Of a stretch of DNA of 64,000 bases, positions 1 to 64,000 are shown piece by piece. This stretch comes from Thermoplasmata archaeon. Its GTDB lineage: Archaea; Thermoplasmatota; Thermoplasmata; Lutacidiplasmatales; UBA184. The notes below the pieces were generated by a model, which was not told the DNA's origin, did not search any database, and saw only the letters and a list, made by a program, of their open reading frames with translations. The DNA is taken from NCBI GenBank assembly GCA_021796385.1, contig JAJYXQ010000023.1, positions 16,807 through 80,806 of the forward strand. The letters run 5' to 3'. How positions within the stretch are numbered: position 1 is the stretch's first letter; each line of letters opens with the position of its first letter. A program made the translations under genes and the position numbers.

Positions 1-186
1 GGCCCCGTTTCCGGAGGGGGCGGGACCCAAGGATCCCCGGGTCTGGTGAGGAAGGGCTCCTCGCAGGGGTTATCCGGTGTGGGGGCTATCGTTCACCGGA
101 GTACGATTCGTGAATGGTAACCTTTCACGGTTGAGCCCGGCGATGGCCCAGTCAAGCTGACCCATCGATTCCGACAAGTTCAGGGT

Positions 187-1641
187 TCACTTGGGGGCTG
201 GAGGACCCGGGCCAAACTGGAACGGGATCTCCCCCTTCAGCACTCGAGTCCCAAGCTCTCGGTAGGCGATCCCCTGTAGCTGTCCCGTCTGGATCACGCT
301 GGCCAGCAAGGCGGTGCGGTCCGCCCCCTTCTTCGTCCGGGATCCCCAGGACAGCTTCCGTTTCACGGCGATGTGAGGACGGAGTCCTTGCTCTGCGATG
401 TTGTTGTGAGCATCCACACCCATCTCCGCCCACCACCACAGCTCGTCCCAGTGCTTGCTCCCGTACTTTTGAAGGGTCAGGGCCACCGTGCCCTCACGCT
501 TCACTCCCAGCCATCGGCGGGCCCACGCCATCAACCGCTTGGCCTCCCGGGCCTTCTCTTCCCCGGTGGGCCACTTGGCCACCTCCAAGATCCGCCGGCA
601 CAGTTTCTCCATCGCTCGCAGACCGCGCCAGTCCGGGGCATCGGAGGGGCGTTCCCATCCCTCCTGCCCCTGCTTCGCCTTCCGTAGGAGGTGGACCCAG
701 CACCGTTGCTTCTTCCCGTGCACGGCGTTGAAGGCCACCCCTCCATCACAGTTCAACACCTGTCCCTTGGGTCGACGCTTCCCGAGGACTCCCTCGGGAA
801 CCTCGTGGCCTGCCGACTTGTCCACCCGGAAGAAGGCCGCCTTCACATCCGGGCTGATGAAGTCCCACAGGTTGTAGTTGACCCCGTCCACTCTCCATCC
901 GGTCCAGTCCGCATTGACCTGCTTGCCTTCCTTCAGCGCCCGCCGGATCGCCTCGTAGGCAGGGGCGAAGAGACGAGCCGACCTCGCCAGCATCTTGTCG
1001 ATCTCGCCCACGCTCACTTTCAGTCCGTAGTCCGAGCTGAGGAGATCCCTCAGCATCGAGGTGGTCAAGCCCTTCAGGGACCAGTAACCAACGAGGAAGT
1101 GCGTTCCCCACGAGAAGTTCGACTTCGGGGGAGCCACGTCGTGGGGGATGTGGGCTCTCCGGATCTTCTTGCATCCCCGGCATCGGTAGCGACCGATGCG
1201 CCACTTGGTGATGCGCACATGACCAGGGATGACGGACTCCACAGTGTGCTCGTCCCATTCGAAGGGGCCCTCCAAAGGCCCTCCGCAGTCGGGACAGGCG
1301 TTCAACTCCGCCTCCCGTGTCTCGTCGATTTGCTCGGGAGGTGGTCGATGGTGCGCCTCGTGCCCCTTCTTCGCACCACGCTTGTGTGAACTCTCCTCTC
1401 CCTCCTTCTTCACGTTGGGTTTGACCCAGGGAGGGGGAGGACTTCGCCTTCCCTCCTGGAGTTCGAGGAGATGGCGGAGTCGCTCGATCTCCTTGTCCTG
1501 CTCTTCGATGCGGTGCTGAAGGCGAGCCAGAAGCTCCTCGAGCTTCTTCTTGGAAATGATGAGGGTCTCCTCGGATGCCCCGTCTGCAAGAAGTCCGTCC
1601 ACCGCCGGAGAAACCATACTTCCGGCAATAGAGGAAGACAA
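187..1641 (-). CDS. IS66-family transposase (TnpC-like, single-ORF type); mobile element gene
   Basis: 484-aa ORF with an N-terminal leucine-zipper/coiled-coil (KKKLEELLARLQHRIEEQDKEIERLRHLLELQ), a CPDCGG zinc-finger motif and a conserved IS66 core (WVHLLRK, DETREAELN). Host-like high GC. No convincing TnpB-like orf2 upstream. Confidence 0.85.
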   Translation of the reverse strand: MSSSIAGSMVSPAVDGLLADGASEETLIISKKKLEELLARLQHRIEEQDKEIERLRHLLELQEGRRSPPPPWVKPNVKKEGEESSHKRGAKKGHEAHHRPPPEQIDETREAELNACPDCGGPLEGPFEWDEHTVESVIPGHVRITKWRIGRYRCRGCKKIRRAHIPHDVAPPKSNFSWGTHFLVGYWSLKGLTTSMLRDLLSSDYGLKVSVGEIDKMLARSARLFAPAYEAIRRALKEGKQVNADWTGWRVDGVNYNLWDFISPDVKAAFFRVDKSAGHEVPEGVLGKRRPKGQVLNCDGGVAFNAVHGKKQRCWVHLLRKAKQGQEGWERPSDAPDWRGLRAMEKLCRRILEVAKWPTGEEKAREAKRLMAWARRWLGVKREGTVALTLQKYGSKHWDELWWWAEMGVDAHNNIAEQGLRPHIAVKRKLSWGSRTKKGADRTALLASVIQTGQLQGIAYRELGTRVLKGEIPFQFGPGPPAPK

Positions 1642-1884
1642 TTCGCGCTTTAGACCTTTCGGTAGTAGCTCCGGTGTGAAAGTGGGAGTTCAACCGAAGG
1701 TAAAAACGCCTCGAGGGGCCCTACTGTGAAGGGTTACTCCACGGCATCCCAGATGACCAGAGGACACTCGACCAAATCCTGGGAGGGCGCCCAGAGATAC
1801 CGTCTGCGAAGGAGATAGCCTCTGAGAGCGAGTCCGAGCCCGGAGATTTCCCGGATTCGGGCGACGAGAAGGAGGACTAGGGTC

Positions 1885-3426
1885 GTGGGGTCTCTCAGTC
1901 TCACGCCCGCATTCTCTCAAAGGGCCTTTGTGTCTCCAGATCCTTTGCTGGTGTTTGGACGAGGGCAGAAGTCTGGGGATCAACGTATGGGGCTGGCACT
2001 TTACGGGCCAGCTCCACTTGTTGCGGGGCCGAGGGAAGACGCACCGATAGAACTCTCCGTGGGAATAGTCGGGACCGGGACATCCATCTCCAGCACAAAC
2101 GCATGGATGCGCTCCGTCAGCTCAGAAGTATACTGCCGTAGCAAGAAGGGTGTTACATCCTATTTTCCAGGTCTCAACGCGGACTCACCTCTTCGAACAA
2201 GCTTGCGAACTGACCCCAGAATCCAAATCATCTTGTCCACGTCTGAGGTGGCAGAGGCGGTCGCCCCGAAGGACTATGGCGAGCGTATTGACAAGGTCAC
2301 TGCTCTCTTCGCACGTTCCTTCAAAGCTCTGTCGAGCTCGGACCCTGCGCCTCAAGTGGTCCTCTGCCCACTTCCCGATCAGGTCATTGAGCGATGTGTC
2401 ACAGGGCTCGATCGGTTCGGGCGGTATCGTTCTCCCAAAAGATTGGCCCCACTGCCACGCGGACATCAGTCGAGCCTATATGACTTCCTCCCTGACATCG
2501 GTGGGATTGAGGCTGAGGCGGCCGCCGTGGACCACTACGGCAATCTTTGGAGGGCGTTGAAAATCGAAGCGATGAGGGTTGGGTTGCCGCTTCAGGTGAT
2601 ATGGTCGCGAACCTTGGAACAGGGAGTGGGGGTACAAAACTCCGCCGTCGTTGCATGGAATCTCTTCTCTGGACTTTATTACAAGGTGAAGGGGAGGCTC
2701 TGGCACCTTCCAGTGCAATCGACCACTACCTGCTACATCGGCCTTTCGTTCTACCATGAGAGGACGTCGGAGAACGACCGTCTCAACTGTAGCATGGCCC
2801 AAATCTTCTCCGATTCGGGTGATGGTTTGGTCTTCAGAGGAGGTGCTCTGGCCCGACGTTCCGAGATGGGGCTAACACCACGATTGGACGCGCACAGTGC
2901 AAAGTCCCTAGTGAGTCAATCACTCTCTCTCTACCACACTAGGATGCAGGGTGTTTATCCTGCCCGTGTGGTGGTTCACAAGAGCTCAAGGTTCTCACTG
3001 GAAGAACGGGAGGGTATCGAGTCAGCCATCACGGAGGCTGGAATCAAGCTGTTCGACATGGTTGCGATCGAGCCGGGAAGCACATACCAGTACTACCGGC
3101 TTGGAAGGTATCCCCCGCTGCGGGGGACCTCGATACGGATGCCGGATGGTCGGTGGTTAATCTACACAAGGGGGTACGTGCCCATCAACCACACGTATTC
3201 TGGGCCCGCGACTCCCTCGCCGCTCGCCGTGCTGGAGCATTTTGGGGAGTCCTCCACAGACCAAGTCCTCTCCGACATAATGGGGTTGACTCGCCTCAAC
3301 TGGAATAGTACCGACCACTCATGCCTACTTCCAGTGACCCTAGCTTCTTCCAAGAGGGTAGGAAGTGTCCTTTCGGAATACCGTGCCGAGGGCGAACCTG
3401 GCACACAGCTCAAGTTCTACATGTAG
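1885..3426 (+). CDS. PIWI-domain protein, short prokaryotic Argonaute-like (MID-PIWI), catalytically degenerate; possible true start near 2104 (MRSVSSEVY) where GC drops
   Basis: MID/PIWI junction motif NLWRALKIEAMRVGLPLQVIW (compare Ago NLxLKINxKLGG). PIWI strand motifs TCYIGLSFYH (in place of GxDVxH, D->S) and ARVVVHKSSRF (in place of HRDG). C-terminal LNWNSTDHSCLLPVTLASSKRVGSVL resembles the PIWI C-terminal PxxYYAxxAAxR region. Length 440-513 aa fits a short pAgo. Confidence 0.7.
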   Translation: MGSLSLTPAFSQRAFVSPDPLLVFGRGQKSGDQRMGLALYGPAPLVAGPREDAPIELSVGIVGTGTSISSTNAWMRSVSSEVYCRSKKGVTSYFPGLNADSPLRTSLRTDPRIQIILSTSEVAEAVAPKDYGERIDKVTALFARSFKALSSSDPAPQVVLCPLPDQVIERCVTGLDRFGRYRSPKRLAPLPRGHQSSLYDFLPDIGGIEAEAAAVDHYGNLWRALKIEAMRVGLPLQVIWSRTLEQGVGVQNSAVVAWNLFSGLYYKVKGRLWHLPVQSTTTCYIGLSFYHERTSENDRLNCSMAQIFSDSGDGLVFRGGALARRSEMGLTPRLDAHSAKSLVSQSLSLYHTRMQGVYPARVVVHKSSRFSLEEREGIESAITEAGIKLFDMVAIEPGSTYQYYRLGRYPPLRGTSIRMPDGRWLIYTRGYVPINHTYSGPATPSPLAVLEHFGESSTDQVLSDIMGLTRLNWNSTDHSCLLPVTLASSKRVGSVLSEYRAEGEPGTQLKFYM

Positions 3427-3479
3427 GTCACTTGAGAACGTTCGCAAAGCGATAAGTGCCCTGAGAAGTCACTCCCCCC

Positions 3480-5549
3480 ATGGCCAAGGGGGGAGGTAAA
3501 GTAACCTCAGAAGAAAACGGGACGATCGCGCCATTGGTCAAGCCACGGGGATCTGCGAGACTGGTTTGGAACTCTAAGCCTCACCGCGAGCCAAATCCGC
3601 GGGATCTTGAGTTCCAACCCGCGGAGGTAGTATTTCCTAATCGTGCCGCGGGTCAAACCGAGCTACTCTTACCTCGAACGTCAGAGGGTGAAGTGGATGA
3701 TAGTAAACTAAACCGTCTGATATGGGGAGACAATCTGCTTACCATGCAGGTGCTCTTGGCTCAAGGATTCGCGGGGAAATTTGAGCTCATCTACATCGAT
3801 CCCCCGTTCCTGAGTAACAGTGACTATTCCCACAACGTTTCTATAGCCGGAGTCAAAGACGTTAGACAGTCGCCTAGTATGATAGAAAGGCTTGCCTATC
3901 GCGACACTTGGAGTGGGGGTATCGACACCTACTTGGATTTTCTGTTCCCCAGACTGCAAACAATGCGGTCACTACTCAGTGACAATGGCACCATTTACAT
4001 CCACCTTGGACCGTCAGTTGCCCCATACGTCAGGGTGCTAACGGACGAAATCTTTGGAACTGCAAGGTTTCAGACCACGGTCATTTGGAAAAGAACTTCG
4101 GCTCACTCCGACACTCAGGGGTGGGGGAGAAATTATGACGAGATTCTCGTGTACTCTAAGGGAGACGCGCCAATCTGGAATCAAATGTATGGGGAGTACT
4201 CGGATGAGTACGTAAAATCGCATTACAACATGAAAGGTGAGGACGGGCGCCTCTTCATGCCAGACAACCTAACTGCGTCGGGTCTTAGTCACGGGAGCTC
4301 CGGGATGGCTTGGAAGGGTTTTGATCCTTCGACAAAGGGCTGTCACTGGAAATTTACTGTCGAGAAGCTTGACATACTTGACGCTCAGGGACGAATATAT
4401 TGGCCGCCGTCCGGGGGTTGGCCACGTTACAAGAGATATCTAGATGAAATGTCAGGGATACCGTTGCAAAGTATCTGGACAGATGTACCTCCAGTAAATA
4501 GCCAAGCAAGAGAAGATTCCGGATTTGACACCCAGAAACCACTCTCCTTACTGAAGAGGATTATCTCCGCGTCTTCAAACCCAGACGGTCTCGTTGGTGA
4601 CTTCTTCGCTGGTTCGGGCACCACCGCAGTTGCAGCAGAAACCCTAGGGCGAAGGTGGCTGTTGTGTGACCTTGGAAAGGTGGGAATCCAAGTTTCCAGG
4701 ACAAGACTCGTAGATATCGGTGCCAAGCCCTTTGTAATCGAGAACATCGGCAACTACCAACGGGAGTTGATATACAGAGAAGGAGGGAATATTGCGATGA
4801 TGCAACGCATTGTCATGAAACTTTACGGAGCAGAACCCCATCCAGCTCACACCGACATCGGGATTTTGGATGATGGTGGAAAGAGAATCCTTGTCTATGT
4901 CGGATACCCTGATCGTCCACTGACCGCGAAGAAGACCGCCGAGCTAGTCAAGATAGCACGGTCTCTCGACGGAGTCGGTTACGACAAGTTGGTACTACTC
5001 GCTTGGGACTATGAGTATAACTATGATGAGGGAATCGAGGTCCGCAGAAAGGGGTTTGGAGTCCAGGTTGAACCACGCCTCATTCCATCGAGTATCTATG
5101 ATTACTTGCGCAAGTCGAAGAACGAGGATGACTTGATCGAAAAGTTTGCTAAGAAGATTCAATTCGGCGCCAAGCCTTATCTCAAGGTCACGTCCCCCAA
5201 GGTTACCGATAGAGGCGGAGGTGAATACAACGTCGTAGTCGCCATCGAAAAGTATGTTCTCTCCGAGATTCCAGTTGAGAATGAAGACGACCGAATCGAG
5301 CTTCATAAGATATCGGCTGGAGATAGATTCGCCGTTCTCATTGACTACTGGGCTGTGGATTGGGACTACGACGGAAAAACTTTCCGCAGCAGATGGCAAG
5401 ACTTTCGATCGAACGAGAAGGGTGGCAGGTCAATCACCACTAGGGCGAATACAACGCTCACCGAGTCTAGGCGGTTCGACATTGCAGTCCGAGTAGTCGA
5501 CGTCTTCGGGAACGATGCTACCGCAACGACAAGTGTAGATCTGAGGTAA
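3480..5549 (+). CDS. mod: Type III-like DNA methyltransferase Mod subunit (beta-class N6A/N4C MTase) with about 290-aa C-terminal extension
   Basis: N-terminal LIWGDNLLTMQVLL followed by motif IV ELIYIDPPF, then motif I FFAGSGTTAVAAETLGRRWLLCDL about 260 aa later (IV...TRD...I order = beta class, typical of Type III Mod). Its stop lies 2 bp before the Res start. Confidence 0.85.
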   Translation: MAKGGGKVTSEENGTIAPLVKPRGSARLVWNSKPHREPNPRDLEFQPAEVVFPNRAAGQTELLLPRTSEGEVDDSKLNRLIWGDNLLTMQVLLAQGFAGKFELIYIDPPFLSNSDYSHNVSIAGVKDVRQSPSMIERLAYRDTWSGGIDTYLDFLFPRLQTMRSLLSDNGTIYIHLGPSVAPYVRVLTDEIFGTARFQTTVIWKRTSAHSDTQGWGRNYDEILVYSKGDAPIWNQMYGEYSDEYVKSHYNMKGEDGRLFMPDNLTASGLSHGSSGMAWKGFDPSTKGCHWKFTVEKLDILDAQGRIYWPPSGGWPRYKRYLDEMSGIPLQSIWTDVPPVNSQAREDSGFDTQKPLSLLKRIISASSNPDGLVGDFFAGSGTTAVAAETLGRRWLLCDLGKVGIQVSRTRLVDIGAKPFVIENIGNYQRELIYREGGNIAMMQRIVMKLYGAEPHPAHTDIGILDDGGKRILVYVGYPDRPLTAKKTAELVKIARSLDGVGYDKLVLLAWDYEYNYDEGIEVRRKGFGVQVEPRLIPSSIYDYLRKSKNEDDLIEKFAKKIQFGAKPYLKVTSPKVTDRGGGEYNVVVAIEKYVLSEIPVENEDDRIELHKISAGDRFAVLIDYWAVDWDYDGKTFRSRWQDFRSNEKGGRSITTRANTTLTESRRFDIAVRVVDVFGNDATATTSVDLR

Positions 5550-5550
5550 G

Positions 5551-8448
5551 TTGATGCCAAGGCAACGAAACCTCGAGGAGGAGGATATCACCCAACTCTT
5601 CCTCAGCAAGAAGCTCGCAGAGCTTGTTGACGATTGGGCGAGGGACGACTTGCCGATTGATCAACGCTGGCCAGGAACCACCCAGACCACTCACGAGCTA
5701 CTTCGGTACTGGTTCAACCGTGATGTGGATACCCCGAGTCGGTTCCACGACGCCCAACGGCGAGCGATTGAAACTCTGGTTTACTGTCACGAAGTCTTGA
5801 GAACAATCGATGGGAAGCCCATCGGGAAACTAGCTGATATCTATGAAAGGGTCGTCCCTGACAAGATTGACCAGTTCACCCATATTGCCACTGAAACTGC
5901 GGAAACTGACTACCAGAAATATTGCCTCAAGATGGCCACTGGGTCTGGGAAGACCTGGATTCTACAAGCCGCCCTCGTGTGGCAGTATTTCAATGCGGTT
6001 CGAGGAGAGGGGGCCCCTCGAAGGTTCTCGAAGCACTTTCTTGTGGTCACTCCTGGACTCGTGGTCCTATCGCGACTTCTCGATGCATTCCTAGGCAAGA
6101 AGGATGCTAGCGGAAATCGAGACCCCACCAAGGCCGACCTCCGTAACGACCTGTTCATTCCCCCAGAATGGCGGAAGGATTTCCATGTGCGTGTAATGAG
6201 TCCAGAGGATATCAATCCCTCTACCTCTGCTGGAGATGAAGCCTTTGTGCTGGTGCTCAACTGGCACAAGCTTGCGTCTAAGGATGGACGTGAGACGCTC
6301 GCTACGCAGATTTTCGGCCGAGATGAAGGAGACAACTCCGAGGTATACCTATCTTTCCTTTCTTCTTACCCAGACCTCGTGATCTTCAATGACGAGGCGC
6401 ATCATGTGCACAGCAAGGCGCGAAGTGAGGGGAGCAAGGACATCGATGCAAAGTGGTTAGAGGCCGTTAAGCGCCTCCGCGAACACAATCGCCGCCTCGG
6501 TAGCAGGGCGGGACTATTCTTGCAAGTTGACTTCTCGGCCACCCCATTCACGGGAACAGGCAATGCAAAGCGGTACTTTCCCCATATCGTCTTTGACTAC
6601 GATCTCAAAGACGCCATGAACGGCTGGTCTCCTGTCCAGAAGAAGGTGGTCCCGCTTCCCCTCGTAAAGCAGCTGTTCCTCGAAGAGAGGCAAACAACCA
6701 CAGCGGAACTGGCCACCCTTGACTTCAGAGCGATTCGAGAAGCCGCAGATGGCAAGAAGAGAGGGGCGGTGGCGGCTTTGAGCTCTGGACAACTCCTGAT
6801 GCTTGAGATTGGGCTCAAGAAATTGGATCAGATAGCCAAGGAGTTCGCACGATCAGGATTCTCGCAGAAGGCAGTCATGTTTGTCGCTTGCGAGGAGAAC
6901 GAGGTTGCCGACCTGGTCTACGATCACCTGAAATCCCGTTCGGACGACAGAGGGCGTCTTCTCAAAGACCAGATACTTGTGATTCACAGTGACGCCAAAG
7001 ACCGGATTGCAGAGGATGAGTGGAAGGAAAACCAGTTCCTCCTCGAATCGATCGATGACCCTGAGTCGGTGAACCCCAAACGCATCATCATCAGCGTCAT
7101 GATGCTCCGTGAGGGATTCGACGTTCGGAGCATCTGCGTCACCGTGGTCCTCCGGTCGAGTGAATCCGACATCCTCTTGGAACAGATGGTAGGGCGTGGA
7201 TTACGTCTGATGTTTACCGGCCCGGAGTTCTTTGAAACCAAGCTACATGCCCTTGAACAAGTTTCTCAGGGACAGACTCCTTCGGCGGCCCTCGACTTCC
7301 TGTTCGTGGTGGACCACCCCAGATTCCGACAGTTCTACGAGACTCTCAGGAACGAGGGATTCCCTATCTACTCAGGCGACAGTTCAGGAGTGAACACCAG
7401 CGGCGATCTCCAGCCTGTCAAAGTCGACCCAACGAGAGTCTCAACGTACGACGTGGGTTGGCCAATACAGTTCCACGATGAGGGAAGGATCCCAGACCCC
7501 CGTTTGATTGACCCCAAGACCTTACCGACCTTCGGCAAGACCTTCCCAGAAGTCAAAGCAGAATTCGATGCCATCCTGATTGCCGACAAGCACAAGGTCA
7601 CCGAAAACATTGTCTCGACTTGGGGCCTTCAGACAGAACTCTTCGATTACGGTTTCTTCCTTCGTCAGATAGCACTGAGGTTAACCACCGACGGAGGGGA
7701 CCGCACAACACTTTCTGCACGCCGTTCCGAGCTCATGGAACTCATCGACCGGTACACTAGTGACTATCTTTTCGGAGCGCCCGTAGATTTCACGCTCGCT
7801 GACAACTACCGTGTGCTGGTTCATGTCCCCATCTATGACTTCGTATCGCAACGACTTCGAATCGCACTGACGGACCTCCTCGGAAAAGTTGTCTTTGAGC
7901 CTCAATCCGAAGCGGTGTGGCAACGAGTATCTCGAGTGCCCGAGATTCTCACCCGCAGTAAAACCGCCGTCACCACAACCAAGTCGGTGTACCCCAAGCA
8001 AGCACCAGCGGCCAAAGGTGGGGGTTTCGAAGCCAAGTTTATGAGGGACGTCCTCGAGCGGAGTGGCAGTGTGCTTGCCTACGCCAAGCTCGATCAGAGA
8101 CACGATTTTCGTATCCGATACGTCAACGAGTACGGCATAGCTCGGGACTATTACCCTGACTTCTTAGTGAAGACCAAGGAGAAGATGTACCTTGTGGAGA
8201 CTAAGGCCAACAAGGACATGGGCACCGCAGTGGTGGCGAGGAAGGCGCGAGCCGCAACGGGGTGGTGCGAAGCGGCTAGCCGAATCAAGCCCCCTCCCGA
8301 GTTGAATCAGCCACAGGAGTGGGAGTACGTCCTCCTATCAGAGAGGACCTACGACCTCAACCGTGCAGTTGGGTTTGACGGACTCTTGGCCACTTGCAGG
8401 ACTGAGTTGCGTCATGTCCTGGCTTTTGGACAGGGCAGGTTGCAGTAA
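5551..8448 (+). CDS. res: Type III restriction enzyme Res subunit (SF2 DEAH helicase + C-terminal PD-(D/E)xK endonuclease)
   Basis: Walker A KMATGSGKTW, motif II VIFNDEAHHV, motif VI QMVGRGLRL. C-terminal nuclease motif YPDFLVKTKEKMYLVETK (PD...ExK). 965 aa matches the EcoP15I Res size class. Confidence 0.85.
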   Translation: MMPRQRNLEEEDITQLFLSKKLAELVDDWARDDLPIDQRWPGTTQTTHELLRYWFNRDVDTPSRFHDAQRRAIETLVYCHEVLRTIDGKPIGKLADIYERVVPDKIDQFTHIATETAETDYQKYCLKMATGSGKTWILQAALVWQYFNAVRGEGAPRRFSKHFLVVTPGLVVLSRLLDAFLGKKDASGNRDPTKADLRNDLFIPPEWRKDFHVRVMSPEDINPSTSAGDEAFVLVLNWHKLASKDGRETLATQIFGRDEGDNSEVYLSFLSSYPDLVIFNDEAHHVHSKARSEGSKDIDAKWLEAVKRLREHNRRLGSRAGLFLQVDFSATPFTGTGNAKRYFPHIVFDYDLKDAMNGWSPVQKKVVPLPLVKQLFLEERQTTTAELATLDFRAIREAADGKKRGAVAALSSGQLLMLEIGLKKLDQIAKEFARSGFSQKAVMFVACEENEVADLVYDHLKSRSDDRGRLLKDQILVIHSDAKDRIAEDEWKENQFLLESIDDPESVNPKRIIISVMMLREGFDVRSICVTVVLRSSESDILLEQMVGRGLRLMFTGPEFFETKLHALEQVSQGQTPSAALDFLFVVDHPRFRQFYETLRNEGFPIYSGDSSGVNTSGDLQPVKVDPTRVSTYDVGWPIQFHDEGRIPDPRLIDPKTLPTFGKTFPEVKAEFDAILIADKHKVTENIVSTWGLQTELFDYGFFLRQIALRLTTDGGDRTTLSARRSELMELIDRYTSDYLFGAPVDFTLADNYRVLVHVPIYDFVSQRLRIALTDLLGKVVFEPQSEAVWQRVSRVPEILTRSKTAVTTTKSVYPKQAPAAKGGGFEAKFMRDVLERSGSVLAYAKLDQRHDFRIRYVNEYGIARDYYPDFLVKTKEKMYLVETKANKDMGTAVVARKARAATGWCEAASRIKPPPELNQPQEWEYVLLSERTYDLNRAVGFDGLLATCRTELRHVLAFGQGRLQ

Positions 8449-8629
8449 CTATCAAGGTCTGTAGATACAATTCCTTGGGAATTTGACCTATGCCGAAGGT
8501 TGCATTCTTCAGCCATGTTTTCCAGGTGGCTCTTGACGATGCTTTCGCCTCGAGCTCGATTAACCAGCGAAGTTATTTACCCAAGTCCATCTCGAACGAG
8601 AGTTTCTCAGCCCGAGGGAGCGATGGTCT

Positions 8630-9982
8630 ATGACACAAACAATTGAAGAGTGCGTGAGGAAAGGTGTGGAAGAGGGGCTACTCAAGTTGGAGGACGGGGT
8701 CCTCACCTATGTTCAAGCCGACAAGTCCTACACGCTTACCGATGAGGAGCAGGTACGGGCAGCCCTCTTCGTCTACCTCGTTACGGAGAAATCAGTTGTT
8801 CCTAGGTCAGTCTCAATCGAACTCGATAAAGTGGATTTGCGTATCGTGAATGACGAGGGTGGAATCCAATCAATCTACGAATGCAAGGCTGAGTGTGGAG
8901 ACGAAGCCTCGGTTCAAGCGGCCATACAACAAGCTCGTGGATATGCGGCCACTCTAGGGGTCCGAGCCTTCTTCGTTGCCTTCAGCCAGGAGAATCACCT
9001 CAAGATTCGAACGGCTAGCATGGAGTTCCCCTCTCCCGTGGTACGTCCGGCCATTCCCTCGTTTCCAACGAAGATTATCTCAACAATCAACCTCAAAGGA
9101 GGGGTAGGGAAGACTTCCATTACGTGTGCTCTTGCTGAGTTTCTGACGATTGAACGACGCAAGCGAGTCCTTGTCATCGACCTTGATCCGCAGACCAACG
9201 CAACCGTTGTCCTAATGGGAGAAGAGCAGTGGCACACGACACGCGAGACAAGAGAACTCACCCTTGCCCATTACTTCAAACGGGTTCTGGAAGAGAAGTC
9301 ACCGTCGCCTTTCGACTTTGCCACGGCCCTTGTGAAGGATACGTCAAACATTGGTGGAGGGGTCAGAGGGCTTGACTTGATCCCCTCAAGTCCTCTCTTC
9401 ATTGAGATTCAGGATGATATCCCACGCATCACCACGAAGCGGTTCGGGGCAGTCTCGCATACAATGGTATTGGACAAAGCACTGCGCCCGCTCTTGAAGA
9501 AGAACCAGTACGACTACGTCCTGATCGATTGCCCTCCAAGTCTAGGGGCACTGACTTTAAACGGACTCTTCATGAGTCAGTTCTTTCTCGTGCCATGCAT
9601 CCCCGATTGGATTTCCACCTATGGAATCCCTCAGATTCTAAAGCAAGCGTACCGGTTCTCTAATGAGCACGACCGGCCTTTGAACTGCCTTGGAGTGGTT
9701 TTCTCACGGTACAAGAAGGTGAGCCGGCTCCACGAGACAACAGTACAAAGGTATCGTGCCCTTACTGGCAAGGGCATAGATAGTGAGCCGGAAGGGCCGG
9801 TCTTTCCTAAGGTATTCGACACAGTTATCAAGGATACGGGCAAGGCTGAGTCTGCTGTAGAGCCTGATCAGCCTGTGAACACTCTCAAGCAAAAATACGG
9901 TTACGGGACACCCTCCCTCTATGATCAGTACAACAACCTCTCCCTCGAGATGATGCAAGCGATAGATGCGTTTGGGGGGTAA
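8630..9982 (+). CDS. ParA/MinD(Soj)-family ATPase with about 150-aa N-terminal extension (possible PD-(D/E)xK-like fold)
   Basis: Deviant Walker A NLKGGVGKTSIT, A-prime VLVIDLDPQTNAT, Walker B YDYVLIDCPPSLG. The N-terminal 150 aa has a D...IYECK arrangement reminiscent of PD-(D/E)xK. Its own roughly 180-bp upstream region contains the palindrome ATTCCTTGGGAAT. Confidence 0.8.
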   Translation: MTQTIEECVRKGVEEGLLKLEDGVLTYVQADKSYTLTDEEQVRAALFVYLVTEKSVVPRSVSIELDKVDLRIVNDEGGIQSIYECKAECGDEASVQAAIQQARGYAATLGVRAFFVAFSQENHLKIRTASMEFPSPVVRPAIPSFPTKIISTINLKGGVGKTSITCALAEFLTIERRKRVLVIDLDPQTNATVVLMGEEQWHTTRETRELTLAHYFKRVLEEKSPSPFDFATALVKDTSNIGGGVRGLDLIPSSPLFIEIQDDIPRITTKRFGAVSHTMVLDKALRPLLKKNQYDYVLIDCPPSLGALTLNGLFMSQFFLVPCIPDWISTYGIPQILKQAYRFSNEHDRPLNCLGVVFSRYKKVSRLHETTVQRYRALTGKGIDSEPEGPVFPKVFDTVIKDTGKAESAVEPDQPVNTLKQKYGYGTPSLYDQYNNLSLEMMQAIDAFGG

Positions 9983-9991
9983 GCAGGAAAC

Positions 9992-10408
9992 ATGCCGCAC
10001 CAAGAGCATGGGTCACGCAAGTCTCCCCTGGCAAACCCAAGAGTCTCAAGCCGCGACCCCCAAGTGGTTGCGGCAGAGCTTCGAAAGCTGGCAACAAGGA
10101 TTGAGTCTGGTGACTTACGAGCACTCTCACGGGCGGTCCGCATTCTCAGGTCAAGCACCGTTCGACCGCAGCCCCGAAAGTTTCTCGGACCTGATTTGTT
10201 CAAGATCATCACTGAGGGAGGACACTTGGCTCTGGAACGGGAGATTGCGCCACTTTCATTAGAAGATCTTCGTGCTGTGGTTTCTTCCTACGGGTTGGAC
10301 TCACATGGGCGCGTTAGAAAGTGGAAGGACGTATCGAAGGTCAGGGAATTCGTGATTGCCAGACTGCTATCACACGCAGGTTCGGGTCAACGATTTCTAG
10401 AAGGATGA
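9992..10408 (+). CDS. small protein with SAP/HeH-like DNA-binding motif; possible centromere-binding (ParB/SegB-like) partner of the ParA-like gene
   Basis: 138-aa ORF 10 bp after parA-like, same strand and same low-GC composition. C-terminal LSLEDLRAVVSSYGLDSHGRVRKWKDVSKVREFVIARL fits the SAP motif pattern L..L.V.eLR..L...GL...G.K..Li.RL. Confidence 0.45.
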   Translation: MPHQEHGSRKSPLANPRVSSRDPQVVAAELRKLATRIESGDLRALSRAVRILRSSTVRPQPRKFLGPDLFKIITEGGHLALEREIAPLSLEDLRAVVSSYGLDSHGRVRKWKDVSKVREFVIARLLSHAGSGQRFLEG

Positions 10409-10728
10409 GTGTCCCTCTCCCTCAATCGCACGAGCCGTGGTAGCGGCAGGATTCTGGGACTCGGCAAGGAATTCTCCTCGACAAAGTTGGAATTGTGGAC
10501 TCCCGGGCCTGGATTCCGTGAGACTTACACCACAGGCGCCCGCTGAGATCCCTGAGTTCGACGTGAGAGGCTGATTTCACCCCGAAGGTGGCGTAGGCCT
10601 AACGAAGGGCTCCACGGTGTGGATGGAGGGAATGTTACACCGGAGTCGGCATCTCATCCAGCAACTTCAACCGGGAGACCAACTCTGCCTCCCCCAACCA
10701 TCTCCTCGAGCACCCATGCGGGCTAGGC

Positions 10729-10805
10729 CTATAGCGCGATTAGGTGTGCTTTCTTATCAGGTCTCACGCCGACAGGACACCCCAAACTCCCAACGGTGGA
10801 TCAAC
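10729..10805. repeat. about 75-bp repeat element, copy 1 (core GCGCGATTAGGTGTGCTTTCTTATCAGGTCTCACGCC)
   Basis: About 85% identical over roughly 75 bp to 14669-14745, including the exact run ATCAGGTCTCACGCCG. Non-coding context. Confidence 0.6.
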
Positions 10806-11112
10806 GCATTTCATGGCTTCATGATTTGCCCATGTTGCTTGACATTGGGTTCCCGCGTTCATGGGACTCCCCCAGCAGCGAATGTCGCAATGCCATGCCA
10901 AGGGCACGATTTACCATCATGGAATCGGACCACCAGCGATTCCGACACGGAAAACGATTCAACTCTTCAACCGCGGGGGGACCCGGGAGCAATGATAGTC
11001 GTTAGACGATTCAGCAGTTAATCGCGCATAAGGCCAGAACCATTCTGACAGCCGGGGAGTTCACGTCCTGGTCTCCCCGCCGTTGGTTCGGGGAGAACGG
11101 AGTGAAGATGGT

Positions 11113-11334
11113 TTAGGCACTGAGTTCAGGGCTAACCAACGTGAAGTGGAACTTCTCGAGAGGGTGTGCCTCGATTCTTTTCGAAGCGTCCAATATTTCG
11201 ATGGACACAATCTTCCTTCCCCTCCCGTAATCAATGACCAGTCCGTCCTCGGTCTCAACACTCTCCACGATCTTTCGGTTCTTGAGGAACTGGATGTTCA
11301 TCAGGTCGTGCTTTGCGTCGTACTCAATCTCCAT
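11113..11334 (-). CDS. DUF2283-family protein (antitoxin-like partner of DUF4258)
   Basis: 73 aa, MEIEYDAKHDLMNIQF...IVSIEILDASKRI, characteristic DUF2283 pattern. Lies 4 bp downstream of the DUF4258 gene. Confidence 0.7.
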   Translation of the reverse strand: MEIEYDAKHDLMNIQFLKNRKIVESVETEDGLVIDYGRGRKIVSIEILDASKRIEAHPLEKFHFTLVSPELSA

Positions 11335-11338
11335 GGTC

Positions 11339-11602
11339 TTACTTCCGATACCTCGTTACCTGTGATGTCAGATAGGCCGTCACGACTACATAATCCTTGT
11401 TCACACGTTCGTAGACGACACGTAGCATCATCCTCTTGCGGTTGACCACGTAGACTCTCTGCGCAACAAGCCGCCCTCCATAGCCGGGGACGGTCTCGTC
11501 CGGGGAACTGAGGGTCTCCTCCACCCACCTTCCCGGTATTCCTCGAAGACCCATCTTTCGGATGGCGAGCGGGATAATAATGATGGCTGGCATTACTTCC
11601 AC
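11339..11602 (-). CDS. DUF4258-family protein (RelE/ParE-fold toxin-like)
   Basis: 87 aa. C-terminal VYVVNRKRMMLRVVYERVNKDYVVVTAYL is typical of DUF4258. Paired with DUF2283. Confidence 0.7.
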   Translation of the reverse strand: MEVMPAIIIIPLAIRKMGLRGIPGRWVEETLSSPDETVPGYGGRLVAQRVYVVNRKRMMLRVVYERVNKDYVVVTAYLTSQVTRYRK

Positions 11603-11643
11603 CCTAACGACTCCCGCACATTAACCCTACATGAACCCTCGGT

Positions 11644-11826
11644 TCAGGCCCCCTTCCTCTGCTTCTTCGCCTTCAGCCCCAGGCGAAGAAGATAGTGGAC
11701 ATGGTCGCTTAGCGGCCGGATCTCCCTCTCGGCCTGGTCGCGGATCTCCCGCTCCAGCTCCTCGGGCAGGTAGACGGTCACCTTGACCTTTCCTTGGCTC
11801 GGCCGCCCTGGATGGCCCCCGGTCAT
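11644..11826 (-). CDS. ribbon-helix-helix (CopG/Arc-like) small DNA-binding protein, copy 1
   Basis: 60 aa: KVKVTVYLPEELEREIRDQAEREIRPLSDHVHYLLRLGL. TATA-like GGGGTATATAAGC about 25 nt upstream of the ATG on the coding strand. About 85% aa identity to 22843-23040. Confidence 0.7.
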   Translation of the reverse strand: MTGGHPGRPSQGKVKVTVYLPEELEREIRDQAEREIRPLSDHVHYLLRLGLKAKKQRKGA

Positions 11827-12023
11827 GGGGGGATCATGGGGTCTGGGGTATATAAGCTGTTGTAATAGATTACTAATGACGTATTACCGTTGTTATATGT
11901 CACGCACGGTTGGGAAGGACACCGTAGGTGTCCTAAGCGCGGCAGCAAGGGCCCCTCTCGAGTTATACGTCATGGGGAACCCTTCCCCCAGACTTGGTCT
12001 TGGTCGCTCATGCTTGTGGGCCC

Positions 12024-12206
12024 TCAACTCACACGGGCAGCCTGATCGCAGATCGGGAAGTAGGAGCATCTGCGACATTTCGGAACGGATGGGAGAGCGT
12101 CACCACTGTAAGGCTTCTGGAACTTGGCCACCCAGTCGGACAATTCCTGCCGAGCACGGCCGTCCCACGCAATCTTCCGAGGGATCAGGTCGCTGTAGAT
12201 CATCAA
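12024..12206 (-). pseudogene. C-terminal fragment of a Cas4/RecB-like PD-(D/E)xK nuclease (DUF83-type Cys cluster)
   Basis: Ends ...SVPKCRRCSYFPICDQ = C-x2-C-x-YF-x-I-C, the characteristic Cas4 C-terminal Fe-S cysteine motif. The upstream in-frame region is low-complexity, with no full-length N-terminal RecB motifs and no start codon. Confidence 0.45.
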
Positions 12207-12614
12207 CCCGTAGGGTGGAGCCGCTCCGTAGCGGTCCTCAACGATGACAGTAAGCGTAGAGCTGGAGGACGTGGGAGAAGTAAGGTGGACGCCCGGGCGC
12301 GGGCCCCCGGGACGACTTCACCTCGACGGGGACGACCCTTCCATCTGGGGCTCTCCGCAGCTCGTCGGGACGGCCCACGAGGCCGTGGACCTAGCTGGAC
12401 ATGGTGACCACCCTGCCGACCGTGGCCGAAGTCACGGACCCATCCACAGCTACCACCGGCCCGGGGAGAGCCTTCGGCGACAATGCCCGGTGGATGGCCC
12501 ATATGATGATGAGGACCAGGGTGAGGATGATCAGGGCTGGAAAAAGTGGAGCCACCATTGCACTGACCACGGGCAGCGCCCACCCCCCTCACTCCGGGCC
12601 AGCCGGGGGAAGCG

Positions 12615-13034
12615 CTAAGGCTGGCTCGGCAAGTGGCGTCGGGCCCAAGTAAGTATCCTCTCCGCCTGCGTTACCAGCCGTGCGGCTTCACTATGTTCGA
12701 CCTCCCGGTCCTCGTACTCGATGAGGTTCTTGAGGTGCAAGACGCTCCGGATTTGGCGGACCTTCTCCTCGCCTCCTTCTAGTCGGAGTCCCCTAACCAA
12801 CTCGGCCACCTCCTCATGCCCTTCGGCCGCGGACCGGATACCCTGATGGAAGGAAGTGAGGGAGTCGCACGTTGAGATCACAGCGTGGATGGCCGCCAGC
12901 CCGGCCCCGTTGGCATTGCCAGAGCCAAGGGCAAGAGAGGCAAGCCTGGCAAAGTCTGTGGCCTTGCGCAAGTACGTGCGATAGGCTCCTTGGGAGGCAT
13001 CCCTAGTTCGACCACTAGGTCTGGGCGGCGTCAT
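12615..13034 (-). CDS. HEPN-domain protein (partner of MNT nucleotidyltransferase)
   Basis: Start MTPPRPSG overlaps the MNT stop (ATGA). Rx5H-type motif IRSAAEGHEE in an all-alpha context. The longer 263-aa track ORF start is likely spurious. Confidence 0.65.
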   Translation of the reverse strand: MTPPRPSGRTRDASQGAYRTYLRKATDFARLASLALGSGNANGAGLAAIHAVISTCDSLTSFHQGIRSAAEGHEEVAELVRGLRLEGGEEKVRQIRSVLHLKNLIEYEDREVEHSEAARLVTQAERILTWARRHLPSQP

Positions 13035-13615
13035 TTGACAATCCACCCCTCGGTCTGGATGTTCCTCAGGAGAGACTGATTGCGGGGGGTGCGGACCTCG
13101 TCCTTGGTATAGGTCAATGTCGAGAGGGGATTCCCGTAGCGTTGGAAGACCTTGGATTCCAGCTTCTCCAGATCGGGTTGAATTCTTTCCTTGTCCCGAT
13201 CCCGGTCCACTTCGATGAGCAGGTCGATGTCGCTCCGGCTGCTCTCCTGACCCTTCGTGACGGAACCATACACCACTGCGCGGAGAATCTTGGGCGATAA
13301 CAGGCCGGCTCGTAACGTCTCCAGCAGATCCTCCCTCAAGGAGTCCTCCTTTCGGAATACTTCCCGGACGACAGGGACAAGGACGTGCTCTGCCTCCAGC
13401 CTCCACAGGACAGCCCGACCCGCCCGATGCATGTGTGCGATCCCCGCGCGCTCAAGGTCCTTGAGGGCCCCGATCGCCTGGGGTGCGGAGGACCCCGATA
13501 GCCGGGCCACCTCCCGGCCTGTGGATTCGCGCGTGGGAAATCGGCAAAGGACCCGGAGCACCTTCACTCGGGAGGATGAGGCGAAGAGTTCGTCCATCGG
13601 GTGCTGGAATCGCAT
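13031..13615 (-). CDS. minimal nucleotidyltransferase (MNT) with N-terminal winged-helix domain
   Basis: YGSVTKGQESSRSDIDLLIEV = GSx9-10 DxD nucleotidyltransferase motif. N-terminal HTH (RVLCRFPTRESTGREVARL). Confidence 0.8.
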   Translation of the reverse strand: MRFQHPMDELFASSSRVKVLRVLCRFPTRESTGREVARLSGSSAPQAIGALKDLERAGIAHMHRAGRAVLWRLEAEHVLVPVVREVFRKEDSLREDLLETLRAGLLSPKILRAVVYGSVTKGQESSRSDIDLLIEVDRDRDKERIQPDLEKLESKVFQRYGNPLSTLTYTKDEVRTPRNQSLLRNIQTEGWIVK

Positions 13616-13631
13616 AATGTTATGATACCCT

Positions 13632-13647
13632 GACAGATGTCAGGAAT
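13632..13647. promoter_or_regulatory. perfect palindrome CCTGACAGATGTCAGG (putative operator) between a TATA-like box and the MNT start
   Basis: 7-bp arms with a 2-bp spacer, 17 bp upstream of the MNT ATG. On the coding strand a GCTTATATG TATA-like element lies just upstream of it. Confidence 0.4.
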
Positions 13648-13983
13648 AGCTAACATATAAGCTTGCCCCCGCTCCCCGGCGATATGCCTGCGTCACAGGA
13701 CCCCGGGTTCGACATCCTGCCCCGATGACCCGCCTCCTTATCGAGGAACTGGGAAAGTGCCGGAAGGAGTGTATCGAGCGAAGTTGACCAGGTCTCCGCC
13801 TCGACAATCATGAGGTCACCTTGGTTCACTCGTGGCCGAAGTCCATACACAAGCCGCGATCCGACTTTGAGAAAGCAGGTTGATCAGCCGTGCCAAGACC
13901 CTGGCCACCTCCGGTAAATCCCGGAGGTTGCGGGTGGAAGGACTCGCGTAGTTGAAAAGCGACCCCACTCTTAACCATCGATA

Positions 13984-14607
13984 GTGATGCTGACAGTCAA
14001 GGGCCGTAGGGGCAGGTGGGGCATGTCCCGCAGTTCAAAGATACTCATTATCATCGCCACCGCAGTCCTGATTCTGGCCGCGGTCGCCTTGGTGTCCTTC
14101 TTTTATTCCGGGTGCAATGTATCGCCTGACTCGTGTTATGACCAACCGACTTCGATTCAGGTCACCTTCGGCAAGGTGGCGGATTCTCGCTCCCACGACG
14201 GACGGACGTACTACAGCAACCTATCCATATCGGTGGACACCTCGCTGGGCACGGATATGTTCGGTGTCGAGGTGCTCAACGTGACCACCTCAACACCCCA
14301 GTTGCTCCCCCTCGGGGTGCCTCCCTGCATCTCTTCTCAAGGTTCGGGAATATCGGGATGTAACGCCAGTTCGAAAGGCTGGTATGCGGTACTGGTGGAT
14401 GCTTCCGGTGCATGGCAAGACAGTTTCCCTTTCCCCATGAACAACTCGACTACATGGAGCACAGGGAACGTTTCCGTGCAAACCGGGGATGTCTTGGTCG
14501 TGATTAGCCCGTGGCCCTTGGCAGGCACCGGGGACTATCTCCTTCTTTACCCCACCAGTTCCGCCCAAGACAACAACATCGATGTCAACGGGCAGGCGAC
14601 TCTCTGA
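13984..14607 (+). CDS. hypothetical signal-anchored/secreted protein, sequon-rich
   Basis: An N-terminal basic stretch then a hydrophobic helix (ILIIIATAVLILAAVALVSFF). Many NxS/T sequons. Confidence 0.5.
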   Translation: MMLTVKGRRGRWGMSRSSKILIIIATAVLILAAVALVSFFYSGCNVSPDSCYDQPTSIQVTFGKVADSRSHDGRTYYSNLSISVDTSLGTDMFGVEVLNVTTSTPQLLPLGVPPCISSQGSGISGCNASSKGWYAVLVDASGAWQDSFPFPMNNSTTWSTGNVSVQTGDVLVVISPWPLAGTGDYLLLYPTSSAQDNNIDVNGQATL

Positions 14608-14668
14608 CGGACTAACGAAACGCACTTCAGGAATCGGCGCCTATGAACTCGGGTGAGATGTTTCCCCA

Positions 14669-14745
14669 GTAGGCCCTATGCGCGATTGAGTGTGGGTTTC
14701 TATCAGGTCTCACGCCGGTGCACCCCCCGAAACCACTGTGCAGTA
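14669..14745. repeat. about 75-bp repeat element, copy 2
   Basis: See 10729-10805. Located 60 bp downstream of the 13984-14607 gene. Confidence 0.6.
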
Positions 14746-14920
14746 CTTGGACGGCGTTGACCGATTCTCTCCGTGAGCTGGTGTAGTTGTACGCGCGGGA
14801 GGGAGCGGCTTCGCCCCTCACCCCAACTCGAGAATGAATCGCCCCAGGTTCGGCTTTGAGAACATCAATGCTCCCGCCAGCCCATTGGCCCCAGCAAGAT
14901 TTCGCGAACTGAAGACGCCC

Positions 14921-14938
14921 AACGCGGGTTATACATCA
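14921..14938 (+). promoter_or_regulatory. shared 18-mer CAACGCGGGTTATACATC (TATA-like) upstream of a surface-protein paralog, copy 1
   Basis: Exact 18-nt match to 18751-18768. Both copies lie upstream of YVTN surface protein genes. Contains TTATACA. Confidence 0.35.
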
Positions 14939-15331
14939 ATGATTCTTGGTGGGTGCGTGCGAACCACGGACAGCGAGCGGGACAAGGCGTTCTTCGATGG
15001 GAGTTGTTGCCGCGGACTCCACCTCGACAAACGTAAGAGTTCGCCGATGGGTTACTCCCAGCCGGATTCCATACAAAAACCGTGTTGGGCTCGCGGTACA
15101 TCCGAGTGGTCTACGGGTCGCTCTCCCACCTCGGAGAACGGTTCGCCAAGGTCACCCTCAGGGGCTTGACGGAGGCAAAACCCATCCTGACCCGTGAGGA
15201 TGGATTCACGACAGCGCGCAAGGCTTGCGGTCCAAAATAGAGCATTATACTGGTAACTTCTCCGCTTGTGCTCAATAGCGGTGTTCCACCAGGAACTCGG
15301 GCTTAAGTAGCTTGGCGGGCATAGATATCAC

Positions 15332-18300
15332 GTGCGACGTGGGTTGATTCGGCGGTTTCGCCGAGAGAAGATGTTAAATGGAGTCATAGCCATCTTTATC
15401 TTTTCTCTATTCGTTATTTCTCCCGCGGACGCTGGGACGTATTCTTCGTTCCCATTGGCGACGCAGTTAGGGCATGCCGACAGTGGGAAGCTTTCCTCCC
15501 TGAAACCCCCGCTCCCCACAGTTCCGGTTCAAACCAGATATCCTGATAGTGAGAAGAAGGGAAACCACACATCTTTGTCTCGGAGTGCTCCGGGAGCTGC
15601 GGAGGTGAAAGATACCCTTGATCTCTGGAACAACACGCTGGTTCAGGGAAATTATGTGCCCAAGAGTGGCTTGCAGCTATCTTCGGTGGTTGACGATGGC
15701 CCGGTACATGCGATATTCATAGCCGACTCCGCTTCTGACAATGTGGTGGAAATAAACACCACCACCCATCTTGCGGAAAAGTACATTGAGGTTGGTGGAG
15801 ATCCCACGGCTCTTGCACTCGACAGCTCCAACGGTGAGATCTTTGTAGCCAATGGTTGGACGAATAATCTTACCGTGATCAATGCTTCGTTGGGCGAGGT
15901 GGTCGGCTCAATTCCCGTCGGAATCGCACCAGTGAGCTTGGCGTTCGACCCATTGAGCGGACTCGTGTACGTCGCTAACCTGGGATGCCTCGCTACACCA
16001 ATCTATCCTTGCGCTGGAGTAGGGAACGCAACCAACATTAGCGTAGTCAACCCCACGGTCGATTCCGTCATTGATTGGATTCCCGTGCCATGTTTCTATC
16101 CGTCTCTCAACTTTGATTCTGCCAATGAACTGTTGTATGTGACGAGCGAAAATGGAAATCGTACGCAGATTATCGATACAATCACAGAAAGTGAGTTAGG
16201 ATGGATAAACACGACCAAATCATCCGGGGCAGCCGCCCTGGATTCCCAAATCGGCACATTATTTGTAGCATCAGTCTCCAGTGCGTTACAGGTAATCAAT
16301 CTTTCAAAAGGGATTGTTGTGATGAATTTCACTTCAGGTCTCAACGGTCCTATGGCCATCACTCTTGACGAAGCTACTCAGACACTCTTTGTTTTGAACA
16401 GCAATGGAACAATAGTGAGCCTGAGCACGAACGGTAGCGAGGAGGGTATGGTCCACTTGGGCGGGATCGAAAGTCTGTCCTTCGACCCGATCCAAGGGGT
16501 AATTGACGCTCTCACTTTCACTAACGTTGACTATCTTGCCCCCACAGTGCTGACGCTCATTGGCTCCACGACAGTCGGTACGGGAGCATCGATTCTCACT
16601 GGGAGCGGACCTGGTCCACCCATCACTACGCCAGACTCGGTTCTCTTAGATGCACAAGGTGGGTTGATTCTTGTCGCCAATTACTATGCAGGGAACATCT
16701 CGCTCATCTCCGAGAAGACCCATAGGGAGATCGCTGACGTCCCGCCTTCAACGTCTCGACAAAATCCAATTGCCTTGACTTTAGACCCTCTTAATGGATT
16801 GGTCTATGCCCTCTACTATGATGGTTGTTGCGTTGCGGGGACTCTGGCAGCCATAAATCCCAATAACGGAACAGTGGTGACATCCATTGCAGTTGGCCTC
16901 CAACCAACTGACGTAGTTTATGACCCGATAAACAATGTTCTATACGTGGTGAATTCAGGGAACAGGGACCTATCGATTATTGACCCCCAATCCAATATGG
17001 TCCTCAGGAGCATCGCAACTTGGGAGATTCCAGAGCAAGATGCGGTAGATCCGACCAATGGGTATCTCTACGTCAGCGAATGGGGTTGTGAGAATAGTCT
17101 TTACTGCCCTGGCATGTTGCAAGTTCTCGACCCCTCCACCGAGCAGTTCGTTGAACGGATCCCAATCGGTGAGCGGCCAGAAGGGATAGCGTTTGACCCT
17201 TGGGATTCCGAAGTCTTTGTTGCCGAATCGTACTCGAACGACCTGATGATCATTTCTTCGACTAATGGAACTCTCATCGGATCCATCCCAGTGGGGTCAT
17301 CCCCGTACGGGATCTGTTTCGACCCGCTCAACGGATTCCTGTATGTTACCGATTCGGACATGTACACATACCCAATCGTCGGCATAAGCCCTGTTGCGGA
17401 CCAAGGGCCCGACAACCTGACCGAGGTCAACGGGATGTCTAACACCGTGACAGGCGAGATCTCCGTGGGAGCTAGCCCACTGGCCGTGACGTGGGGAAGT
17501 TCCAATGATACTCTTCTCGTGGCCAACTCGGTTTCAGGTACGCTTTCGTTCGTGAATCCAGGGATAATCCCATCCCCCCTATTGAACATCACGCTGTCTC
17601 CGAGGAGCGCAGTGATTGGTTTGGGCGGAAATGTTTCCTTAAACGCATCGGTAGTGTGCCAACCCCTAGCTTGTCCCGAGGGGGTAAACTACACTTGGAA
17701 TATGACCACTTATCTTGTGGGGACACTCATCCAAAATCATGGAAGCACGGCCTCGTTCCACGCCAACGACTCGACGGGACGAGTGAATGTGACGGTAAAT
17801 GTCAGCATAGGAAAGTATTCGTTGGGAAGTCAACCGGCCACCATATCCATCACTAGCTTGACTTCGGTGGGAATCACTCCCGATCTTTCCCGCGTTGCCC
17901 CTGGGCAAAGCGTAACGTTAGTGCCTCATCTCCTTTGTGAGCCGGTGACATGTCCGTCCGCGGCGGTGAATCTGACCTGGATTGAGCGAGGGGTGAATGG
18001 TTCAATTCGAAACCTTCCCAATGGATCCGTACTCCTCGTCGCAGGGGCAGTGCCTGGAGCGATCAACATCACATTGGTCGTACTGATGGGAACCTTTACA
18101 ATGTCAGCGCGGGGGCAAGTGGTGATTGTAACCTTGCTTCGGGCTTTCATAAGCCCCAACCTGGTGACGCTAACCCCGCATCAATCCTTTACCTTACGAC
18201 TTCAACTCGAGTGCAGTAGCGACCCATGTCTTGGGGGCGAAACATACTCCTGGTCTTTAAGCGATCCCAGCCTCGGTACGCTAAGCGCTCTTCACAATGC

Positions 18301-18598
18301 GTCAACCAACTTCCGTGCTGGGGGCCAGGTGGGAAGTGTGACCATTCATGTGACCGTGACATTGGATCAAGCCAATGTGACCGCCTCCACGCAGGTTTCA
18401 ATCACAGCTCCTCAGTCGACTTTCGTTGGCTTGCCTAGTTATTATGGCTACACTATGATCGGAGTGGTGGTGGCGGCAGCAGTTACGGCGGTGGTAGTGC
18501 TGCTGGCACGGAAAAGGAAGGGTACCCCGGGATACAGAATCCACCAAGACTCGAAGAACATTACGGATGGGGCGGCGATGCCGGTGGCGGTGGAATAG
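15332..18598 (+). CDS. large cell-surface protein with YVTN/NHL-type beta-propeller repeats and C-terminal TM anchor
   Basis: Signal peptide MLNGVIAIFIFSLFVISPADA. Repeated (L/F)(Y/F)VAN..sn.v(t/s)vI units. Very many NxS/T sequons. C-terminal TMIGVVVAAAVTAVVVLLARKRKG. Confidence 0.8.
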   Translation: MRRGLIRRFRREKMLNGVIAIFIFSLFVISPADAGTYSSFPLATQLGHADSGKLSSLKPPLPTVPVQTRYPDSEKKGNHTSLSRSAPGAAEVKDTLDLWNNTLVQGNYVPKSGLQLSSVVDDGPVHAIFIADSASDNVVEINTTTHLAEKYIEVGGDPTALALDSSNGEIFVANGWTNNLTVINASLGEVVGSIPVGIAPVSLAFDPLSGLVYVANLGCLATPIYPCAGVGNATNISVVNPTVDSVIDWIPVPCFYPSLNFDSANELLYVTSENGNRTQIIDTITESELGWINTTKSSGAAALDSQIGTLFVASVSSALQVINLSKGIVVMNFTSGLNGPMAITLDEATQTLFVLNSNGTIVSLSTNGSEEGMVHLGGIESLSFDPIQGVIDALTFTNVDYLAPTVLTLIGSTTVGTGASILTGSGPGPPITTPDSVLLDAQGGLILVANYYAGNISLISEKTHREIADVPPSTSRQNPIALTLDPLNGLVYALYYDGCCVAGTLAAINPNNGTVVTSIAVGLQPTDVVYDPINNVLYVVNSGNRDLSIIDPQSNMVLRSIATWEIPEQDAVDPTNGYLYVSEWGCENSLYCPGMLQVLDPSTEQFVERIPIGERPEGIAFDPWDSEVFVAESYSNDLMIISSTNGTLIGSIPVGSSPYGICFDPLNGFLYVTDSDMYTYPIVGISPVADQGPDNLTEVNGMSNTVTGEISVGASPLAVTWGSSNDTLLVANSVSGTLSFVNPGIIPSPLLNITLSPRSAVIGLGGNVSLNASVVCQPLACPEGVNYTWNMTTYLVGTLIQNHGSTASFHANDSTGRVNVTVNVSIGKYSLGSQPATISITSLTSVGITPDLSRVAPGQSVTLVPHLLCEPVTCPSAAVNLTWIERGVNGSIRNLPNGSVLLVAGAVPGAINITLVVLMGTFTMSARGQVVIVTLLRAFISPNLVTLTPHQSFTLRLQLECSSDPCLGGETYSWSLSDPSLGTLSALHNASTNFRAGGQVGSVTIHVTVTLDQANVTASTQVSITAPQSTFVGLPSYYGYTMIGVVVAAAVTAVVVLLARKRKGTPGYRIHQDSKNITDGAAMPVAVE

Positions 18599-18750
18599 CG
18601 CAGGCTTGGAGTCATCCGTACTTGGACACCGGAGAGATTCTCGGGGAGAACCCTGTAGTTGTCGCACACCAGTCGCAGGCCCGACTCCGTCGCTTTCAGT
18701 TGGGTTGCCGGTTCAACCGCTCCAGCACCATCTCGCAGGCCGAGGGGATA

Positions 18751-18768
18751 CAACGCGGGTTATACATC
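18751..18768 (+). promoter_or_regulatory. shared 18-mer CAACGCGGGTTATACATC, copy 2 (about 90 bp upstream of 18855 gene)
   Basis: Exact match to 14921-14938. Confidence 0.35.
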
Positions 18769-18854
18769 GTTGGCGTTTGCCAATGTGAGGTGGGCAAAAT
18801 CGAAACGGCGGATAGCGAGAGGGACCGACCGATCTTGGAAGGGGGATTGATCCC

Positions 18855-21272
18855 ATGAAGTCGGTGGGGTTCCAATTTCTCCGCCAGACTACTTGTCTTG
18901 GCACGATGACATCCACAACCCCAAGAACAATGCAACATTTGCGAAACAAGCAGCTGTCGGGAACGGCCTTGTCAGTTCATGTCACCGTACTGGTGATCGC
19001 CCTTGTCCTTTTCCTCGAGACTCCCGTACTAGCGGAATCCATTGGGATACAAGGCAAGGCTCCGGTCAGCGCTGCAATCTTGGGCACCACTTCCGGGTAC
19101 TTTGTAAATCGAACTCTCGTGCTCTTCAATCACTCCGTGGTGCAAGGGAACTTCCTCCCCGCCAATGGGATATCTCCGATGAGCATTACAACGGATGGAA
19201 GTTATGGACACCTCTACGTGACGTCGATCGGCATCCAAGTCGCTGGGGGATTCCCTAGCCGGTACGGCAACGGTACGGTAAGCATAGTGAACGCATCCAC
19301 TCAAAGAGTGACTGGCACCGTCCTTGTCGGGAAAGACCCCGTCTCTATCACGTACGATCCCTCCACCCGGCAAGTTTTTGTGGCAAATTACCAATCGGGT
19401 GACATTTCAGTGATAAGCGCGCAAAATGACACCGTGGTCGATACAATCCACCCCCCCTGTGCACCTGCCGACATTGTGGCCGATAGTGTGGTCGGGTACA
19501 TCTACGCACTTTGTCTCAACATCGTTGGCTTCTCAGACTCGAAGCTGATCGACAGTGCAACCTTGCTAGCAATCGGTGATCGGACCTTGGTTACCGTGGC
19601 CAGTGAGTCGGTTCCTCTAGGATCCGATGCCATTGCCTTGGACAGTTCCACCGGTGACCTATACATAATTGGTGCTTACGGTCTCTCGGGAAATGTCACC
19701 ATTGTGTCCGGGTCAACGGACACCGTGGTGTCTGTGGTCTCTATCGGACAACCGACGTACGGATGGTCCTATGATGATCTCAATGGAGAGATGTATCTAT
19801 TGTCGGGGTCGAACCTAAGCGAGCTCAACACGACCAGTAACACTGTGGTTCCGGTGATTCCATTGCCGCCGGGAATCTCAGACACGGTGTTCGACTCGGC
19901 GGGTAATCTCCTCTATCTCTTGAACTCAAGCGCAAATCAGATCGATGTGCTCTCCGCGGGAAGCAACAAATTGGTGGGGACCTCGAACGTGGGTTCGTTT
20001 CCCATCGCAGGGACCTTCGACCCTGGCACCGGTCAGGCGTATATTTTGAACCTCGTTTCGAATGACGTCAGTGAGCTTTCCGGCATCACGTCGAAAGGAA
20101 TCATATCGCTAGGTGCGCTTCCCACCCAACTTGCCTTGAACGGTGACACCCATGATGTCTGTGTAGCAACCGGCGGAATAAATTATCAACCCGGCTACCT
20201 CGCATTGTTGAACGGCACTACCGGTGCCGTAACACGAACCACCTCAGTAAGTTATGTGCCGGAATATCTTTTCTGGGATAACTATAGCCGAGACTTTTAT
20301 CTCTCTAACGCGACTTCAAATGACGTTTTGGTCTTCAACGCTAGTCTCACGACCCGGCTCACCTCTGTTTCGATGGGCCTTTTCGAGCCCGAGGGGTTGG
20401 CCTCGGATGACGCAATCCACCGACTCTATGTTGCCAGCACCTACACGAACAATCTCAGCGTAATCAACGAGAGTGACAATAATCTGACAACCCCGATTGT
20501 GCTTGGGGGGGGGTCTTGGGGGGTTGCCTTTGACCCTGCCAACGGGATCGTGTATGTTACGGTCCCTGGATCCGATACGGTCAAAATGGTGAGAGCGACA
20601 GACGGTAGCGTGCTCGGAATGATCCCTGTAGGCACCCAACCTGAGGCGGTGTTGTATGATCCGGCCGATTCCGACCTCTATGTCGCTAATGTAGCTGATG
20701 GAACCGTTTCAGCCATTGACACCACGACTGGGTCGGTGGTCGACACGTTGCAGGTCGGTTTGCTGCCTGCCGCATTGACGTACGACCCCGACACGGGCGA
20801 TGTGCTGGTCGCAAACTCCGGATCTGACAGCGTGACTACGATTAATGCCACATCAAACTCAGTCCTAGGGACCGTGGAGGTCGGCCAGGACCCAACGGCC
20901 CTCGTCTACGATCCGGCGGACCGTGCCGTCTATGTCGCCGATGCCCTGTCCGGCTCACTGTCGATCTTGGGTTTCGCCGGATTGAAGTTTAACATCCCTC
21001 TGAACACACCCTTTCCGTCATCAGCGATAGTTTGGTTCGTGATCATTGCCGTCACGGTCACTGCGATCATCATTTTCGTCAAGGTGCGGAAAAAGCGGGA
21101 AAAGGAGAGCCAGAGTACGGTGGCGGTGTCCGCGCCCACAACGAAGCACCTACCGCGCAATTTGCCCCTACCCCCACGGGGGCACACTTGGCAGGTCATC
21201 GCAGGTCGAGACCCTAATGCGGAAAACAGGGTCGAGAATGACCTCCCTCAAGGCGACGAGGAGAGATCCTAA
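18855..21272 (+). CDS. cell-surface protein with YVTN/NHL beta-propeller repeats and C-terminal TM anchor (paralog)
   Basis: Signal-anchor ALSVHVTVLVIALVLFL. Repeats of type LYVTS/FVANY/YVAN...ISVI. C-terminal IVWFVIIAVTVTAIIIFVKVRKKREKE. Confidence 0.8.
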   Translation: MKSVGFQFLRQTTCLGTMTSTTPRTMQHLRNKQLSGTALSVHVTVLVIALVLFLETPVLAESIGIQGKAPVSAAILGTTSGYFVNRTLVLFNHSVVQGNFLPANGISPMSITTDGSYGHLYVTSIGIQVAGGFPSRYGNGTVSIVNASTQRVTGTVLVGKDPVSITYDPSTRQVFVANYQSGDISVISAQNDTVVDTIHPPCAPADIVADSVVGYIYALCLNIVGFSDSKLIDSATLLAIGDRTLVTVASESVPLGSDAIALDSSTGDLYIIGAYGLSGNVTIVSGSTDTVVSVVSIGQPTYGWSYDDLNGEMYLLSGSNLSELNTTSNTVVPVIPLPPGISDTVFDSAGNLLYLLNSSANQIDVLSAGSNKLVGTSNVGSFPIAGTFDPGTGQAYILNLVSNDVSELSGITSKGIISLGALPTQLALNGDTHDVCVATGGINYQPGYLALLNGTTGAVTRTTSVSYVPEYLFWDNYSRDFYLSNATSNDVLVFNASLTTRLTSVSMGLFEPEGLASDDAIHRLYVASTYTNNLSVINESDNNLTTPIVLGGGSWGVAFDPANGIVYVTVPGSDTVKMVRATDGSVLGMIPVGTQPEAVLYDPADSDLYVANVADGTVSAIDTTTGSVVDTLQVGLLPAALTYDPDTGDVLVANSGSDSVTTINATSNSVLGTVEVGQDPTALVYDPADRAVYVADALSGSLSILGFAGLKFNIPLNTPFPSSAIVWFVIIAVTVTAIIIFVKVRKKREKESQSTVAVSAPTTKHLPRNLPLPPRGHTWQVIAGRDPNAENRVENDLPQGDEERS

Positions 21273-21387
21273 GGGCTCGTTAGGGACTATGGCGACCAAC
21301 CGACTTCAGGATGATGGGGCAGCCCGACCCCTCTTCTAAAAAGTGAGACAGCGGACTTTCGCGCCTTTTGTGAGCCCTCCACCCATC

Positions 21388-21425
21388 GATAGATGGCCTT
21401 TCACTGGATTCCTTGGGCAAACTAT
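21388..21425. repeat. about 35-bp repeat TTTCACTGGATTCCTTGGGCAAACTAT (second copy at 22796-22833)
   Basis: Near-identical stretch in two intergenic/5' regions 1.4 kb apart. Confidence 0.4.
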
Positions 21426-21619
21426 CCATAAGTCCGTCGGGCGTTCCCACGTCGGCACGCCGAGGGAAGTGTAGGATGGGCAACTGTTCACGGTGTCGCA
21501 TGCTAAACCTGCCAACTGCCCCTCGCCGGAGCCAGTAATATGCGTGGTTCCCCCACCCTGATTTACGAATGAAATGCACACGCAATCCTGTGCAAGGCCG
21601 CAAAGGGTAAGTCGGTGCA

Positions 21620-22438
21620 GTGGTACTGAAGGTCGACATGGCAGAATTCGACCTCGTCGCCCCGATGTATGACGAGACGCGGCTTCCACCCACCCAGAAG
21701 CAGCTTGAGGCGGTGGCAAGGGCCCTGGGGGACGCGCGCAGGGTACTCGAGGGCGGCGTGGGAACCGGGCGGTATGCCCTCCCCCTTCTTCAGCGGGGAT
21801 TTCGCCTGACGGGGATCGATCTCTCGCTCCCGATGATGCATCGGGCCCGCGCCAAGGGATTAGACTCCCTGGTGCGGGGAGACCTCTACCACCTCCCGTT
21901 CCGGGATCGCTACTTCGAGGCCACGCTCATCGTCCACGTGCTGCAACTCCTCCCCGACCCCTTTCCCGTCCTTCGGGAGTTGGCCCGGGTGGCGGACTGC
22001 AGGGTGGTCACCTACCTGCCCGACCACCGGGGGGTGGGTCGTGCAATCCGTAGGGAGGTCCGGACGCGGTACATCGAACTCGCGCGTGAGATGGGGTATA
22101 CGGTGGAGGTGAAGACCCGGTACTGGGAGAACGGGAACAAGATCCTCGAACGGTTCCCCCCCGAAGAGATCTTCGAGCTTGAGGAGGAGCACACACCCGA
22201 CCCCGAGGCGGCCAAGCGATGGCGGGACCTCCGGTACTTCTGGGGTCTTGTGACGGTTCCCCCGGAGGTCCACGAGAAGATCGTGGAGCGGCTGCGCGCG
22301 GAGATACCCCGCCCTGAGAAGCCTTGGGAACCCCGGGTGCGCCACTCCCGGGTGGCCGCTTGGGACGCCCGAAAGCTCTACGATGCGATTGCCCGCTCTC
22401 TTGACCAGACCGGGGCCAGCTCAGCGGGAACGGTCTAG
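21620..22438 (+). CDS. class I SAM-dependent methyltransferase
   Basis: Motif I VLEGGVGTGRYALPL. Post-I acidic D in GIDLS. Motif II DLYHLPF. Confidence 0.75.
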   Translation: MVLKVDMAEFDLVAPMYDETRLPPTQKQLEAVARALGDARRVLEGGVGTGRYALPLLQRGFRLTGIDLSLPMMHRARAKGLDSLVRGDLYHLPFRDRYFEATLIVHVLQLLPDPFPVLRELARVADCRVVTYLPDHRGVGRAIRREVRTRYIELAREMGYTVEVKTRYWENGNKILERFPPEEIFELEEEHTPDPEAAKRWRDLRYFWGLVTVPPEVHEKIVERLRAEIPRPEKPWEPRVRHSRVAAWDARKLYDAIARSLDQTGASSAGTV

Positions 22439-22791
22439 GGCCGAGGTCAGCTCGGAGATCGTGGTCCGGTGCGATGCCCGGACATCGTACTTGTGGATCG
22501 ACTCCTCGCTCTCCGTTTCCGCAAGCACCTCGGTCAAAGGGGGGATGTCCTTGAAGCGTTCTGCGGCGAGGATCAGCACCGAGCGGACCACGTCCTCTAC
22601 GAACTTCGGCTTGCGGTGGGCATTGAGAACGAGGCGTCCCTCCCCCCTCGCTTCAGGATGGCATACGTGGGAGAGCCCTGGGCGTTGCCGATGACGTCGA
22701 GAATGTCCTCGACCCTGTCGTCCTCCCCCACGGTGAGAGACAGCTGCGTGCGGTTCCGCTGATTGTGGGTGATGATCGGAAGCTTGGCCAT
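22421..22791 (-). pseudogene. hypothetical protein interrupted by a frameshift at a G6 homopolymer (frames MAKLPIITHNQ... then ...RLVLNAHRKPKFVEDVV...)
   Basis: Two overlapping ORFs in different frames. Inserting one G in the run AAGCGAGGGGGGAGGGAC fuses them into one 124-aa ORF. Confidence 0.4.
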
Positions 22792-22842
22792 CGAGTCCTT
22801 TCACTGGATTCCCTGGGCGAACTATTCATCGTCCTTTGGGTG

Positions 22843-23040
22843 TCACTTCCTCTGCCTCTTCGCCTGAAGCCCCAGGCGGAGGAGATAGTGCACACGGTCG
22901 CTGAACGGCCGGATTTCCTCCTCGACCTGCGCGCGGATCTCCCGCTCCAGTTCCTCGGGCAGGTAGACGGTCACCTTGACCTTGCCTTGGCTCGGTTGCC
23001 CTAGGTGGCCCCGGGTCATGGGGGAAATCATGAGGCTCAA
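22843..23040 (-). CDS. ribbon-helix-helix (CopG/Arc-like) protein, copy 2 (likely true start at about 23019, MTRGHLGQ)
   Basis: QGKVKVTVYLPEELEREIRAQVEEEIRPFSDRVHYLLRLGLQAKRQRK. About 88% nt identity to copy 1, including the upstream region. Confidence 0.7.
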   Translation of the reverse strand: MSLMISPMTRGHLGQPSQGKVKVTVYLPEELEREIRAQVEEEIRPFSDRVHYLLRLGLQAKRQRK

Positions 23041-23306
23041 ACATAGAAACGGTTCTAATGGATTATTGATGTTGTATAACTGCAGCTATACGTCTTACAG
23101 AATAGAAAAGGCCTTGGAAGGCCGACTCTGGTCTCGTCCCGACCTTGATCTCTGCATGGGTCTTATCGGCGAGCCTTACGCTCTTTGCGGCCTCAACCTG
23201 GGGAAAGGCGCTCCCTGACATCAACCCCTTTTCAAGCAGCACTTACACACCTTCCATGGTCTGTCCTCTCGGCCACTTGAAATAGCGCGGCGGCATTGCA
23301 ATTACA

Positions 23307-25571
23307 GTGGTCGGGTTGAGGCGGGGCTGTTGGAATACCCGGATCCGCTTTGGACCCTGTGCCATCCTTGTCGTGGCCTTTCTCATGGTCCCCATTGTTC
23401 CGGGGATCCACTCGGCTTCGGAGCCGAGTGGTCTTACGGTCCCGAAGGCGAGCTTTTCTTCGCACCGAGCGGCGCCGCTCGCCGGGTCGCTACCGCACGG
23501 TATGGGCTCCGTGGCCTGGACCCTTTGTCTTTCTGATGGGATCCTATTGAACGGCACCCAAGGGTGCGCCGCCAACAACTTGAGCTCGGACGCCGGAGAC
23601 TGGGACCCGGCCGTGGGGGACCTCTACGTGGCGAACCGGGGCACTGCCAACGTTTCGATCGTGAACGTGGGGCAAGGGAGGGTCTTGGGCTCGATCAACG
23701 TCGGCAGCGGCCCGGACGCGGTCTTCCACGACTCCTCACGGAACCTCTTTGTGGGAAACTACGTTTCGAAGAACCTCTCCGTGATATTCACCGGGAACAA
23801 CTTGGCCGGTTCCTTCAACATCGGGACCGCCGTCTCCTCGGGTGTCTACGACCCCGATGACCAGCGGCTCTACTTCGTCGAACCCCTGAACAATACCGTC
23901 AAAGTGCTCGATGACATCCCACTTTACCTCGTGAAGAACGTCACGGTCGGCACGGCCCCGACCTCGATTGCCTTTGATGCTGCGGATGGGGACCTCTACG
24001 TAACGAACTCTGGCTCGAACAATGTCACGGTGGTCAACGGTACCCGCGACACCGTGCTCGCCAATATCCCGGTAGGGGTGAGACCGTCGGGGATTGCCTA
24101 CGACCCCGTCGCCAAGGAGCTTTTTGTCTCGAACCAAGGCAGCGACAACGTGACCATCATCAACGGCACCTCCTATGCCGTGGTCGGCAGCGTGGGGGTC
24201 GGGAGCCAGCCCGCGAGCCTTGCCTTCGACTCGTTCAACGGATTCGTCTACGTGGCCAATCAGAATTCGGGCAATCTGACCGTGATCAATGCGACGAGCC
24301 GAAGTGTCGTGGGTTCGATTCCCGTCGTAGGGGGTCCCTCCATGGGAGTTTCCGTGGACACGACCAATGGCTACGTCTGCGTGGAGAACTCGGGAGCCGG
24401 CTCGGTTGCGATCATTCCCACCGGGCGCCTTCCTCCCCATTATACCCTCTCCTTCTCCGAGACGGGCCTTCCCTCGGGTTTCACCTGGTCCGTATACGTA
24501 GGTGGCTACCGTTACACTTCGAGCCAGTCCCTGTTGAACGTGAGCGTAACGAATGGCACCTACTCGTATGTGGTGGGAACCCTCGGGAGATATGCCGTCT
24601 CCCCCACCGCCGGTAATGTCACGGTCCGGGGAGCTGCCGTGACTTCAGTGTCCCTCATCTTCTATCCGATCAGCACGAACAAGACGGTCTCCTTCCACGA
24701 GACGGGACTCCCCAGTGGCACGGGTTTCGGAGTGACGCTCAACCAGACCTTCATGAACGGATTCAGGTACATCAATTTCTCCATGGCGAATGGCACCTAC
24801 CCGTACTCCGTGCAAGATGACGTCGGGTACACGGAGACCCCGGCCTCCGGGAACGTTACCGTCAGTGGCGCCAATGTTATGGTGACGGTCACGTTCATCC
24901 CGCTTCCTCCGGGCGTCTATTCGGTGCAGTTCCAGGAAACCGGCTTACCTACGGGACACAGTTGGACGGTCCTGCTGGGATCTACCTCGTTGACCTCGAC
25001 GTCGAGCTCGATCACTTTTTCATCCCCGAATGGAACGGAGAATTACACCATCCCGAACACGGGCGCCTTCACCCCGGCAAAGGCCAAGGGTCAGGTCACG
25101 GTCAACGGCAACGGGATGCAGGTGTTCGTATACTTCTCCCCACTGCCACGACTGACCCATTTTAACGTGACATTCACGGAGTCGGGGCTCGCCAACGGGG
25201 TTTGGTGGTACGTGAACCTCACATACTCCAGTGGAGGGGAACGGAACACCACGACCAACCCCACCATCGTCATGTACCTCACCAACGGGACGTACAATTT
25301 CACGACGGGTACGTTGAACAAAAGCCAGTACCGGGTGAGCCCCAGTACCGGGCACCTCACCGTGAACGGCTCCTCGCTCACGGAGAGCATCCGGTTCACC
25401 TCCAACGCATCCGGCTCATCGAATCCGGGCCTTGGCGGCACATCGGGCAACGCTCTCGAGGTGATCGCCATCGTCATAGGGGTCGTGGCCGCGGCGTTGG
25501 TGGTCATCGTCGTCCTTTTCCTGCGCCAGAGGAAGCAACCCCCGAAGACCCAGACCCCGGGACCGACGTAG
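23307..25571 (+). CDS. cell-surface protein with YVTN/NHL beta-propeller repeats, Ig-like beta-sandwich region and C-terminal TM anchor (paralog)
   Basis: Signal peptide CAILVVAFLMVPIVPGIHSA. LYVANRGTANVSIVN / LYVTNSGSNNVTVVN repeats. C-terminal VIAIVIGVVAAALVVIVVLFLRQRKQ. Confidence 0.8.
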   Translation: MVGLRRGCWNTRIRFGPCAILVVAFLMVPIVPGIHSASEPSGLTVPKASFSSHRAAPLAGSLPHGMGSVAWTLCLSDGILLNGTQGCAANNLSSDAGDWDPAVGDLYVANRGTANVSIVNVGQGRVLGSINVGSGPDAVFHDSSRNLFVGNYVSKNLSVIFTGNNLAGSFNIGTAVSSGVYDPDDQRLYFVEPLNNTVKVLDDIPLYLVKNVTVGTAPTSIAFDAADGDLYVTNSGSNNVTVVNGTRDTVLANIPVGVRPSGIAYDPVAKELFVSNQGSDNVTIINGTSYAVVGSVGVGSQPASLAFDSFNGFVYVANQNSGNLTVINATSRSVVGSIPVVGGPSMGVSVDTTNGYVCVENSGAGSVAIIPTGRLPPHYTLSFSETGLPSGFTWSVYVGGYRYTSSQSLLNVSVTNGTYSYVVGTLGRYAVSPTAGNVTVRGAAVTSVSLIFYPISTNKTVSFHETGLPSGTGFGVTLNQTFMNGFRYINFSMANGTYPYSVQDDVGYTETPASGNVTVSGANVMVTVTFIPLPPGVYSVQFQETGLPTGHSWTVLLGSTSLTSTSSSITFSSPNGTENYTIPNTGAFTPAKAKGQVTVNGNGMQVFVYFSPLPRLTHFNVTFTESGLANGVWWYVNLTYSSGGERNTTTNPTIVMYLTNGTYNFTTGTLNKSQYRVSPSTGHLTVNGSSLTESIRFTSNASGSSNPGLGGTSGNALEVIAIVIGVVAAALVVIVVLFLRQRKQPPKTQTPGPT

Positions 25572-26297
25572 CGGGACATCGACGCGCCTTCCTTGTACTC
25601 TCAGTTGCGCCTAGTTGCCCTCACCCCATTCGAAGCGCATGATTGGTGGGAGTCCTGTGGTTCGGTTAAGACTCAAGGGCTTGAGGAAGGACAACGTAGG
25701 TGTCCCTCGTATGCTTCCATGGACCTCCTCCAAGCTTACTCGTAAAGGTCTCGGGTTTCGTCCTGAGCCGACCTTGAGGTGGGAAAACTCGACCAGTGGG
25801 GTGCAACCCGTAGCCCCCACCCCTCTCGTCGTGCCATTCGGGGTGCAGGAAATGGATGTCTTGGTCCTCCCTGTGGAAATGTTTGTCCAAGTAGAGGGCA
25901 TGTAGGTCTCAGCAACCCCCGCGCAAGGAGTCGCCGCACAGCCGTAAAAGGTCAAGTGACCCGAGAGACCTGCGAGCGCGCAAGTCACGGTAGGCCGATA
26001 GGGCGGGCAGCCGTCGCCGCCCCGAAAGCCCCAACTTTCAGACTGCGAGCGCTCAAAGGGGTCGCCGAGAAGCTCCTCCCAACCCACCCTCTGTGAATCC
26101 TAAGCGATTCAAACCTTCGCTCCTCCTGAAGAATTGGAGCGAGCACACCTGCATCCTCAGACCTTCCCCGCAGACTAAAGCGATGGTGCAAACGAAACAC
26201 ATTCCTCGCCGAGGATCTCAAGACCGACAAGCTTGCGGAACAACGTCAGAGTGAGCTTGGTCCCGGGAGCGATGGGCCCCCGGTGGTTTGGCCAGGA

Positions 26298-27344
26298 CTA
26301 TTCGAGGTGGTCCGAAGGGCCTAGGGAGAGCCGAGTGGCGAGGTTGATTCCCTCCCGCCTCCATACGTAGACCAAGAGCAATAGGAAGACGATCGCGAAC
26401 GGCACCGAGAGACCGTCCCCGATCAGGGTCCCGAAGACGGCATCCCAGAGCAGAAACGCCGCCCCCATACCCATAGCGAAGGCTGTCTGATGGAGCCGGT
26501 TCTCTTTCCAGCCGGCCCGGGTGAGGAGGAAGTACAACACGAGCCCACTGCTGAGGATGTAGAAGGCGCCCAACACCTCCCAGTAGGCCACGGAGTGGGA
26601 TCCGATGATGTATACGAACAGGAGCGAGAAGAGCCAGCAGAATGCCACAAGGAAGAACTGGCGAGGGGGTGCCGACGGCCGAGGTGTTCGCATCACCGAG
26701 GTGAACCCATCCATGGGGATCTTCCAGGCAAGGAGGATCAGGCCAAGTCCCAACGCGGCAATGAAGAGTAGGGCCGGGAGGAAGGCCATGATGCCATCGG
26801 GGTCCGACTTCAGGAACTGCAAGCCGATGTCGACAGTGAAGCATGCTGCGACGACCGGAGTCCCTCGGGAACCTAGGAGTGGCTTTCCCTTATACACAGG
26901 GAAGAGCAGCGCCACGACCAGCAGTTGGAGGCCGATACTGACCGCGGCATGGAAGATGTCGATGGGAATGAAGGTCGCCCACTCAATCCCCAGGGCGCGT
27001 CCGTACCCCCCCGGGATCTGGGTGATCCGGAACTGGGCGCCCGGGTCCACGAACGTCTTGGTCGCAAACCCTTCCTCGGCGATCCCGTATGCGGCACCCA
27101 GGGGCAGCACGGAGAGCCAGCCCTTCCCCCAACGAGCGGCGGCCTCCCAGACAAGGAGGGCGCCGCACCCGTACATGCCCAAGAGCGTCACGAACCCAAC
27201 GGCGCCGCGTGGGCTCAGCAATTCCGGGACCGGTGTCGAGAGCGAGAGGACCTCGGGGAAAGCCGCCGCGAAGACCAGCAAGACCAGCACGGGGACCCAT
27301 CGAGGGTGACCTGGAGAAACCATCGAGGTCGAGGGACGGTTCAT
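26298..27344 (-). CDS. polytopic integral membrane protein, function unknown
   Basis: 348 aa with about 9 hydrophobic helices. Convincing high-GC third-position codon usage. Confidence 0.6.
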   Translation of the reverse strand: MNRPSTSMVSPGHPRWVPVLVLLVFAAAFPEVLSLSTPVPELLSPRGAVGFVTLLGMYGCGALLVWEAAARWGKGWLSVLPLGAAYGIAEEGFATKTFVDPGAQFRITQIPGGYGRALGIEWATFIPIDIFHAAVSIGLQLLVVALLFPVYKGKPLLGSRGTPVVAACFTVDIGLQFLKSDPDGIMAFLPALLFIAALGLGLILLAWKIPMDGFTSVMRTPRPSAPPRQFFLVAFCWLFSLLFVYIIGSHSVAYWEVLGAFYILSSGLVLYFLLTRAGWKENRLHQTAFAMGMGAAFLLWDAVFGTLIGDGLSVPFAIVFLLLLVYVWRREGINLATRLSLGPSDHLE

Positions 27345-27634
27345 GCGCGAAACGGGGCGGAACCCGCGTGGTTATCACCCGTAACGCAGATCTGCCCAGG
27401 CGAACCCAAGGAGCTCCCCTTCACGCACCGTGCCCTGAGCGGGATGGGTCTCCCAGCTTATGGACCTTTGCATTGAAGGGATCCGGCTGAAACTCCTGGC
27501 GAGTGGGGCGAACTGGTTGGAGGGTGCCGTGCCGTTCGTGACGACTTCGACACCCTCGGAGCAGAGGGAGCCGCACTCCCTCTGCCGGCGGGCTACGAGT
27601 TTTCGGTCTGTGCCACCTGGTGTACCCGGCCCCC

Positions 27635-30316
27635 CTATGCTGTGAAGCCCGACGGGAAGGCCAGCACCGTACCCCCCGCCGTCACCAAGACGTATCCACT
27701 GTCGGTGGGAGAAGCCCAGAGGGCCACAACGTCCGTGCTACCGCCGGCGCCGTAGAACTTGGTGCTGAAAGCGAACACCCCAGCATCCTGTGCGGCCAGT
27801 GTGTAGCCAACGTTGTTGGGACCGGCGGCCATCCCGATGACGTAGTGTCCCGCCTTCAGGCTGATGTGCAGCCCAGGCACGGACCCGTAGTAGTGGGCGT
27901 CCCCGAAGGTGAAGATCCCACCATCCTCCGCAACGAGCCAGTACCCATGGCCGTCCGAGGTTGCCGCCATCCCGACGATGGGCATGTTCAAGTGGTGGCC
28001 TCCCATCGATCCGTAGAAGTGGGCGTCCCCGAAGGCGAAGATCCCACCGTCCGCGGCAACAAGCCAGTATCCCCTGCCGTCGGGTGTCGAAGTTATGCCC
28101 ACGATCGGGGCGTTCAGGCGTTGGCCGCCCATGCTCCCGTAGAACTCGACGGCCCCGAAGCTGAACACGCCTCCGTCCGCCCCCACCATCCAGTAGCCGG
28201 TCCCGGTCGGGTTCGCGGCCATCCCAACGATCGGCGCGTTGAGGTACTTCCCGCCCATGGATCCATAATACTTGGCCCCGGCCTCGGTGAAGATCCCGCC
28301 ATCCGTCCCGACCATCCAGTAGCCGGGTCCCGCCCCATCCCGCGCGGTTCCCGAGATGCACCCATTGATCTTTGGGTTCTCTGGGCAACCGATCTTCAGG
28401 AGGTTCAGGGTGAGGGTTCCAATCAAGGAACTCACCAGGACCTTGCTCGAGGCTGAGGGGTACCACAGGGAGAGCCCACCCATTACTGTCCAACTCCCGA
28501 AGACGTATCCGACCCCCTTGGGGAGGACCGGGGTCACGGAGAGGATGGTGTTGTCGGGATAGGCTATGACCTGGCCGTTAGCCACGGCTCGGCCGTTCAC
28601 CTCGATACCGACGGTGGGGATCGCGGGAGAGACCTTGAAGGTCGTTCCGCTCGGGGTCGGGTCCGAGCTCTTGATGTGGAGCACGTAGTAGACCCCTCCG
28701 AACCCGTTGATGGCGTCGATGGCAGGCTGGTCCCAAGCGGAGGCCGTATGCGAGGCCAGGAGCGCCGTGGTCGGGGAGAAGGTCCCATCAGCGGCGGTGG
28801 TCCCGACGATGATCTCGATGTGATCCCCATTGCCAAAGACCAGCATATCCCCCAGCTGGACCTGCGCCCAGTTGGTCCCCTCGTTCACACCATCATCCTT
28901 GTTCTCGAGCTGGGTCACAAGGTCGGGAACGTTCAGGACCCCGTAGATGTGCGAAGTGCCGGCAAAGTCGGACCCGAGGTAGAGTCCCCCGCCAGAGAAC
29001 CCGTCCCCAAAGTCGGTACCGATCGCTGCACTCACAAAGTGGGCACAGTCGACACCATGATTGAGCGCGGTTCCCGCCGGGTTCCCGAAGGAACTGAGCG
29101 GCTGGTCCGGGCCCCATTGGCACTCGTAGTTGTACCCGCCGTTGCTGGATTCCCATGCTTGGCTATCCCAGACGCACTGGGAGGCGCCTGCACCACTGAT
29201 CGCGTTCGGGGCCCCGTTGTTGTTGGCGCTGAAGGTCTCCGAGTCTGCGTAGAAGTAGCCATCCGGGACGACCTGGTTGTAGTAGTGTTGGGCGAAGGAT
29301 ACCACCGCGGCCCGGTTGTAGCTGATGCCCGTCCCACCCGCCGTGACCGCCGAAGGTGTCGTGCAACCGCCATTCGCTCCGACGGTTGCGGCGCTCTGGA
29401 CGGCGGCGACTGAGCCGAAGATCGAGGTCACCGCGCTCTCGATGTCAGAGGCGTAGGCGGCTTCCGTAGAACCGGGCCTGAACATCGCGAAGGTTCCACC
29501 GGACCAGGTTGCGATGTTACATGTGTTCTGAATAGACGAGCCATGCCATTGATTTTCGTAGATGGCCCCAAGGTTCTGCGAGATGTAATGGGTGAGCCCT
29601 ACCGGCCCCGTCGTGGCGGCCTGCAACGAATCTAAGGCCTGCGCTTCTGAGTCTGGATTCGTCCCGACTCCGCCAGGAGCCACATTGAAGTCCGTCATAT
29701 CGTACGCTCGATCCGAGGGGTTGTAGCACCGCCAACCATAGCCTGAGATGGACTCCGCCTCGACACCGTTGGGAGGAGCCCAGTAGTTGGATTGACTATA
29801 GCCCCCGGGCCCCCCAGGGGTGGAGCTCCACCAGTTGAAGCAGTTCTGCCCGCTGTTGACGTCCCCTGCACCGGGGCCCGGGAACTGCGCGTATTGACAC
29901 TGACTGCACTCAACCCCCTGCATCTGGGCGAAGATGTACTCCCAGGGGAATCCATACTCTTGCCCGATGGTCTCGGAACCTTGGATCACGATCCCGAGAA
30001 AAGCGTCATTGGTAAGGAAGCTGCTTCCGCTTGATCCCGAGAGCTCGTTCTGGAGGCAGGAGAAGAGCGCCGAGCTCATCGCGGGATTACAGCCACTGCT
30101 GGCAATGCTTGCGGAAGTTTTCGATGTGCCTCCGGACACGCTCATGTTGGATTGTTCGCCGAGTCCCCCCTCCAAGTGGGTGGAGGGGACTCCCGTCCCG
30201 AGGAGGAGACCCGCCGACACCACACCGGCGAGGGATGCCCCAAGCATGGCGAGGACTCCGAACAGGGCAAAGGAATAACCCCGTGCTTTCACGGGCACAC
30301 CTCCACTTCCACCCAA
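27635..30316 (-). CDS. secreted NlpC/P60-CHAP-like cysteine peptidase/amidase domain protein with six C-terminal tandem about 39-aa repeats (predicted beta-propeller)
   Basis: Signal peptide KARGYSFALFGVLAMLGASLAGVV. Cys motif GVDCAHFVSAAIG and His motif GDHIEIIVG. Repeats GYW(M/L)V..DGG(I/V)F.FGDA.(F/Y)YGS(M)GG x6. Confidence 0.75.
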   Translation of the reverse strand: MGGSGGVPVKARGYSFALFGVLAMLGASLAGVVSAGLLLGTGVPSTHLEGGLGEQSNMSVSGGTSKTSASIASSGCNPAMSSALFSCLQNELSGSSGSSFLTNDAFLGIVIQGSETIGQEYGFPWEYIFAQMQGVECSQCQYAQFPGPGAGDVNSGQNCFNWWSSTPGGPGGYSQSNYWAPPNGVEAESISGYGWRCYNPSDRAYDMTDFNVAPGGVGTNPDSEAQALDSLQAATTGPVGLTHYISQNLGAIYENQWHGSSIQNTCNIATWSGGTFAMFRPGSTEAAYASDIESAVTSIFGSVAAVQSAATVGANGGCTTPSAVTAGGTGISYNRAAVVSFAQHYYNQVVPDGYFYADSETFSANNNGAPNAISGAGASQCVWDSQAWESSNGGYNYECQWGPDQPLSSFGNPAGTALNHGVDCAHFVSAAIGTDFGDGFSGGGLYLGSDFAGTSHIYGVLNVPDLVTQLENKDDGVNEGTNWAQVQLGDMLVFGNGDHIEIIVGTTAADGTFSPTTALLASHTASAWDQPAIDAINGFGGVYYVLHIKSSDPTPSGTTFKVSPAIPTVGIEVNGRAVANGQVIAYPDNTILSVTPVLPKGVGYVFGSWTVMGGLSLWYPSASSKVLVSSLIGTLTLNLLKIGCPENPKINGCISGTARDGAGPGYWMVGTDGGIFTEAGAKYYGSMGGKYLNAPIVGMAANPTGTGYWMVGADGGVFSFGAVEFYGSMGGQRLNAPIVGITSTPDGRGYWLVAADGGIFAFGDAHFYGSMGGHHLNMPIVGMAATSDGHGYWLVAEDGGIFTFGDAHYYGSVPGLHISLKAGHYVIGMAAGPNNVGYTLAAQDAGVFAFSTKFYGAGGSTDVVALWASPTDSGYVLVTAGGTVLAFPSGFTA

Positions 30317-30534
30317 TTCCCCCCTGGGAGACAGGTGAGCACCATCACCGGAAGGTGAAGGGACATCCTCCGCTTGGCCATGGCGATCCTTTCGCTTATC
30401 TTCGAGCTCTTTGGGTGTGTCGGTTTCGCTGACATGCCGGTAGCATCCGGGGGCCTGCTATTTGAACCTCCGCGCTACATGTGACACTCTAGTGACCCCT
30501 GTGACGGTGCGGCGAGGGATCCTATCCCTTCGGT

Positions 30535-33507
30535 TCAGCGGCGGAGGTGCTCCTCGCCCATCTGGGTCAAGAGGTAGACTTTCAGTTTGCGGGGCGAACC
30601 CCGAACGAAACGAGTTCGTCCTGTGATCAGGCCGCGTTTTTCCAAGCGCCGGAGGGCCACGCTGAACTGGTTGCGAGGGATCCCAAGACCGGCCGCAATC
30701 CCCTTTTGGGTCAAGGACAAGGGGGCCATTTCATTGGCCCCCAGGGTGGAGCTCAGCCCCCCTTGCCCAAAGAGGTGATGCAAGATCCGTAGGGATACGG
30801 CCTGCTTGGCCCCTCCTTGTACCGAAGCCTCCGTTGGTCCTGGGGTGCGGGCTTCGGAAAGGACTGGCGCCAGACCGGGTTCGTATACCCCACAGCTCCG
30901 AAGGATCCTTTCCGCCATGGAACGTACGGCAGCCGCCCTTTCCGAGACCCCGAAAGAACGTTCCCAATCGGCGAGGGCCAACAGGGCCTCCCCCTCTCGG
31001 TACCTCATGCCTCTCTGGCGTGCCTCGGCCAGGGCCCGATCGAGCGCCATTCGCGCCTCGACGGAGCGGTTGAGAGCCATGAGCGCCTTCCCTTTGACCA
31101 CCAGCAACTCCGAAATCCCCCCTTGGGGGATATGCGGGGACTCGAGCGCCGTCAACTCTTCTACCGCGCGTTCGTGCTCCCCCATCATGGCCCGCGCCTG
31201 CGCCATGTCGAGGCGCAACCCCAACGCTTCTTCCGAAGTGCAGTGGCGTTCCACGATCGCCTTGGCCTTTTCGAAGCACTGCATCGCTAGGGTGGGCTGA
31301 CCTCGCCTCATCAGGACGGCTCCGAGGTACTGCATAGCCATGGCGGTCTCGCGGGGGAGACCGAAGGTCTCCGCTACGTGAAGGCCCTTCCGTGCGGCCA
31401 CTTCGGCCCCCGCCAGATCCCCGCGATGCATCTTGGCTCCGCTAAGGTTTGTGAGCGATATCGAGTGACCCCCTTGCTTACCTTGCCTACCGCTGGCTTC
31501 GGCTGCGGCCTCGTAGAGTGCCTCGGCTCGGGGGAGGTCCCCGCAGAGCGAACTCACGGCAGCCTCGAAGGAGAAGAGGATGAGCTCGAGCCCCCAATGA
31601 CGTCCCTCTTGGGCGGCACTCCGGGCGTCCGCAAGGTAGCGTCGGGCCTCTTCCCAATGACAGGAATCCATGGCGACCCATCCCAGGTCGTAGAGCGCCA
31701 GCCCACGATAGTACGTGTCCCCTGCGGGAAGCTGCGTGAGCGCTTCCGAAGCCTCCCTTACGGACTTTTCCACCGACCCTTCATAATAGGAGAGCTCGGA
31801 GGACCGAAGGAGTATCCGACCTTCGAGTTCAGGGGTGGCTCCCCCGAGGGTCTTGATCTCTGCCCGGACCAGCTCCAGCTCTTGCCGAGCCTCCTGCAAG
31901 GGTATAACGTTCGTCACGTCCCGTTGTACCTTGATGCTCCAAGACCAAGGGGGCGGGGGATTGAGGTCCAAGAGCTTGACGCTGACCTTGTGGATGAGCT
32001 TCCCATCAGCACCATCCCCCAACAACCTCTCCAGAATGGAGATCCCCCACCGAGCGATAGGCTCAGGTCCCCAGGATCGGCCGGTCAGGAATTCCAACCC
32101 GCGCTCGAACATACGGAACACTCTCTGGTGGGCGTGGTCGCGAAAGGCAAGAGTGATCGCCTCGTCCAGCCAGCGCATCGCCCGTTCCTCTTCTTGCCCG
32201 GCCGAGTAGAGCTGGAATATTCTCTCGGGGTCTGCCGGGTGATGTTGTTCCCACCATCGTGCCAAACGACGGGAAAGTTCGACCTTGGTCGCCTCCGGGG
32301 TGGCGTCCTTGACCGCCTCCCACATCAGGCTGTGCGGAAAGGCATACTCCTGACGTGTCTCTTCCTTCGGGATGATGATTCCCTTCTCTCGGCACAACCG
32401 TACCAATACCCTGTGGACAGGTTCCCTCCCGAGCTCGAGAACTGCCCGTAGAGGTTCTTCCTCGAATTCTTCCCCGACGATGGCAGCGGCCTGCAAAATT
32501 CGAGCTTCTTCAGGAGAGAGCAGGCTTAGCCTCCTTTGGAGAAGGTCGGAGACGGTCTGGGGAATCCCCAGATCCGTTTCGGATGGGTTCCCATGGGATC
32601 CTTCCGGGAGGACCATCTTTCCGGCGACCTGCCGAACTCCTCCGGAATCCTGCAGCTGATGGGCGGTCTCCACAAGGAAGTAGGGGTTCCCCCCCGTCCG
32701 CCGCAGCAGCGAAACGAGGGCACCCCTCACCTTTCCCGTATCGAAGGGAGCCTTCAGGACGCTTTCGAGGAGTTGCCTCGCTTCTTCCCTCTGTAACCCC
32801 GCCAGGGGGATCGTGCGCACCAGGTGTTCCCGTCGGATGTCTTGAAGCACACCCCGGAGAAGAGGGTTGTCCACTTCGTCCTCTCGGAATGCGACGACGA
32901 GGAGGGCGGGCAGACGAGGCATGTTTCGGCCAAGGAAGCGGAGCGCCTGCACCGAGTCCGGGTCAGCCCAATGGAAGTCGTCCAGGAGGATGACGAGGGG
33001 GGCCAACAACGCCTCCCGCTCCAATGTCCAGAGATATTCGAGGAGAAGGGAACCCCGGGAACGGGGTTCGGCTGCCCTTCGATTCGTACGACGCCCGCCC
33101 GGATCCCTAGGTGAGGGGCGGGACCCTTCCCTCCCTCTCCCGGAACCTGCCGAGGGTGGGTGTGGCCTTCGGGGCGGCTTCGCCTCCTCCGGTATCGACA
33201 AGGACGCTGTAGCTTCGGCCCCGGGGGAGTCCTTCGGTCCGGGGAAGACCTGTCTCAGCGGAAAGTAGCGGTCCTCGATCCCCGGTAGACAGTACCCCCA
33301 ACGGGCCTGGACCCGCTGTCGTCCCGCCTCTTCTTCCAACCACCGGAGAAGGGACGTCTTCCCGATCCCCGCGGGCCCGGTGATGAGCACGGTCGCCCCG
33401 CGGCCGCTCTTCGCCTGTTCCAAGCACGCTCTCAGGATCCCGGTCTCTGTACGGCGTCCCACGAAGTGGAATTCCGGGGAAGAGGCCGCGTCCGGGTCAA
33501 GCTTCAC
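30535..33507 (-). CDS. STAND-family P-loop NTPase with TPR repeats and C-terminal winged-helix DNA-binding domain (signal-transduction regulator)
   Basis: Walker A LITGPAGIGKTSLL. Walker B ILLDDFHWAD. Long TPR-like region. C-terminal wHTH LTQKGIAAGLGIPRNQFSVALRRLEKRGLI. Arg/Pro-rich low-complexity insert after the P-loop. Confidence 0.8.
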   Translation of the reverse strand: MKLDPDAASSPEFHFVGRRTETGILRACLEQAKSGRGATVLITGPAGIGKTSLLRWLEEEAGRQRVQARWGYCLPGIEDRYFPLRQVFPGPKDSPGAEATASLSIPEEAKPPRRPHPPSAGSGRGREGSRPSPRDPGGRRTNRRAAEPRSRGSLLLEYLWTLEREALLAPLVILLDDFHWADPDSVQALRFLGRNMPRLPALLVVAFREDEVDNPLLRGVLQDIRREHLVRTIPLAGLQREEARQLLESVLKAPFDTGKVRGALVSLLRRTGGNPYFLVETAHQLQDSGGVRQVAGKMVLPEGSHGNPSETDLGIPQTVSDLLQRRLSLLSPEEARILQAAAIVGEEFEEEPLRAVLELGREPVHRVLVRLCREKGIIIPKEETRQEYAFPHSLMWEAVKDATPEATKVELSRRLARWWEQHHPADPERIFQLYSAGQEEERAMRWLDEAITLAFRDHAHQRVFRMFERGLEFLTGRSWGPEPIARWGISILERLLGDGADGKLIHKVSVKLLDLNPPPPWSWSIKVQRDVTNVIPLQEARQELELVRAEIKTLGGATPELEGRILLRSSELSYYEGSVEKSVREASEALTQLPAGDTYYRGLALYDLGWVAMDSCHWEEARRYLADARSAAQEGRHWGLELILFSFEAAVSSLCGDLPRAEALYEAAAEASGRQGKQGGHSISLTNLSGAKMHRGDLAGAEVAARKGLHVAETFGLPRETAMAMQYLGAVLMRRGQPTLAMQCFEKAKAIVERHCTSEEALGLRLDMAQARAMMGEHERAVEELTALESPHIPQGGISELLVVKGKALMALNRSVEARMALDRALAEARQRGMRYREGEALLALADWERSFGVSERAAAVRSMAERILRSCGVYEPGLAPVLSEARTPGPTEASVQGGAKQAVSLRILHHLFGQGGLSSTLGANEMAPLSLTQKGIAAGLGIPRNQFSVALRRLEKRGLITGRTRFVRGSPRKLKVYLLTQMGEEHLRR

Positions 33508-34500
33508 GGGAGTTGGGGACCATCACCCGCGGGAAAGTGGGGCGCTGTCCGGCCCAAACCCGGAGAACATGGCCCCAGCAAGGCTGCGAGCGGATTCGGG
33601 CGACCTGGCGAACCCCCTCGAATAGACGGGGCGGCCATCGAACCAGAGGTCGGGCTCACAGCACGCGAGGGTGGGACTCCACCTCGTCGGCACCCGCGAC
33701 CCTCCCCCACGGAGACCTGGATATGGCCGTGCGTTTATCAACCCTGCTAGGCTTCGCAGGGTGACCAACGAACGCACCTCGGTGTCTTGTGCACGGGGGT
33801 CAACCCCTAGTGCGGCTCAGACAGAGTAACATGGATGGAGAAACACCGTGAGCGACCCGCTCGCGGACAAAGTCGTGTTCGCAGTAACGCGCGTGAACTG
33901 GGACAACTTGAGGCGCGCTGTGTCCTCCTCGTGCGGAGGTCAGCCGCTTTACCCGATGACGCTCAGAATACCCGGACGAACGGCTTGACGCTAGGGCACT
34001 CGAATCCCTTCGGACGGGGGGGGTGTTGCCCTAGGATGCCCCGTCACCTCGGAAGGGTCCCGCTCCCCACAGCAGCAAGGAAAGGCAGGTCATCGCTCGG
34101 GTCCGAGCCTTCCCAACGCGTCGGCAAATACTCATCTGAACGGTGAAAGAGGGGCGGACCGACCCTCTTTACAGCTGATCTAAAGGTCTTGCGATGGGAA
34201 GCTGTTAAGACGGCGACCATCTCCGAACATCGTCGTGAATACGGAGTTCGGTCGTGTTCCTGACCAAAGGGAGGCATGCTTCCCTTCGGATGAGCGTGGG
34301 ACCGGGAAGTCTCCCGATGCGCCGGAATACGTTATAAGTCAGTACCATGGGAGGTCGTTCAGGAGCCTCTCTCACCTCCCGGAGCCATCTGAAGTGAAAG
34401 CACCTTGGATTTCCACCGACCGCTCCGCGCGGTCTCTCCCAGAAGGGCTTGTGATCTACCTCCGCTCAAGGGCCAGGGACACTTCGGCCCGAGGGGGTTC

Positions 34501-37500
34501 ATGAAGGCCGTTGCGAACCCGCCGTCCCGCTCGCGGCGGTCCGACCCTCGGCCGGCCTTCGAAAGACTCGGGAGGAGCGTGGTCCGACATCCCTGGCGTT
34601 ACCTCGGGTTCTGGCTCGTGCTCATGCTGATCTCTCTCCCTGCGGTGGCGAGTCTCGGGTCGGTCTTCTCGAACTCCATGTCCGCCTCGCTGCCGAACTC
34701 GGACACGAGCGTGGTCGCCCAGCAGAAGTTCTCTGCGGAGTTCCCGAACGTCACCCAGCCCCCTTCCTCCTCCACGGTGCTCCTCGTGGGGAACGATATC
34801 ACAGGACCGGTGGGTCAGAACGCCACCCTGGCGGTCATCCACTCCATCGAGGGTGACCCCCAGGTGCGGTACCTGGGAGGAATGGAGTCCCTCTACTCGG
34901 TCTATGGGGAGTACCTCGGGGGCGAGGCCGATCTCGGGCTCGGAGTGCTCGAAGGTGCGCTCGGGTCGACCCCTTCGCTACCCGCTTCGCTCAACTTGAC
35001 GGCGATGATTGTCTGGGGGCCCTCGGCGACCTATGTCCGATCGTGGGAGGTGGCCGTAGCGGGCCTCCCTGCCGGGTCCCCTCCCTCTGATGCAAACTGG
35101 CCTGCGTACGAGTCGGCAATGCGCGCGTTGAATGCAAGCGCCGTCGAGGAGCAGATCCTCACGACGTTCTACAACGGGACGCCTTCGGTGCCCGGCTTCA
35201 ACGCCACCGTCACCCCGGTTTGTCTGACCTCCCACAACGTCACCCCGTGCGCCGATGTTGCGACGAGGACGACGTTTTCGACACTCCTGCCCACCCTGTT
35301 CCCCAATGCCACGGAGCGAGCCCTTCCCCAACTCATCGTAACTGATCTCGTCATCGAGAACATGACCTCTTGGGGGGCCCTCCAAGGGATCGGGGCGACC
35401 CTGCTCGGGGAGGAGACGGGACTGCCCTCCGCCTTCCTGTTGCGCCTCTGGACGGACTTCCCCAATGGGACAGCGTCCCAGGCCGCGATCATGGCTTGGA
35501 GTGCCGGGATCGCCGAAGGGACACCCGTGGCGGATTGGCCGCTCCCCGCACCCCGGTCGATCCTTTCCGGTTTTGTCAGCCCGGGCAACAACGCGACCCT
35601 CCTACTCGTGGCCTTCACCAAGCCCGACAACTTCACGGAAGGAGGGCAGACCCCTATTTTCCAGGATGTCAGTCGGATCAACACCGACGGCCCCGCGGCA
35701 CTCGCCTCTTCCCCCGCCTACGATGGGATCGCGTTCTACCAGACAGGCTCGGCACCCTTGGACGATGCGGTAAGCTACGAGGCCACTTCGACGTTGGGCC
35801 TCCTCCTCGTCCTGACGATCGCACTCCTCGTCGTGATCATGATGATCTACTTCCGGGCCCCGGCCGCCCCGGGAGTGACCTTCCTTGCCATCGGGGTCGC
35901 GATGCTCGTGACGCTCGCCGGACTCTACCTCGTGGGCAGGTACGTGACGACCATCTCCTCACTGCTCGAGTCGATCCTATTGGTCTTCCTCATGGCCATC
36001 GTGACGGACTACTCGATCTTCATGATGGCCCGCTATCGGGAGGAGCTCGTCCGGGGGCGCACCTCCTCCGAAGCCCTGGTCCTGGCCGTGCGCTGGGCGG
36101 GCCAGAGCATCACCACGAGCGGGCTCACGGTCTTCGTGGTGGCGATCGCCCTCACCTTCTCGGGGTTGAGCTTCCTGAGCCAGCTCGGCATGGCGCTCGC
36201 GATCGCCGTCGTCGTGGCGATCCTCGCGGGACTGACTGTGATCCCCGCCGTCCTCCGGCTGGTCGGCCCCCGCGTCTTCTGGCCCTACACCGGGGATCGC
36301 TTCGCACGCCACGCGAAGCAGCGGCGACACCACATCCGTTCCGGGCGGACCTACTTCAGCTGGGCCGGTCGCACCGCGACGCGCCACCCGATTGCCATCC
36401 TCCTGGTCATCGCCCTCCTCTCAGTGCCCATCGTCTTTGTTGCGGTGAACGTACCGGTCTCCTACGACCTCACGAACACCGGCCTCCCCTCATCCGACGC
36501 CGCCCAGAAGGGACTGACCGTGTTCGAACAGCAGTTCGGTCAGTCCTCCCTGTCCTCGAGCTATGTGCTCGTCACCTTCTCGGCTCCGCTCATCACCGGG
36601 GGAATGGTGGACGCCCAGGAGTTCGAGGAGGTGGCTTCGCTCACCGGGCTCATGAACTCGACACCCGGCATCTCGCAGGTTGGTTCCCTAGTCGGCCCCG
36701 GAGGAGGACCCCTTTCCGCGTGGCTCAACCTCTCCTCGCTTCCCATCGCCTCTCGGACGGCCCTCCTGATGGAAGTGCCGTCCTACATCGGCGTTGATGG
36801 GAAGACCGTCCAATTCCTGGTGGTGACGGCCGGTAGTGGCTACTCGGCGGCCGCCAGCACCACCTTCGGGACCCTGGAGGACAAGGTCCGGTCCTTCCAG
36901 TCGGGGCATCCCGATGTCTCCGCGGTGTATTTTGGGGGAGCCGCCCCGACCACCGCAGACTACCAAACCCTTACCAACAACGCCATGACCGGGATGCTGC
37001 TTGGAGCGGTGATCGGGATCTTCGTAGTACTTCTCGTGATCCTGGGCGCCGCGTTCGTACCGGTGCTCGCCCTCGGGGCGATCGGGCTCTCGATCGTCTG
37101 GTCGTGGGCCCTCGTCTATTACGTGGTAGGGGTTTTGGAGGGGGTCTCGCTCCTGTTCTTCCTCCCCTTGATCCTCATCGTACTCGTCCTCGGCCTCGGG
37201 ATGGATTACAATGCCCTGTTCCTCACCCGTGTCAAGGAGGAGCGGCTCAAGGGTTACACCCCCATCCGGGCGGTGCGGAGGGCAGTGACCCACGCTGGGG
37301 GAGTGATCACGGCTGCGGCGGTCATTTTGGGCGGTCCCTTCCTCATCCTGGGCCTCACGAGCTCGCTCGGGCTCGTCGCCGCGATTGGGCTTGGGATCGG
37401 CCTGGCCACCCTGCTCCAAGCGTTCGTCGCTCAGACCTATCTCACCCCTGCCATCCTTTCGGTGGGGAAGGACCGGATCTGGTGGGGCTTCGGGAAGCGG

Positions 37501-37554
37501 AAGACCGCGGTTCCCGACCCGAAGCCAGCCCTGACCACTCAGGACAAGGACTGA
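34501..37554 (+). CDS. MMPL/RND-superfamily membrane transporter (two SSD-like 6-TM bundles with large extracytoplasmic loops); longest ORF starts at 34405
   Basis: MKAVANPP...RLGRSVVRHPWRYLGFWLVLMLISL N-terminus typical of MMPL. Two repeats of large loop + 5-6 TM cluster. 1017-1049 aa. Confidence 0.8.
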   Translation: MKAVANPPSRSRRSDPRPAFERLGRSVVRHPWRYLGFWLVLMLISLPAVASLGSVFSNSMSASLPNSDTSVVAQQKFSAEFPNVTQPPSSSTVLLVGNDITGPVGQNATLAVIHSIEGDPQVRYLGGMESLYSVYGEYLGGEADLGLGVLEGALGSTPSLPASLNLTAMIVWGPSATYVRSWEVAVAGLPAGSPPSDANWPAYESAMRALNASAVEEQILTTFYNGTPSVPGFNATVTPVCLTSHNVTPCADVATRTTFSTLLPTLFPNATERALPQLIVTDLVIENMTSWGALQGIGATLLGEETGLPSAFLLRLWTDFPNGTASQAAIMAWSAGIAEGTPVADWPLPAPRSILSGFVSPGNNATLLLVAFTKPDNFTEGGQTPIFQDVSRINTDGPAALASSPAYDGIAFYQTGSAPLDDAVSYEATSTLGLLLVLTIALLVVIMMIYFRAPAAPGVTFLAIGVAMLVTLAGLYLVGRYVTTISSLLESILLVFLMAIVTDYSIFMMARYREELVRGRTSSEALVLAVRWAGQSITTSGLTVFVVAIALTFSGLSFLSQLGMALAIAVVVAILAGLTVIPAVLRLVGPRVFWPYTGDRFARHAKQRRHHIRSGRTYFSWAGRTATRHPIAILLVIALLSVPIVFVAVNVPVSYDLTNTGLPSSDAAQKGLTVFEQQFGQSSLSSSYVLVTFSAPLITGGMVDAQEFEEVASLTGLMNSTPGISQVGSLVGPGGGPLSAWLNLSSLPIASRTALLMEVPSYIGVDGKTVQFLVVTAGSGYSAAASTTFGTLEDKVRSFQSGHPDVSAVYFGGAAPTTADYQTLTNNAMTGMLLGAVIGIFVVLLVILGAAFVPVLALGAIGLSIVWSWALVYYVVGVLEGVSLLFFLPLILIVLVLGLGMDYNALFLTRVKEERLKGYTPIRAVRRAVTHAGGVITAAAVILGGPFLILGLTSSLGLVAAIGLGIGLATLLQAFVAQTYLTPAILSVGKDRIWWGFGKRKTAVPDPKPALTTQDKD

Positions 37555-37950
37555 ACCAGTTCTCCCATACCTAGACATTGGTGACAAGCACCGATGACAC
37601 GGGATTCCGGATTCATAGGACCGCACCTGACATTACCAGCATGGACCTCGTTCCTCCACCAGCGGTTATCCTCTCCGCCGAATTGGCGGCGAGCCTCATC
37701 CTAGGATGCGGATGATCACAGGACCCGTCGGTTCGTTGGTTGTACGCGCGGGTCGCGCAACCGGATACCCCCATCGGTCCATTCCCCGTCGGGCGTGGAC
37801 TTCATTCTCGGTCATCGCACCGGGCTTGGCCCTCGCCTCGGTACTCGCTATCCCATGGATGAATTCTGACTTGTCTATACTTCTCCCCATTAGCTGCTAA
37901 GCCCCTTCATGGTTGGCATCGGGAACGGGGACCAAGAGGGCATCCGTCCA

Positions 37951-38023
37951 TGGGCTCGGCCGGATTCGAACCGGCGACCTGGTGTGTGTGAGACACCCGT
38001 CATAACCACTAGACCACGAGCCC
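37951..38023 (-). tRNA. tRNA-Val (anticodon CAC), CCA not encoded
   Basis: Minus-strand sequence GGGCTCG-TG-GTCTAGTGGTTATGAC-G-GGTGT-CTCACAC-ACACC-AGGTC-GCCGG-TTCGAAT-CCGGC-CGAGCCC-A. 7-bp acceptor stem, GGTTCGAATCC T-arm, 7-nt anticodon loop with CAC. Confidence 0.85.
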
Positions 38024-38104
38024 TTGGCGGACCGACTGCTCTCCCTTCTTCGACCGATCCCACCCAACCCCGGAAAGGGGATGCTCCGGCGAAAGAAGGG
38101 TCGG

Positions 38105-39487
38105 CTAATATAAGTTTGCATCCGGGGTCCCGTCGGGACGGTCCGAGCCGTCCCAGGACCCGGGCCACTCGCGCAGCCCTCGCCGGGCGCCCGGGAAGAC
38201 CGCCTCCTCCCGGCCCGGACCGTAGCTCACGAAGAGGTACGGTACTCCGGTCGCCTGCGTGATGAAGGAAAGGTACTTCCGTAGCGCGGGAGGCAGGGCG
38301 CCATAGCCCTCCTTCCAGATCCGCGCGCGCAGCGCGGGGGTGAACTCGGGCCATCCCGGGAACTCCTCGTACACCGGCTCGAGATCGGCATAATCCTCCG
38401 GGAATGTCGGGGGTGTTGCGAGAACCTCGCCGGTCTTGGCATTGCGGTACCCCGTGGCCACCTTCACGCGCTCCTCCCCACCCAGTACATCGACCTTGGT
38501 GATGGCGAAGGAGGTGAACCCATTGACCTGGTGGGCGTAGCGAAGGAGCACGAGGTCAAGCCAGCCGCAGCGGCGGGGGCGTCCGGTGGTCGCTCCCCGC
38601 TCTCCGCCCTTTTCCCGGATCCTCTCGCCGAGCTCGTCCGCGAGTTCGGTCGGGAAGGGCCCGGTCCCCACCCGGGTGCAGTAGGCCTTCGTGACCCCGA
38701 CGACGGCATCGGGGGTGCGGGGCGGGATCCCTGCCCCCACGAAGGCTCCGGCGGAGGTCGTATGGGAAGAGGTCACGAAAGGGTATGTGCCGTAGTCCAC
38801 ATCCAAAAGGGTACCCTGGGCCCCCTCGAAGAGGACCCGTTCCTGGGACTCGAGGGCCTTCCAAAGGATGGGCTCCGTGGGTCCGATGAAACCGGAGAGC
38901 TTCTCCCGGGCGGTCTCCAGCTCCGAAAGGGTCTCTTCCAGGGACGGAAGGGCGTGGCCCTTGTCCGACTTCACGTAAGCGCGGGCCTTGTACAGACGCT
39001 CGACCTTCTCCTTCAGAGTGTCCGGGCGCAGGAGATCGCCCATGCGAATCCCCCACCGTCCCACCCGGTCCATGTACGCGGGGCCGATGCCCCGGAGCGT
39101 GGTGCCGGCCGGGGAAGCACCTCGCTGGTGCTCTTCCCACGCATCCGCCGTCCGGTGGAGGGGGAGGATGACGTGGGCCCGCTCACTGATGTGCAGCTTC
39201 CCATGAAGGAGGCCGGCCTTCTTGACCCGGGCGATCTCCTCGACCATGTCCGGGGGGGACAACACCATGCCCGTCCCCGCGATCGCAGTGCAACCGGGAC
39301 GGAGGATGCCACTCGGGAGTTGGTGGAGCACGATGTGCTTGTCTCCGATGTGGATCGAGTGGCCCGCGTTCGGTCCTCCTTGGAACCGGACAACGCAATC
39401 CGCCTGACCCGCCAGGAAATCGGTGACGCGGCCCTTGCCTTCGTCCCCGAACTGGGCCCCGATGACGATCGTGAGGGTCGTGGCCAG
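38105..39487 (-). CDS. purA: adenylosuccinate synthetase; N-terminal P-loop region lies upstream of the track ORF start and lacks an in-frame canonical start codon
   Basis: The in-frame upstream translation gives LATTLTIVIGAQFGDEGKGRVTDFLAGQADCVVRFQGGPNAGHSI, the conserved AdSS N-terminus, followed by the rest of AdSS (GIGPAYMDRVGRWGIRMGDL, TKVDVLGG). The in-frame TGA sits 16 codons before IVIG, with no ATG/GTG/TTG between. Confidence 0.85.
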   Translation of the reverse strand: MATTLTIVIGAQFGDEGKGRVTDFLAGQADCVVRFQGGPNAGHSIHIGDKHIVLHQLPSGILRPGCTAIAGTGMVLSPPDMVEEIARVKKAGLLHGKLHISERAHVILPLHRTADAWEEHQRGASPAGTTLRGIGPAYMDRVGRWGIRMGDLLRPDTLKEKVERLYKARAYVKSDKGHALPSLEETLSELETAREKLSGFIGPTEPILWKALESQERVLFEGAQGTLLDVDYGTYPFVTSSHTTSAGAFVGAGIPPRTPDAVVGVTKAYCTRVGTGPFPTELADELGERIREKGGERGATTGRPRRCGWLDLVLLRYAHQVNGFTSFAITKVDVLGGEERVKVATGYRNAKTGEVLATPPTFPEDYADLEPVYEEFPGWPEFTPALRARIWKEGYGALPPALRKYLSFITQATGVPYLFVSYGPGREEAVFPGARRGLREWPGSWDGSDRPDGTPDANLY

Positions 39488-39502
39488 ATCACCCCGGGAG
39501 CG

Positions 39503-41947
39503 TCACTGGGAGGGGGGCGGCATCGGTGGAGGGTACTCTGCTCCCGGTTCGGAGGCCGGAGCGGCCCCCTGCTCCGCGGCGGGGGGCGCTCCCCCTTCTG
39601 GCGCGGGTTGCTCCCAGGTTTGAACTCCCCCGGCGTTCGCCGGCTCGGGCTCGGACTTCCCGAAGCGCTTCTTGTGGGGCCGGACCATCCCGGGCTCGCG
39701 GGGATGCCGGCGCCGCCACAGGAGGAAGACGAGCAACGCGGCGACGATCAGGATGACGATCACGAGGATGTCGGAGACCGTGAACCCGCTGCCGGCGCCG
39801 ATCTCGTAGTTGAGCGCGGAGGGAGAGGGGTTCACGAGGAGCGCCACGTCGGTCCCGACCGTCTGACCACCGGTGGGGGTGGGGATCCCCGCATTGAACA
39901 CGACGAGGGAGATCCCGGTGCCGGTCGACGACGGCACCTGCAACGTGAAGGAGCCGCTCGTCGAGGTCTCCTGGATGACCGTCTCACCCTGTTGGGTGTT
40001 GAGGAAGCCCGCGCTTAAGGTGAAGAACTTGGGGGGAGTCGCCAGTCCGAGGGACGCCAACGTGTACGAGAACGTCACGCTCTCCCCGGGCTGGTAGCTC
40101 CCATCCGAGTATTGGGATGGGGTCGCGATGGACACCACGAGCGCATAGCCCGAGTACTCGTAGAGCTGGAGGTCCTGGCCTGCGATCACGCCGGTCGTGT
40201 TTTGGGCGATCACGGTGAGCGTGTAGGTGGGGAGGGTGCCCGAAGACGGGATGGTGAACTGGAAGCTGGTCGAAGTGCCCAAGGTCTGGTTGTAAATGAT
40301 CACCGTGTTCCCATTGGTGCCGGTCCCGGACACGCTGGCGAAGTAGGAGGCGGTGTTGAATACCTGCCCCTCCGGCGTGAAGCTCACATGGATGGTGTCC
40401 CCGGAGTGGTAGACGACCTCGCTCGGCTGCACGAGCAACTTGGGGGGGCTGACGAGCGTGCAGACGCTGCCGTAGACCGAGGCCGTGGCATTGTTCGCCT
40501 GGACTTCGATGGTCAGCACACCGCTGAAGGAGGTGGGGATCGCATAGCTCGGGACGTTCCCGGAAGTGCCGGAGAGCGGCCCCTCCGCCAGGAAGAGGTT
40601 GGTGACGCCACAGGCACCGGTCGTGGTGAGCGAACCGGCGTCCCCGAAGATGTAGTAGGCGTTCGCCGACCAACCGGACACGGGGTGCCCCGTGAACGAG
40701 GTGACCACGAAGCTCGCGGCCAGCGTGTCCCCGCCATAGTAACCCGCCGAGCCCACGGTCACCTGGACCTGAGCGGCCGGGGAGGCGGCGATGTTCACGA
40801 AGACCGTCTCGTGCATGGCCTGGACGGCGGCGTTGGATGGGTCGCTGATCGCGGCCGTGATGTTGAGGTCACCGGTGCCGAGGCCCGCGGTCTGCACCAC
40901 ACCCTGCGCCACGCCGGAACTGTTGGTGATCAAGGGGTACTTCGGGAAGCCCGGGGAAACCTGTTGGTTGTTGAGGTAGAAGGTGACGAGGACGGACCCG
41001 CCGACCCACGGTTCGGTTCCCGAGGGTCCGCTCACGCTCCCGTAGATGGTCAGGACGAAGTTCTGACCGGGCTGGATCTGGGCCGTGTTCGGGGCACAGG
41101 CGGAGCCGCCTCCCCCGATGGTGCTGCCCACACAGACGTTCGGGAGCTGCGGGGAGGATATCCAGAGGTTGGTCACGGAGCTGTTCTCACTGAAGAGCCC
41201 CGTGGGAAGGGTGGCATTCGCTTCGACCTGGACCGTCAGGGTGCTGTCCCCGATCGCATCCGGGGGGACCGTGAAGGGGATGGCCGTGGCGTTGGTCGCT
41301 GCCGGGTGGGAACTGATCGTGTTGACGGGCGTGCAGACGCCCGGGTTGGTCTGCTGGTCGTAGCACGTCGTAACGAAGAAGGTAAGCGAGGAAGTGGAGG
41401 TCTGGAGCCCGCCCGTGGTGGAGTTGTACACATTGATGTACAGCACGGCGCGGTCCCCGGGAAGGTGATAGGCCCGGTCGAAGGCCACCTGCACATCGTA
41501 CGGGGGTCCGTGGACGGCCAGCACCAGGTTGGAGGTGGTGGAGAGGCCGCTCGAATCCCGGGCCGTCACGGTCACCGGGTAGGACCCGGCCGTGGCGTAG
41601 TTGTGGGTGAAACTGAAGTTCGCCTGGTAGGAGAAGTTGTACTGGGTGTTCGTGGCCCCATCTCCCCACTGGATCGTGATGATGTTGATTAGGCATCCGG
41701 CACCCGCGCCGGCGATCGCCGTGCCGGAGACGGTGGCGAAGAATCCCCGGACGCTCTGGGATTGGATCGTCAAGGAGGGCGCGTTCGTGCAAGCATGGGG
41801 TGTGGAAGGCTGGATGGGGGCTCCCGAAACTCCCCCGAGGCTCGCGACCAGCCCCGAGAGCAACAACAATGCCGTGGCGTACACTACAGGCTTCCAGAAA
41901 GACCCCATGATTTTGAGATAACCGAGGGTGATATAAGGCTGATTCAT
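39503..41947 (-). CDS. large sequon-rich cell-surface glycoprotein (S-layer-like candidate) with C-terminal TM anchor and Pro/Ala-rich cytoplasmic tail
   Basis: Signal peptide MGSFWKPVVYATALLLLSGLVASLG. Multiple Ig-like beta-rich segments. C-terminal ILVIVILIVAALLVFLLWRRRHPREP. Confidence 0.7.
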   Translation of the reverse strand: MNQPYITLGYLKIMGSFWKPVVYATALLLLSGLVASLGGVSGAPIQPSTPHACTNAPSLTIQSQSVRGFFATVSGTAIAGAGAGCLINIITIQWGDGATNTQYNFSYQANFSFTHNYATAGSYPVTVTARDSSGLSTTSNLVLAVHGPPYDVQVAFDRAYHLPGDRAVLYINVYNSTTGGLQTSTSSLTFFVTTCYDQQTNPGVCTPVNTISSHPAATNATAIPFTVPPDAIGDSTLTVQVEANATLPTGLFSENSSVTNLWISSPQLPNVCVGSTIGGGGSACAPNTAQIQPGQNFVLTIYGSVSGPSGTEPWVGGSVLVTFYLNNQQVSPGFPKYPLITNSSGVAQGVVQTAGLGTGDLNITAAISDPSNAAVQAMHETVFVNIAASPAAQVQVTVGSAGYYGGDTLAASFVVTSFTGHPVSGWSANAYYIFGDAGSLTTTGACGVTNLFLAEGPLSGTSGNVPSYAIPTSFSGVLTIEVQANNATASVYGSVCTLVSPPKLLVQPSEVVYHSGDTIHVSFTPEGQVFNTASYFASVSGTGTNGNTVIIYNQTLGTSTSFQFTIPSSGTLPTYTLTVIAQNTTGVIAGQDLQLYEYSGYALVVSIATPSQYSDGSYQPGESVTFSYTLASLGLATPPKFFTLSAGFLNTQQGETVIQETSTSGSFTLQVPSSTGTGISLVVFNAGIPTPTGGQTVGTDVALLVNPSPSALNYEIGAGSGFTVSDILVIVILIVAALLVFLLWRRRHPREPGMVRPHKKRFGKSEPEPANAGGVQTWEQPAPEGGAPPAAEQGAAPASEPGAEYPPPMPPPSQ

Positions 41948-42000
41948 CCCCCTGCTGTGTTGAATGAACCCTAGCCGATACGTAGCGGGAGCGCCCTCAA

Positions 42001-42876
42001 ATGTTATCTTCCTTCGACCCTCGATCGGTCATGGCCGTGCCCCTTCCCTCCCAGTCCCCCCTTCAAGTCGACCGAACCCCGGACTTCTCCCCGTTCAACG
42101 CCAAGTTGGGGTCCTCACAAATGTTCCATCTTCGAGAGAGCCAACTCGAGGAGTCGGGCTTTCGCTTCACCCTTCTGGATGGTGCCAAGACCCCCATTCT
42201 AGATTTCGAGCCCCAGTCGCTCTGCCACTGGTACCCCGGTCCCTCCCACGGATTCGCACCGCGATCCCTCGGTGTTTACCGGGTGCTCGGGAATGGCGGA
42301 GAGATCGTCGGCACCTTACAAAGAGAAGTCACCACTACGGACCCTTCGGGGAGTCAGATTGTATGCGTTCCCCTCTGGCCCTTGCCCAGAGGCGACGACA
42401 CCCCCCGAGGGCTTCGTCGGTCAGCCGCCACATTCTTTGATAACGCCGGACACGCGATGCTCATCTCCCGAACCGTGGCAGGGTTCCCGATCTGGCACCG
42501 ATATCCGCTGTTAGACGAGGGTGCAACCTTCCCCTCGGGATCCCTGCAGTCGCGGACCAACCCGCCTACCCTTTCCTCCGTTGTGGTGACCCATTCTATC
42601 CCACTGGTGGATGGGTATGGTCGCCAGGTGACGCAGGCCGTTCACGAGGGGTTCCTTGGCATGAGCTACGAGATCCCTTGGAGTGGCCCCACGCCTCCGT
42701 TCCCATTCCTCATCCATCTGCTGTCGGTCCTGTTGGAAGCCAAGGCGACCGCGGTTCTTGCCTCCAGCTTGAACATTGTTGCAGCGACAACTTTTAACGC
42801 CAGCATCAACATGGGAGGAGCTCCTCCGCTGATTGGTAACGTTTCGGTAGTACAAGATACGGCGCCGCAAGGGTGA
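42001..42876 (+). CDS. hypothetical protein (weak call)
   Basis: 291-aa ORF with no recognisable motifs and moderate GC. Not overlapped by a better ORF. Confidence 0.3.
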   Translation: MLSSFDPRSVMAVPLPSQSPLQVDRTPDFSPFNAKLGSSQMFHLRESQLEESGFRFTLLDGAKTPILDFEPQSLCHWYPGPSHGFAPRSLGVYRVLGNGGEIVGTLQREVTTTDPSGSQIVCVPLWPLPRGDDTPRGLRRSAATFFDNAGHAMLISRTVAGFPIWHRYPLLDEGATFPSGSLQSRTNPPTLSSVVVTHSIPLVDGYGRQVTQAVHEGFLGMSYEIPWSGPTPPFPFLIHLLSVLLEAKATAVLASSLNIVAATTFNASINMGGAPPLIGNVSVVQDTAPQG

Positions 42877-43677
42877 AATCCCCGGACTCAACCTCGATTC
42901 CGGCGGGCCCCCGGCTTCGCGACCCGTATCGTGTAGCCCATCTCGGTCGGTTCTCGGGTAGCGCCATCCTCGCTGAACCTGAGCCACACTTGAGGTCGGG
43001 GAGATTCTTTGGTCGCCGCTCAACTCCAAACCGAACTTCGACATGGATAGCATGACCGTACACGCCGATATTTCGGGAGAGGCGCACCCCCCCTTTGTTA
43101 TGCTAGCTTCTCGAGGTGGACTACCCCTCCATCTCGATCACGTCGAGCCCCGTCCAGCCCTTCGCGAACTGCTCGACCCTTAGCCCCACCACCTCACGAT
43201 CACCCTGTGCTGGGCATCCAGCTCTGTGAACTGGTTGAACCTCACACCCGTGTCTGCAATACGAGGAAGTCATTCAACAGAGCATCATCCCCCAGAACAT
43301 CGCTTCCCGGGCCGGAGCGAGTCCGGCTGGATGCGGTCCGCACCGGGTCGCTTCCCCCCGTTCTTAGACGCGCGCGTGTGGCCTACCTCCCGATCCTCGG
43401 TGGAACCGAACGCGAACCCTCGGGAACACCTACGCCACTATCTATGCCTGATAAATACACATATGTTCGTTAACTGATGTCTTCACGAAACATAATTCCT
43501 ATTGGTCGTGTTTCTTGTAAGGTTGACGCAACAGTAACAAAGCGCGACGATGACAGCACCGCGGCTAGCCACCTGAATCGCCCCCGAGAATCCCCCGAAC
43601 CCCTCTCGATTTTCAGACGGTGTACCGCCGGTGGCTTGAAATACTCCCGGTGTAATGTCCGTACCCGGGTGTTCCCC

Positions 43678-43893
43678 ATGGGACAAAAGATCGGAAAGGA
43701 GCAAATAAAGAGGGAGAGCGGCTATCTGTACTATCTCGGCAAGGACGGCTTTATGTGGAAGTCGCCCATGAAGATGAACAAGAAGGGCAAGAAGGCCAAG
43801 GTTGGTACGGAGAAATTCAGCCGGGAGTCGGGATACATGTACTATCTCGACAAGAACGGCTACGTATCCAAGGCCAAGATGAAGAACGCCTGA
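43678..43893 (+). CDS. small basic protein with internal tandem repeat RESGY(L/M)YYL(G/D)K(D/N)G(F/Y)
   Basis: MGQKIGKEQIKRESGYLYYLGKDGFMWKSPMKMNKKGKKAKVGTEKFSRESGYMYYLDKNGYVSKAKMKNA. Local AT-richer region. The longer track ORF begins at 43477. Confidence 0.4.
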   Translation: MGQKIGKEQIKRESGYLYYLGKDGFMWKSPMKMNKKGKKAKVGTEKFSRESGYMYYLDKNGYVSKAKMKNA

Positions 43894-44066
43894 AGGGCGT
43901 TCTCTCATTTCTCCCCGACAGACCATCCCCCGCGCCGCTATGGTGCGGGGGGTGAACCCCTTTCCCTTTTTTCTGGCCCTTTCTTTGGTCCCGGGCCCGC
44001 AGGCTTTCCCTCCGGGACGGAAGCATCAAGAGCCCCGGCGCCTACGTCCCGGCAAGGGGGGTATTC

Positions 44067-44477
44067 TTGAGCGAGATAACACAGTCCCGGCGGGTGAGAT
44101 GGGGAGAGGTGGACAGCGCGGGCATCGTGTTCTATCCCAATTACTTCCAATGGTTCGACAACGCGACCCACGATCTCTTCCGCGCGAACGGTATCGCGCT
44201 CAAGGACCTCGCCCGGGAAGGCGTGGTCGTGCCGATCCTCTCGGCCGGGGTCGAGTTCAAAGCGCCGTTGCACTATGATGAGGAGTTCCGCCTGCGGTCG
44301 CGGTTTGCCGATCTGACGGAGAAGACCTTCCGGGTGCGGCACGAAGTGTCCTCTCCCGAGGGCAAGACGCTCTCCGAGGGCTGGGAGCTTCGGGGCTGGG
44401 CCCGGTTGGGACCCGAGGGGATCCATCTCGAACCCGTCCCGGCCCGTCACCGGGCTGTGCTCGAGGGAGGCCCCTGA
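44067..44477 (+). CDS. hotdog-fold acyl-CoA thioesterase (4HBT/YbgC-like)
   Basis: RVRWGEVDSAGIVFYPNYFQWFDNATHDLF, typical 4HBT N-terminus. ATGA overlap with the downstream FAH gene. Confidence 0.7.
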   Translation: MSEITQSRRVRWGEVDSAGIVFYPNYFQWFDNATHDLFRANGIALKDLAREGVVVPILSAGVEFKAPLHYDEEFRLRSRFADLTEKTFRVRHEVSSPEGKTLSEGWELRGWARLGPEGIHLEPVPARHRAVLEGGP

Positions 44478-45355
44478 TGCAACGCTATCTTTTGCGGGCC
44501 CGGTTCGGGTCCGAGGCCTCCTGGGGCGTGCGCGAGGGCGATCGCTTCCTCGTGCCGGTGGACCGCAAGGCCTACCCCTCTGACACCCCGGAAAGCATGC
44601 TCAAGCTCTGGGCGGAGCGCGACCACGCCCCGCTAGAGTGGGTGGAACCGCCGGGGACCTTCCTGCCCCCGCTCCCCATCCACCGGATCTTCTGCCCGGC
44701 GGTCAATTTCCGGATGCACGGGAAGGAGGCCCACATGGAGGTCCCCTCGGAGCCCTACTTCTTCCTGAAGTTCCCCTCCTCCGCCGTTCCCCACGGGGGT
44801 GCGGTCGTCCTCCCCCACCAGGTGACCCAGGCCGACTATGAGGGGGAGATCGGGATCATCGTGGGCCGGAAAGGAAAGCACTGGGACCGGAAGGAGGCGG
44901 AAGAGGCCATCTTCGGCTACACGATCGTGGATGACGTCAGCCTCCGCGACTACCAGTTCCGGGAGGCGCCCCGCTACGGGAAGAACTGGGTCATGGGCAA
45001 GGCCTTCGACGATTCGTTCCCCATCGGCCCCTGGATCCTCCCGAGGGAAAACGCGCCCGACTTCAACTTCACCATCGAGACCAAGGTAAATGGGGAACTC
45101 CGGCAGTCGGGCTCGACCGAGGACATGATCTACAGCCCCGGGGAACTGCTTTCCTATCTCAGCGAGGTCAACACCCTCGGTCCCGGGGATGTGGTCACCA
45201 CCGGGACCCCCTCCGGGGTCGCTGCCCACAACGACCGGCGGTACCTGCGGGCGGGGGACGTGGTCGAGATCGAGGTGAGCCGGATCGGGACGCTCCGCCA
45301 CCACATCTCGGTCGAGGAGATGCCCCCGGCTCATCAGACCCGGAGTGCCCACTGA
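44477..45355 (+). CDS. fumarylacetoacetate hydrolase (FAH)-family protein (hydratase/hydrolase/decarboxylase)
   Basis: GKNWVMGKAFDDSFPIGPWI, GTPSGV, YEGEIGIIVG, conserved FAH-family blocks. Confidence 0.85.
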   Translation: MQRYLLRARFGSEASWGVREGDRFLVPVDRKAYPSDTPESMLKLWAERDHAPLEWVEPPGTFLPPLPIHRIFCPAVNFRMHGKEAHMEVPSEPYFFLKFPSSAVPHGGAVVLPHQVTQADYEGEIGIIVGRKGKHWDRKEAEEAIFGYTIVDDVSLRDYQFREAPRYGKNWVMGKAFDDSFPIGPWILPRENAPDFNFTIETKVNGELRQSGSTEDMIYSPGELLSYLSEVNTLGPGDVVTTGTPSGVAAHNDRRYLRAGDVVEIEVSRIGTLRHHISVEEMPPAHQTRSAH

Positions 45356-45415
45356 GGGCATGCGCACCGGCAGGTCCCCGCGGTCCGGCAGCATGATCGA
45401 ACGTCTTCGGTCCCC

Positions 45416-48028
45416 TTGAGGAGAACGGGCATGTCGCAGGAGGGACCGGCCGCACCATCATCCCCTCCTCTCCCGTTGTCCCCCCCCGAGGGGCGGACGG
45501 GGCTCTCTGCGTCCGAGGTGCGCGAACGCCTCGAACGGTTCGGGCCGAACGAGCTTCCCAAGGGGAAGGGGCATGGCATCGCCGCCTTGCTGTGGGAGGT
45601 CCTCGGCGAACCGATGGTCCTCCTGCTGCTCTTCGCCGGAGGGATCTACTTCTTCCTTGGAGAGCCGCGGGATGCCGTCATCCTGCTCGGTTCCGTCGGG
45701 GTCATCATCGCCATCACGGTCGTGCAGAACGGCAAGACGGAGCGAGCCCTCGAGGCCCTCCGGACGCTCTCCACCCCCCCAGCCATCGTCGTGCGCGAGG
45801 GACGGCAGCAACGCATCCCGCGTGCGGAGGTGGTCCCGGACGACCTCCTGGTCCTCCTGGAGGGGGACCGCATCCCGGCCGACGGCCTCGTCCTCGAGAC
45901 CAATGACCTCCAGGTGGACGAATCCCTGTTGACCGGCGAATCCGTGCCCGTACGGAAGAGCGCCCGGACCCCCACGGGAGGGAACGCGGTCCCGGGCGGG
46001 GAGGACACTCCCTATGTCTTCGCCGGCACGCTCGTGGTGCGCGGGACGGGATACGCCCGGACCCTCCGCACGGGTGCCCGCACCGAACTCGGCCGGATCG
46101 GGGAGTCGCTCCGGCTCCTCGAAGAGTCGACGACCCACCTCCAGCAGGAGAGTCACCGCCTCGTCCGCGGGATGGCCCTGGCGGCCCTGATCTCTTGCGC
46201 CAGCGTCGTGCTCCTCTTCGGTCTGCTGCGTGGCAGCTGGATTGGCGGGCTCCTCGCCGGGGTCACGCTCGCCATGTCGGTGATCCCGGAGGAGATACCG
46301 CTCATACTCACGGTCTTCCTCGCCATCGGGGCGGCCCAGATCGCCCGGGAGGGGGCCCTCACCCGCCGCTTCGCGGCCATCGAGGGGCTGGGCGCCACGA
46401 CCGTCCTCTGTGTCGACAAGACCGGCACGCTCACGAAGAACCAGATGGCCATCCGCACGATCGTGACGAGCGCGGGGGTATCCACGCTCGATCCCCTGAC
46501 GCCCGTTCCCCTCGGTCCCGGGGCCGCGCTGGTCCTCGACCGAGCGATGCTGGCCTCGGACCTCCACCCCTACGACCCGATCGACCAGGCCTTCCGCCGC
46601 CTCGGGGAGTCCGAAGGGCTCCTTCTCCCGGAGAACCGGCCAGGCTACCGGCTCCTCCGGAGGTACCCCCTTCGATCGGATTTCCTCGCCGTCTGCCAAG
46701 CGTGGTCCGGGGCCGCTCCCGACCACCCTGTCCTCGCCGCGAAAGGCGCTCCTGAGGCGATCCTAGACCTGTGTGCGATGACAGGCCCCGAGCGGGTCCG
46801 TTGGGAGGACGTCATCACCGCGAACGCCCTGCAGGGGTTCCGCCTCCTCGGGGTCGCGGAGAGCGTGGTTCCCCAGGAGGCTCTGCCCGAGGACCCCCGG
46901 GATCGGCGCTTCCGCTTCCTGGGGCTCGTGGCCCTGGAGGACCCCCTCCGACCGGACGTCCCGGCGGCCGTCCGCGCCTGTCACCAGGCCGGAATCCGGC
47001 TGATCATGATCACCGGGGATTACCCGGTGACCGCGGTCCAGATCGCCAAGCGGGCCGGATTCCCCGACGGAAAGGTCATCACGGGAAACGAGATCACGGC
47101 CATTCCCCCCGGATTGCTCGCTTCCCGCCTCAAGGAGGTGAACGTCTGTGCACGGGTCACCCCCGATCAGAAGCTGACCATCGTCCGGGCCCTGCAACAG
47201 GCGGGCGAGATCGTGGCCATGACCGGGGATGGGGTGAACGATGCCCCCGCCCTCAAGGCGGCCGACGTGGGGGTGGCGATGGGCCGCCGGGGAACGGACG
47301 TGGCCCGTGAGGCGGCGGACGTCGTCCTCCTCGAGGACTCCTTTCCGACCATGGTCGTCGCCATCCGGGCCGGTCGGAAGATCGTGGACAACCTGCGGAA
47401 AGCGGTCTCCTTCCTCCTTTCGGTGCACATCCCCATCATCGGGCTCGTGCTGCTTCCCGTCCTCATCGGTCTCCCGCTCCTCCTCTTCCCGATCCACATC
47501 GTCATGCTGGAGTTCCTCATCGATCCGGCAGTCTCGGTGGGCTTCGAGTCCGAGCCCGCCGATCCGAACGTGATGGAGCGCCCCCCGCGGGACCCGAACC
47601 GGCCCATCTTCGATCGCACCCTCATACTGCGCGCCCTTACCGAGGGCGGAATCGTCCTGGCGGGCAGCTTCCTCCTGTTCCTCCTGGCGCTCGACCTCGG
47701 GTATGCGGAAGCCGTGGCCCGGAGCCTGTCGTTCACGTGCCTCGTGGCCGCCTCGCTCGCCCTGATGATCTCCAACCGGAGAGAGGCGGACGCCGACCCC
47801 CGTACCGGAAAGGAGGCGAACCGCAACATGCGGCTCATGGTCGTGCTGGTGGCGGCGGTCCTCGCCGTGGCGCTCTTCGTCCCTCCCGTGGCGGCGGTGT
47901 TCCACTTCGGCGTCGCCCCCCTCCCCGAGCTCACGCTGTCCATCCTCATCGGACTCCTCGCCGGAGGTTGGCGCGTGGTGAGACGATGGATCCGGTCCTT
48001 GGGAGAGGCGGCGGCCGCGCCCGCCTGA
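45416..48028 (+). CDS. P-type cation-transporting ATPase (type II, Ca2+/Mg2+-like)
   Basis: TGES, phosphorylation site CVDKTGTLT, hinge MTGDGVNDAPALKAADVGVAMG. 10 TM organisation. Confidence 0.9.
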   Translation: MRRTGMSQEGPAAPSSPPLPLSPPEGRTGLSASEVRERLERFGPNELPKGKGHGIAALLWEVLGEPMVLLLLFAGGIYFFLGEPRDAVILLGSVGVIIAITVVQNGKTERALEALRTLSTPPAIVVREGRQQRIPRAEVVPDDLLVLLEGDRIPADGLVLETNDLQVDESLLTGESVPVRKSARTPTGGNAVPGGEDTPYVFAGTLVVRGTGYARTLRTGARTELGRIGESLRLLEESTTHLQQESHRLVRGMALAALISCASVVLLFGLLRGSWIGGLLAGVTLAMSVIPEEIPLILTVFLAIGAAQIAREGALTRRFAAIEGLGATTVLCVDKTGTLTKNQMAIRTIVTSAGVSTLDPLTPVPLGPGAALVLDRAMLASDLHPYDPIDQAFRRLGESEGLLLPENRPGYRLLRRYPLRSDFLAVCQAWSGAAPDHPVLAAKGAPEAILDLCAMTGPERVRWEDVITANALQGFRLLGVAESVVPQEALPEDPRDRRFRFLGLVALEDPLRPDVPAAVRACHQAGIRLIMITGDYPVTAVQIAKRAGFPDGKVITGNEITAIPPGLLASRLKEVNVCARVTPDQKLTIVRALQQAGEIVAMTGDGVNDAPALKAADVGVAMGRRGTDVAREAADVVLLEDSFPTMVVAIRAGRKIVDNLRKAVSFLLSVHIPIIGLVLLPVLIGLPLLLFPIHIVMLEFLIDPAVSVGFESEPADPNVMERPPRDPNRPIFDRTLILRALTEGGIVLAGSFLLFLLALDLGYAEAVARSLSFTCLVAASLALMISNRREADADPRTGKEANRNMRLMVVLVAAVLAVALFVPPVAAVFHFGVAPLPELTLSILIGLLAGGWRVVRRWIRSLGEAAAAPA

Positions 48029-48180
48029 CCCGCTTTAATGGCCCCACGACCTGGGGCGGGATCGTGCTCTAACCCGCGCCCCGGATTCCCCCGGGCACAC
48101 ATTCGGGAGAACGAACCCCCAGGGGGAGGGTCCCGCTGGGACCTCCGTTCCTGGAGCGCATTCCATTCTTTCCCGGGAAG

Positions 48181-50307
48181 GTGCCCGCACACACAACTTC
48201 ATCTGTGGCGGCGGCTCACCCTTCCATGCGCTCGCTCCCGCCCTATCCCGCCTCCCCGCGGCGGAAGGTACAGACGACCTACCATGGCGTCCGGGTGAGC
48301 GAGGACTACCGGTGGCTCGAGCCGTCCAATGCTCCTGAGGTCCGCCGGTGGACCGCCGCGCAGAACCGCTACACGCGGAGCTACCTCGACGCCCTGCCCG
48401 ACCTTCCGGCAATCCGGGCGCGGTACCAGGAAGTGCTCCGGAAGGGCTTCGTGGTCCACGACATGCCGCACGCCGCGGGTGGGCGCTTGTTCGCTCTCCG
48501 CATCGACACCCGGGTCGACCATCCCGTGCTGTCGGTCTATTCCCCGCTGGAGGACCTGGCGGGCATGCGCGTACTGGTCGATCCCTCCCGATGGGACCGC
48601 CGGGGGATGCCGGCGGCCATCAACCATTACGCCGTCTCTCCGGACGGGCGCTACGTGGCCGTGTGCGCCTCCCGGGGAGGAACGGAAGAGGGAGACCTCG
48701 AGGTGCTCGATGGTCGGACCGGACGCTCGACCGGCGAGCTCGTGCACGGGGTGGCCCGGGCCGGCGGCGGGGGCGACATGGTCTGGACCCGGGATGCCCG
48801 GGGGTTCTTCTATTCCCGGTACCCCCGGAAGGGGGAACGGCCGGACCGGGACCTCGACTTCTACCAGCAGGTGTACTTCCACACGCTCGGGACGCCCGAA
48901 CGGTCGGACCGCTACGTCCTCGGCCGGGAATTCCCCCGCATCGCGGAGGTCAAGTTCGAAGGGTCCACCACCCAGGACGCCTATCTCCTCTCGGTGGCCC
49001 ACGGGGACGGGGGAGATTTCGAGCACTGGGGTGGGGACGGTCAAAAGCCTTGGACGCGCCTTTCCCGCCCCGAGGACCGGGTCGTGGGAGGAACCCTCGG
49101 TGCGGATGGCCGGGTCTTTCTCGTATCCCGGAAGGGCGCCCCCTACGGAAAAGTGCTCTCAACGAGGCTCTCCGGAGGCTCCGCCCGGACGGCCTCTTGC
49201 GTGATCGAGGAAGGAGAGTGGATCATCGAGGAGATCCTGGCCACCCCGTCCTTCCTCGTCCTCCGGGAGCAGCTCGGTGGCACCGAGCGTCTTCGGGCCC
49301 TCGAGCTTTCTACCGGGAAGTTCACTTCCCCGATGCTCCCGGAGATCTGTGCGATCCCCTGGTTGACTCGGCTCTTAGGGGACGAAGTCCTCTTCGAAGT
49401 CTCCACCCATCTCGCTCCTCCCCGGGTGCTCCGCTGGCGCTGCGGCGCGAAGGATGCCTGCGAAACCCCCCTATCGGCGAAGCCCCTTGCGGACCTTTCC
49501 CGGTTCGAGGTGGTGCGGGAGGTGGCGGTCTCCCGGGACGGGACCCGGGTCCCCATGAGCCTCGTGCTCCCCCGAGGGCTTCCCAAGAACGGGGAGAATC
49601 CCGTGCTGCTGACCGGCTATGGGGGCTACGGCATCTCCTCCCTGCCCGAGTACGTCCTCTGGGACCTTCCGTGGATCGAGTCCGGAGGCGTAGTGGCCGT
49701 GGCCCACCTCCGGGGGGGAGGGGAGTACGGGGACCGCTGGCATAGGGAGGGGATGCTGACCCGGAAGCAGAACGTCTTCGACGACTTCCTCGCCTGCGCC
49801 GAGCACCTCGTCCGACAAGGATACACCCGGCCCGAACGGTTGGCGATCGAGGGAGGGAGCAACGGCGGCCTTCTGGTCGGCGCAGCGCTCGTCCAGCGGC
49901 CGGACCTGTTCAGCGCCGTCGCGGCGCACGTGGGCATCTTCGACTCCCTGCGCAGCGAACAGGATGTGAACGGCCAGTACAACGTCACCGAGTTCGGAAC
50001 GGTGAAGGACCCGAAGCAGTTCCGCGCGCTCCATGCCTATTCCCCGTACCACCATGTGACCGACGGGACCCGCTACCCGGCGGTACTCTTCACCGCCGGA
50101 GAGAACGACCGGCGGGTGAACCCGTTCCAGTCCCGGAAGATGACCGCGCGTTTGCAAGCGGCGACCGCGTCCGGAGAACCGGTGCTGCTGCGCACGCAGG
50201 CCACGTCGGGCCACTCCTTCACCCGGATCAGCGAGATCGTCGAGGCGCTCTCCGACACCATGGCCTTCCTGATGGACCGTACGCATTTTCCGTACCGCCC
50301 GGTCTGA
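48181..50307 (+). CDS. prolyl oligopeptidase (S9A family); likely true start at about 48226 (MRSLPPYP)
   Basis: N-terminal YHGVRVSEDYRWLE. Catalytic GGSNGG serine motif. Beta-propeller + alpha/beta hydrolase layout. Confidence 0.9.
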   Translation: MPAHTTSSVAAAHPSMRSLPPYPASPRRKVQTTYHGVRVSEDYRWLEPSNAPEVRRWTAAQNRYTRSYLDALPDLPAIRARYQEVLRKGFVVHDMPHAAGGRLFALRIDTRVDHPVLSVYSPLEDLAGMRVLVDPSRWDRRGMPAAINHYAVSPDGRYVAVCASRGGTEEGDLEVLDGRTGRSTGELVHGVARAGGGGDMVWTRDARGFFYSRYPRKGERPDRDLDFYQQVYFHTLGTPERSDRYVLGREFPRIAEVKFEGSTTQDAYLLSVAHGDGGDFEHWGGDGQKPWTRLSRPEDRVVGGTLGADGRVFLVSRKGAPYGKVLSTRLSGGSARTASCVIEEGEWIIEEILATPSFLVLREQLGGTERLRALELSTGKFTSPMLPEICAIPWLTRLLGDEVLFEVSTHLAPPRVLRWRCGAKDACETPLSAKPLADLSRFEVVREVAVSRDGTRVPMSLVLPRGLPKNGENPVLLTGYGGYGISSLPEYVLWDLPWIESGGVVAVAHLRGGGEYGDRWHREGMLTRKQNVFDDFLACAEHLVRQGYTRPERLAIEGGSNGGLLVGAALVQRPDLFSAVAAHVGIFDSLRSEQDVNGQYNVTEFGTVKDPKQFRALHAYSPYHHVTDGTRYPAVLFTAGENDRRVNPFQSRKMTARLQAATASGEPVLLRTQATSGHSFTRISEIVEALSDTMAFLMDRTHFPYRPV

Positions 50308-50323
50308 ATCCGGGACCCCGGCC

Positions 50324-52984
50324 GTGCGCTGCCGTGGCACTAGCATAATAACTCCCCATGCCCTCTCGGCCTTCTTGATGGAGGCGGCGGTTCTCCGGCG
50401 GTCCCGGTCGATCGGCGGGAGAGGGCGCCTAGGCCCTCCTGTGGTATGCTCATCCTCCGCCCTAGTCCTCCTCCTCGCCATCGGGCTCCTCCTTTCGAGT
50501 TCCGTCCCGGTGGCCGAAGCGGCGAGCCTCGTCCACTCCCCGACGGCCCCCCGCCTCACCGCCACGAGCGATTGGACCGATCTCAGCGCGAACTATCCGA
50601 CCCCGCCCTCCAAGCGGGCCTACGGCGGCATGGCCTACGACACCGCCGCCGGTGCGTACATCCTGTTCGGCGGGGAGAACGGCGGTGCGGTCCTCGGGGA
50701 CACCTGGAACTTCACCCTCGCCCATGGCTGGAACGAGCTCTCCTCCTCTTCATCCGTCGCGGCCCGGGCCGACCCGGCTTTCGCCTACGACAGCACCTCC
50801 TCCGAGATCGTCCTCTTCGGGGGGTGCGAAGGGCTCTCGAACTGCCCCGCCGGGGACACCTGGCTCTACTCCGGGGGTGCCTGGACCCAGGACACGACCG
50901 GTACCGCGCCCGCCGCCATGTTGTCCGCCACGATGGCCGACGACCCGGCCGTCGGCGGGGCCGTCATGTTCGGTGGCTGTACCTCGTTCGCCGTCCTGTC
51001 CGGCACGTGCAACACCTTCGTCGCCACCACCTACATCTTCACCGCAACGGCGGGATGGAAACAGATCGCTCCGTCTTCCTCCCCTTCCGCCCGCAGTTCC
51101 CCCTGCATGGCCTACGACCCGACCGACGGCTACCTCCTCTTATTCGGAGGGTACTCGGGCTCGGTCGGCTTCGGCGACACCTGGACCTTCAAGAACAACC
51201 AGTGGACCAACATCACATCGACCCTGTCCGTTTCCCCCGCCCCCCGGTCGTCCTGCGTGATGTTCTGGGACCCCACCCTCGGGCAGGTGGTCATGTTCGG
51301 CGGCAGCGGGCCTTCCTCTTCGGACTTCGGGGACACCTGGGCGTTCATCGGGGGGCATTGGACGGAGCTTGCCGCCTCGGGTGGCCCGTCCCCCCGGGAA
51401 GGAGCGATGTGGGGCGCCCCGAACTCCGGGCCCCCCGTCCTCTTCGCGGGACAGTCGAACGGCACCTATGACACGGACACCTGGAGCTTCAGCGTGCCCC
51501 TCACGGTGACCGCGGCCGTCACTCCCAGTTCCGTCGATGTCAACCAATCCGTGTCCTTCTCGGCCACGGCCGCCGGAGGACAGGGCCCGTATTCCTACTC
51601 TTGGAGCTTCGGGGACGGACAGCAATCCGCCGTGGGGAACACTTCCCATACCTACACCTCTCCGAGCGCCCCGACCTACACCGCCGTCGTGACGTTGAAG
51701 GATGGCGCCGGCGGGACGGTGACCCACTCCTTCACCGTGACGGTGGCACCGGACCCTCAGGTATCGGCGGCCGCCTCCCCCACGACGGCGCTCGAGGGAA
51801 AGAACATCTCCTTCTCGGCGAGCCCCACGGGGGGGACCGGACCGTTCCAATACCTGTGGACCTTCGGGGATGGCTCGAACGCCACCCTGCAGAACCCCAC
51901 CCATGCATACAAGGGCGCGGGCAACTACTCATCCCGCGTCGTCCTCACGGATGCCACCGGGGTCACCGCATCCGCGACCGTGAACGTCTCCATCGCGGCG
52001 CCCCCGGGCGCCCTCTCGGTCTCCTTCACGGCGACCCCCACCTCGGGCACGGCTCCCCTCACCGTGCACTTCACCCCCCACGTCACGGGAGGGAAGACGC
52101 CCTATGCATACCGGTGGACGTTCGGCAACGGCTCGGCGTCCTCGACCGTGACGAACCCGGTGTACACCTACGGAGCGAGCGGGGTGTTTCCGGCGGAACT
52201 CAATGTCACCGACGGTTCAGGCAACACCTCCACCTACAGCCAGTCCATCTCGGTGTCCGCGCCCGCCTTCTCCGTGCTCGTCTCGGCGACCCCCACGAGC
52301 GGCCCGGCCCCCCTCACGGTCTCGTTCGTCTCGACGATCTTAGGCGGCGCCGCCCCTTTCACCTACGCCTGGGATTTCGGAGGCACGCAGGTCTCCACCG
52401 CCGCCAATCCCACGCACACGTTCAACAGTTCCGGATCCTACAACGTCACGCTCCGAGTGACCGATGCGCCCTCCGCAGGACAGGTAGCCGATGCCTGGGT
52501 CCTCGTGAACGTGACCGCCATCGCCCCGCTCCAGGCGACCGTCCAACCCGGCGGTTGCGTGAGCGCGGGATCCGCCATGACCTTCAGCACGAGCGTGAGC
52601 GGGGGGACCGCCCCCTATGCCTACAATTGGACCTTCGGGGATGGTACCCCGGTGGTCACGACGAGCGCCCCCTCGGTCACCCACACCTACAATCTCTCCG
52701 GAAGTTACGCTCTTTCGGTGCGGGTGACGGACTCCGCGCAACGGTCCACCGTGACCAACCTTTCGGTGACCGTGGTCGGGGCGGGACAGTGCACATCGTC
52801 CGGCCACCCCGGGACGGCGGGAAGCGCGGGCTTCACCCCGATGACGTGGCTCGCCCTCTTTGCCCCGATCGCGCTCCTATCGGCGATCACGCTCCTCACG
52901 TTCGCGGGATTCCGCGGACGACCCCCGAAGCAACGGACCGTTCCATCTCCCGAGGCAGAGACGGAGCCACCCGCCTTCGCTTGA
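50324..52984 (+). CDS. cell-surface protein with Kelch-type beta-propeller, multiple PKD domains and C-terminal TM anchor
   Basis: Kelch-like GDTW..F repeats. Five PKD repeats (W.FGDG..S....P.HTY...G.Y...L.VTD). C-terminal TWLALFAPIALLSAITLLTFAGFRGRP. Confidence 0.8.
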   Translation: MRCRGTSIITPHALSAFLMEAAVLRRSRSIGGRGRLGPPVVCSSSALVLLLAIGLLLSSSVPVAEAASLVHSPTAPRLTATSDWTDLSANYPTPPSKRAYGGMAYDTAAGAYILFGGENGGAVLGDTWNFTLAHGWNELSSSSSVAARADPAFAYDSTSSEIVLFGGCEGLSNCPAGDTWLYSGGAWTQDTTGTAPAAMLSATMADDPAVGGAVMFGGCTSFAVLSGTCNTFVATTYIFTATAGWKQIAPSSSPSARSSPCMAYDPTDGYLLLFGGYSGSVGFGDTWTFKNNQWTNITSTLSVSPAPRSSCVMFWDPTLGQVVMFGGSGPSSSDFGDTWAFIGGHWTELAASGGPSPREGAMWGAPNSGPPVLFAGQSNGTYDTDTWSFSVPLTVTAAVTPSSVDVNQSVSFSATAAGGQGPYSYSWSFGDGQQSAVGNTSHTYTSPSAPTYTAVVTLKDGAGGTVTHSFTVTVAPDPQVSAAASPTTALEGKNISFSASPTGGTGPFQYLWTFGDGSNATLQNPTHAYKGAGNYSSRVVLTDATGVTASATVNVSIAAPPGALSVSFTATPTSGTAPLTVHFTPHVTGGKTPYAYRWTFGNGSASSTVTNPVYTYGASGVFPAELNVTDGSGNTSTYSQSISVSAPAFSVLVSATPTSGPAPLTVSFVSTILGGAAPFTYAWDFGGTQVSTAANPTHTFNSSGSYNVTLRVTDAPSAGQVADAWVLVNVTAIAPLQATVQPGGCVSAGSAMTFSTSVSGGTAPYAYNWTFGDGTPVVTTSAPSVTHTYNLSGSYALSVRVTDSAQRSTVTNLSVTVVGAGQCTSSGHPGTAGSAGFTPMTWLALFAPIALLSAITLLTFAGFRGRPPKQRTVPSPEAETEPPAFA

Positions 52985-52995
52985 GGGGACCGGAC

Positions 52996-53475
52996 CTACG
53001 GGAATGCGTTCGCTTCCGGGGGAAGCCGCGCCTTCAGGAGGAAGCCGGCATGCATCATCAGGGAGAAGGCGATGCCCCGCACCACGAGCCCGCTCCCCAG
53101 AAGCCCGAGGCTCGAAAGCGTGAGGTCCATCTCGAGCGTCCCCGAGGAACTGCCGGAGGAGCCCCCCACCACCCCGTTGATGATCAGCGCAAGGTCGAGC
53201 GCGAGGAGCACGACGGCGATCCCGATGGCGAGCCATGCGATGCTGTAGAGGAACGCCCCCTGCTTGTGCCGACGGAGCGCGTTGGCCATCCACGGGTCCA
53301 GATCCTCTAACGACTGCGGCACCGGGACCGGGATGGGAGGGCCGAAGGCGGGGCCTGGCACATTCCCGGGCATCGAGGAGTATCCCTGATGGACCTGCTG
53401 GGGAGAGTACACGGCCCGAGGTGGGGGAGCCACGACACTTTGCGAAGGGTGGGAGCACATTAGCCTTTTGCCCAC
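52996..53475 (-). CDS. small Pro-rich membrane protein (weak call)
   Basis: Pro-rich N-terminus then two hydrophobic helices. Convergent with the upstream gene. Confidence 0.35.
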   Translation of the reverse strand: MGKRLMCSHPSQSVVAPPPRAVYSPQQVHQGYSSMPGNVPGPAFGPPIPVPVPQSLEDLDPWMANALRRHKQGAFLYSIAWLAIGIAVVLLALDLALIINGVVGGSSGSSSGTLEMDLTLSSLGLLGSGLVVRGIAFSLMMHAGFLLKARLPPEANAFP

Positions 53476-55612
53476 CGGAAATGCGGTGGTATCCCATGAA
53501 TACTTCCTCCCGAGCGGGAGAGAACGTAGATGGAGGACTGGTGGCGGGACCGAAGGCAGCGGCGGTCGAGGACCTCTTGGACATAACTGGGGAAAACCTG
53601 CTCAGTGGGTTCACCCAGGGCTTCGAGAAGAAGGAAGTTATCGTGGGATACTATACCCGCTCGTGCCCCAGCAAATGCTCATATACCCAAAACCAGATTG
53701 GAATGTCGTGGCGTATCCCTGCCGCTGGAGGCTCTGGCGCAGCGCGACGCTCGTGGTTGTCCTTTCGTCTCTGGTAGCCGTGGGAGGGTTACAACCTGGC
53801 TTCGGTTCTCCGGGGACTGCTCTAGGGACAAGGCTCCAAGCGGCAGAGCCCCCTGTTCTGAGCCCTTACATTGCACCGCTATCCCGCCCGCCAGGGGTAC
53901 CGCCCCTCACCGCGACTGGATGGCGCGTTTCCCATACGCTGGATCTTTGCACCAACACGTTGTACCCAGGCAATGACCTGCCCACAGATTGCCCTGGTTT
54001 GTACCCGGATGCCTTGGCGTACGACAGCGGCAAGGGGGAGGCGTTCGTATTGAACGAGCACTCGGACAACGTGAGTGTGGTCTCCGATGCGACGAACAAG
54101 GTGGTCGCATCTATCCCGGTGGGTACCTTTGCGCAAGGGATCGTCTATGACCGTGGGAAAGGGGAAATCTTCGTCAGCAACTACGGTTCGAACAACGTGA
54201 CCGTGATCTCCGATGCCACGAACAAAGCTGTGGCGAGCATCCCCCTCAGCGTCCCTCTGGGGCTCGACTACGATAGTGGAAAGGGCGAGGTCTTCGTGGC
54301 GGACGGGGTCGCGAACAATGTGAGCATCGTCTCGGATTCCACGAACAAGGTGGTGGCCGGGATCCCGGTGGGGCCTAACTCTAATCCGGATGGCGTGGCC
54401 TATGACAGCGGCAAGGGTGAGATCTTCGTCTCGAACGAGAACGCCGGCAACGTGAGCATCATCTCGGATGCGACCGACAAGATCGTAGCCTCGGTCGCCG
54501 CGGGGACCAATCCCGACGCGGAGGCTTATGACAGCGCCAAGGGCGAGGTCTTCGTGGGGTTCGCTTTCGTCGCTTCGTCTAGTGTGAGCGTGATCTCAGA
54601 CTCCAAAGACTCCATGCTAACGACTGTCAGCGGATTGGGCTATGCTCAGAGTGGCATCGCTTATGACAGCGCGACGGGTCAGGTCCTTGTGTCGAACTTG
54701 GACTCGGACAACGTCAGCGTGATCTCGGACGCAACGAACACGGTCACGGCGGGCATCGCCGTGGGTTCAGAACCGACGGACTTGGTGGTCGACAGCGGGA
54801 ATGGCGAAGTCTTGGTCACCAATGCCAAGTCGGGGACCCTCTCCATTTTGACTCCTAGTGCACCCACAGGGGGTCCCACCATAAGTTCCTTCATGGCAAG
54901 TCCGTCGACCCTAAGTTTGGGAGAAAGCACGACGTTCACGGTAACCGCCAGTGGGGGCACCGGAGTCCTGGGATACGCTTACGCCGGCCTGCCGTCCGGA
55001 TGCTCGAGCGCGGATTCCGACAACCTAGTGTGCACTCCCAGCGAATCCGGGACCTTCTCCGTGCGCGCGTACGTGAACGATACGGTGGGAAACAGCGCGA
55101 ACGATACCACCGTTCTGACGGTTTCTGGGACGACGGGAACCGGGGGCATGACCATCTCCTCGTTCCTCGCTTCCCCCAACCCGGTCTCGGTTGACCAGTC
55201 CACGACTTTCATTGTGATCTCAAGTGGTGGAACGCCACCCTATGTCTATACTTACACGGGTCTCCCTCCCGGGTGCGCTTCGTCGAACTCCCCCACGATG
55301 ACCTGCACTCCCTCTACGGCCGGTGGCTACGTGCCCCGGGTTTTCGTGAACGACAGTGCGGGGCACTACGTGACGACCACCACCACGCTGACCGTCACGC
55401 CGAACCCCCAGGCGCAGAGTGGGTCCAGTGGCTTCCTCGGTTTCTGGGGCGTGGCCGCAGACCTCGTCGTCTTGGGTGTCCTAGTTTCTACAGTCGTCGC
55501 GGTCGTCGTTGCACTCTACCTGGTCCGGAAGAGCAGGTCCTCGCCGCCACCTCCCCCACCCCCCCCCGGACCCGTCTACCCACCGGCTAACCCGCCCCCT
55601 CCACTCCACTAA
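53468..55612 (+). CDS. cell-surface protein with YVTN/NHL beta-propeller repeats, Ig-like repeats and C-terminal TM anchor with PPPPPPPG tail (paralog)
   Basis: Repeats GKGE(A/I/V)FV.N..S.NVSV(V/I)SD x8. C-terminal FWGVAADLVVLGVLVSTVVAVVVALYLVRKSRSSPPPPPPPP. Confidence 0.75.
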   Translation: MPTGNAVVSHEYFLPSGRERRWRTGGGTEGSGGRGPLGHNWGKPAQWVHPGLREEGSYRGILYPLVPQQMLIYPKPDWNVVAYPCRWRLWRSATLVVVLSSLVAVGGLQPGFGSPGTALGTRLQAAEPPVLSPYIAPLSRPPGVPPLTATGWRVSHTLDLCTNTLYPGNDLPTDCPGLYPDALAYDSGKGEAFVLNEHSDNVSVVSDATNKVVASIPVGTFAQGIVYDRGKGEIFVSNYGSNNVTVISDATNKAVASIPLSVPLGLDYDSGKGEVFVADGVANNVSIVSDSTNKVVAGIPVGPNSNPDGVAYDSGKGEIFVSNENAGNVSIISDATDKIVASVAAGTNPDAEAYDSAKGEVFVGFAFVASSSVSVISDSKDSMLTTVSGLGYAQSGIAYDSATGQVLVSNLDSDNVSVISDATNTVTAGIAVGSEPTDLVVDSGNGEVLVTNAKSGTLSILTPSAPTGGPTISSFMASPSTLSLGESTTFTVTASGGTGVLGYAYAGLPSGCSSADSDNLVCTPSESGTFSVRAYVNDTVGNSANDTTVLTVSGTTGTGGMTISSFLASPNPVSVDQSTTFIVISSGGTPPYVYTYTGLPPGCASSNSPTMTCTPSTAGGYVPRVFVNDSAGHYVTTTTTLTVTPNPQAQSGSSGFLGFWGVAADLVVLGVLVSTVVAVVVALYLVRKSRSSPPPPPPPPGPVYPPANPPPPLH

Positions 55613-56053
55613 GGATCGCTTGGTGAGGTTACTTCACAGAGCTCCTCCACTCTGGGAGGGCCCCCCATTCAAAGCACGAATCCGGGAGCGCCCCCTCACC
55701 GTGAACTAAGCGAACCTCTCGACCGTGGTGGCGAGCCCCTCTTGGACGGTGTATCCCCGAATGGGCTGCGATCCGTGCTCTCGCGAGCACCATCCCCACA
55801 TCCCGCCACCGGCGAGAATCCTTCTTCCGGGTTGCAAGTTGAATGTCAAGAGGCTTCGATGGGACCGCTGAACCAGTACGGCCTAACCTTGGGTTGTTCG
55901 CTTTCGACACTTACGGTGGAGGTGACGGCCTTACCCATGACTTGTTTGAACAATCCCCCGAAACCCTGGTTCGGGTCCGGGTTCCGCAAGGCGCCATGCG
56001 GAGGACCTCTTTCACCGCGATAGCCTAAAGCCCGGTGCGGCTCCCTGGCCTTT

Positions 56054-56956
56054 GTGGTACCCACCCGGCCGACACGATCGAAGCGATCGCTCCGACCCGC
56101 TCCCCTGAAACGCATCGACCCACGCGTGGTCCGTGGCTTCAGTCTCGGGTCGGAAGCCTACGAGAAGTCCCGTCCGGATTACCCCGACGAGGCGCGTGCG
56201 TTCCTCACCCGGACCTTTGGTCTCGGGCCCGGCAAGACGATCGTCGAGATCGGCGCCGGGACGGGAAAATGGACCCGGCAACTCTGCGCCACGGGGGCAC
56301 GGGTGATCGCCGTGGAACCGTTGCCCGCGATGCGCCGGATGCTCCGTCAGGCCGTCCCTGGGGTCCGGGTCGTGGCCCGCCGGGGCGAGAGGACCGGTCT
56401 CCCCGCCGCCTCCACCGACCTCGTCACCATCGCCCAGGCCATGCACTGGCTGGATGCCCCCCGTGCGCTCGAGGAGTTCCGTCGCATCCTCCGTCCGGGG
56501 GGCGGAGTGGCCGTGGTCTACAACGAGCGCCGGGAACAGGGGATCCGCGGGAAGCGGATGAAGGCCCTCCTGGATTCCTACCGGCCCAAACGGGCGTGGG
56601 AATACACCTCCGGCCGATGGAAGTGGGCCCTCCGGGAGGATGCCGCCTTCGAGCCACTCCGGCTCTTCCGGTTCCGGAACCGGCAACTCTTCGACAAGGC
56701 GGGGATGATGGACCGCTACCGAAGCATCAGCTTCATCTCCGCACTACCCCCCGGTCGCCGGGCGGCATTCTTCCGAAAGCTCGACCGATTGCTCGATGAG
56801 GAGGCGGCCCGGACCGGGAGCCGGCACTACACCATCCACTACCACGGCAAGATCTACTGGACCCGGCTCGCCCGGAATTCAGGTGGGGTGGACCGTTCGC
56901 CCGCACCCCGGAGGCTCCGTCCACCGAAGACCCGGTCTGCCCCAGTTGCAAATTAG
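56054..56956 (+). CDS. class I SAM-dependent methyltransferase (type 11-like)
   Basis: Motif I IVEIGAGTGKWTRQL, VIAVEP, motif II DLVTIAQAMHWL. Confidence 0.8.
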   Translation: MVPTRPTRSKRSLRPAPLKRIDPRVVRGFSLGSEAYEKSRPDYPDEARAFLTRTFGLGPGKTIVEIGAGTGKWTRQLCATGARVIAVEPLPAMRRMLRQAVPGVRVVARRGERTGLPAASTDLVTIAQAMHWLDAPRALEEFRRILRPGGGVAVVYNERREQGIRGKRMKALLDSYRPKRAWEYTSGRWKWALREDAAFEPLRLFRFRNRQLFDKAGMMDRYRSISFISALPPGRRAAFFRKLDRLLDEEAARTGSRHYTIHYHGKIYWTRLARNSGGVDRSPAPRRLRPPKTRSAPVAN

Positions 56957-57284
56957 TGAGGTTTGTGAACGTACGGGTTTCATTACCGGTCGATGCGTTC
57001 GGGGTCCATGCCGCACCCGAGGAACCCTGGGCGCCACCGAAGTGGCCGCGCTCAAGGAGGTCGACGCTTTCGTGATGTTCTGGGGTCCCGGCGATAGCGA
57101 CCGGTTCGATCTGCTGGACGGCAAGGCCGCCGACGAGGTCACCGCTTGGGACGCATCCCCGAATCCGCAGCAGATCCCAAACGAACTCCGGCACCCGCAG
57201 GAAGGAAAAGATGGATGTCGGACCCACCCAAGGGACCTTCACCACGATCTCCCCGGCCGGTGTGTCCTGCTCTCGTACCGGGGA

Positions 57285-58184
57285 TCAGACCCCGACAACG
57301 CCGGGCCTGAGGATGTGTGCGATGGTGAGGGGGACCAGGGGGTCCACCCCCGGTTCGGACTTCACATGATACGTGTCTTGTGTGGTGAACTGCTGGGTGT
57401 GGACCCGGGCGAGTACCGTCCGACCCGTGGCATCGGTGACCTTCAGGTTGTCGCTGACGGCATCGGCCGAACTCTTCCAAGAGACGGGACCTCCGGGGAA
57501 GCCCCCGGTCAACTTGTCCCCAGAAACGAGTCGCGGGTCCGTCCGGAACTCAAGGCAGGGAGTCCACCCTGCCCCCACGAGCGTGTGGACCTGGGTCGAG
57601 TCCGGATAGATCCGATCGAAGACCACCGCCCCGACCTCCCCCCCTCGGAGGAGGGCGAACTGCAGGTCCCCGAGGTGAGCCAATTCTTGCGGAGGGGGAT
57701 TCGTGGACGAGGAAACGCACGGTGAAAAACGAAAGATCTCCCGGTCCGCCTCGTCGAAGACCCCGTACGTCTTCTGTACGGGATGGTTGACCGGGATGGG
57801 GATGAGTCCGATCCCCCGTCCGTAGAACATCTTTAGGGACGAACTGGAAGGACCCGAGCCGGCCTTGAGGTCCCGGACCGTGAACTGGGTGTGCCCGGTG
57901 ACCCCCAGCCAAGAGGAAAGTTGCGAGAGGGTGGTTTGCGCTTTGGAGGGATCCTGCCCGGGTGTGGGTTGGGACCGCTCTCGAGCGGTCATCTTGGCCT
58001 CCTGCTGCCCCTGGACGAGGTAAATCCCGCCGCCCAGCGCGATGATCCCGCCAAGGAGGAGGAGAAGCAGGGAGAGATCGCCCCTCCCGAGTCCCCCCCA
58101 CCCCAACACCCCAACGAGGCCGACTAAGAACAGGAGGAGCCCAAAAACCAAGGCGGCAGCGCCGGTGGCGAGGTCCTTGTTCAT
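57285..58184 (-). CDS. membrane-anchored hypothetical protein
   Basis: Two N-terminal TM helices rich in G/L, then a soluble domain without known motifs. Confidence 0.5.
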   Translation of the reverse strand: MNKDLATGAAALVFGLLLFLVGLVGVLGWGGLGRGDLSLLLLLLGGIIALGGGIYLVQGQQEAKMTARERSQPTPGQDPSKAQTTLSQLSSWLGVTGHTQFTVRDLKAGSGPSSSSLKMFYGRGIGLIPIPVNHPVQKTYGVFDEADREIFRFSPCVSSSTNPPPQELAHLGDLQFALLRGGEVGAVVFDRIYPDSTQVHTLVGAGWTPCLEFRTDPRLVSGDKLTGGFPGGPVSWKSSADAVSDNLKVTDATGRTVLARVHTQQFTTQDTYHVKSEPGVDPLVPLTIAHILRPGVVGV

Positions 58185-58398
58185 GCCCTACCCCCAAGCG
58201 GTGTCCAAGCCTTCATTGGCTCACACCGTGCATAAGGATCCATGGTGGCCCTAAGACCAAAGGATACGACTTCGACCCTATCAATCCTGCGACCCTATTC
58301 GGGGTACCTCGTTCGCCAAGGTCTCGCAAGGGACCCTCATGGTCGAACGGGTGGTGGAGCCTCCTGTCGCACGTTCCGGTCGGGCTCCCCCTTGGGGG

Positions 58399-58839
58399 CT
58401 ACTCGAGCCGGGCGGTGACCGAGATCGCCACGTTCCCGGCGAGGGCCTGGGAGATCGGGCATCCCTTCTCCCCGGTGGTACGGGCAAGCTCCGCGAACTT
58501 GGCCGCGTCCACTCCGGGCACCTTGGCCGCCACCGTAAGATGCATCCGCGTGACCTTGAAGCCGTCCCCCACCTTCTCAAAGGTCGCCTCGGCCTGCACC
58601 TGCAAGTGCTCGACCGGGGTTCCCGCCTTCGCCAGGCCATGCGAGAGCGCCATGGCAAAGCAGGCGGCGTGGGCTCCGGCAAGCAGTTCTTCCGGGCTCG
58701 TCTTGCCCTCTGCAGCTTCCGCTCGGGCGCGCCAGGAAATCGGTACTTCGGGCAGGGCCTTCGATTCGAACCCCACCGTCCCTTTGCCGCTCATCAGGTC
58801 TCCTTGCCAGTGTGCGCTCGCCTTGCGTATCATCGCCAT
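58399..58839 (-). CDS. OsmC/Ohr-family peroxiredoxin-like protein
   Basis: ELLAGAHAACFAMAL and GCPIS motifs containing the two conserved OsmC cysteines. Confidence 0.85.
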   Translation of the reverse strand: MAMIRKASAHWQGDLMSGKGTVGFESKALPEVPISWRARAEAAEGKTSPEELLAGAHAACFAMALSHGLAKAGTPVEHLQVQAEATFEKVGDGFKVTRMHLTVAAKVPGVDAAKFAELARTTGEKGCPISQALAGNVAISVTARLE

Positions 58840-58914
58840 GGGCCGGATACCGCGTCATGGCTGATAATCCTTCTGACCGGAGCTGGGCTACTGGGCCATT
58901 GCGTCGCCCCAGGT

Positions 58915-60078
58915 TCAATCCAGCGTGAAGCCCGACTGGGGAGCGAACGGGGTGTGCGGGGGAGGGAAACGCAGGGCCGAGCAGGGTCCGAGCGGGGCGA
59001 GGTCTCCCGTCACCATGCTCTCGGCGAGACGCCGCATGGCGCCGCCGGCGCGCATCAGGCCGAACCCATTGAAACCCGTGGCGAGGAACAGGCCGGGGAC
59101 CCCTGGATACGGACCGAGCAGCGGCCGCCGGTCCGGCGTGGAGGTGATGACCCCGTGCCAGGCGCTCGAGAGCGGAGCCTCGGCCCAGTCCGGGAACCGG
59201 ACCTCGAGGAACTCGGCGATGTGCTCGACGAAGGCAAGGTTGTCCGTCGGCGCGACGCGATCCGGGTCCACCTCGACGAGCTCCGTCCCGTCCCCGGCGA
59301 GGATGTCCCCTCCCGGGAACGTCCGCAGGTAGACGTCCCGATCGGCATCATGGAAGTAGGGGAAACGCTGCGAGTTGCCCACCTTGAGGAGGCAGGCCCG
59401 AGTGAGATAGGGGGCGAGCGGCGCCGAGAGGCCCATCGTGGCGAGCACCTTCTTCGACCAGGCCCCCGCGGCGATGACCAGGGTCGGAGCCGCGGCCTCC
59501 CCCTCCGCGGTCTCCAACGACCAGAGGTCTCCCTTCCGCTGGACCGTTCCTTCCACGGGAGCGGGCAGCCCCCGTGTCCCCGCCTCCACCGCCTGACGGT
59601 AGTATAGCTGGGTCATGTCTGTGGGGAGGACGAGGGCATCCTCCGGGGTGAAGAGCGCCTGTCGGATACCGGCAAAGTTGCCGTGGGGATAGAGGGCGGC
59701 GAGCTCCGAGGGCCGCAGGATCTCGGCTGGGATCCCGTGCGATCGCAACCGGTCCAAGGTCCGGGCGATCGATCGTTCCCCTTCCGGGGTGCCGACCGCG
59801 CGGATCCCACCGGACGGCTCGTAGAGCCCGGTGTCCGCGAGCCTCGAGAGCTGGAGGTACTCCTTACGGGACTCCTCGACGGCCACCATGTCCCAGTCGT
59901 TCCAGCACTGGGCGGAGACAAGCCCGCCCGCCTTGCCCGAGGCGCCCGCGGCGGGCGAGTCCCTTTCGCACACGGCGACGGTCTTCCGATGGTCCCGTGC
60001 AAGATGATAGGCGAGCGCACTCCCCATGATGCCCGCGCCCACGATGAGCACGTCGAAGCGTTCCCTGTGCGGGGCCAT
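58915..60078 (-). CDS. FAD-dependent oxidoreductase (DAO family, sarcosine/glycine oxidase-like)
   Basis: N-terminal FDVLIVGAGIMGSALAYHLA dinucleotide-binding motif. C-terminal G..T.DG.P.IG motif. Confidence 0.85.
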   Translation of the reverse strand: MAPHRERFDVLIVGAGIMGSALAYHLARDHRKTVAVCERDSPAAGASGKAGGLVSAQCWNDWDMVAVEESRKEYLQLSRLADTGLYEPSGGIRAVGTPEGERSIARTLDRLRSHGIPAEILRPSELAALYPHGNFAGIRQALFTPEDALVLPTDMTQLYYRQAVEAGTRGLPAPVEGTVQRKGDLWSLETAEGEAAAPTLVIAAGAWSKKVLATMGLSAPLAPYLTRACLLKVGNSQRFPYFHDADRDVYLRTFPGGDILAGDGTELVEVDPDRVAPTDNLAFVEHIAEFLEVRFPDWAEAPLSSAWHGVITSTPDRRPLLGPYPGVPGLFLATGFNGFGLMRAGGAMRRLAESMVTGDLAPLGPCSALRFPPPHTPFAPQSGFTLD

Positions 60079-60202
60079 GGACTCTCCCGGGGACGGAGCG
60101 TCCGGGCCCTATTACGCTTCTTCCCGGGCGTTCCGGCTTCCTATCCGGGGTCCGGTCCGCGGCCGCTTCAAATCTTATCCCTCTCACTGCTATTTGGTAG
60201 CG

Positions 60203-61432
60203 ATGATCGCCATCGAGCCCTACCTCCTCCTTCTCCTGGCGGCCATCATCATCGTCATCATCTCGACCCGGTTCCACTTCCCCTACACGGTCGCGCTCGT
60301 GGTCCTCGGCGCCCTCCTCGGGCTTGCGGCGGAATGGACGGGGCTGCGGGGGGTCATCGGGGGAGCGAGCAACGTCCTCACCCCGGACCTCTTCTTCTAC
60401 GTCCTCCTCCCGCCGATCATCTTCGAGGCGGCACTGCACGTGAACTTCCGGAAGCTCCGGGCCCGGGCACCGCTCATCCTGTCCCTCGTGTTCTTCGGCG
60501 TGCTCTTCACGGCCTTCTTCACGGGCCTCGTCGTGAGCTACCTCTTGGCGATCCCGCTCGCCCTCGCCCTCCTCCTCTCGGCGATCCTCTCCCCCACCGA
60601 CCCCATCTCGGTCATCGATCTTCTCCACCGGCTCAAGGTGCCCGAGGAGCTCTCCACGATCGTGGAGAGCGAATCGCTCCTCAACGATGCCGTGGGCGTG
60701 ATCCTATTCGTGGTCGTGCTCCAGTACATCGAGAGCGGGGTGTTCGAACCGCTCTTCTCCGCCGTCGACTTTTTGTGGGTTGCGGGGGCCGGGGTCGGGG
60801 TGGGGGTGCTTGCCGCCATCGCCGTCTACGTGCTCCATCGCCACCTGGACGATCCTGCAGTCGAGACCGCACTCTCGGTCGTCGTGGCCTACGGGTCCTT
60901 CCTCCTGGCCCAAGACATCGGCGCCTCCGGGATCGCCGCCACCGCGATCGCTGGCATCGCGGTGGGGACCTGGGTCGCCCCCCGGGCCATGCGCCCCGAG
61001 GTACGCCTGACCCTCACCACCTTCTGGAAGGTGGTGGTGTACATCTCGACCTCGGTCATCTTCCTTTCGATGGGTCTCATCTTCGCCATCAGCAACGTGC
61101 TGCAGTACCTCGACATCGTCGTGATCGTGCTCGTCGCCCTCTTCGTGGGCCGGGCCCTCTTCGTCTATGCCCACCGGCCGCTCGCCCGGATCCTCCGGGG
61201 CCCGGATGCCCAGCTCCCACGGTCCTGGTACGGTGTCGTGACGCTCGCAGGCGTCCGGGGCGCCATCCCCGTGGCGCTATCGTTCTCGCTCCTCAGTGCG
61301 TCCACATCGCTCACCGGAAAGAACGTGTCCATGATCATCTCCGTCGTGATCGGAGTCGCCATCTTCTCGGTGATCATCGGTAACCTCATCTCCGGCTGGT
61401 ACGTGGAGGAGCACTTCCGCACCCCCACCTGA
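60203..61432 (+). CDS. Na+/H+ antiporter (CPA1/NhaP-type)
   Basis: 10-12 TM helices. SAILSPTDPISV motif typical of NhaP/CPA1. Start MIAIEPYLLLL. Confidence 0.85.
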   Translation: MIAIEPYLLLLLAAIIIVIISTRFHFPYTVALVVLGALLGLAAEWTGLRGVIGGASNVLTPDLFFYVLLPPIIFEAALHVNFRKLRARAPLILSLVFFGVLFTAFFTGLVVSYLLAIPLALALLLSAILSPTDPISVIDLLHRLKVPEELSTIVESESLLNDAVGVILFVVVLQYIESGVFEPLFSAVDFLWVAGAGVGVGVLAAIAVYVLHRHLDDPAVETALSVVVAYGSFLLAQDIGASGIAATAIAGIAVGTWVAPRAMRPEVRLTLTTFWKVVVYISTSVIFLSMGLIFAISNVLQYLDIVVIVLVALFVGRALFVYAHRPLARILRGPDAQLPRSWYGVVTLAGVRGAIPVALSFSLLSASTSLTGKNVSMIISVVIGVAIFSVIIGNLISGWYVEEHFRTPT

Positions 61433-61496
61433 CCCGAGCTCCCGCACTTGCGACCGCGCAGAAGGCCTATGTAACTGCGGTCTCTCCCGTTCTCCC

Positions 61497-62417
61497 ATGG
61501 ACGTCAAGGGAAGCGTGGCGCTGGTGACCGGAGGGGCCCGCGGGATCGGCCTCTCCATCGTCCGCTCCCTAGCGGAGGGAGGGGCCCGGGTCATCCTCGA
61601 CGACGCAGGGCTCTCGATCGACGGTCGGGAGGAGGACCCCACCCTGGCGGCCACCGTAGCGGCTGACCTACGCAAGGAGGGCTGGGAAGTCCGGCCGAGC
61701 GCCCTCAACGTCAGCCGCTGGGAAGATTGTCAAGCCCTCTACCGGTTCGCCCGGGAGACCTACGGCAAGGTCGACATCCTCGTGAACAACGCGGCGATCC
61801 TGCAGGACCGCATGGTGTTCAACATGGAGGAGCGGTCCTTTGAGCAGGTCCTCCGGAACAACCTCTTCTCGGCGTTCTACCTCACCCACCTCTGCTCCCG
61901 GGACATGCGGGAGGGCCTTCAGGGACGCATCCTCAATGTGGTGTCGACCTCGGGGCTCATCGGGAACCGGGGCCAGGCGAACTACGGGACAGCGAAGGGC
62001 GGGCTCGTGGCCCTCTCCCGGATCGCCGCGCTCGAGCTCGCCCGGTACGGGATCACAGTGAACGCCATCGCTCCGTTCGCCCATACCCGGGTGACCGAGA
62101 CGATCGAGCCCACGACCCCCTGGCTCGCGGAATACCTCGCCACGGTCAAGAACGTCGCACCCCCGGCGAGCGTCGGCACGCTCGTGCGCTATCTGTGCTC
62201 CGCCCGGGCCAAGGTGATCACGGGGCAGGTCTTCGGCGTCCGGGGGGGTGAGGTGTTCCTGTTCTCCCAGCCCCGACCGGTGGGCGTCGCCCGGACTGCC
62301 GGAAAGGAGACGCTCGATGAGGACTTCCTCGCCCAGACGTTCGACACCTGGGACAAGGAGGGGCTGTTCACCCCCTTGGAGACCGACCTCATGCACTTTT
62401 CGCGCAGATTTAAATAG
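61497..62417 (+). CDS. short-chain dehydrogenase/reductase (SDR) with C-terminal extension
   Basis: VTGGARGIG, NNAAIL, catalytic YGTAKGG. Confidence 0.85.
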   Translation: MDVKGSVALVTGGARGIGLSIVRSLAEGGARVILDDAGLSIDGREEDPTLAATVAADLRKEGWEVRPSALNVSRWEDCQALYRFARETYGKVDILVNNAAILQDRMVFNMEERSFEQVLRNNLFSAFYLTHLCSRDMREGLQGRILNVVSTSGLIGNRGQANYGTAKGGLVALSRIAALELARYGITVNAIAPFAHTRVTETIEPTTPWLAEYLATVKNVAPPASVGTLVRYLCSARAKVITGQVFGVRGGEVFLFSQPRPVGVARTAGKETLDEDFLAQTFDTWDKEGLFTPLETDLMHFSRRFK

Positions 62418-62442
62418 CCGAATAGGGTTCTTCGACCCTGCC

Positions 62443-63165
62443 ATGGACCCCGAGCGATTCCAGGGGGAGGTCCGGTCGGCCCAGGAGCTCGATGCCCACC
62501 CTCCCGAATACCGCACCGCGATCTCGAAGATCGTGGTGAGCCACGCGGTGAACGAGCTCAAAGGGGCGCTCACGTTCGATGAGCCGGCCATCCGGCTCGC
62601 CCCGACCCCCAAGTTCAAATGGCTCGTGAGCCGCAACACGATGGAGGAGTTCGGGCATCACATCCTCTTCGCCCGTCTCGCCGACGAGCTCCACGCGCCG
62701 TGGAAGGACAAGAAGTCCCTGACCCTCTTCGACTTCCCCGTCGTGGACTGGGTGGACTTCGGCGTCATCAAGGCGACCGTGGACATCGCCGAGCTCATCG
62801 AGCTCGACGACCTCGTCCAGTGCACGTACCTTCCGCTCCGGAAGGTCGCCAAGGACACGTACCCGGAAGAGAAGTTCCACGTGGGCCTCGGACGGGAGAT
62901 CATCAGCACGCTCCTTGACGAAGACCCGGGGAACCGGGAGCGGATCAACGCGACCCTCGCGCGCCTCTTCCCCGAGGCGCTGGACTTCTTTGGTGCAGCC
63001 CACTCCAAGAACAACGAGCTCTTCGTCCGCTGGGGCCTCAAGCGGCGCTCGAACAGCGCCATGCGGGCCGACTACGTCCGTCAGGTCCAGGAGTTCGCCC
63101 GGAAATACGAGCTGAAGATGCCGGACGTGCCCGCCAAGTACGCAGGGGAGATACCGGGAGGATGA
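62443..63165 (+). CDS. ferritin-like di-iron-carboxylate family protein (PaaA/PaaC-like), weakly assigned
   Basis: All-alpha with E..EE..H-like segments (NTMEEFGHHILF). ATGA overlap with the downstream cupin dioxygenase gene. Confidence 0.45.
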   Translation: MDPERFQGEVRSAQELDAHPPEYRTAISKIVVSHAVNELKGALTFDEPAIRLAPTPKFKWLVSRNTMEEFGHHILFARLADELHAPWKDKKSLTLFDFPVVDWVDFGVIKATVDIAELIELDDLVQCTYLPLRKVAKDTYPEEKFHVGLGREIISTLLDEDPGNRERINATLARLFPEALDFFGAAHSKNNELFVRWGLKRRSNSAMRADYVRQVQEFARKYELKMPDVPAKYAGEIPGG

Positions 63166-64000
63166 CCGCCGCGTCCTCTCGGCCACGCCCCGCAACGGCC
63201 TCGGCGGACCTCTCGGAGTATTTCGAAAGGGTCCGACAGCAGGGGATGGGTCCCCTCTGGAAGGCGATGGGGGAGCTCATGCCCACGACCCCGAAACCCC
63301 GGGAGGTCCCATACCAGTGGCGCTGGGCCGACATCCGGGACCTCGTCTACGAGAGCTCTAAGGTGGTCCGCGTCGAGGATGCCGTCCGGCGGGTCCTCAT
63401 GCTCCTCAACCCCGGCCTCCCTCCCGAGCAGGCTGCGGTCACCCAGACGCTCTATGCAGGCATCCAGATCATCCTCCCGGGCGAGGTCGCCCCCGCCCAC
63501 CGCCATACCCCGAACGCCCTCCGGTTCGTCATGGAGGGTGAGGGAGCCTTCACCACCGTCGAGGGGGAGAAGACGATCCTCCGCAAGGGCGATGTCGTCA
63601 CGACCCCGAACTGGACCTGGCACGACCATGGGAACGAGTCCAAAGGGCCGGTCGTCTGGCTCGATGCGCTCGACATCCCGCTCGTCAACGCCCTCTCCGG
63701 CATGTTCTACGAGGACTATCCGCAGAAGACCCACCCCGTGCGCGACGCGGCCAACAGCTCCCAACGGACGTACGGCCGGGCCCTGCGCCCCACCGGGGAA
63801 ACTCGCGCCTCCAACTATTCCCCGATCCTCAATTATACCTACGCGAGCGCCCGGGAGGCGCTGGAGAGCATGCCGAGCACCGCGTGGAGCCCGACCGAGG
63901 GCCGCGTCATCGAGTACATCAACCCGCTGACCGGCGGGCCCATCCTCCCCACGATGGATGCGTTCCTCCAGCAGGTCGACCCCGGCATGGACCTCAAAGC
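63162..64000 (+). CDS. gentisate 1,2-dioxygenase-like bicupin (3' partial, runs off window)
   Basis: HRHTPNALRFVMEGEGAFTTVEGEK and WHDHGNES cupin metal-binding motifs. Confidence 0.75.
   Translation, partial: MTAASSRPRPATASADLSEYFERVRQQGMGPLWKAMGELMPTTPKPREVPYQWRWADIRDLVYESSKVVRVEDAVRRVLMLLNPGLPPEQAAVTQTLYAGIQIILPGEVAPAHRHTPNALRFVMEGEGAFTTVEGEKTILRKGDVVTTPNWTWHDHGNESKGPVVWLDALDIPLVNALSGMFYEDYPQKTHPVRDAANSSQRTYGRALRPTGETRASNYSPILNYTYASAREALESMPSTAWSPTEGRVIEYINPLTGGPILPTMDAFLQQVDPGMDLK

Follow-up and report, generated by a model that had tools for sequence, protein, structure and literature searches.

A putative mosaic defence island with a truncated short Argonaute system in a Thermoplasmata archaeon

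Genes and features at the locus

The DNA considered here, a 64,000-nucleotide stretch of a Thermoplasmata contig to which we refer as the window, carries close to its left end a block of low GC content that begins beside an IS66-family insertion sequence. An earlier note, made from the letters and open reading frames, had described positions 1850–10450 as a discrete low-GC island of horizontally acquired cargo with IS66 on its left, and had recognised in it genes for a PIWI protein, Mod and Res, together with a ParA-like gene and a small neighbour. Profile searches with Pfam and PADLOC confirm the IS66, PIWI, Mod and Res assignments, and the features that they and the accompanying comparisons place between the left end of the window and about 23 kb are the following.

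117–1737, minus strand: IS66-family element with a single ORF in an ISBst12-like layout (Pfam DDE_Tnp_IS66, 1.5e-21; zf-IS66, 3e-7)
187–1641, minus strand: transposase ORF of this element, with a probable ATG at 1617
1740–1880, plus strand: 3' remnant of the gene for the Argonaute partner, a PD-(D/E)xK nuclease-APAZ protein; last 46 codons and stop (translation, tblastn)
1885–3426, plus strand: short prokaryotic Argonaute (pAgo), MID-PIWI, full-length ORF of 513 aa (PADLOC pAgo_I, 1.1e-119)
3480–5549, plus strand: Mod, type III-like N6/N4 DNA methyltransferase, 689 aa (Pfam N6_N4_Mtase, PF01555, 1.1e-36)
5551–8448, plus strand: Res, SF2 helicase with a C-terminal PD-(D/E)xK nuclease, 965 aa (Pfam ResIII, 2.8e-12)
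8630–9982, plus strand: 450-aa fusion of a restriction-endonuclease-fold domain (about residues 1–135) with a ParA/Soj-type Walker ATPase (about residues 147–450)
9992–10408, plus strand: conserved 138-aa partner of the ParA-type ATPase, starting 9 nt after the ATPase gene
11113–11826, minus strand: toxin-antitoxin-like three-gene operon of RHH (11644–11826), DUF4258 (11339–11602) and DUF2283 (11113–11334) genes (Pfam)
11653–11901: first copy of a direct repeat of about 250 bp (RHH gene and upstream region), 81–88% identical to 22846–23094
12615–13615, minus strand: pair of HEPN (12615–13034) and minimal nucleotidyltransferase (13031–13615) genes in a GC-rich patch (Pfam, PADLOC)
14023–14607, plus strand: predicted membrane or secreted protein of 194 aa
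15371–21272, plus strand: two low-GC3 genes for surface-type beta-propeller (NHL/YNCE) proteins, at 15371–18598 (1075 aa) and 18855–21272 (805 aa) (Pfam YNCE, NHL)
21273–21650: intergenic region in which the composition of the window changes most strongly (segmentation, 21,650)
21638–22843: segment of host-like GC missing from the sister strains L102 and L103 (alignment)
21638–22438, plus strand: class I SAM methyltransferase (Pfam Methyltransf_11, 2.7e-16)
about 22421–22804, minus strand: fragment of a folE2/GCHY-1-type GTP cyclohydrolase gene (GCHY-1, 8.6e-6, profile positions 160–206 of 260)
22846–23094: second copy of the RHH repeat (RHH_5, 0.011), whose left end is the synteny break with the sister strains

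In its right part the block carries two toxin-antitoxin-like modules, the three-gene operon and the HEPN/nucleotidyltransferase pair. In the three-gene operon the Pfam E-values are 1.2e-4 for RHH_5, 1.1e-4 for DUF4258 and 1.2e-12 for DUF2283. The two RHH repeats were considered as att sites and rejected, since what is repeated, inexactly, is an RHH paralogue together with its promoter region, and the copies do not bracket the low-GC block. The gene calls for the HEPN/nucleotidyltransferase pair, as well as that for 14023–14607, were taken from the contigs L011 and L012; the pair matches HEPN (2e-4), NTP_transf_2/Polbeta (about 2.5e-6) and PADLOC PDC-M05A (8e-21), and the 194-aa protein, with no match in Pfam, has a hydrophobic N-terminal segment in its translation. 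Both beta-propeller genes (GC3 of 0.57 and 0.63, respectively) encode a C-terminal hydrophobic anchor, as judged from the translation. Because paralogues with host-like GC3 lie at 23385–25571 and 53468–55612, these two may be native genes that have diverged and not acquired ones. The host-like segment at 21638–22843 is flanked by imperfect 33-nt direct repeats (21397–21429 and 22797–22829), and a scan of JGI metagenomes with the boundary methyltransferase found a single relative (40%).

An Argonaute gene next to an insertion sequence

The IS66-family element agrees with the ISBst12-like single-ORF group in its DDE_Tnp_IS66 and zf-IS66 domains, its length of about 1.6 kb and its GTAA-type terminal inverted repeats, GTAACCTTTCACGGT at 117–131 and GTAACCCTTCACAGT as the reverse complement of 1723–1737, which match at 13 of 15 positions; TnpA/TnpB accessory ORFs are absent from this copy. 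A simple insertion of an IS66-family element is recognised by an 8-bp target-site duplication. In contrast to the group, no such duplication accompanies this copy, the flanking 8-mers (cgtgaatg and tccacggc) being unlike each other, and no continuation of the partner gene was found in the 116 nt to the left of the element. With the target duplication missing and the partner gene not resuming on the left side of the element, the block's left edge appears to have arisen by deletion or recombination at the IS rather than to mark an original integration boundary. The junction between the element and the partner remnant is common to all metagenome contigs recovered, which come from six samples; the contigs retrieved with the ParA gene represent the same population only and end inside the element or inside res.

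The Argonaute gene itself is complete. Its product covers positions 7–455 of the 455 in the pAgo_I profile, consists of MID and PIWI domains only and aligns over its full length with solved short pAgos in phmmer searches; translation would start at a GTG preceded by GGAGG 9 nt upstream. The nearest solved chains are 9om4_B (1.3e-68), whose partner chain is an HNH endonuclease, and 9qbp_B/9jsb_A, whose partner chains are DUF4365 proteins. The 513-aa MID-PIWI architecture and the co-deposition of its solved relatives with HNH endonuclease or DUF4365 chains align this protein with the nuclease-associated short pAgo systems, that is, clade S2B of Koopal et al. 2022 (PMC9097488), SPARDA (PMC12205087) and SPARHA (PMC12738770).

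The system at this locus differs from those nuclease-associated ones in being incomplete. The two closest homologues of the pAgo (78% and 55% identity) have a REase-APAZ protein of 494–498 aa encoded directly upstream, with stop and start codons coupled or overlapping, and the effector of these partners is a PD-(D/E)xK domain of the PADLOC 'Aga_REase_Archaea' type, for which Pfam gave no match (DUF4365, HNH or other). In the window, the APAZ effector expected in the same operon, or fused to the Argonaute, is reduced to 46 codons at 1740–1880, directly after the insertion sequence. By tblastn this remnant aligns with residues 448–483 of the 494-aa partner of L007, which is encoded directly upstream of the pAgo 78% identical to ours, at 69% identity (E 2e-9), and with the L010 partner at 61% identity; the same search did not detect the rest of the partner gene anywhere in the window. 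A scan of GTDB genomes with an alignment of the pAgo yielded 80 loci, all at 38% identity or less, and a partner homologue is detectable directly upstream in 61 of them. The closest of these GTDB relatives, at 30–38% identity, are spread over unrelated bacterial and archaeal phyla. The truncated partner gene had been overlooked in the earlier note.

Judged from the sequence, the Argonaute system is broken, the IS66-family element having apparently cut the partner gene down to its last 46 codons. The characterised short pAgos, to our knowledge, act only as heterodimers with an APAZ effector, and for this reason the pAgo, left an orphan, has most likely lost its activity, barring a partner encoded elsewhere in the genome.

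Restriction-modification genes and a nuclease-ParA fusion

Downstream of the Argonaute gene, mod and res follow one another with the res start 1 nt past the mod stop. Besides its N6/N4 methyltransferase domain, Mod matches the PADLOC profiles MTase_III (3e-65) and MTase_II (2.9e-75); Res has further matches to the N-terminal domain of TnsA-like endonucleases (Pfam, 1.4e-5) and to REase_III (PADLOC, 9e-24), and a 'PDFLV...YLVETK' motif is seen in its translation. The order of the genes, their adjoining stop and start, the N6_N4 domain of Mod and the combination of an SF2 helicase with a C-terminal PD-(D/E)xK nuclease in Res are those of EcoP15I-like type III restriction-modification systems. 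Compared with these, the pair is only distantly related to the curated families: Res reaches 197 bits (3.6e-58) against the NCBIfam BPTD_3080-family restriction endonuclease, for which the cutoff is 800, and the NCBIfam PRK15483 match (E 5.5e-7) scores 27.9 against a cutoff of 564, both below the equivalog thresholds. Mod and Res form an intact-looking, type III-like pair that probably continues to act against unmodified DNA as type III systems normally do, Mod methylating and the helicase-driven Res cutting. Homologues of Mod/Res occur near the pAgo in just two of the 80 GTDB loci, which indicates that the Argonaute and the restriction-modification genes are merely co-located; a single conserved pAgo-Mod-Res operon was rejected on this count, the closest pAgo homologues also having no Mod/Res beside them.

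The next two genes had been read in the earlier note as a ParA-like protein with a small DNA-binding partner, resembling a plasmid partition module. The ATPase is indeed of the ParA type, with an intact deviant Walker A motif (KGGVGKT), and like type I plasmid ParAB, archaeal SegAB and the pNOB8 ParA it is followed directly by the gene for a small conserved protein. Type Ia ParAs carry an N-terminal winged-HTH. The N-terminal domain of the fusion has, in contrast, the fold of restriction endonucleases, with D...ExK as a conserved motif, and the best plasmid matches begin at residues 117–149 of the query, leaving this domain uncovered. It is very rare, with six matching proteins among 1.84 billion cluster representatives. 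Homology of this domain to the nuclease of the pAgo partner is not claimed, the match being confined to a 15-residue motif (E 0.025).

The 138-aa partner is 37% identical (E 1e-21) to a 125-aa ORF that follows the homologue P0182 in L104, and 32% identical (E 1e-13) to a 121-aa ORF that follows a 285-aa ParA in Nitrosarchaeum sp. AC2, where the pair lies on the chromosome and the ATPase has no nuclease domain. The ATPase and its small partner are thus, by sequence conservation, a real and recurrent module, and this part of the partition reading is conceivable. What sets the pair apart from ParAB, SegAB and pNOB8 pairs, besides the fused nuclease, is that the partner has no family match in Pfam, PADLOC or NCBIfam and no recognisable ParB, RHH or SegB family, and that centromere-like repeats were not found, whether as tandem repeats in 1–24 kb or as a family of short repeats near 8.4–10.6 kb. 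In both fusion loci with visible context the neighbours are helicase-methyltransferase restriction-type genes, namely an HKD-Snf2 helicase and a type IIG/DrmMI-like methyltransferase in L104 and the type III Mod/Res here. Tentatively, and at rather low probability, the fusion and its partner might constitute a two-gene defence module not described before, or else assist restriction systems, rather than serve in partition; a widespread pair of ParA and small partner would then have gained a nuclease domain, and it is plausible that ATP-dependent ParA dimers would load on DNA while the 138-aa protein regulates the fused nuclease. The recurrence of the pair leaves room for partition, yet it does not demonstrate a plasmid or ICE origin of the block.

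Extent and origin of the block

The compositional contrast reported earlier, about 52% against about 65% GC, is close to the values obtained here, 53.4% (0.534) for 1850–10450 and 64.4% (0.644) for 21651–64000, and the abrupt switch that had been placed near 2.0–2.1 kb is real, although likelihood segmentation sets it at about 1540 and the right end of the insertion sequence lies at 1737. That the composition becomes host-like again past about 10.4 kb, on the other hand, is not borne out. GC is 0.556 over 10451–12000, 0.619 over 12001–13750 and 0.542 over 13751–21400, so that both GC and GC3 stay low up to about 21.4–21.65 kb except in a short GC-rich patch at 12.0–13.75 kb. Among single change points, the strongest in the window falls at 21,650, with a log-likelihood ratio of 252.6 compared to 107.7 for a split at 10,450 and to a largest value of 10.9 in 20 block shuffles. 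GC3 rises from 0.63 to 0.81 between the genes that flank 21273–21650; over 1885–21272 the genes have GC3 values of 0.51–0.70, against 0.68–0.89, mostly 0.78–0.89, in 16 larger genes on the right (Mann-Whitney p=1.3e-4).

Tetranucleotide signatures likewise set the segment apart: 1885–10408 correlates with host segments at r of -0.07 to 0.12, whereas host segments among themselves give 0.28–0.59, and it resembles 13984–21272 weakly (r 0.25), on which grounds we regard the block as a mosaic. The composition is atypical in the manner of integrative elements, with GC of 0.547 versus 0.644, low GC3 and tetranucleotides uncorrelated with the host. The region flagged at first is therefore the left half, and the most foreign-looking part, of a mosaic block of about 20 kb that extends by composition from 1738 to about 21.6 kb.

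Comparison with sister strains places the right end of the variable region at 22,846. L102 (ENA) and L103 (GCA_027387155.1) are 99.15% identical to the window over 22846–35571, and the alignment stops exactly at 22,846, to the left of which both carry a Swt1-like HEPN/PDC-M34B-like gene and HEPN_AbiV. The composition edge and this synteny edge lie 1.2 kb apart, and the gap between them is host-like DNA. The content of close relatives thus differs at the site, as would be expected of horizontally acquired, strain-variable cargo; a true empty site was not seen in L102 and L103, whose contigs end 2.7–3.5 kb past the break. Independent assemblies span the junctions and show that the low-GC block is physically linked to host-like DNA: an ENA contig (L001) runs from the insertion sequence to 12.7 kb, a JGI contig of 63.7 kb from 6622 to past 35.5 kb, and GCA_027387185.1 (NCBI) from 18113 to 51.9 kb.

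The earlier note took the segment for an integrated plasmid or ICE. A single mobile replicon, with a partition module and addiction or defence cargo, would have inserted here, its integrase and replication genes disappearing afterwards. We consider this improbable. No integrase, replication or conjugation gene is present in 1–23 kb, and in agreement with the earlier remark that the window has no integrase, none of the ORFs tested between 1 and 33 kb matches an integrase or recombinase in Pfam or NCBIfam. A search of the flanks revealed no att-like repeat joining the left edge, which is an IS junction without target duplication, to the right one; tRNA predictions occur only at 26.3 and 38.0 kb, at neither edge, and 1–27 kb has no Rfam match. 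Iterons and tandem repeats are lacking, the ParA carries a nuclease-fold domain that its best plasmid matches do not cover, and, to judge from the tetranucleotide signatures, the block seems to derive from more than one source. A plasmid origin by nucleotide similarity was also rejected, with no match among 72,556 plasmids.

Alternatively, the region could be native: constraints on individual genes, or a regional bias of long standing, would account for the low GC, and the genes could simply have been lost from the sister strains. The paralogues of the beta-propellers elsewhere in the window and the host-like GC3 of the methyltransferase and the folE2 fragment in the variable part agree with such a view, and the sister-strain difference is readable as gain or as loss. 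Yet GC3 lies 0.2–0.3 under that of host genes across eight genes of unrelated function, the signature of 1885–10408 is uncorrelated with the host, the closest pAgo relatives are scattered over unrelated phyla as described above, and other defence genes occupy the same site in the sister strains, all of which makes a native origin decidedly improbable. Least credible of all is a chimera of assembly or binning in which foreign low-GC DNA was joined through the repeated insertion sequence, for even though the left junction is the IS, with just 116 nt of flank visible and every recovered short-read contig breaking inside the element, the right junctions (21.3–21.6 and 22.8 kb) are spanned at 99.98–100% identity by JGI 3300039716 and GCA_027387185.1, and the stretches from the IS to 12.7 kb and from 6.6 to 20 kb by other assemblies.

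The block is thus probably a horizontally acquired defence island of mosaic make-up that holds a decayed Argonaute system and sits at a strain-variable hotspot. Its cargo comprises the truncated short-pAgo system, Mod/Res, the nuclease-ParA fusion with its partner, the RHH-DUF4258-DUF2283 operon, the HEPN-nucleotidyltransferase pair and the two beta-propellers. The claim of horizontally acquired cargo is supported by the composition, the defence genes, the neighbouring IS66 element and the differing relatives left of 22,846. Such an island would have been built by several horizontal acquisitions and rearrangements, and recombination between strains may swap the content of the hotspot, with the repeated RHH cassette as a possible site. 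Clusters of unrelated defence and toxin-antitoxin modules with insertion sequences, of atypical composition and with other defence content at the same site in sister strains, are typical of prokaryotic defence islands and variable genomic hotspots (Makarova et al. 2013, PMC3632139); two departures are that the insertion sequence is the sole mobility gene here and that about one third of the block consists of genes for surface proteins, not defence.

With its boundaries and its plasmid/ICE label corrected, the island is an ordinary one, one more defence island in an uncultured genome, and the nuclease-ParA fusion is its only unusual part, a cheap candidate for tests of defence or plasmid stability. 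The Argonaute locus offers a clean natural case in which an insertion sequence appears to have inactivated a short-pAgo system while leaving the pAgo ORF itself intact, and automated counts of defence systems would have to score such an orphan pAgo as non-functional.

Composition and extent of the low-GC block

In a 500-nt sliding profile, GC falls from 0.62–0.66 at positions 1–1500 to 0.49–0.57 from about 1.5 kb onward. An earlier note on this DNA had described an island at 1850–10450 with 52% versus 65% GC, figures that are about right, since the interval has a GC of 0.534 and the remainder of the window (21651–64000) 0.644. Its right boundary is wrong: the supposed return to host-like values after about 10.4 kb is not seen, GC being 0.556 for 10451–12000, 0.619 for 12001–13750 and 0.542 for 13751–21400. 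Likelihood segmentation divides the window into four segments (1–1540, GC 0.634; 1541–21650, 0.546; 21651–44180, 0.627; 44181–64000, 0.664). The log-likelihood ratio is 252.6 for a split at 21,650 and 107.7 for one at 10,450; 20 block shuffles never exceeded 10.9. GC3 is 0.51–0.70 in the genes of 1885–21272 and 0.81 in the next gene, at 21620, and lies at 0.68–0.89, mostly 0.78–0.89, in the 16 larger right-hand genes compared (Mann-Whitney p=1.3e-4 versus block genes). The tetranucleotide z-score correlation is 0.28–0.59 among host segments, -0.07 to 0.12 between 1885–10408 and host segments, and 0.25 between 1885–10408 and 13984–21272. On the basis of the GC profile, GC3, segmentation and tetranucleotide data, the low-GC signal is real and well past chance. 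The windowed checks that the note had proposed thus uphold an atypical composition and carry the block to about 21.6 kb; it measures some 20 kb, not 8.6 kb, and is heterogeneous inside.

Features of the block and its right edge (window coordinates; strand where noted)
117–1737: IS66-family element, single ORF with DDE_Tnp_IS66 and zf-IS66 domains; 15-nt terminal inverted repeats, 13/15 matching
1740–1880: open frame, partner-gene remnant, ending 4 nt before the pAgo gene
1885–3426: short prokaryotic Argonaute (pAgo), full-length ORF (PADLOC pAgo_I, 1.1e-119)
3480–5549: Mod, N6_N4 methyltransferase
5551–8448: Res, ResIII helicase with C-terminal PD-(D/E)xK nuclease
8630–10408: restriction-endonuclease-fold domain fused to ParA ATPase, with partner (in two other loci of the fusion, L104 3846–5577 and L106 8001–9227)
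9992–10408: conserved small partner, 138 aa, next ORF after the fusion
11113–11826, minus: RHH-DUF4258-DUF2283 operon
12615–13615, minus: HEPN/nucleotidyltransferase pair (PADLOC PDC-M05A), coinciding with the GC-rich patch
between that pair and the beta-propeller genes: membrane-type protein, 194 aa
15371–21272: two large NHL/YNCE beta-propeller proteins with C-terminal anchors
21638–22438: host-like methyltransferase, right of the change point
22421–22804, minus: folE2/GCHY-1-type GTP cyclohydrolase gene fragment (profile positions 160–206 of 260 only)
22843–23019: second RHH gene

The truncated Argonaute system and its neighbors

The frame at 1740–1880 is 69% identical (tblastn, E 2e-9) to residues 448–483 of a 494-aa protein whose gene immediately precedes that of the closest pAgo homologue (78% identity, locus L007); its identity to the corresponding 498-aa protein of a 55% pAgo homologue (L010) is 61%. 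According to PADLOC, these partner proteins are 'Aga_REase_Archaea' at the N-terminus and 'REase-PNTD1-PNTD2' (APAZ) at the C-terminus, and their APAZ region matches chains co-deposited with solved short pAgos and named HNH endonuclease and DUF4365. Among solved chains the pAgo is closest to 9om4_B, whose partner chain is an HNH endonuclease, and to pAgos deposited together with DUF4365 chains, entries that seem to represent the SPARHA and SPARDA systems (PMC12738770, PMC12205087); SPARTA-type entries rank next (1e-36 to 1e-39). A partner homologue is detectable directly upstream in 61 of 80 pAgo loci from GTDB genomes. Here, no further piece of the partner gene was found anywhere in the window, and it does not resume in the 116 nt that precede the IS. 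The junction of IS, remnant and pAgo is identical across four aligned contigs (the window and metagenome contigs L002, L005 and L006), and gene layouts are consistent with it in 6/6 places shown, from six samples. These data show that the pAgo system is truncated by the IS, with the partner gene destroyed at the IS junction. Because the element has no target-site duplication (the 8-mers on its two sides differ) and its left flank does not match, the junction would be the scar of a deletion or recombination. The APAZ protein is the sole protein specifically associated with short pAgos (Koopal et al., PMC9097488). Characterised short pAgos function as heterodimers with an APAZ protein, in which the effector domain carries out the response (PMC9097488, PMC12205087, PMC12738770), and we infer from this that the orphan pAgo is non-functional.

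Mod and Res form, by their domains, a type III-like pair, of distant kinship only to curated families, and their putative type III activity is probably retained. Homologues of the pair lie near only 2 of the 80 pAgo loci, so the adjacency of pAgo and Mod/Res is a co-location, not an operon. One of the two, L045 in a Candidatus Limnocylindria MAG (3927–8266 and 10001–11539), has the homologues (27–29% identity) just upstream of the partner-pAgo pair and is probably an independent defence-island co-location. Two contigs, L011 (JGI) and L012 (ENA), both stop at about 6622 inside res, where other assemblies read through; strain microdiversity or a coverage artefact may explain the shared end.

A strain-variable hotspot

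Cluster look-ups find proteins of other MAGs that are ≥90% identical to proteins of the window. Contig L101 (GCA_027387185.1), 99.98% identical from its start at window 18113, crosses the change point at 21.3–21.6 kb, as does a 63.7-kb JGI contig reaching from 6622 to past 35.5 kb; the stretch from the IS to 12.7 kb is covered unbroken by other assemblies. Low-GC DNA is therefore physically joined to host-like DNA on the right in independent assemblies, which counts against the block being an assembly chimera.

L102 (an ENA contig) and L103 (GCA_027387155.1) are 99.15% identical to the window over 22846–35571 and unrelated left of 22,846; on that side, up to the contig ends, lie genes for a Swt1-like HEPN protein of 296 aa (PDC-M34B-like) and for HEPN_AbiV. 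Defence-type cargo at this site therefore differs by strain, making it a variable hotspot whose content would turn over by recombination. No true empty site of the kind envisaged in the earlier note was seen: the sister strains do differ here, but their site is filled with other genes, and the contigs stop within 3.5 kb. The synteny break falls exactly at the edge of a direct repeat of about 250 bp (11653–11901 and 22846–23094, 81–88% identity), which comprises the RHH gene and its upstream region and has counterparts at 2754–2988 of L102 and 3463–3697 of L103. Downstream of it lie, by copy and strain, DUF4258/DUF2283, the folE2 fragment, or Swt1-like HEPN and AbiV, suggesting that the regulator is a conserved 'head' whose downstream genes can be exchanged, a reading preferred to that of an att site, which was rejected. 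The folE2 fragment adjoining the RHH cassette is a sign of earlier rearrangement at the hotspot.

Other repeats occur nearby. A 33-nt imperfect direct repeat (21397–21429 and 22797–22829; 3 mismatches, unique in the window) brackets a 1.4-kb segment of host-like GC holding the methyltransferase and folE2 fragment; it is found in the same-strain contigs L100/L101 and missing from L102/L103. A 21–48-nt motif, GGCC.TAT.CGCGATT.AGTG..., occurs three times (10724–10771 and 14670–14717, direct; 11015–11035, inverted) around the toxin-antitoxin region, from the ParA module to the beta-propeller genes.

Farther right, the GCA_027387185.1 contig (L099/L101) is 99.98% identical over 18113–35571 versus 98.98% over 29503–51947, so divergence is concentrated past about 35.5 kb, a pattern indicative of a recombination mosaic or mixed-strain assembly. 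A large AAA_16-TPR-HTH (MalT/STAND-like) protein adjoining the hotspot (30535–33507, minus) is polymorphic in length, with 990 aa in the window and several relatives and 823–829 aa in others. ARAGORN calls a 99-nt tRNA-Ser(CGA) at 26265–26363, overlapping the 3' end of ORF 26298–27344, where Rfam at its gathering threshold finds no tRNA; ARAGORN has either picked up an archaeal tRNA with an intron or made a false call. Within an 885-aa secreted-protein gene, internal repeats at 27882–28332 (offset about 125 nt, 72% identity) encode a recurring 'GYWxVxxDGGIFxFG' motif.

The nuclease-ParA fusion and the origin of the cargo

In the restriction-endonuclease-fold domain of the fusion, D69 and E84-x-K86 are invariant. 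Full-length homologues are few (about 6, 37–52% identity), and a search of 1.84 billion cluster representatives with the N-domain alone found 6 proteins. The 138-aa partner resembles the ORF following P0182, the fusion homologue in L104 (37% identity, E 1e-21), and that following a 285-aa nuclease-less ParA on the Nitrosarchaeum sp. AC2 chromosome (32%, E 1e-13), one example of the nuclease-less 285-aa ParAs that this partner family also accompanies. In L104 the fusion-partner pair is closely followed by genes for an HKD-Snf2 helicase and a type IIG/DrmMI-like methyltransferase, and restriction-type helicase-methyltransferase genes adjoin the fusion in both loci with context (2/2). ParA and its small partner, a pair that the earlier note had picked out, are a real, recurrent module; its identification as a plasmid partition module fares less well, given the nuclease-fold fusion, no tandem or iteron-like repeats found beside the pair, and best plasmid protein matches that reach the ATPase part only, from query residues 117–149. 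Next to the Nitrosarchaeum pair lies a series of small ORFs, possibly an integrated element; with the recurrence of the pair, this makes mobile-element ancestry of the sub-module possible, but it does not show the segment as a whole to be a plasmid or ICE.

The plasmid or ICE origin proposed for the segment is not borne out: no ORF scanned encodes an integrase, replication or conjugation protein, no tRNA lies at a block edge, Rfam has no match in 1–27 kb, no repeat connects the two edges, and megablast against 72,556 plasmids gave no match. The block is nonetheless foreign in composition, strain-variable, and dense in defence and toxin-antitoxin modules, which supports horizontal acquisition of the cargo. 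The region is a defence island of a known kind, with a decayed short-pAgo system, and its sole unusual component is the very rare nuclease-ParA fusion with its conserved partner.

What the first reader, a model, noticed from the sequence alone, without database searches (positions are those of the whole stretch)
1885..8448. Candidate undescribed defence module: a catalytically dead PIWI (short pAgo-like) gene in one operon-like array with a Type III-like Mod methyltransferase and Res helicase-nuclease
Three co-oriented genes sit in a discrete lower-GC island. The gap is 54 bp between PIWI and mod, and the mod stop lies 2 bp before the res start. Short/inactive pAgos normally act with a partner effector encoded next to them (Sir2, TIR, Mrr, DREN or HNH fused to APAZ). 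Here no APAZ-effector is visible, and the only neighbouring nuclease is the PD-(D/E)xK domain of a DEAH-helicase Res subunit. A dedicated beta-class MTase would provide self-marking. Guide-directed recognition (PIWI/MID) coupled to an ATP-dependent translocase-nuclease with methylation-based self protection has not, to my knowledge, been characterised. The alternative is that a standard Type III R-M system and an orphan pAgo are merely co-resident in a defence island.
Basis: partly seen in the sequence, partly recalled or inferred. Interest (0 to 1): 0.85.

Follow-up and report, generated by a model that had tools for sequence, protein, structure and literature searches.

The report
Orphaned short Argonaute beside Type III restriction system
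A short Argonaute defence gene lost its normal nuclease partner to a transposon insertion and sits beside an ordinary, self-sufficient Type III-like restriction-modification pair; the two are recurrent neighbours in related archaeal defence islands, not a new fused system.

Summary
The three genes are real and correctly identified. They are a 513-aa short pAgo with a dead PIWI, a beta-class Mod, and an SF2-helicase/PD-(D/E)xK Res, in a low-GC island.

The claim that no APAZ effector exists is wrong. Window 1738-1880 holds the last ~47 codons of a nuclease-APAZ gene. An IS66-family element (117-1737) cut that gene off. In 70 of 71 homologous loci an APAZ partner abuts the pAgo.

Mod-Res is autonomous. 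It has all catalytic motifs, probably its own promoter, and no APAZ-like domain. 158 of 159 more distant Res-family loci and 5 of 9 close relatives lack any pAgo.

One observation remains interesting. The closest Res relatives (77-92% identical) each carry a different short-pAgo cassette (31-34% identical; REase, TIR or unknown effector) directly upstream of Mod. In L085 and L087 the flanks around that cassette are conserved. Three distant lineages show similar adjacency.

Verdict: a decayed SPARDA-like system next to an ordinary Type III-like R-M in an integrative archaeal defence island. Adjacency is recurrent but facultative, and functional synergy is untested.

The parts
117..1737 (-). IS66-family insertion sequence, 1,621 bp, single-ORF type. 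Transposase at 187-1641(-), 484 aa. 27-nt terminal inverted repeats at 117-143 and 1711-1737 (GTAAC...GTTAC). No 8-bp target duplication.
   Evidence: Pfam DDE_Tnp_IS66 1.5e-21 and zf-IS66. NCBIfam transpos_IS66 4.8e-52. Inverted repeat I2. The flanks differ and window 1-116 matches nothing. Assemblies of the identical locus break in or at this element.
1738..1880 (+). 3' remnant (about 47 codons plus TAG stop at 1878-1880) of the nuclease-APAZ partner gene of the pAgo. It starts exactly at the IS66 right end and stops 4 nt before the pAgo start, the same spacing as in the intact homologue L001.
   Evidence: tblastn against the L001 partner, residues 446/448-483: 68-69% identity, E=2e-9. Against the L004 partner: E=8e-5. 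Frame translation HGIPDDQRTLDQILGGRPEIPSAKEIASE.... The L001 and L004 partners match PADLOC Aga_REase_Archaea plus PNTD1-PNTD2 (APAZ).
1885..3426 (+). Short prokaryotic Argonaute (MID-PIWI only), 513 aa, GTG start with a GGAGG Shine-Dalgarno-like site at 1871-1875. The catalytic tetrad is replaced (S288/P332/S367/K490). The MID 5'-end pocket and the C-terminal FYM are conserved. It is now without its partner.
   Evidence: PADLOC pAgo_I 1e-119. PDB short pAgos 9om4_B 1e-68 and 9jsb_A 2e-57. hhalign against TtAgo. 258 homologues, closest 78% and 55% identical. The identical protein is on 9 other contigs, all with the same IS junction.
3427..3479 (+). pAgo-Mod intergenic region with a conserved BRE/TATA-like box (CGCAAAGCGATAAGTG, about 3443-3458) centred about 26 nt before the Mod ATG. 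It is a candidate archaeal promoter for a leaderless mod-res transcript.
   Evidence: The box is conserved in the window, L085 and L087. L088 has CTATATATCC at the same distance. Nucleotide homology to L085 and L087 begins here, at 3415 and 3443. Promoter function is inferred, not shown.
3480..5549 (+). Mod: beta-class N6A/N4C DNA methyltransferase, 689 aa. Motif IV is DPPF (107-110) and motif I is FAGSG (376-380). The target-recognition region between them is variable (about residues 111-416, nt 3812-4727).
   Evidence: PF01555 1e-36. PADLOC MTase_II/MTase_III. Motifs and sliding identity: 21-53% in the centre, above 85% in the C-terminal half. Nucleotide homology gap at 3812-4727.
5551..8448 (+). 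Res: Type III-like restriction subunit, 965 aa (964 if it starts at ATG 5554). SF2 helicase with Walker A 131-135, DEAH 281-284 and motif VI 545-552, plus a C-terminal PD-(D/E)xK nuclease (D870, E883, K885).
   Evidence: PF04851 2.8e-12 and TnsA-like endonuclease 1.4e-5. PADLOC REase_III 9e-24. NCBIfam BPTD_3080 family at 197 bits, below its cut-off. Invariant columns in the family alignment. Motifs. More than 2,700 homologues.
8449..12045 (.). A 3.6-kb stretch absent from the sister islands L085 and L087. It contains a ParA/AAA_31-type ATPase with an N-terminal extension (8630-9982), a 138-aa ORF (9992-10408) and small ORFs. It is part of the low-GC island but not of either defence system.
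   Evidence: blastn synteny break. Pfam AAA_31 2.5e-33. Gene calls on the identical contig L181.
12036..12492 (-). Pseudogene of the Cas4-like PD-(D/E)xK protein that directly follows Res in L085 and L087. It has an in-frame stop and a frameshift.
   Evidence: tblastn of the L085 178-aa protein: 86% and 70% identity in two frames, with an internal stop. 76% nucleotide identity to L085 9401-9921.

Best explanation
The locus is a decaying, horizontally acquired defence island in an uncultured archaeon, probably Thermoplasmata. It holds two separate systems side by side.

(1) A SPARDA-like short-Argonaute system. In intact relatives an upstream gene encodes a PD-(D/E)xK-type nuclease fused to APAZ, and this protein pairs with the inactive MID-PIWI protein. 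By analogy with solved SPARDA, SPARHA and SPARTA systems, guide-directed recognition of invader nucleic acid by the pair would switch on the effector. In the window an IS66-family element, plus an adjacent deletion or rearrangement, removed all but the last ~47 codons of the effector gene. The pAgo is therefore an orphan and the system is most likely non-functional.

(2) A complete Type III-like restriction-modification pair, probably driven by its own promoter. Mod methylates its recognition site. A Mod-Res complex uses the ATP-dependent helicase motor and the C-terminal PD-(D/E)xK nuclease to cut unmodified DNA.

The two systems are neighbours because this island family has a conserved scaffold: integrase, then a short-pAgo cassette, then mod-res, then a Cas4-like gene. 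The pAgo cassette is exchanged by recombination in the flanks. The systems do not share parts.

Shown: gene identities, the APAZ remnant, the IS boundaries, synteny and its limits, motif integrity, and the absence of APAZ in Mod and Res. Inferred: loss of pAgo function, the Mod promoter, the R-M mechanism, and the recombination route.
For: - Partner remnant at 1738-1880 (E=2e-9), abutting the IS66 inverted repeat.
- The closest pAgo homologues, L001 (78%) and L004 (55%), have an intact ~495-aa REase-APAZ gene 4 nt upstream or overlapping, and no Mod/Res.
- 70 of 71 upstream partners across the family carry APAZ.
- The dead tetrad and the retained MID pocket are as in all short pAgos.
- Mod and Res have all catalytic motifs and no APAZ-like region (hhalign probability 0.15%).
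- Mod-Res occurs without pAgo in 80 of 80 metagenome loci, 78 of 79 provirus loci, and 5 of 9 close relatives: L173, L177, L091, L178, L179.
- Seen from the pAgo side, Mod/Res in 2 of 80 loci is no more frequent than Type I methylases (11 loci), HsdS/HsdR (3-4), GmrSD (4) or BrxL (3).
- A conserved TATA-like box lies about 26 nt before the Mod ATG.
- The L085/L087 flanks are 79-86% identical at the nucleotide level around a non-homologous ~3-kb cassette.
- Integrases and other defence genes are present in all linked loci.
- There is further decay in the window: the Cas4-like pseudogene.
- The island is low in GC.
Against: - The juxtaposition is not a one-off. Four related Mod-Res modules (Res 77-92% identical) carry four different short-pAgo cassettes (31-34% identical), always directly upstream and co-oriented.
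- L051, L022 and L191 repeat the adjacency with distant Mod-Res and pAgo lineages. A purely accidental neighbourhood would not obviously refill the same slot with pAgo cassettes each time.
- The pAgo ORF is still intact, and the IS-disrupted allele is the only one seen across several samples, so residual function cannot be excluded.
- No transcript data exist, and no T-tract terminator separates pAgo from Mod, so co-transcription is possible.
Confidence: 0.74

Rival explanations
1. Short-pAgo systems (APAZ-effector plus pAgo) and this Type III-like Mod-Res form a co-selected four-gene composite. The two layers cooperate without sharing subunits. For example, Res cleavage and unwinding of unmethylated invader DNA could supply ends or single-stranded DNA that favour guide loading or target recognition by the pAgo complex, which would then trigger its abortive effector as a second line of defence. 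The window would be a broken copy of that composite.
For: - The array APAZ-pAgo-Mod-Res is co-oriented and tightly spaced in the window (remnant), L085, L087, L088 and L051. L022 has Mod-Res-APAZ-pAgo and L191 has Mod-Res-pAgo.
- The pAgo cassette is swapped while the flanks and the adjacency are kept.
- Conversely, L085 and L051 share 50%-identical pAgos next to Res proteins that are only about 29% identical.
- The nearest pAgo relatives of L051, L022 and the window lack Mod/Res, so the juxtapositions arose more than once.
- Ryazansky et al. 2018 list type III restriction endonucleases and a SAM methyltransferase among proteins in pAgo operons (PMC6299218).
Against: - The linkage is facultative in both directions: 2 of 80 from the pAgo side; 0 of 80, 1 of 79 and 4 of 9 from the Res side.
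- Its frequency beside pAgo is similar to that of Type I, Type IV and BREX genes.
- Mod-Res appears to have its own promoter.
- All linked loci are integrase-bearing islands, where unrelated systems cluster anyway.
- The numbers are small, and three of the close cases share one island backbone.
Confidence: 0.2
2. One reading: the MID-PIWI protein works without APAZ and directs the Res helicase-nuclease to guide-matched DNA. Mod provides self-protection. Together they form a new three-gene system.
For: The three genes are co-oriented with short gaps. The pAgo ORF is intact and the disrupted allele persists in several samples. Res is the only intact nuclease next to it.
Against: - An APAZ-effector remnant cut by IS66 sits directly upstream.
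- All other short-pAgo loci with Mod/Res retain an APAZ effector.
- There is no APAZ-like domain in Mod or Res.
- The closest pAgo relatives lack Mod/Res, and five close Res relatives lack pAgo.
- From my own knowledge of the published SPARTA, SPARDA, SPARSA and SPARHA complexes (papers found), APAZ is an integral part of the nucleic-acid-binding heterodimer in every solved short-pAgo complex.
Confidence: 0.03
3. The orphan pAgo has been kept for a partner-independent role, such as sequestering small nucleic acids or acting with an APAZ protein encoded elsewhere in the genome.
For: The ORF is intact with a conserved MID pocket and C-terminus. An SD-like site is retained. The allele is fixed in all sampled contigs.
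Against: No other APAZ or pAgo gene is found in the 64-kb window. The native promoter region was lost with the partner gene. The neighbouring Cas4-like gene is already a pseudogene, which points to general decay. The rest of the 180-kb contig and the genome could not be examined.
Confidence: 0.03

Closest known systems
SPARDA (short pAgo plus DREN/DUF4365 nuclease-APAZ) and SPARHA (short pAgo plus HNH-APAZ) systems
   Same: The pAgo is MID-PIWI only and lacks the catalytic tetrad. Its best solved relatives are the SPARHA (9om4_B, 1e-68) and NbaSPARDA (9jsb_A, 2e-57) Argonautes. The partner in intact homologues is a nuclease-APAZ fusion encoded immediately upstream. Its APAZ part matches 9om4_A and the DUF4365-APAZ chains 9qbl_A, 9qbp_A and 9qbq_A.
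   Different: The effector domain is PADLOC 'Aga_REase_Archaea', a PD-(D/E)xK-like type with no Pfam DUF4365 or HNH match. In the window the partner gene is reduced to a 47-codon stub, so the system is incomplete.
SPARTA (short pAgo plus TIR-APAZ)
   Same: The sister island L088 carries a TIR-APAZ plus short pAgo pair in the same slot upstream of a 77%-identical Res. SPARTA Argonautes are the next-best solved hits for the window's pAgo (8qlo_B, 8fex_B; E=1e-36 to 1e-39).
   Different: The window's lineage used a nuclease effector, not a TIR effector. The pAgos are only 34% identical.
Type III restriction-modification systems (EcoP15I/EcoP1I type)
   Same: The gene order is mod then res, abutting. 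Mod is beta-class with a central variable target-recognition region. Res has an N-terminal SF2 DEAH helicase and a C-terminal PD-(D/E)xK nuclease.
   Different: Both fall far below the NCBIfam equivalog cut-offs: PRK15483 type III endonuclease at 28 bits against 564, and the BPTD_3080 family at 197 against 800. They therefore belong to a distinct, large, mostly uncharacterised subfamily. Mod has a C-terminal extension of about 270 aa. No biochemistry is available.
Defence-island hotspots with exchangeable cargo between conserved flanks
   Same: L085 and L087 share an integrase flank (86% nucleotide identity) and a mod-res flank (79-84%) around a non-homologous ~3-kb cassette.
   Different: Here all the exchanged cassettes seen (three in the closest clade, a fourth in L088) are short-pAgo systems, not unrelated defence systems. 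No att-like repeats were found at the borders.
pAgo operon associations catalogued by Ryazansky et al. 2018 (PMC6299218)
   Same: That survey lists type III restriction endonucleases (og_21, og_34) and a SAM-dependent methyltransferase (og_13) among proteins in pAgo operons.
   Different: It reports no functional analysis, no cassette-swap pattern, and no statement about whether APAZ effectors are retained in those operons.

Membership tests
Short prokaryotic Argonaute (short pAgo) | MID and PIWI domains only (about 450-520 aa), no N or PAZ domains | tested here: met
   513 aa. End-to-end match to PADLOC pAgo_I (455-position model, E=1e-119). Residues 13-512 align end-to-end to the 485-507-aa solved short pAgos 9jsb_A, 8qlo_B and 8fex_B.
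Short prokaryotic Argonaute (short pAgo) | Catalytic DEDX tetrad of PIWI absent | tested here: met
   hhalign against TtAgo (96.5% probability): D478, E512, D546 and D660 align with S288 (or Y290), P332, S367 and K490. The TtAgo residue numbers come from my own knowledge.
Short prokaryotic Argonaute (short pAgo) | MID 5'-end binding pocket and conserved C-terminus retained | tested here: met
   K226, Q237 and K267 are invariant in the family and align with TtAgo K422, Q433 and K457. The C-terminal FYM is conserved.
Short prokaryotic Argonaute (short pAgo) | APAZ-domain partner encoded in the same operon or fused | tested here: not met
   Only a 47-codon 3' remnant survives at 1738-1880, cut by IS66. 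There is no other APAZ gene in the window. The feature is met in 70 of 71 homologous loci. The window's system is therefore an incomplete, degraded member.
SPARDA | Effector is a DREN (DUF4365) nuclease fused to APAZ | tested here: not met
   The partner of the closest intact homologues has no Pfam DUF4365 hit. Its N-terminus matches PADLOC Aga_REase_Archaea (2e-24). Only the APAZ part matches the DUF4365-APAZ chains. It probably works like SPARDA but is not a DREN-type member.
SPARDA | Guide-dependent activation of collateral nuclease activity, with filament formation | not testable with these tools
   This requires biochemistry. In any case the effector is missing from the window.
Type III restriction-modification | Adjacent mod then res genes | tested here: met
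   Mod 3480-5549; Res 5551 or 5554 to 8448. The same order is seen across the roughly 150 related loci where both genes were detected.
Type III restriction-modification | Mod is a beta-class methyltransferase (motif IV, then target-recognition region, then motif I) | tested here: met
   DPPF at 107-110 and FAGSG at 376-380. The region between them is hypervariable among relatives. PF01555.
Type III restriction-modification | Res has SF2 helicase motifs plus a C-terminal PD-(D/E)xK endonuclease | tested here: met
   GSGKT 131-135, DEAH 281-284, QxxGRxxR 545-552, and PD870...E883-x-K885, all invariant in alignment A3. PF04851 and a TnsA-like endonuclease hit.
Type III restriction-modification | Membership of a curated Type III endonuclease equivalog | tested here: not met
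   NCBIfam PRK15483 scores 27.9 bits against a cut-off of 564. BPTD_3080 scores 197 against 800. PADLOC REase_III gives partial hits only. Hence 'Type III-like'.
Type III restriction-modification | ATP-dependent cleavage needing two inversely oriented unmethylated sites; hemimethylation by Mod | not testable with these tools
   This requires biochemistry or methylome data.
   Remnant plus IS66. All other short-pAgo loci with Mod/Res carry an APAZ gene.
   The synteny recurs but is not obligate. From the pAgo side it is seen in 2 of 80 loci. From the Res side it is seen in 0 of 80, 1 of 79, and 4 of 9 close relatives.

The most novel reading that the evidence does not exclude
Short-Argonaute abortive-infection modules and a particular lineage of Type III-like restriction-modification systems are kept together by selection as a two-layer composite. 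The pAgo cassette (effector plus Argonaute) is repeatedly exchanged for very divergent alleles between conserved integrase and mod-res flanks. This would imply functional cooperation, for example restriction products feeding pAgo target or guide recognition, and diversifying selection on the pAgo layer. The window would be a degraded copy of such a composite.
Probability: 0.2. Interest if true: 0.65.

Novelty: new member of a known kind. Interest (0 to 1): 0.36.

Why it matters
For this locus, the result removes a tempting false lead. The missing effector is explained by a transposon insertion, not by a new Argonaute architecture. It also shows how an insertion sequence can make a standard two-gene system look like a new operon.

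The wider pattern could matter. Closely related Type III-like R-M modules carry very different short-pAgo cassettes in the same slot, and distant lineages repeat the adjacency. If that reflects selection, it would be a natural case of layered immunity: restriction first, Argonaute-triggered abortive response second. It would also show allele-like exchange of whole pAgo systems. Intact four-gene islands (L085, L087, L088, L051) are available for testing pAgo-restriction synergy, which has been catalogued (Ryazansky 2018) but, as far as my literature searches show, never examined.

Tried and rejected
- **Seeing beyond the window start.** The genome-contig scan did not contain the source genome. 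P0001 is not on record. All nine contigs carrying the identical pAgo stop in or at the IS66. The left flank (1-116) matches nothing. The fate of the 5' part of the APAZ gene is therefore unknown.
- **A cryptic APAZ in Mod or Res.** None was found.
- **An integron-like or site-specific mechanism for the cassette swap.** No repeats were found at the cassette borders.
- **Another IS66 copy, APAZ gene or pAgo gene in the window.** None was found.
- **Pfam and NCBIfam on the pAgo.** No hits, because their Piwi models are too distant. PADLOC and PDB were needed.
- **Rfam on the window.** Only one tRNA, so it did not help with taxonomy.
- **Pfam on distal window genes.** No lineage marker was found. 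Lineage was inferred from named homologues of one enzyme.
- **Neighbour-joining tree of all pAgos.** The script timed out, so BLAST nearest neighbours were used instead.
- **Contexts of the other intermediate Res relatives** (P0125, P0128-P0131, P0133-P0137).
Full report
**Observation.** The three co-oriented ORFs are present as described: 1885-3426 (513 aa), 3480-5549 (689 aa) and 5551-8448 (965 aa).

The first ORF has no Pfam or NCBIfam hit. It does match the PADLOC short-Argonaute model pAgo_I end to end (E=1e-119). Its best solved relatives are the Argonaute chains of SPARHA (9om4_B, E=1e-68) and NbaSPARDA (9jsb_A), followed by SPARTA.

A profile alignment to the catalytically active TtAgo, fetched from pTT27, puts S288 (or Y290), P332, S367 and K490 at the positions of D478, E512, D546 and D660. 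The MID pocket residues K226, Q237 and K267 are conserved. 'Catalytically dead short pAgo' is therefore correct.

Mod has motif IV (DPPF, 107-110) before motif I (FAGSG, 376-380), which is the beta-class order. Res has Walker A, DEAH, motif VI and a C-terminal PD...ExK motif. All of these are invariant in the family alignment.

The island 1738-12045 has 53.8% GC against 62.8% for the rest of the window. The pAgo-Mod gap is 53 nt. Res probably starts at ATG 5554.

**The missing effector.** Directly upstream lies an IS66-family element at 117-1737. Its transposase is at 187-1641 on the minus strand, and its 27-nt terminal inverted repeats are at 117-143 and 1711-1737.

The two closest pAgo homologues are P0002 (78% identity, L001) and P0003 (55%, L004). 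Each has a ~495-aa gene abutting the pAgo start. PADLOC identifies this gene as an archaeal restriction-endonuclease-like domain fused to PNTD1-PNTD2, which is APAZ.

tblastn of those partners against the window gives a single hit at 1734/1740-1847. It has 68-69% identity to the last residues of the L001 partner (E=2e-9). It lies in the frame that ends with TAG at 1878-1880, 4 nt before the pAgo GTG. This is exactly the spacing seen in L001.

The remnant begins at the IS66 right end. The 8-bp flanks of the IS differ, and window 1-116 resembles nothing. The insertion was therefore accompanied by an adjacent deletion or rearrangement.

The identical pAgo protein is on nine further metagenome contigs. 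All are 100% identical to the window, and those extending upstream run into the same IS junction. The disrupted allele is thus the only one observed.

Across 80 family loci from GTDB genomes plus L001 and L004, 70 of 71 upstream neighbours carry APAZ. The pAgo is a member of an obligately two-component family that has lost its partner gene.

**Is Mod-Res a partner or a neighbour?** Neither Mod nor Res has an APAZ-like region (hhalign probability 0.15%).

The Res family is large, with more than 2,700 hits and hundreds of full-length relatives at 43-46% identity.

- Of 80 Res-family loci from metagenomes (24-43% identity), nearly all have the Mod-then-Res pair and none has a pAgo or APAZ gene. 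Thirty of them have at least 3.5 kb on the Mod side, and 46 on either side.
- Of 79 loci in the viral/provirus collection, one (L191) has a pAgo.
- From the pAgo side, only L051 and L022 of the 80 loci carry full-length homologues of this Mod and Res.
- That frequency is comparable with other restriction and defence genes beside the same pAgos: Type I/IIG-type methylases in 11 loci, HsdS/HsdR in 3-4, GmrSD in 4 and BrxL in 3.
- A conserved BRE/TATA-like box is centred about 26 nt before the Mod ATG in the window, L085 and L087, and L088 has TATATAT at the same distance. This suggests an own promoter and a leaderless transcript. That fits an archaeal host, because all named homologues of a window housekeeping enzyme are archaeal and the best are Thermoplasmata.

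These points support an autonomous Type III-like R-M.

**The recurrent adjacency.** The closest Res relatives tell a less trivial story.

| Locus | Res identity to window | Gene order |
|---|---|---|
| L085 | 92% | integrase, APAZ protein, short pAgo, Mod, Res |
| L087 | 89-90% | integrase, APAZ protein, short pAgo, Mod, Res |
| L088 | 77-78% | TIR-APAZ, pAgo, Mod, Res |

The four pAgos (window, L085, L087, L088) are only 31-34% identical to one another. Their effectors differ: REase_Archaea type in L087 and in the window's lineage, TIR in L088, and unknown in L085. Mod, by contrast, is 64-70% identical and Res 77-92%.

At the nucleotide level L085 and L087 share the integrase flank (86%) and the flank from mod onward (79-84%). 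Homology ends at the integrase stop codon and resumes at the pAgo stop codon. The window shares the right flank with L085 from position 3415, and with L087 from 3443. It also shares the Cas4-like gene that follows Res. In the window that gene is a pseudogene, displaced by a 3.6-kb insertion.

No att-like repeats mark the cassette borders. Exchange by homologous recombination in the flanks is therefore the simplest reading.

The linkage is patchy. Res relatives at 78% (L173, on 18 contigs), 71%, 64%, 61% and 59% identity have Mod-Res without pAgo, in unrelated contexts.

Other cases outside the close clade:
- L051 (Micrarchaeota) has APAZ-pAgo-Mod-Res, and L022 (Limnocylindria) has Mod-Res-APAZ-pAgo. 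Their Res proteins are only 27-29% identical to the window's. Their nearest pAgo relatives (62-67% identity) lack Mod/Res.
- L191 places a longer-class 732-aa pAgo after Mod-Res.
- L050 has a different Type III R-M in convergent orientation.

The adjacency has therefore arisen several times, always with each system's own components complete.

Ryazansky et al. (2018, PMC6299218) already list type III restriction endonucleases and a SAM methyltransferase among proteins in pAgo operons, without functional analysis. A full-text search found no paper that mentions short pAgo or APAZ together with type III restriction.

**Interpretation.** The best-supported account (about 0.74) is two independent systems in a decaying integrative island. 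One is a SPARDA-like short-pAgo system inactivated by IS66. The other is an intact, self-sufficient Type III-like R-M.

A real but unproven possibility (about 0.2) is that short-pAgo modules and this R-M lineage are co-selected as a layered composite. That would explain why the slot upstream of mod is refilled with pAgo cassettes.

**Novelty and score.** The locus itself is a degraded new member of known kinds. The cassette-swap and recurrent-adjacency pattern is a modestly interesting lead that intact sister islands would make testable.

Noticed in passing
window 12036-12492 (-): The Cas4-like PD-(D/E)xK gene that is intact (178 aa) right after Res in L085 and L087 is a pseudogene here, with an in-frame stop and a frameshift. 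This is a second sign of decay in the island.
   Followed up: yes
window 8449-12045: A 3.6-kb stretch absent from the sister islands. It holds a ParA/AAA_31 ATPase with a 145-aa N-terminal extension (8630-9982), a 138-aa ORF (9992-10408), and small ORFs that include a DUF2283-like one. Its function and origin are unknown.
   Followed up: partly
L085:865-4285 versus L087:4848-7845: A whole [APAZ-effector + short pAgo] cassette is exchanged between flanks that are 79-86% identical at the nucleotide level (integrase on the left, mod-res on the right). The breakpoints fall at the integrase and pAgo stop codons, and there are no att-like repeats.
   Followed up: yes
L191:4750-11907: An IMG/VR contig carries Mod, Res (42% identical to the window's) and then a co-oriented 732-aa pAgo of a longer class (PADLOC PprPIWI, 5e-67), with no APAZ gene. 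This is a different kind of pAgo next to the same R-M family.
   Followed up: partly
window 3812-4727 (Mod residues ~111-416): The central region of Mod is hypervariable among otherwise 85-95% identical relatives (21-53% identity). It is presumably the target-recognition domain, so the sister islands probably methylate different sites.
   Followed up: partly
window 1885-1986: The public gene call for this pAgo (P0001, 479 aa) starts 34 codons too late. The family's conserved N-terminal motif (residues 19-24) and the homologues' full-length alignment support the GTG at 1885.
   Followed up: yes
window 12615-13615 (-): A nucleotidyltransferase-domain protein (13031-13615, PF01909/PF18765) overlaps a 263-aa ORF (12615-13406). 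This may be an MNT/HEPN-type toxin-antitoxin pair at the island edge.
   Followed up: no
window 26265-26363 (+): ARAGORN calls a 99-nt tRNA-Ser(CGA). Rfam's tRNA model does not report it at the gathering threshold. It may be an intron-containing archaeal tRNA or a false call.
   Followed up: no
window 30535-33507 (-): A 990-aa STAND-like protein (AAA_16 ATPase, TPR repeats and a C-terminal HTH). This architecture is often linked to signalling or defence.
   Followed up: no
window 15332-25571 and 50324-55612: Several large YNCE/NHL beta-propeller and PKD-domain proteins, probably surface proteins. Similar PKD proteins flank the Mod-Res of L173 and L174.
   Followed up: no
L050:4397-8328 and L034:5906-6658: Two of the pAgos nearest to L085's also sit by Type III-related genes. 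L050 has a different Type III Mod+Res pair in convergent orientation. L034 has a 250-aa fragment of a Res C-terminus.
   Followed up: partly

What the first reader, a model, noticed from the sequence alone, without database searches (positions are those of the whole stretch)
1885..3426. PIWI domain with degenerate catalytic residues, and a likely missing partner at an IS66 insertion
In place of the RNase-H-like DEDX positions the protein has GLSFYH where GxDVxH is expected (D->S), and HKSS where HRDG is expected. It therefore looks like a nuclease-dead short pAgo that would need an effector. In characterised short-pAgo systems the APAZ-effector gene is immediately upstream. Here that position is occupied by an IS66 transposase (187-1641), which suggests the insertion displaced or disrupted the cognate partner, or that the partner function moved to the downstream Mod/Res. 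The annotated start (1885) lies in high-GC sequence. A start near 2104 (MRSVSSEVY) coincides with the GC drop and would give a 440-aa MID-PIWI protein.
Basis: seen in the sequence. Interest (0 to 1): 0.7.

Follow-up and report, generated by a model that had tools for sequence, protein, structure and literature searches.

The report
Short Argonaute orphaned by transposon insertion
This gene encodes a nuclease-dead "short" bacterial/archaeal Argonaute whose obligatory effector partner gene, just upstream, has been cut in two by a jumping gene; this is an ordinary, well-documented case of a broken anti-plasmid/anti-phage defence system.

Summary
ORF 1885-3426 (+) is a full-length short prokaryotic Argonaute (MID-PIWI, 513 aa). 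All four RNase-H catalytic positions are replaced (S288, P332, S367, K490, against TtAgo D478/E512/D546/D660). The MID 5'-phosphate pocket is intact (K226, Q237, K267).

The missing-partner idea is also right, and can now be stated exactly. Window 1740-1880 holds the last 46 codons and the stop of a nuclease-APAZ partner gene. It lies directly right of a 1,621-bp IS66-family element (117-1737).

The other 446 codons were found outside the window, in five independent assemblies that share samples with contigs carrying the pAgo junction. There they abut the IS left end with the matching 8-bp target duplication TCCACGGC. Removing the IS restores a 490-aa ORF that is 61% identical to the partner of the closest intact relative.

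Of 80 relatives in reference genomes, 79 have an APAZ gene immediately upstream.

- The start near 2104 lies inside a conserved, confidently folded N-terminus, so 1885 stands.
- Mod/Res is a neighbour, not a replacement partner.

The window's own left flank (1-116) is not the partner gene. The contig is either chimeric through a multicopy IS or carries a real rearrangement.

Verdict: a disrupted member of a known kind, of low to moderate interest.

The parts
1..116 (.). Left flank of the IS as assembled in this window. It is unrelated to the partner gene and is probably the flank of a different IS copy.
   Evidence: No similarity to partner proteins (tblastn at E<=10; APAZ profile). The last 8 nt, CGTGAATG, do not match the right-hand duplication TCCACGGC. 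This flank was found in no other fetched locus. In five other assemblies the IS left end abuts the partner 5' part instead.
117..1737 (-). IS66-family insertion sequence, 1,621 bp, single ORF. Terminal inverted repeats lie at 117-143 and 1711-1737 (GTAAC...GTTAC).
   Evidence: The inverted repeat is 27 nt and 78% complementary. There is a single copy in the window. Its ends coincide with the breakpoints in the partner gene.
187..1641 (-). IS66-family DDE transposase, 484 aa, apparently intact.
   Evidence: Pfam DDE_Tnp_IS66 1.5e-21 and zf-IS66 3e-07. It is under 30% identical to annotated IS66 transposases on plasmids, with the best hits in haloarchaea.
1738..1745 (+). Right-hand copy of the 8-bp target-site duplication TCCACGGC.
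   Evidence: The same octamer ends the partner 5' fragment immediately before the IS left end in L104-L108.
1740..1880 (+). 3' remnant of the nuclease-APAZ partner gene: 46 codons plus TAG. The first two codons lie in the TSD, so 44 aa were severed from the partner. The remnant carries the conserved GIPxDQxxLDxILGG motif and an acidic C-tail, and has no in-frame start codon.
   Evidence: tblastn with the L001 partner, residues 448-483: 69% identity, E 2e-9. A profile built from 84 partners hits only this stretch in 64 kb (HMM positions 446-489 of 494, E 1.3e-9). The tail has 9 D/E in its last 20 residues. Start-codon absence is from reading the sequence.
1869..1875 (+). Shine-Dalgarno-like AAGGAGG, 9 nt upstream of the pAgo GTG start. 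It lies within the last codons of the remnant.
   Evidence: Sequence. The intact operon L001 has the same arrangement, with the partner stop 4 nt before the pAgo start.
1885..3426 (+). Short prokaryotic Argonaute (MID-PIWI), 513 aa, GTG start, intact ORF.
   Evidence: There is no excess of lineage-specific substitutions (29 vs 21, chi2 1.28) and only one private change at a column that is at least 90% conserved (F488S).
2548..2685 (+). MID 5'-end binding pocket: W222 (2548-2550), K226 (2560-2562), Q237 (2593-2595), K267 (2683-2685).
   Evidence: hhalign to TtAgo R418, K422, Q433 and K457. K226, Q237 and K267 are invariant in alignment A1. Coordinates were checked.
2746..3354 (+). The four positions equivalent to the DEDX catalytic tetrad, all substituted: S288 (2746-2748), P332 (2878-2880), S367 (2983-2985), K490 (3352-3354).
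   Evidence: hhalign to TtAgo D478, E512, D546 and D660. The tetrad is documented in PMC6114923. Coordinates were checked.
3480..8448 (+). Neighbouring type III restriction-modification pair, not part of the pAgo system: Mod 3480-5549 and Res 5551-8448.
   Evidence: Mod: Pfam N6_N4_Mtase 1e-36. Res: ResIII plus a C-terminal TnsA-like endonuclease; PADLOC MTase_III and REase_III. This pair is absent next to the closest pAgo relatives.

Best explanation
The locus is the downstream half of a two-gene short-pAgo defence operon that an insertion sequence has split.

**Ancestral state (reconstructed).** A 490-aa effector was followed 4 nt later by the 513-aa MID-PIWI pAgo. The effector had an N-terminal PD-(D/E)xK-type nuclease domain (motif (F/P)(E)D-x13-ECK), an APAZ domain and an acidic C-terminal tail.

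**Ancestral mechanism (inferred).** By analogy with the characterised nuclease-type short pAgo systems SPARDA and SPARHA:
- pAgo and effector form a heterodimer.
- The MID pocket anchors the 5' end of a small guide RNA.
- Pairing with invader DNA triggers oligomerisation, which switches on the effector nuclease for indiscriminate DNA degradation (abortive infection).
- The PIWI domain itself cannot cut.

**The disruption (shown).** A 1,621-bp single-ORF IS66-family element inserted at codon 446 of the effector gene, duplicating TCCACGGC. Three consequences follow:
1. The conserved C-terminal motif and the acidic tail (44 aa) are cut off.
2. A 451-aa truncated effector ends in five IS-encoded residues (VTFHG*).
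3. The pAgo gene is separated from its operon promoter and from translational coupling by 1.6 kb, with the transposase on the opposite strand.

**Present state.** In this window the pAgo is an intact but orphaned sensor, and I infer that the system is inactive. The intact ORF and the unaccelerated substitution rate suggest the insertion is recent. Mod/Res downstream is an independent defence-island neighbour.
For: **Identity and dead active site.**

**Partner normally upstream.**
- The two closest relatives (78% and 55% identity) have a roughly 495-aa gene abutting or overlapping the pAgo start.
- PADLOC calls that gene Aga_REase_Archaea plus REase-PNTD (APAZ). Its APAZ part matches the SPARHA and SPARDA partner chains.
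- 79 of 80 GTDB loci with relatives have an APAZ gene immediately upstream on the same strand, or fused.

**Remnant.**

**Other half of the gene.**
- P0129 (451 aa) was found with the L001 partner as query.
- Its five contigs end in the IS left end.
- The junction reads ...TCCACGGC|GTAACC..., matching the window's GGTTAC|TCCACGGC....
- Excising the IS gives an uninterrupted 490-aa ORF, 61% identical over its full length to the intact L001 partner.

**Robustness of the right junction.** Ten independent metagenome contigs carry it with 0 mismatches, and no IS-free allele was seen.

**Acidic tail.** It is a family feature: 58 of 71 partners have at least 6 D/E in the last 20 residues.

**Mechanistic analogies.**
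- SPARHA (PMC12738770).
- Abstracts of the SPARDA papers.
- Koopal 2022: short pAgos lack DEDX, and APAZ is their only specific partner (PMC9097488).

**pAgo promoter.** No sigma-70-like promoter was found on the + strand between the IS and the pAgo start.
Against: - Inactivity is inferred, not shown.
- Both halves of the effector gene and the pAgo remain open and identical across many samples. The truncated effector keeps the nuclease domain and almost all of APAZ, so a split but working (or deregulated) system is not excluded.
- The promoter scan covers only sigma-70 consensus. The organism is unidentified and may be archaeal.
- The nuclease assignment of the effector N-terminus rests on a PADLOC model name, the PD...ECK motif and an alpha-beta-beta-beta-alpha-beta secondary-structure pattern in a poor model (pLDDT 42). 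There is no Pfam hit.
- Guide and target preference and filament formation are taken from related systems that are only 27-29% identical.
- The window's own left flank disagrees with the simple-insertion picture. The exact genome arrangement in this assembly is unresolved.
Confidence: 0.8

Rival explanations
1. The system still works in split form. The 451-aa effector lacking its C-tail is expressed from the original promoter. The pAgo is transcribed from a promoter in or near the IS end. The two assemble in trans, possibly with altered (de-repressed) regulation because the acidic auto-inhibitory tail is gone.
For: - Both ORFs are intact and invariant across at least 10 (pAgo junction) and at least 5 (effector junction) independent assemblies.
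- Only 44 of 490 residues are lost.
- The pAgo shows no sign of decay.
- The pAgo's ribosome-binding site is preserved.
- In CrtSPARTA, removing the acidic C-tail gives a constitutively active complex (bioRxiv 10.1101/2023.07.12.548734).
Against: - No promoter-like site lies upstream of the pAgo.
- Operon linkage and the 4-nt coupling, conserved in relatives, are lost.
- A constitutively active nuclease effector should be toxic and counter-selected.
- The severed segment includes a motif conserved across the clade (GIPxDQxxLDxILGG), which suggests a structural role.
- In this window's contig the effector 5' part is not even adjacent.
- A sister lineage has an independent IS hit in the same gene. 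That fits inactivation rather than tuning.
Confidence: 0.12
2. The orphan pAgo has been co-opted by the adjacent type III restriction-modification pair. The pAgo would provide guide-directed recognition and Res the nuclease.
For: - Mod starts 54 nt after the pAgo stop, on the same strand.
- Homologous Mod/Res pairs (Mod 34% and 28% identical to the window's; Res 29% and 27%) sit directly beside short pAgo operons in two other phyla: L055 (Micrarchaeota) and L027 (Limnocylindria).
Against: - Both of those loci keep their own APAZ effector: Schlafen-APAZ and TIR-APAZ.
- The closest relatives of this pAgo (L001-L004) have unrelated downstream genes.
- 77 of 80 surveyed loci have no such neighbour.
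- Koopal 2022 found that APAZ proteins are the only genes specifically associated with short pAgos.
- Mod/Res has all the parts of a self-sufficient type III system.
- Co-location is what defence islands produce anyway.
Confidence: 0.04
3. The IS junction is an assembly artefact and the operon is intact in the real genome.
For: The window's left junction (116|117) is unsupported elsewhere and lacks a matching duplication. At least one join through this multicopy IS is therefore suspect.
Against: - The right junction is in 10 independent contigs. The complementary left junction, with the effector 5' part, is in 5 contigs sharing samples with it. The two carry a perfect 8-bp duplication, the signature of real transposition.
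- No contig carrying the exact pAgo or effector protein shows an uninterrupted gene.
Confidence: 0.03

Closest known systems
SPARDA (short pAgo + DREN/DUF4365-APAZ nuclease; e.g. NbaSPARDA, XauSPARDA; PDB 9jsb, 9qbl, 9qbq, 9qcc, 9vx1)
   Same: - A MID-PIWI pAgo of about 460-510 aa without a catalytic tetrad.
- These are the best structural matches to the model (TM 0.79-0.88, 27-29% identity).
- The partner has a PD-(D/E)xK-type nuclease fused to APAZ and is encoded immediately upstream.
- The APAZ region of the relative's partner hits SPARDA chain A.
- The expected mechanism is the same: guide RNA, target DNA, filament formation, collateral nuclease.
   Different: - The effector N-terminal domain of this clade is not DUF4365. 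It has no Pfam hit and is matched only by PADLOC Aga_REase_Archaea.
- pAgo identity is under 30%.
- Here the effector gene is split by an IS.
SPARHA (short pAgo + HNH-APAZ; AcaSPARHA filament, PDB 9OM4; PMC12738770)
   Same: - It is the best sequence match of the pAgo among solved structures (E 1e-68).
- It is also the best match of the partner's APAZ part (E 2.5e-8).
- It has the same two-gene architecture and a dead PIWI domain.
   Different: Its effector nuclease is HNH, not PD-(D/E)xK. SPARHA operons are intact and shown to be active.
SPARTA (short pAgo + TIR-APAZ; Koopal 2022)
   Same: - 40 of 71 partners of this pAgo's wider relatives are TIR-APAZ.
- The partner has an acidic C-tail, shown in CrtSPARTA to plug the guide-target channel. 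An equivalent acidic tail is the piece left in the window.
   Different: The SPARTA effector is an NADase, not a nuclease. No TIR domain is present in this clade's partner.
IS66-family insertion sequences, single-ORF type
   Same: DDE_Tnp_IS66 and zf-IS66 domains, terminal inverted repeats starting GTAA, and an 8-bp target duplication.
   Different: There are no TnpA/TnpB accessory ORFs. The transposase is under 30% identical to annotated IS66 transposases on plasmids.

Membership tests
Short prokaryotic Argonaute (protein family) | Only MID and PIWI domains, about 450-520 aa, with no N or PAZ domains | tested here: met
   The protein is 513 aa. It aligns end to end with SPARTA, SPARDA and SPARHA pAgo chains. 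Full-length Foldseek matches have target-normalised TM 0.75-0.88.
Short prokaryotic Argonaute (protein family) | No DEDX catalytic tetrad in PIWI | tested here: met
   S288, P332, S367 and K490 lie at TtAgo D478, E512, D546 and D660 (hhalign probability 95%). The tetrad is documented in PMC6114923. Koopal 2022 gives this as a family property.
Short prokaryotic Argonaute (protein family) | Conserved MID pocket for the guide 5' end (K-Q-K plus an aromatic or basic residue) | tested here: met
   W222, K226, Q237 and K267 align with TtAgo R418, K422, Q433 and K457. K226, Q237 and K267 are invariant in A1. Binding itself was not tested.
Short pAgo system (pAgo plus APAZ-domain effector, as operon or fusion; Koopal 2022) | An intact APAZ-effector gene adjacent to, or fused with, the pAgo gene | tested here: not met
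   Only a 46-codon 3' remnant (1740-1880) is present, and there is no other APAZ signal in 64 kb. The requirement was met ancestrally: removing the IS restores a 490-aa ORF.
SPARDA | Effector carries a DREN (DUF4365) nuclease domain | tested here: not met
   Pfam finds no DUF4365 in the partners of the closest relatives. Among the wider relatives, 6 of 71 partners do have it.
SPARHA | Effector carries an HNH nuclease domain | tested here: not met
   Only the APAZ part (residues 260-439) matches 9om4_A. The N-terminal domain does not, and there is no HNH Pfam hit.
Nuclease-type short pAgo systems in general | Guide-RNA and target-DNA dependent activation of a collateral nuclease | not testable with these tools
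   This needs biochemistry on the reconstructed 490-aa effector with the pAgo.
IS66 family | DDE_Tnp_IS66 transposase with an IS66 zinc finger | tested here: met
   Pfam 1.5e-21 and 3e-07.
IS66 family | Terminal inverted repeats beginning GTAA, and an 8-bp target-site duplication | tested here: met
   Inverted repeats at 117-143 and 1711-1737. The TCCACGGC duplication was found by combining the window's right flank with the left flank in L104-L108. It is not met by the window's own left flank, CGTGAATG.
IS66 family | Accessory TnpA/TnpB ORFs upstream of the transposase (canonical members) | tested here: not met
   Only 96 nt separate the transposase start from the IS end. This is a single-ORF variant.
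Type III restriction-modification (the neighbours) | Mod N6/N4 methyltransferase plus Res with a helicase and a C-terminal endonuclease | tested here: met
   Enzymatic activity was not tested.

The most novel reading that the evidence does not exclude
The IS insertion did not simply kill the system. It removed the effector's acidic auto-inhibitory C-tail and uncoupled the two genes, leaving a re-wired short pAgo module that is retained in the population. Either it works as a split, de-repressed nuclease system, or the orphan pAgo works with the co-oriented type III Mod/Res, whose homologues recur beside short pAgo operons in two other phyla.
Probability: 0.07. Interest if true: 0.6.

Novelty: new member of a known kind. 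Interest (0 to 1): 0.3.

Why it matters
Mainly as a clean, fully resolved example. It shows that an apparently "solo" short Argonaute in a genome annotation can be the stump of a two-gene system. It also shows that the missing half can be recovered, with exact transposition scars, from sibling assemblies.

Practical lessons:
- Orphan pAgos should be checked for short APAZ remnants before being called stand-alone.
- Contigs that run through multicopy IS elements can carry the wrong flank.
- The public gene call for this pAgo (479 aa) starts 34 codons too late.

Two small points of biological interest:
- The effector of this small clade has an uncharacterised PD-(D/E)xK-like domain with no Pfam model.
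- Two of the six known members of the clade carry independent IS insertions in the effector gene. This fits the idea that abortive-infection nucleases are costly and easily lost.

Tried and rejected
**Attempts to retrieve the genome left of the window failed.**
- Exact-protein look-ups of the NCBI pAgo call and of the transposase found nothing.
- The GTDB scan did not return the source genome.
- The JGI metagenome scan gave one 1.8-kb fragment.
- Look-ups via Mod, ParA and the 513-aa pAgo gave contigs that all break inside the IS.
- The 5' half of the partner was found only indirectly, by searching with the relative's partner protein.

**First hypothesis, later rejected.** I initially thought the partner was deleted next to the IS, because the window's flanks show no TSD and 1-116 has no similarity to the partner. 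The matching TSD in L104-L108 overturned this.

**Structure prediction of the effector.** With a 5-sequence alignment it gave pLDDT 42. That is too poor for a fold search, so none was run.

**A 112-aa ORF upstream of the effector in L104-L108.** It looks spurious (Gly/Arg-rich) and is found only in those contigs.

**Promoter scan.** It found nothing useful upstream of the pAgo, and the scan is sigma-70 only.

**Organism.** Not identified. purA scores best with bacterial-type models. The transposase's best plasmid hits and the PADLOC model name point to archaea. I ran no further search on this.

**Sheng 2014.** The paper was not held. The TtAgo tetrad was taken from PMC6114923 instead.
Full report
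**1. What is at 1885-3426**

The ORF is real: GTG start at 1885, 513 aa.
- Pfam's Piwi model misses it. PADLOC's pAgo_I model covers residues 18-513 at E 1e-119.
- Against solved structures, the best sequence match is chain B of 9OM4 (E 1e-68). This is the MID-PIWI subunit of the AcaSPARHA filament (PMC12738770).
- SPARDA and SPARTA pAgos follow and align nearly end to end, for example 8qlo_B residues 9-506 to query residues 19-512.
- An AlphaFold2 model built on a 17-sequence alignment has mean pLDDT 77.6 and pTM 0.78.
- By Foldseek the model matches the pAgo chains of SPARDA, SPARHA, SPARTA and SPARSA over its full length, with target-normalised TM 0.75-0.88 in the listed matches.

The fold is therefore MID-PIWI, and the protein is a short pAgo.

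**2. Catalytic and guide-binding residues**

I fetched TtAgo from plasmid pTT27 and aligned the family profile A1 to it with hhalign (probability 95%). The TtAgo catalytic tetrad D478/E512/D546/D660 is documented in PMC6114923.

| TtAgo position | This protein | Where it sits |
|---|---|---|
| D478 | S288 | the S of GLSFYH |
| E512 | P332 | invariant in the family |
| D546 | S367 | the first S of HKSS |
| D660 | K490 | consensus R in the family |

- In the MID domain, K226 (the K of LKIEAM), Q237 and K267 align with TtAgo K422, Q433 and K457 and are invariant in the family.
- The position of TtAgo R418 holds W222. This column varies among W, R, H and Y in relatives.
- The protein therefore looks like a competent guide binder that cannot cleave. 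Koopal et al. 2022 describe this for all short pAgos (PMC9097488).

**3. The start codon**

The proposed start near 2104 (M75, nt 2107) is wrong.
- Residues 13-74 align to solved short pAgos.
- They contain the family-invariant residues G36, G41, P42, G60 and G63.
- Residues 11-170 are modelled with block-mean pLDDT 71-94.
- The 78%- and 55%-identical homologues P0002 and P0003 start at the same place.
- AAGGAGG lies 9 nt upstream of GTG 1885.
- In the intact operon L001 the partner's stop is likewise followed 4 nt later by the pAgo start.

The public NCBI call (P0001, 479 aa) is also too short. GC fluctuates between 0.54 and 0.60 through the gene, with no meaningful step at 2104.

**4. The missing partner: the right-hand side**

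- The closest homologues each have a gene of about 495 aa abutting the pAgo start: L001 428-1912 and L004 4051-5547.
- PADLOC identifies it as Aga_REase_Archaea (N-terminal part) plus REase/SIR2/TIR-PNTD models, i.e. APAZ (C-terminal part).
- Its APAZ part matches the effector chains of SPARHA and SPARDA.
- tblastn with that protein against the window gives one significant hit. Residues 448-483 match window 1740-1847 at 69% identity, E 2e-9.
- Translation of 1740-1880 reads HGIPDDQRTLDQILGGRPEIPSAKEIASESESEPGDFPDSGDEKED*, and the stop lies 4 nt before the pAgo GTG.
- A profile built by jackhmmer from 84 partner proteins hits only this stretch in the whole 64 kb (HMM positions 446-489 of 494, E 1.3e-9).
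- The remnant begins 2 nt after the right inverted repeat of the IS. The repeats are at 117-143 and 1711-1737, GTAAC...GTTAC.

**5. The missing partner: the left-hand side**

- The window's own left flank (1-116) has no similarity to the partner. Its last octamer, CGTGAATG, does not match the right flank TCCACGGC. That initially suggested a deletion.
- A database search with the L001 partner returned only five proteins. One was P0129 (451 aa, 61% identity), present in NCBI, JGI, Logan and ENA data.
- Its five contigs (L104-L108) share samples with contigs holding the pAgo junction: JGI 3300039716, SRR22746139, ERZ27236928 and SRR13188941.
- All five end with ...GATGC TCCACGGC | GTAACCTTTCACGGTTGA.... 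This is the partner reading into the IS left end, and 127 nt of IS are identical to the window.
- P0129 is thus 446 native residues plus VTFHG*, translated from the IS inverted repeat.
- The octamer TCCACGGC flanks both sides, which is the 8-bp duplication expected of an IS66-family insertion.
- Deleting the IS and one copy of the duplication yields an uninterrupted 490-aa ORF. It is 61% identical to the L001 partner across residues 1-485.
- The event is therefore a simple insertion at codon 446 of 490.
- Ten independent metagenome contigs carry the right junction with zero mismatches. None shows an IS-free allele, and all break within the IS, as expected of a multicopy repeat.
- The window's contig joins the IS to a different flank. 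Either the assembly is chimeric through the repeat, or this strain has a real IS-IS recombination. I could not decide between these.

**6. How general the upstream partner is**

- In 80 loci from GTDB species representatives encoding relatives (29-38% identity), 78 have an APAZ-profile hit immediately upstream on the same strand. Three of these are fused or frameshifted.
- L053 is cut by its contig end but still shows the partner's C-terminus. Only L042 has none.
- Effector heads among 71 partners are: TIR 40, Schlafen 12, SMEK 6, DUF4365 6.
- The partner of this pAgo's own clade has no Pfam hit.
- It does have a canonical (F/P)(E)D-x13-ECK motif.
- Its predicted secondary structure follows an alpha-beta-beta-beta-alpha-beta order, although the model is poor.

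**7. What was cut off**

- The severed 44 residues comprise a clade-conserved motif (GIPxDQxxLDxILGG) and an acidic tail with 9 D/E in the last 20 residues.
- Such tails are general in the family. 58 of 71 partners have at least 6 D/E in the last 20 residues (median 8), against a 14% background.
- Whether this holds for a nuclease effector is unknown. It is the basis of the 'split but de-repressed' rival.

**8. Mod/Res**

- Mod (N6_N4_Mtase) and Res (ResIII helicase plus a C-terminal TnsA-like endonuclease) form a complete type III system.
- The nearest pAgo relatives have unrelated downstream genes.
- Homologous Mod/Res pairs do lie directly beside short pAgo operons in two loci:

| Locus | Organism | Position relative to the pAgo operon | Mod identity to the window's |
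|---|---|---|---|
| L055 | Micrarchaeota | downstream | 34% |
| L027 | Limnocylindria | upstream | 28% |

- Both loci keep their own APAZ gene: Schlafen-APAZ and TIR-APAZ.
- This is defence-island co-location, not partner replacement.

**9. State of the pAgo gene**

- The pAgo retains all 54 family-invariant residues.
- Six of its seven departures from columns that are at least 90% conserved are shared with P0002 and P0003. Only F488S is private.
- A relative-rate test against P0002, with P0003 as outgroup, gives 29 vs 21 lineage-specific changes (chi2 1.28, not significant).
- Either the insertion is recent or the gene is still under constraint.
- No sigma-70-like promoter is predicted between the IS and the pAgo. 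The scan does not cover archaeal promoters.

**10. A second, independent disruption**

- In L109 (JGI 3300027919), a homologue 69% identical to the reconstructed partner is interrupted after about codon 291.
- The interrupting element carries an unrelated DDE_Tnp_1-type transposase on the opposite strand.
- Thus two of the six known effector genes of this small clade carry independent IS insertions.

**11. Verdict**

It is now proven at nucleotide resolution.
- The alternative start and the Mod/Res hand-over are rejected.
- Biologically this is an IS-disrupted member of a known kind, a nuclease-type short pAgo system. Its effector head is uncharacterised.
- Functional inactivity and the ancestral mechanism are inferences from SPARDA, SPARHA and SPARTA.

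Noticed in passing
window 1-116 and the junction at 116|117: The left flank of the IS in this contig is not the partner gene and lacks the matching target duplication. Five other assemblies join the IS left end to the partner 5' part instead. The contig is probably chimeric through a multicopy IS, or the strain carries an IS-IS rearrangement.
   Followed up: partly
L109 126-2316 (JGI 3300027919): A sister-lineage effector gene, 69% identical to the reconstructed partner, is independently interrupted after about codon 291. The interrupting element carries a DDE_Tnp_1/DDE_Tnp_1_6 transposase on the opposite strand. This makes two of six clade members with IS hits in the effector gene.
   Followed up: partly
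L055 11573-16620 and L027 4068-8284: Homologues of the window's type III Mod and Res (27-34% identity, full length) lie directly next to, and co-oriented with, intact APAZ-pAgo operons in a Micrarchaeota MAG and a Limnocylindria MAG. The effector heads differ (Schlafen, TIR). This recurrent co-location is probably a defence-island effect.
   Followed up: partly
window 1885-1986 and 3480-3743: Public gene calls appear too short. The NCBI pAgo is 479 aa (starting at M35) and one JGI call is 327 aa, against the supported 513 aa. The NCBI/JGI Mod call is 601 aa, against 689 aa in ENA/Logan calls.
   Followed up: partly
window 8630-10408: A ParA/AAA_31-type ATPase (450 aa) has a roughly 145-aa N-terminal extension that weakly resembles a type I MTase N-terminal region. 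It is followed by a 138-aa ORF with no family hit. Both travel with the island in sibling contigs, and their function is unknown.
   Followed up: no
window 11113-11826 and 12615-13615: Small toxin-antitoxin-like genes lie on the minus strand. They include DUF2283 (11113-11334) with an 87-aa partner and a 60-aa ORF. There is also a 194-aa protein (13031-13615) with an ArsR-type HTH hit, whose equivalent in a sibling contig carries a weak nucleotidyltransferase (NTP_transf_2) hit. Together with pAgo and Mod/Res they form a defence/TA island of lower GC (about 0.48-0.55, against 0.62-0.67 in the IS).
   Followed up: no
window 26265-26363: ARAGORN calls a 99-nt tRNA-Ser(CGA) with the anticodon at position 39. 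Rfam does not report it at gathering threshold, and it overlaps long minus-strand ORFs. It may be a false positive or an intron-bearing tRNA.
   Followed up: no
L042 8700-11503 (Chthoniobacterales MAG): This is the only one of 80 reference loci whose short pAgo has no detectable APAZ gene or remnant upstream. A RES-Xre toxin-antitoxin pair lies downstream. It may be a genuinely solo pAgo, or its partner may be too divergent to detect.
   Followed up: partly
window 3346-3354: The only private substitution of this pAgo at a highly conserved column is F488S, two residues before K490, the position equivalent to the fourth catalytic residue. R490K is also lineage-specific. The significance is unknown.
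   Followed up: no
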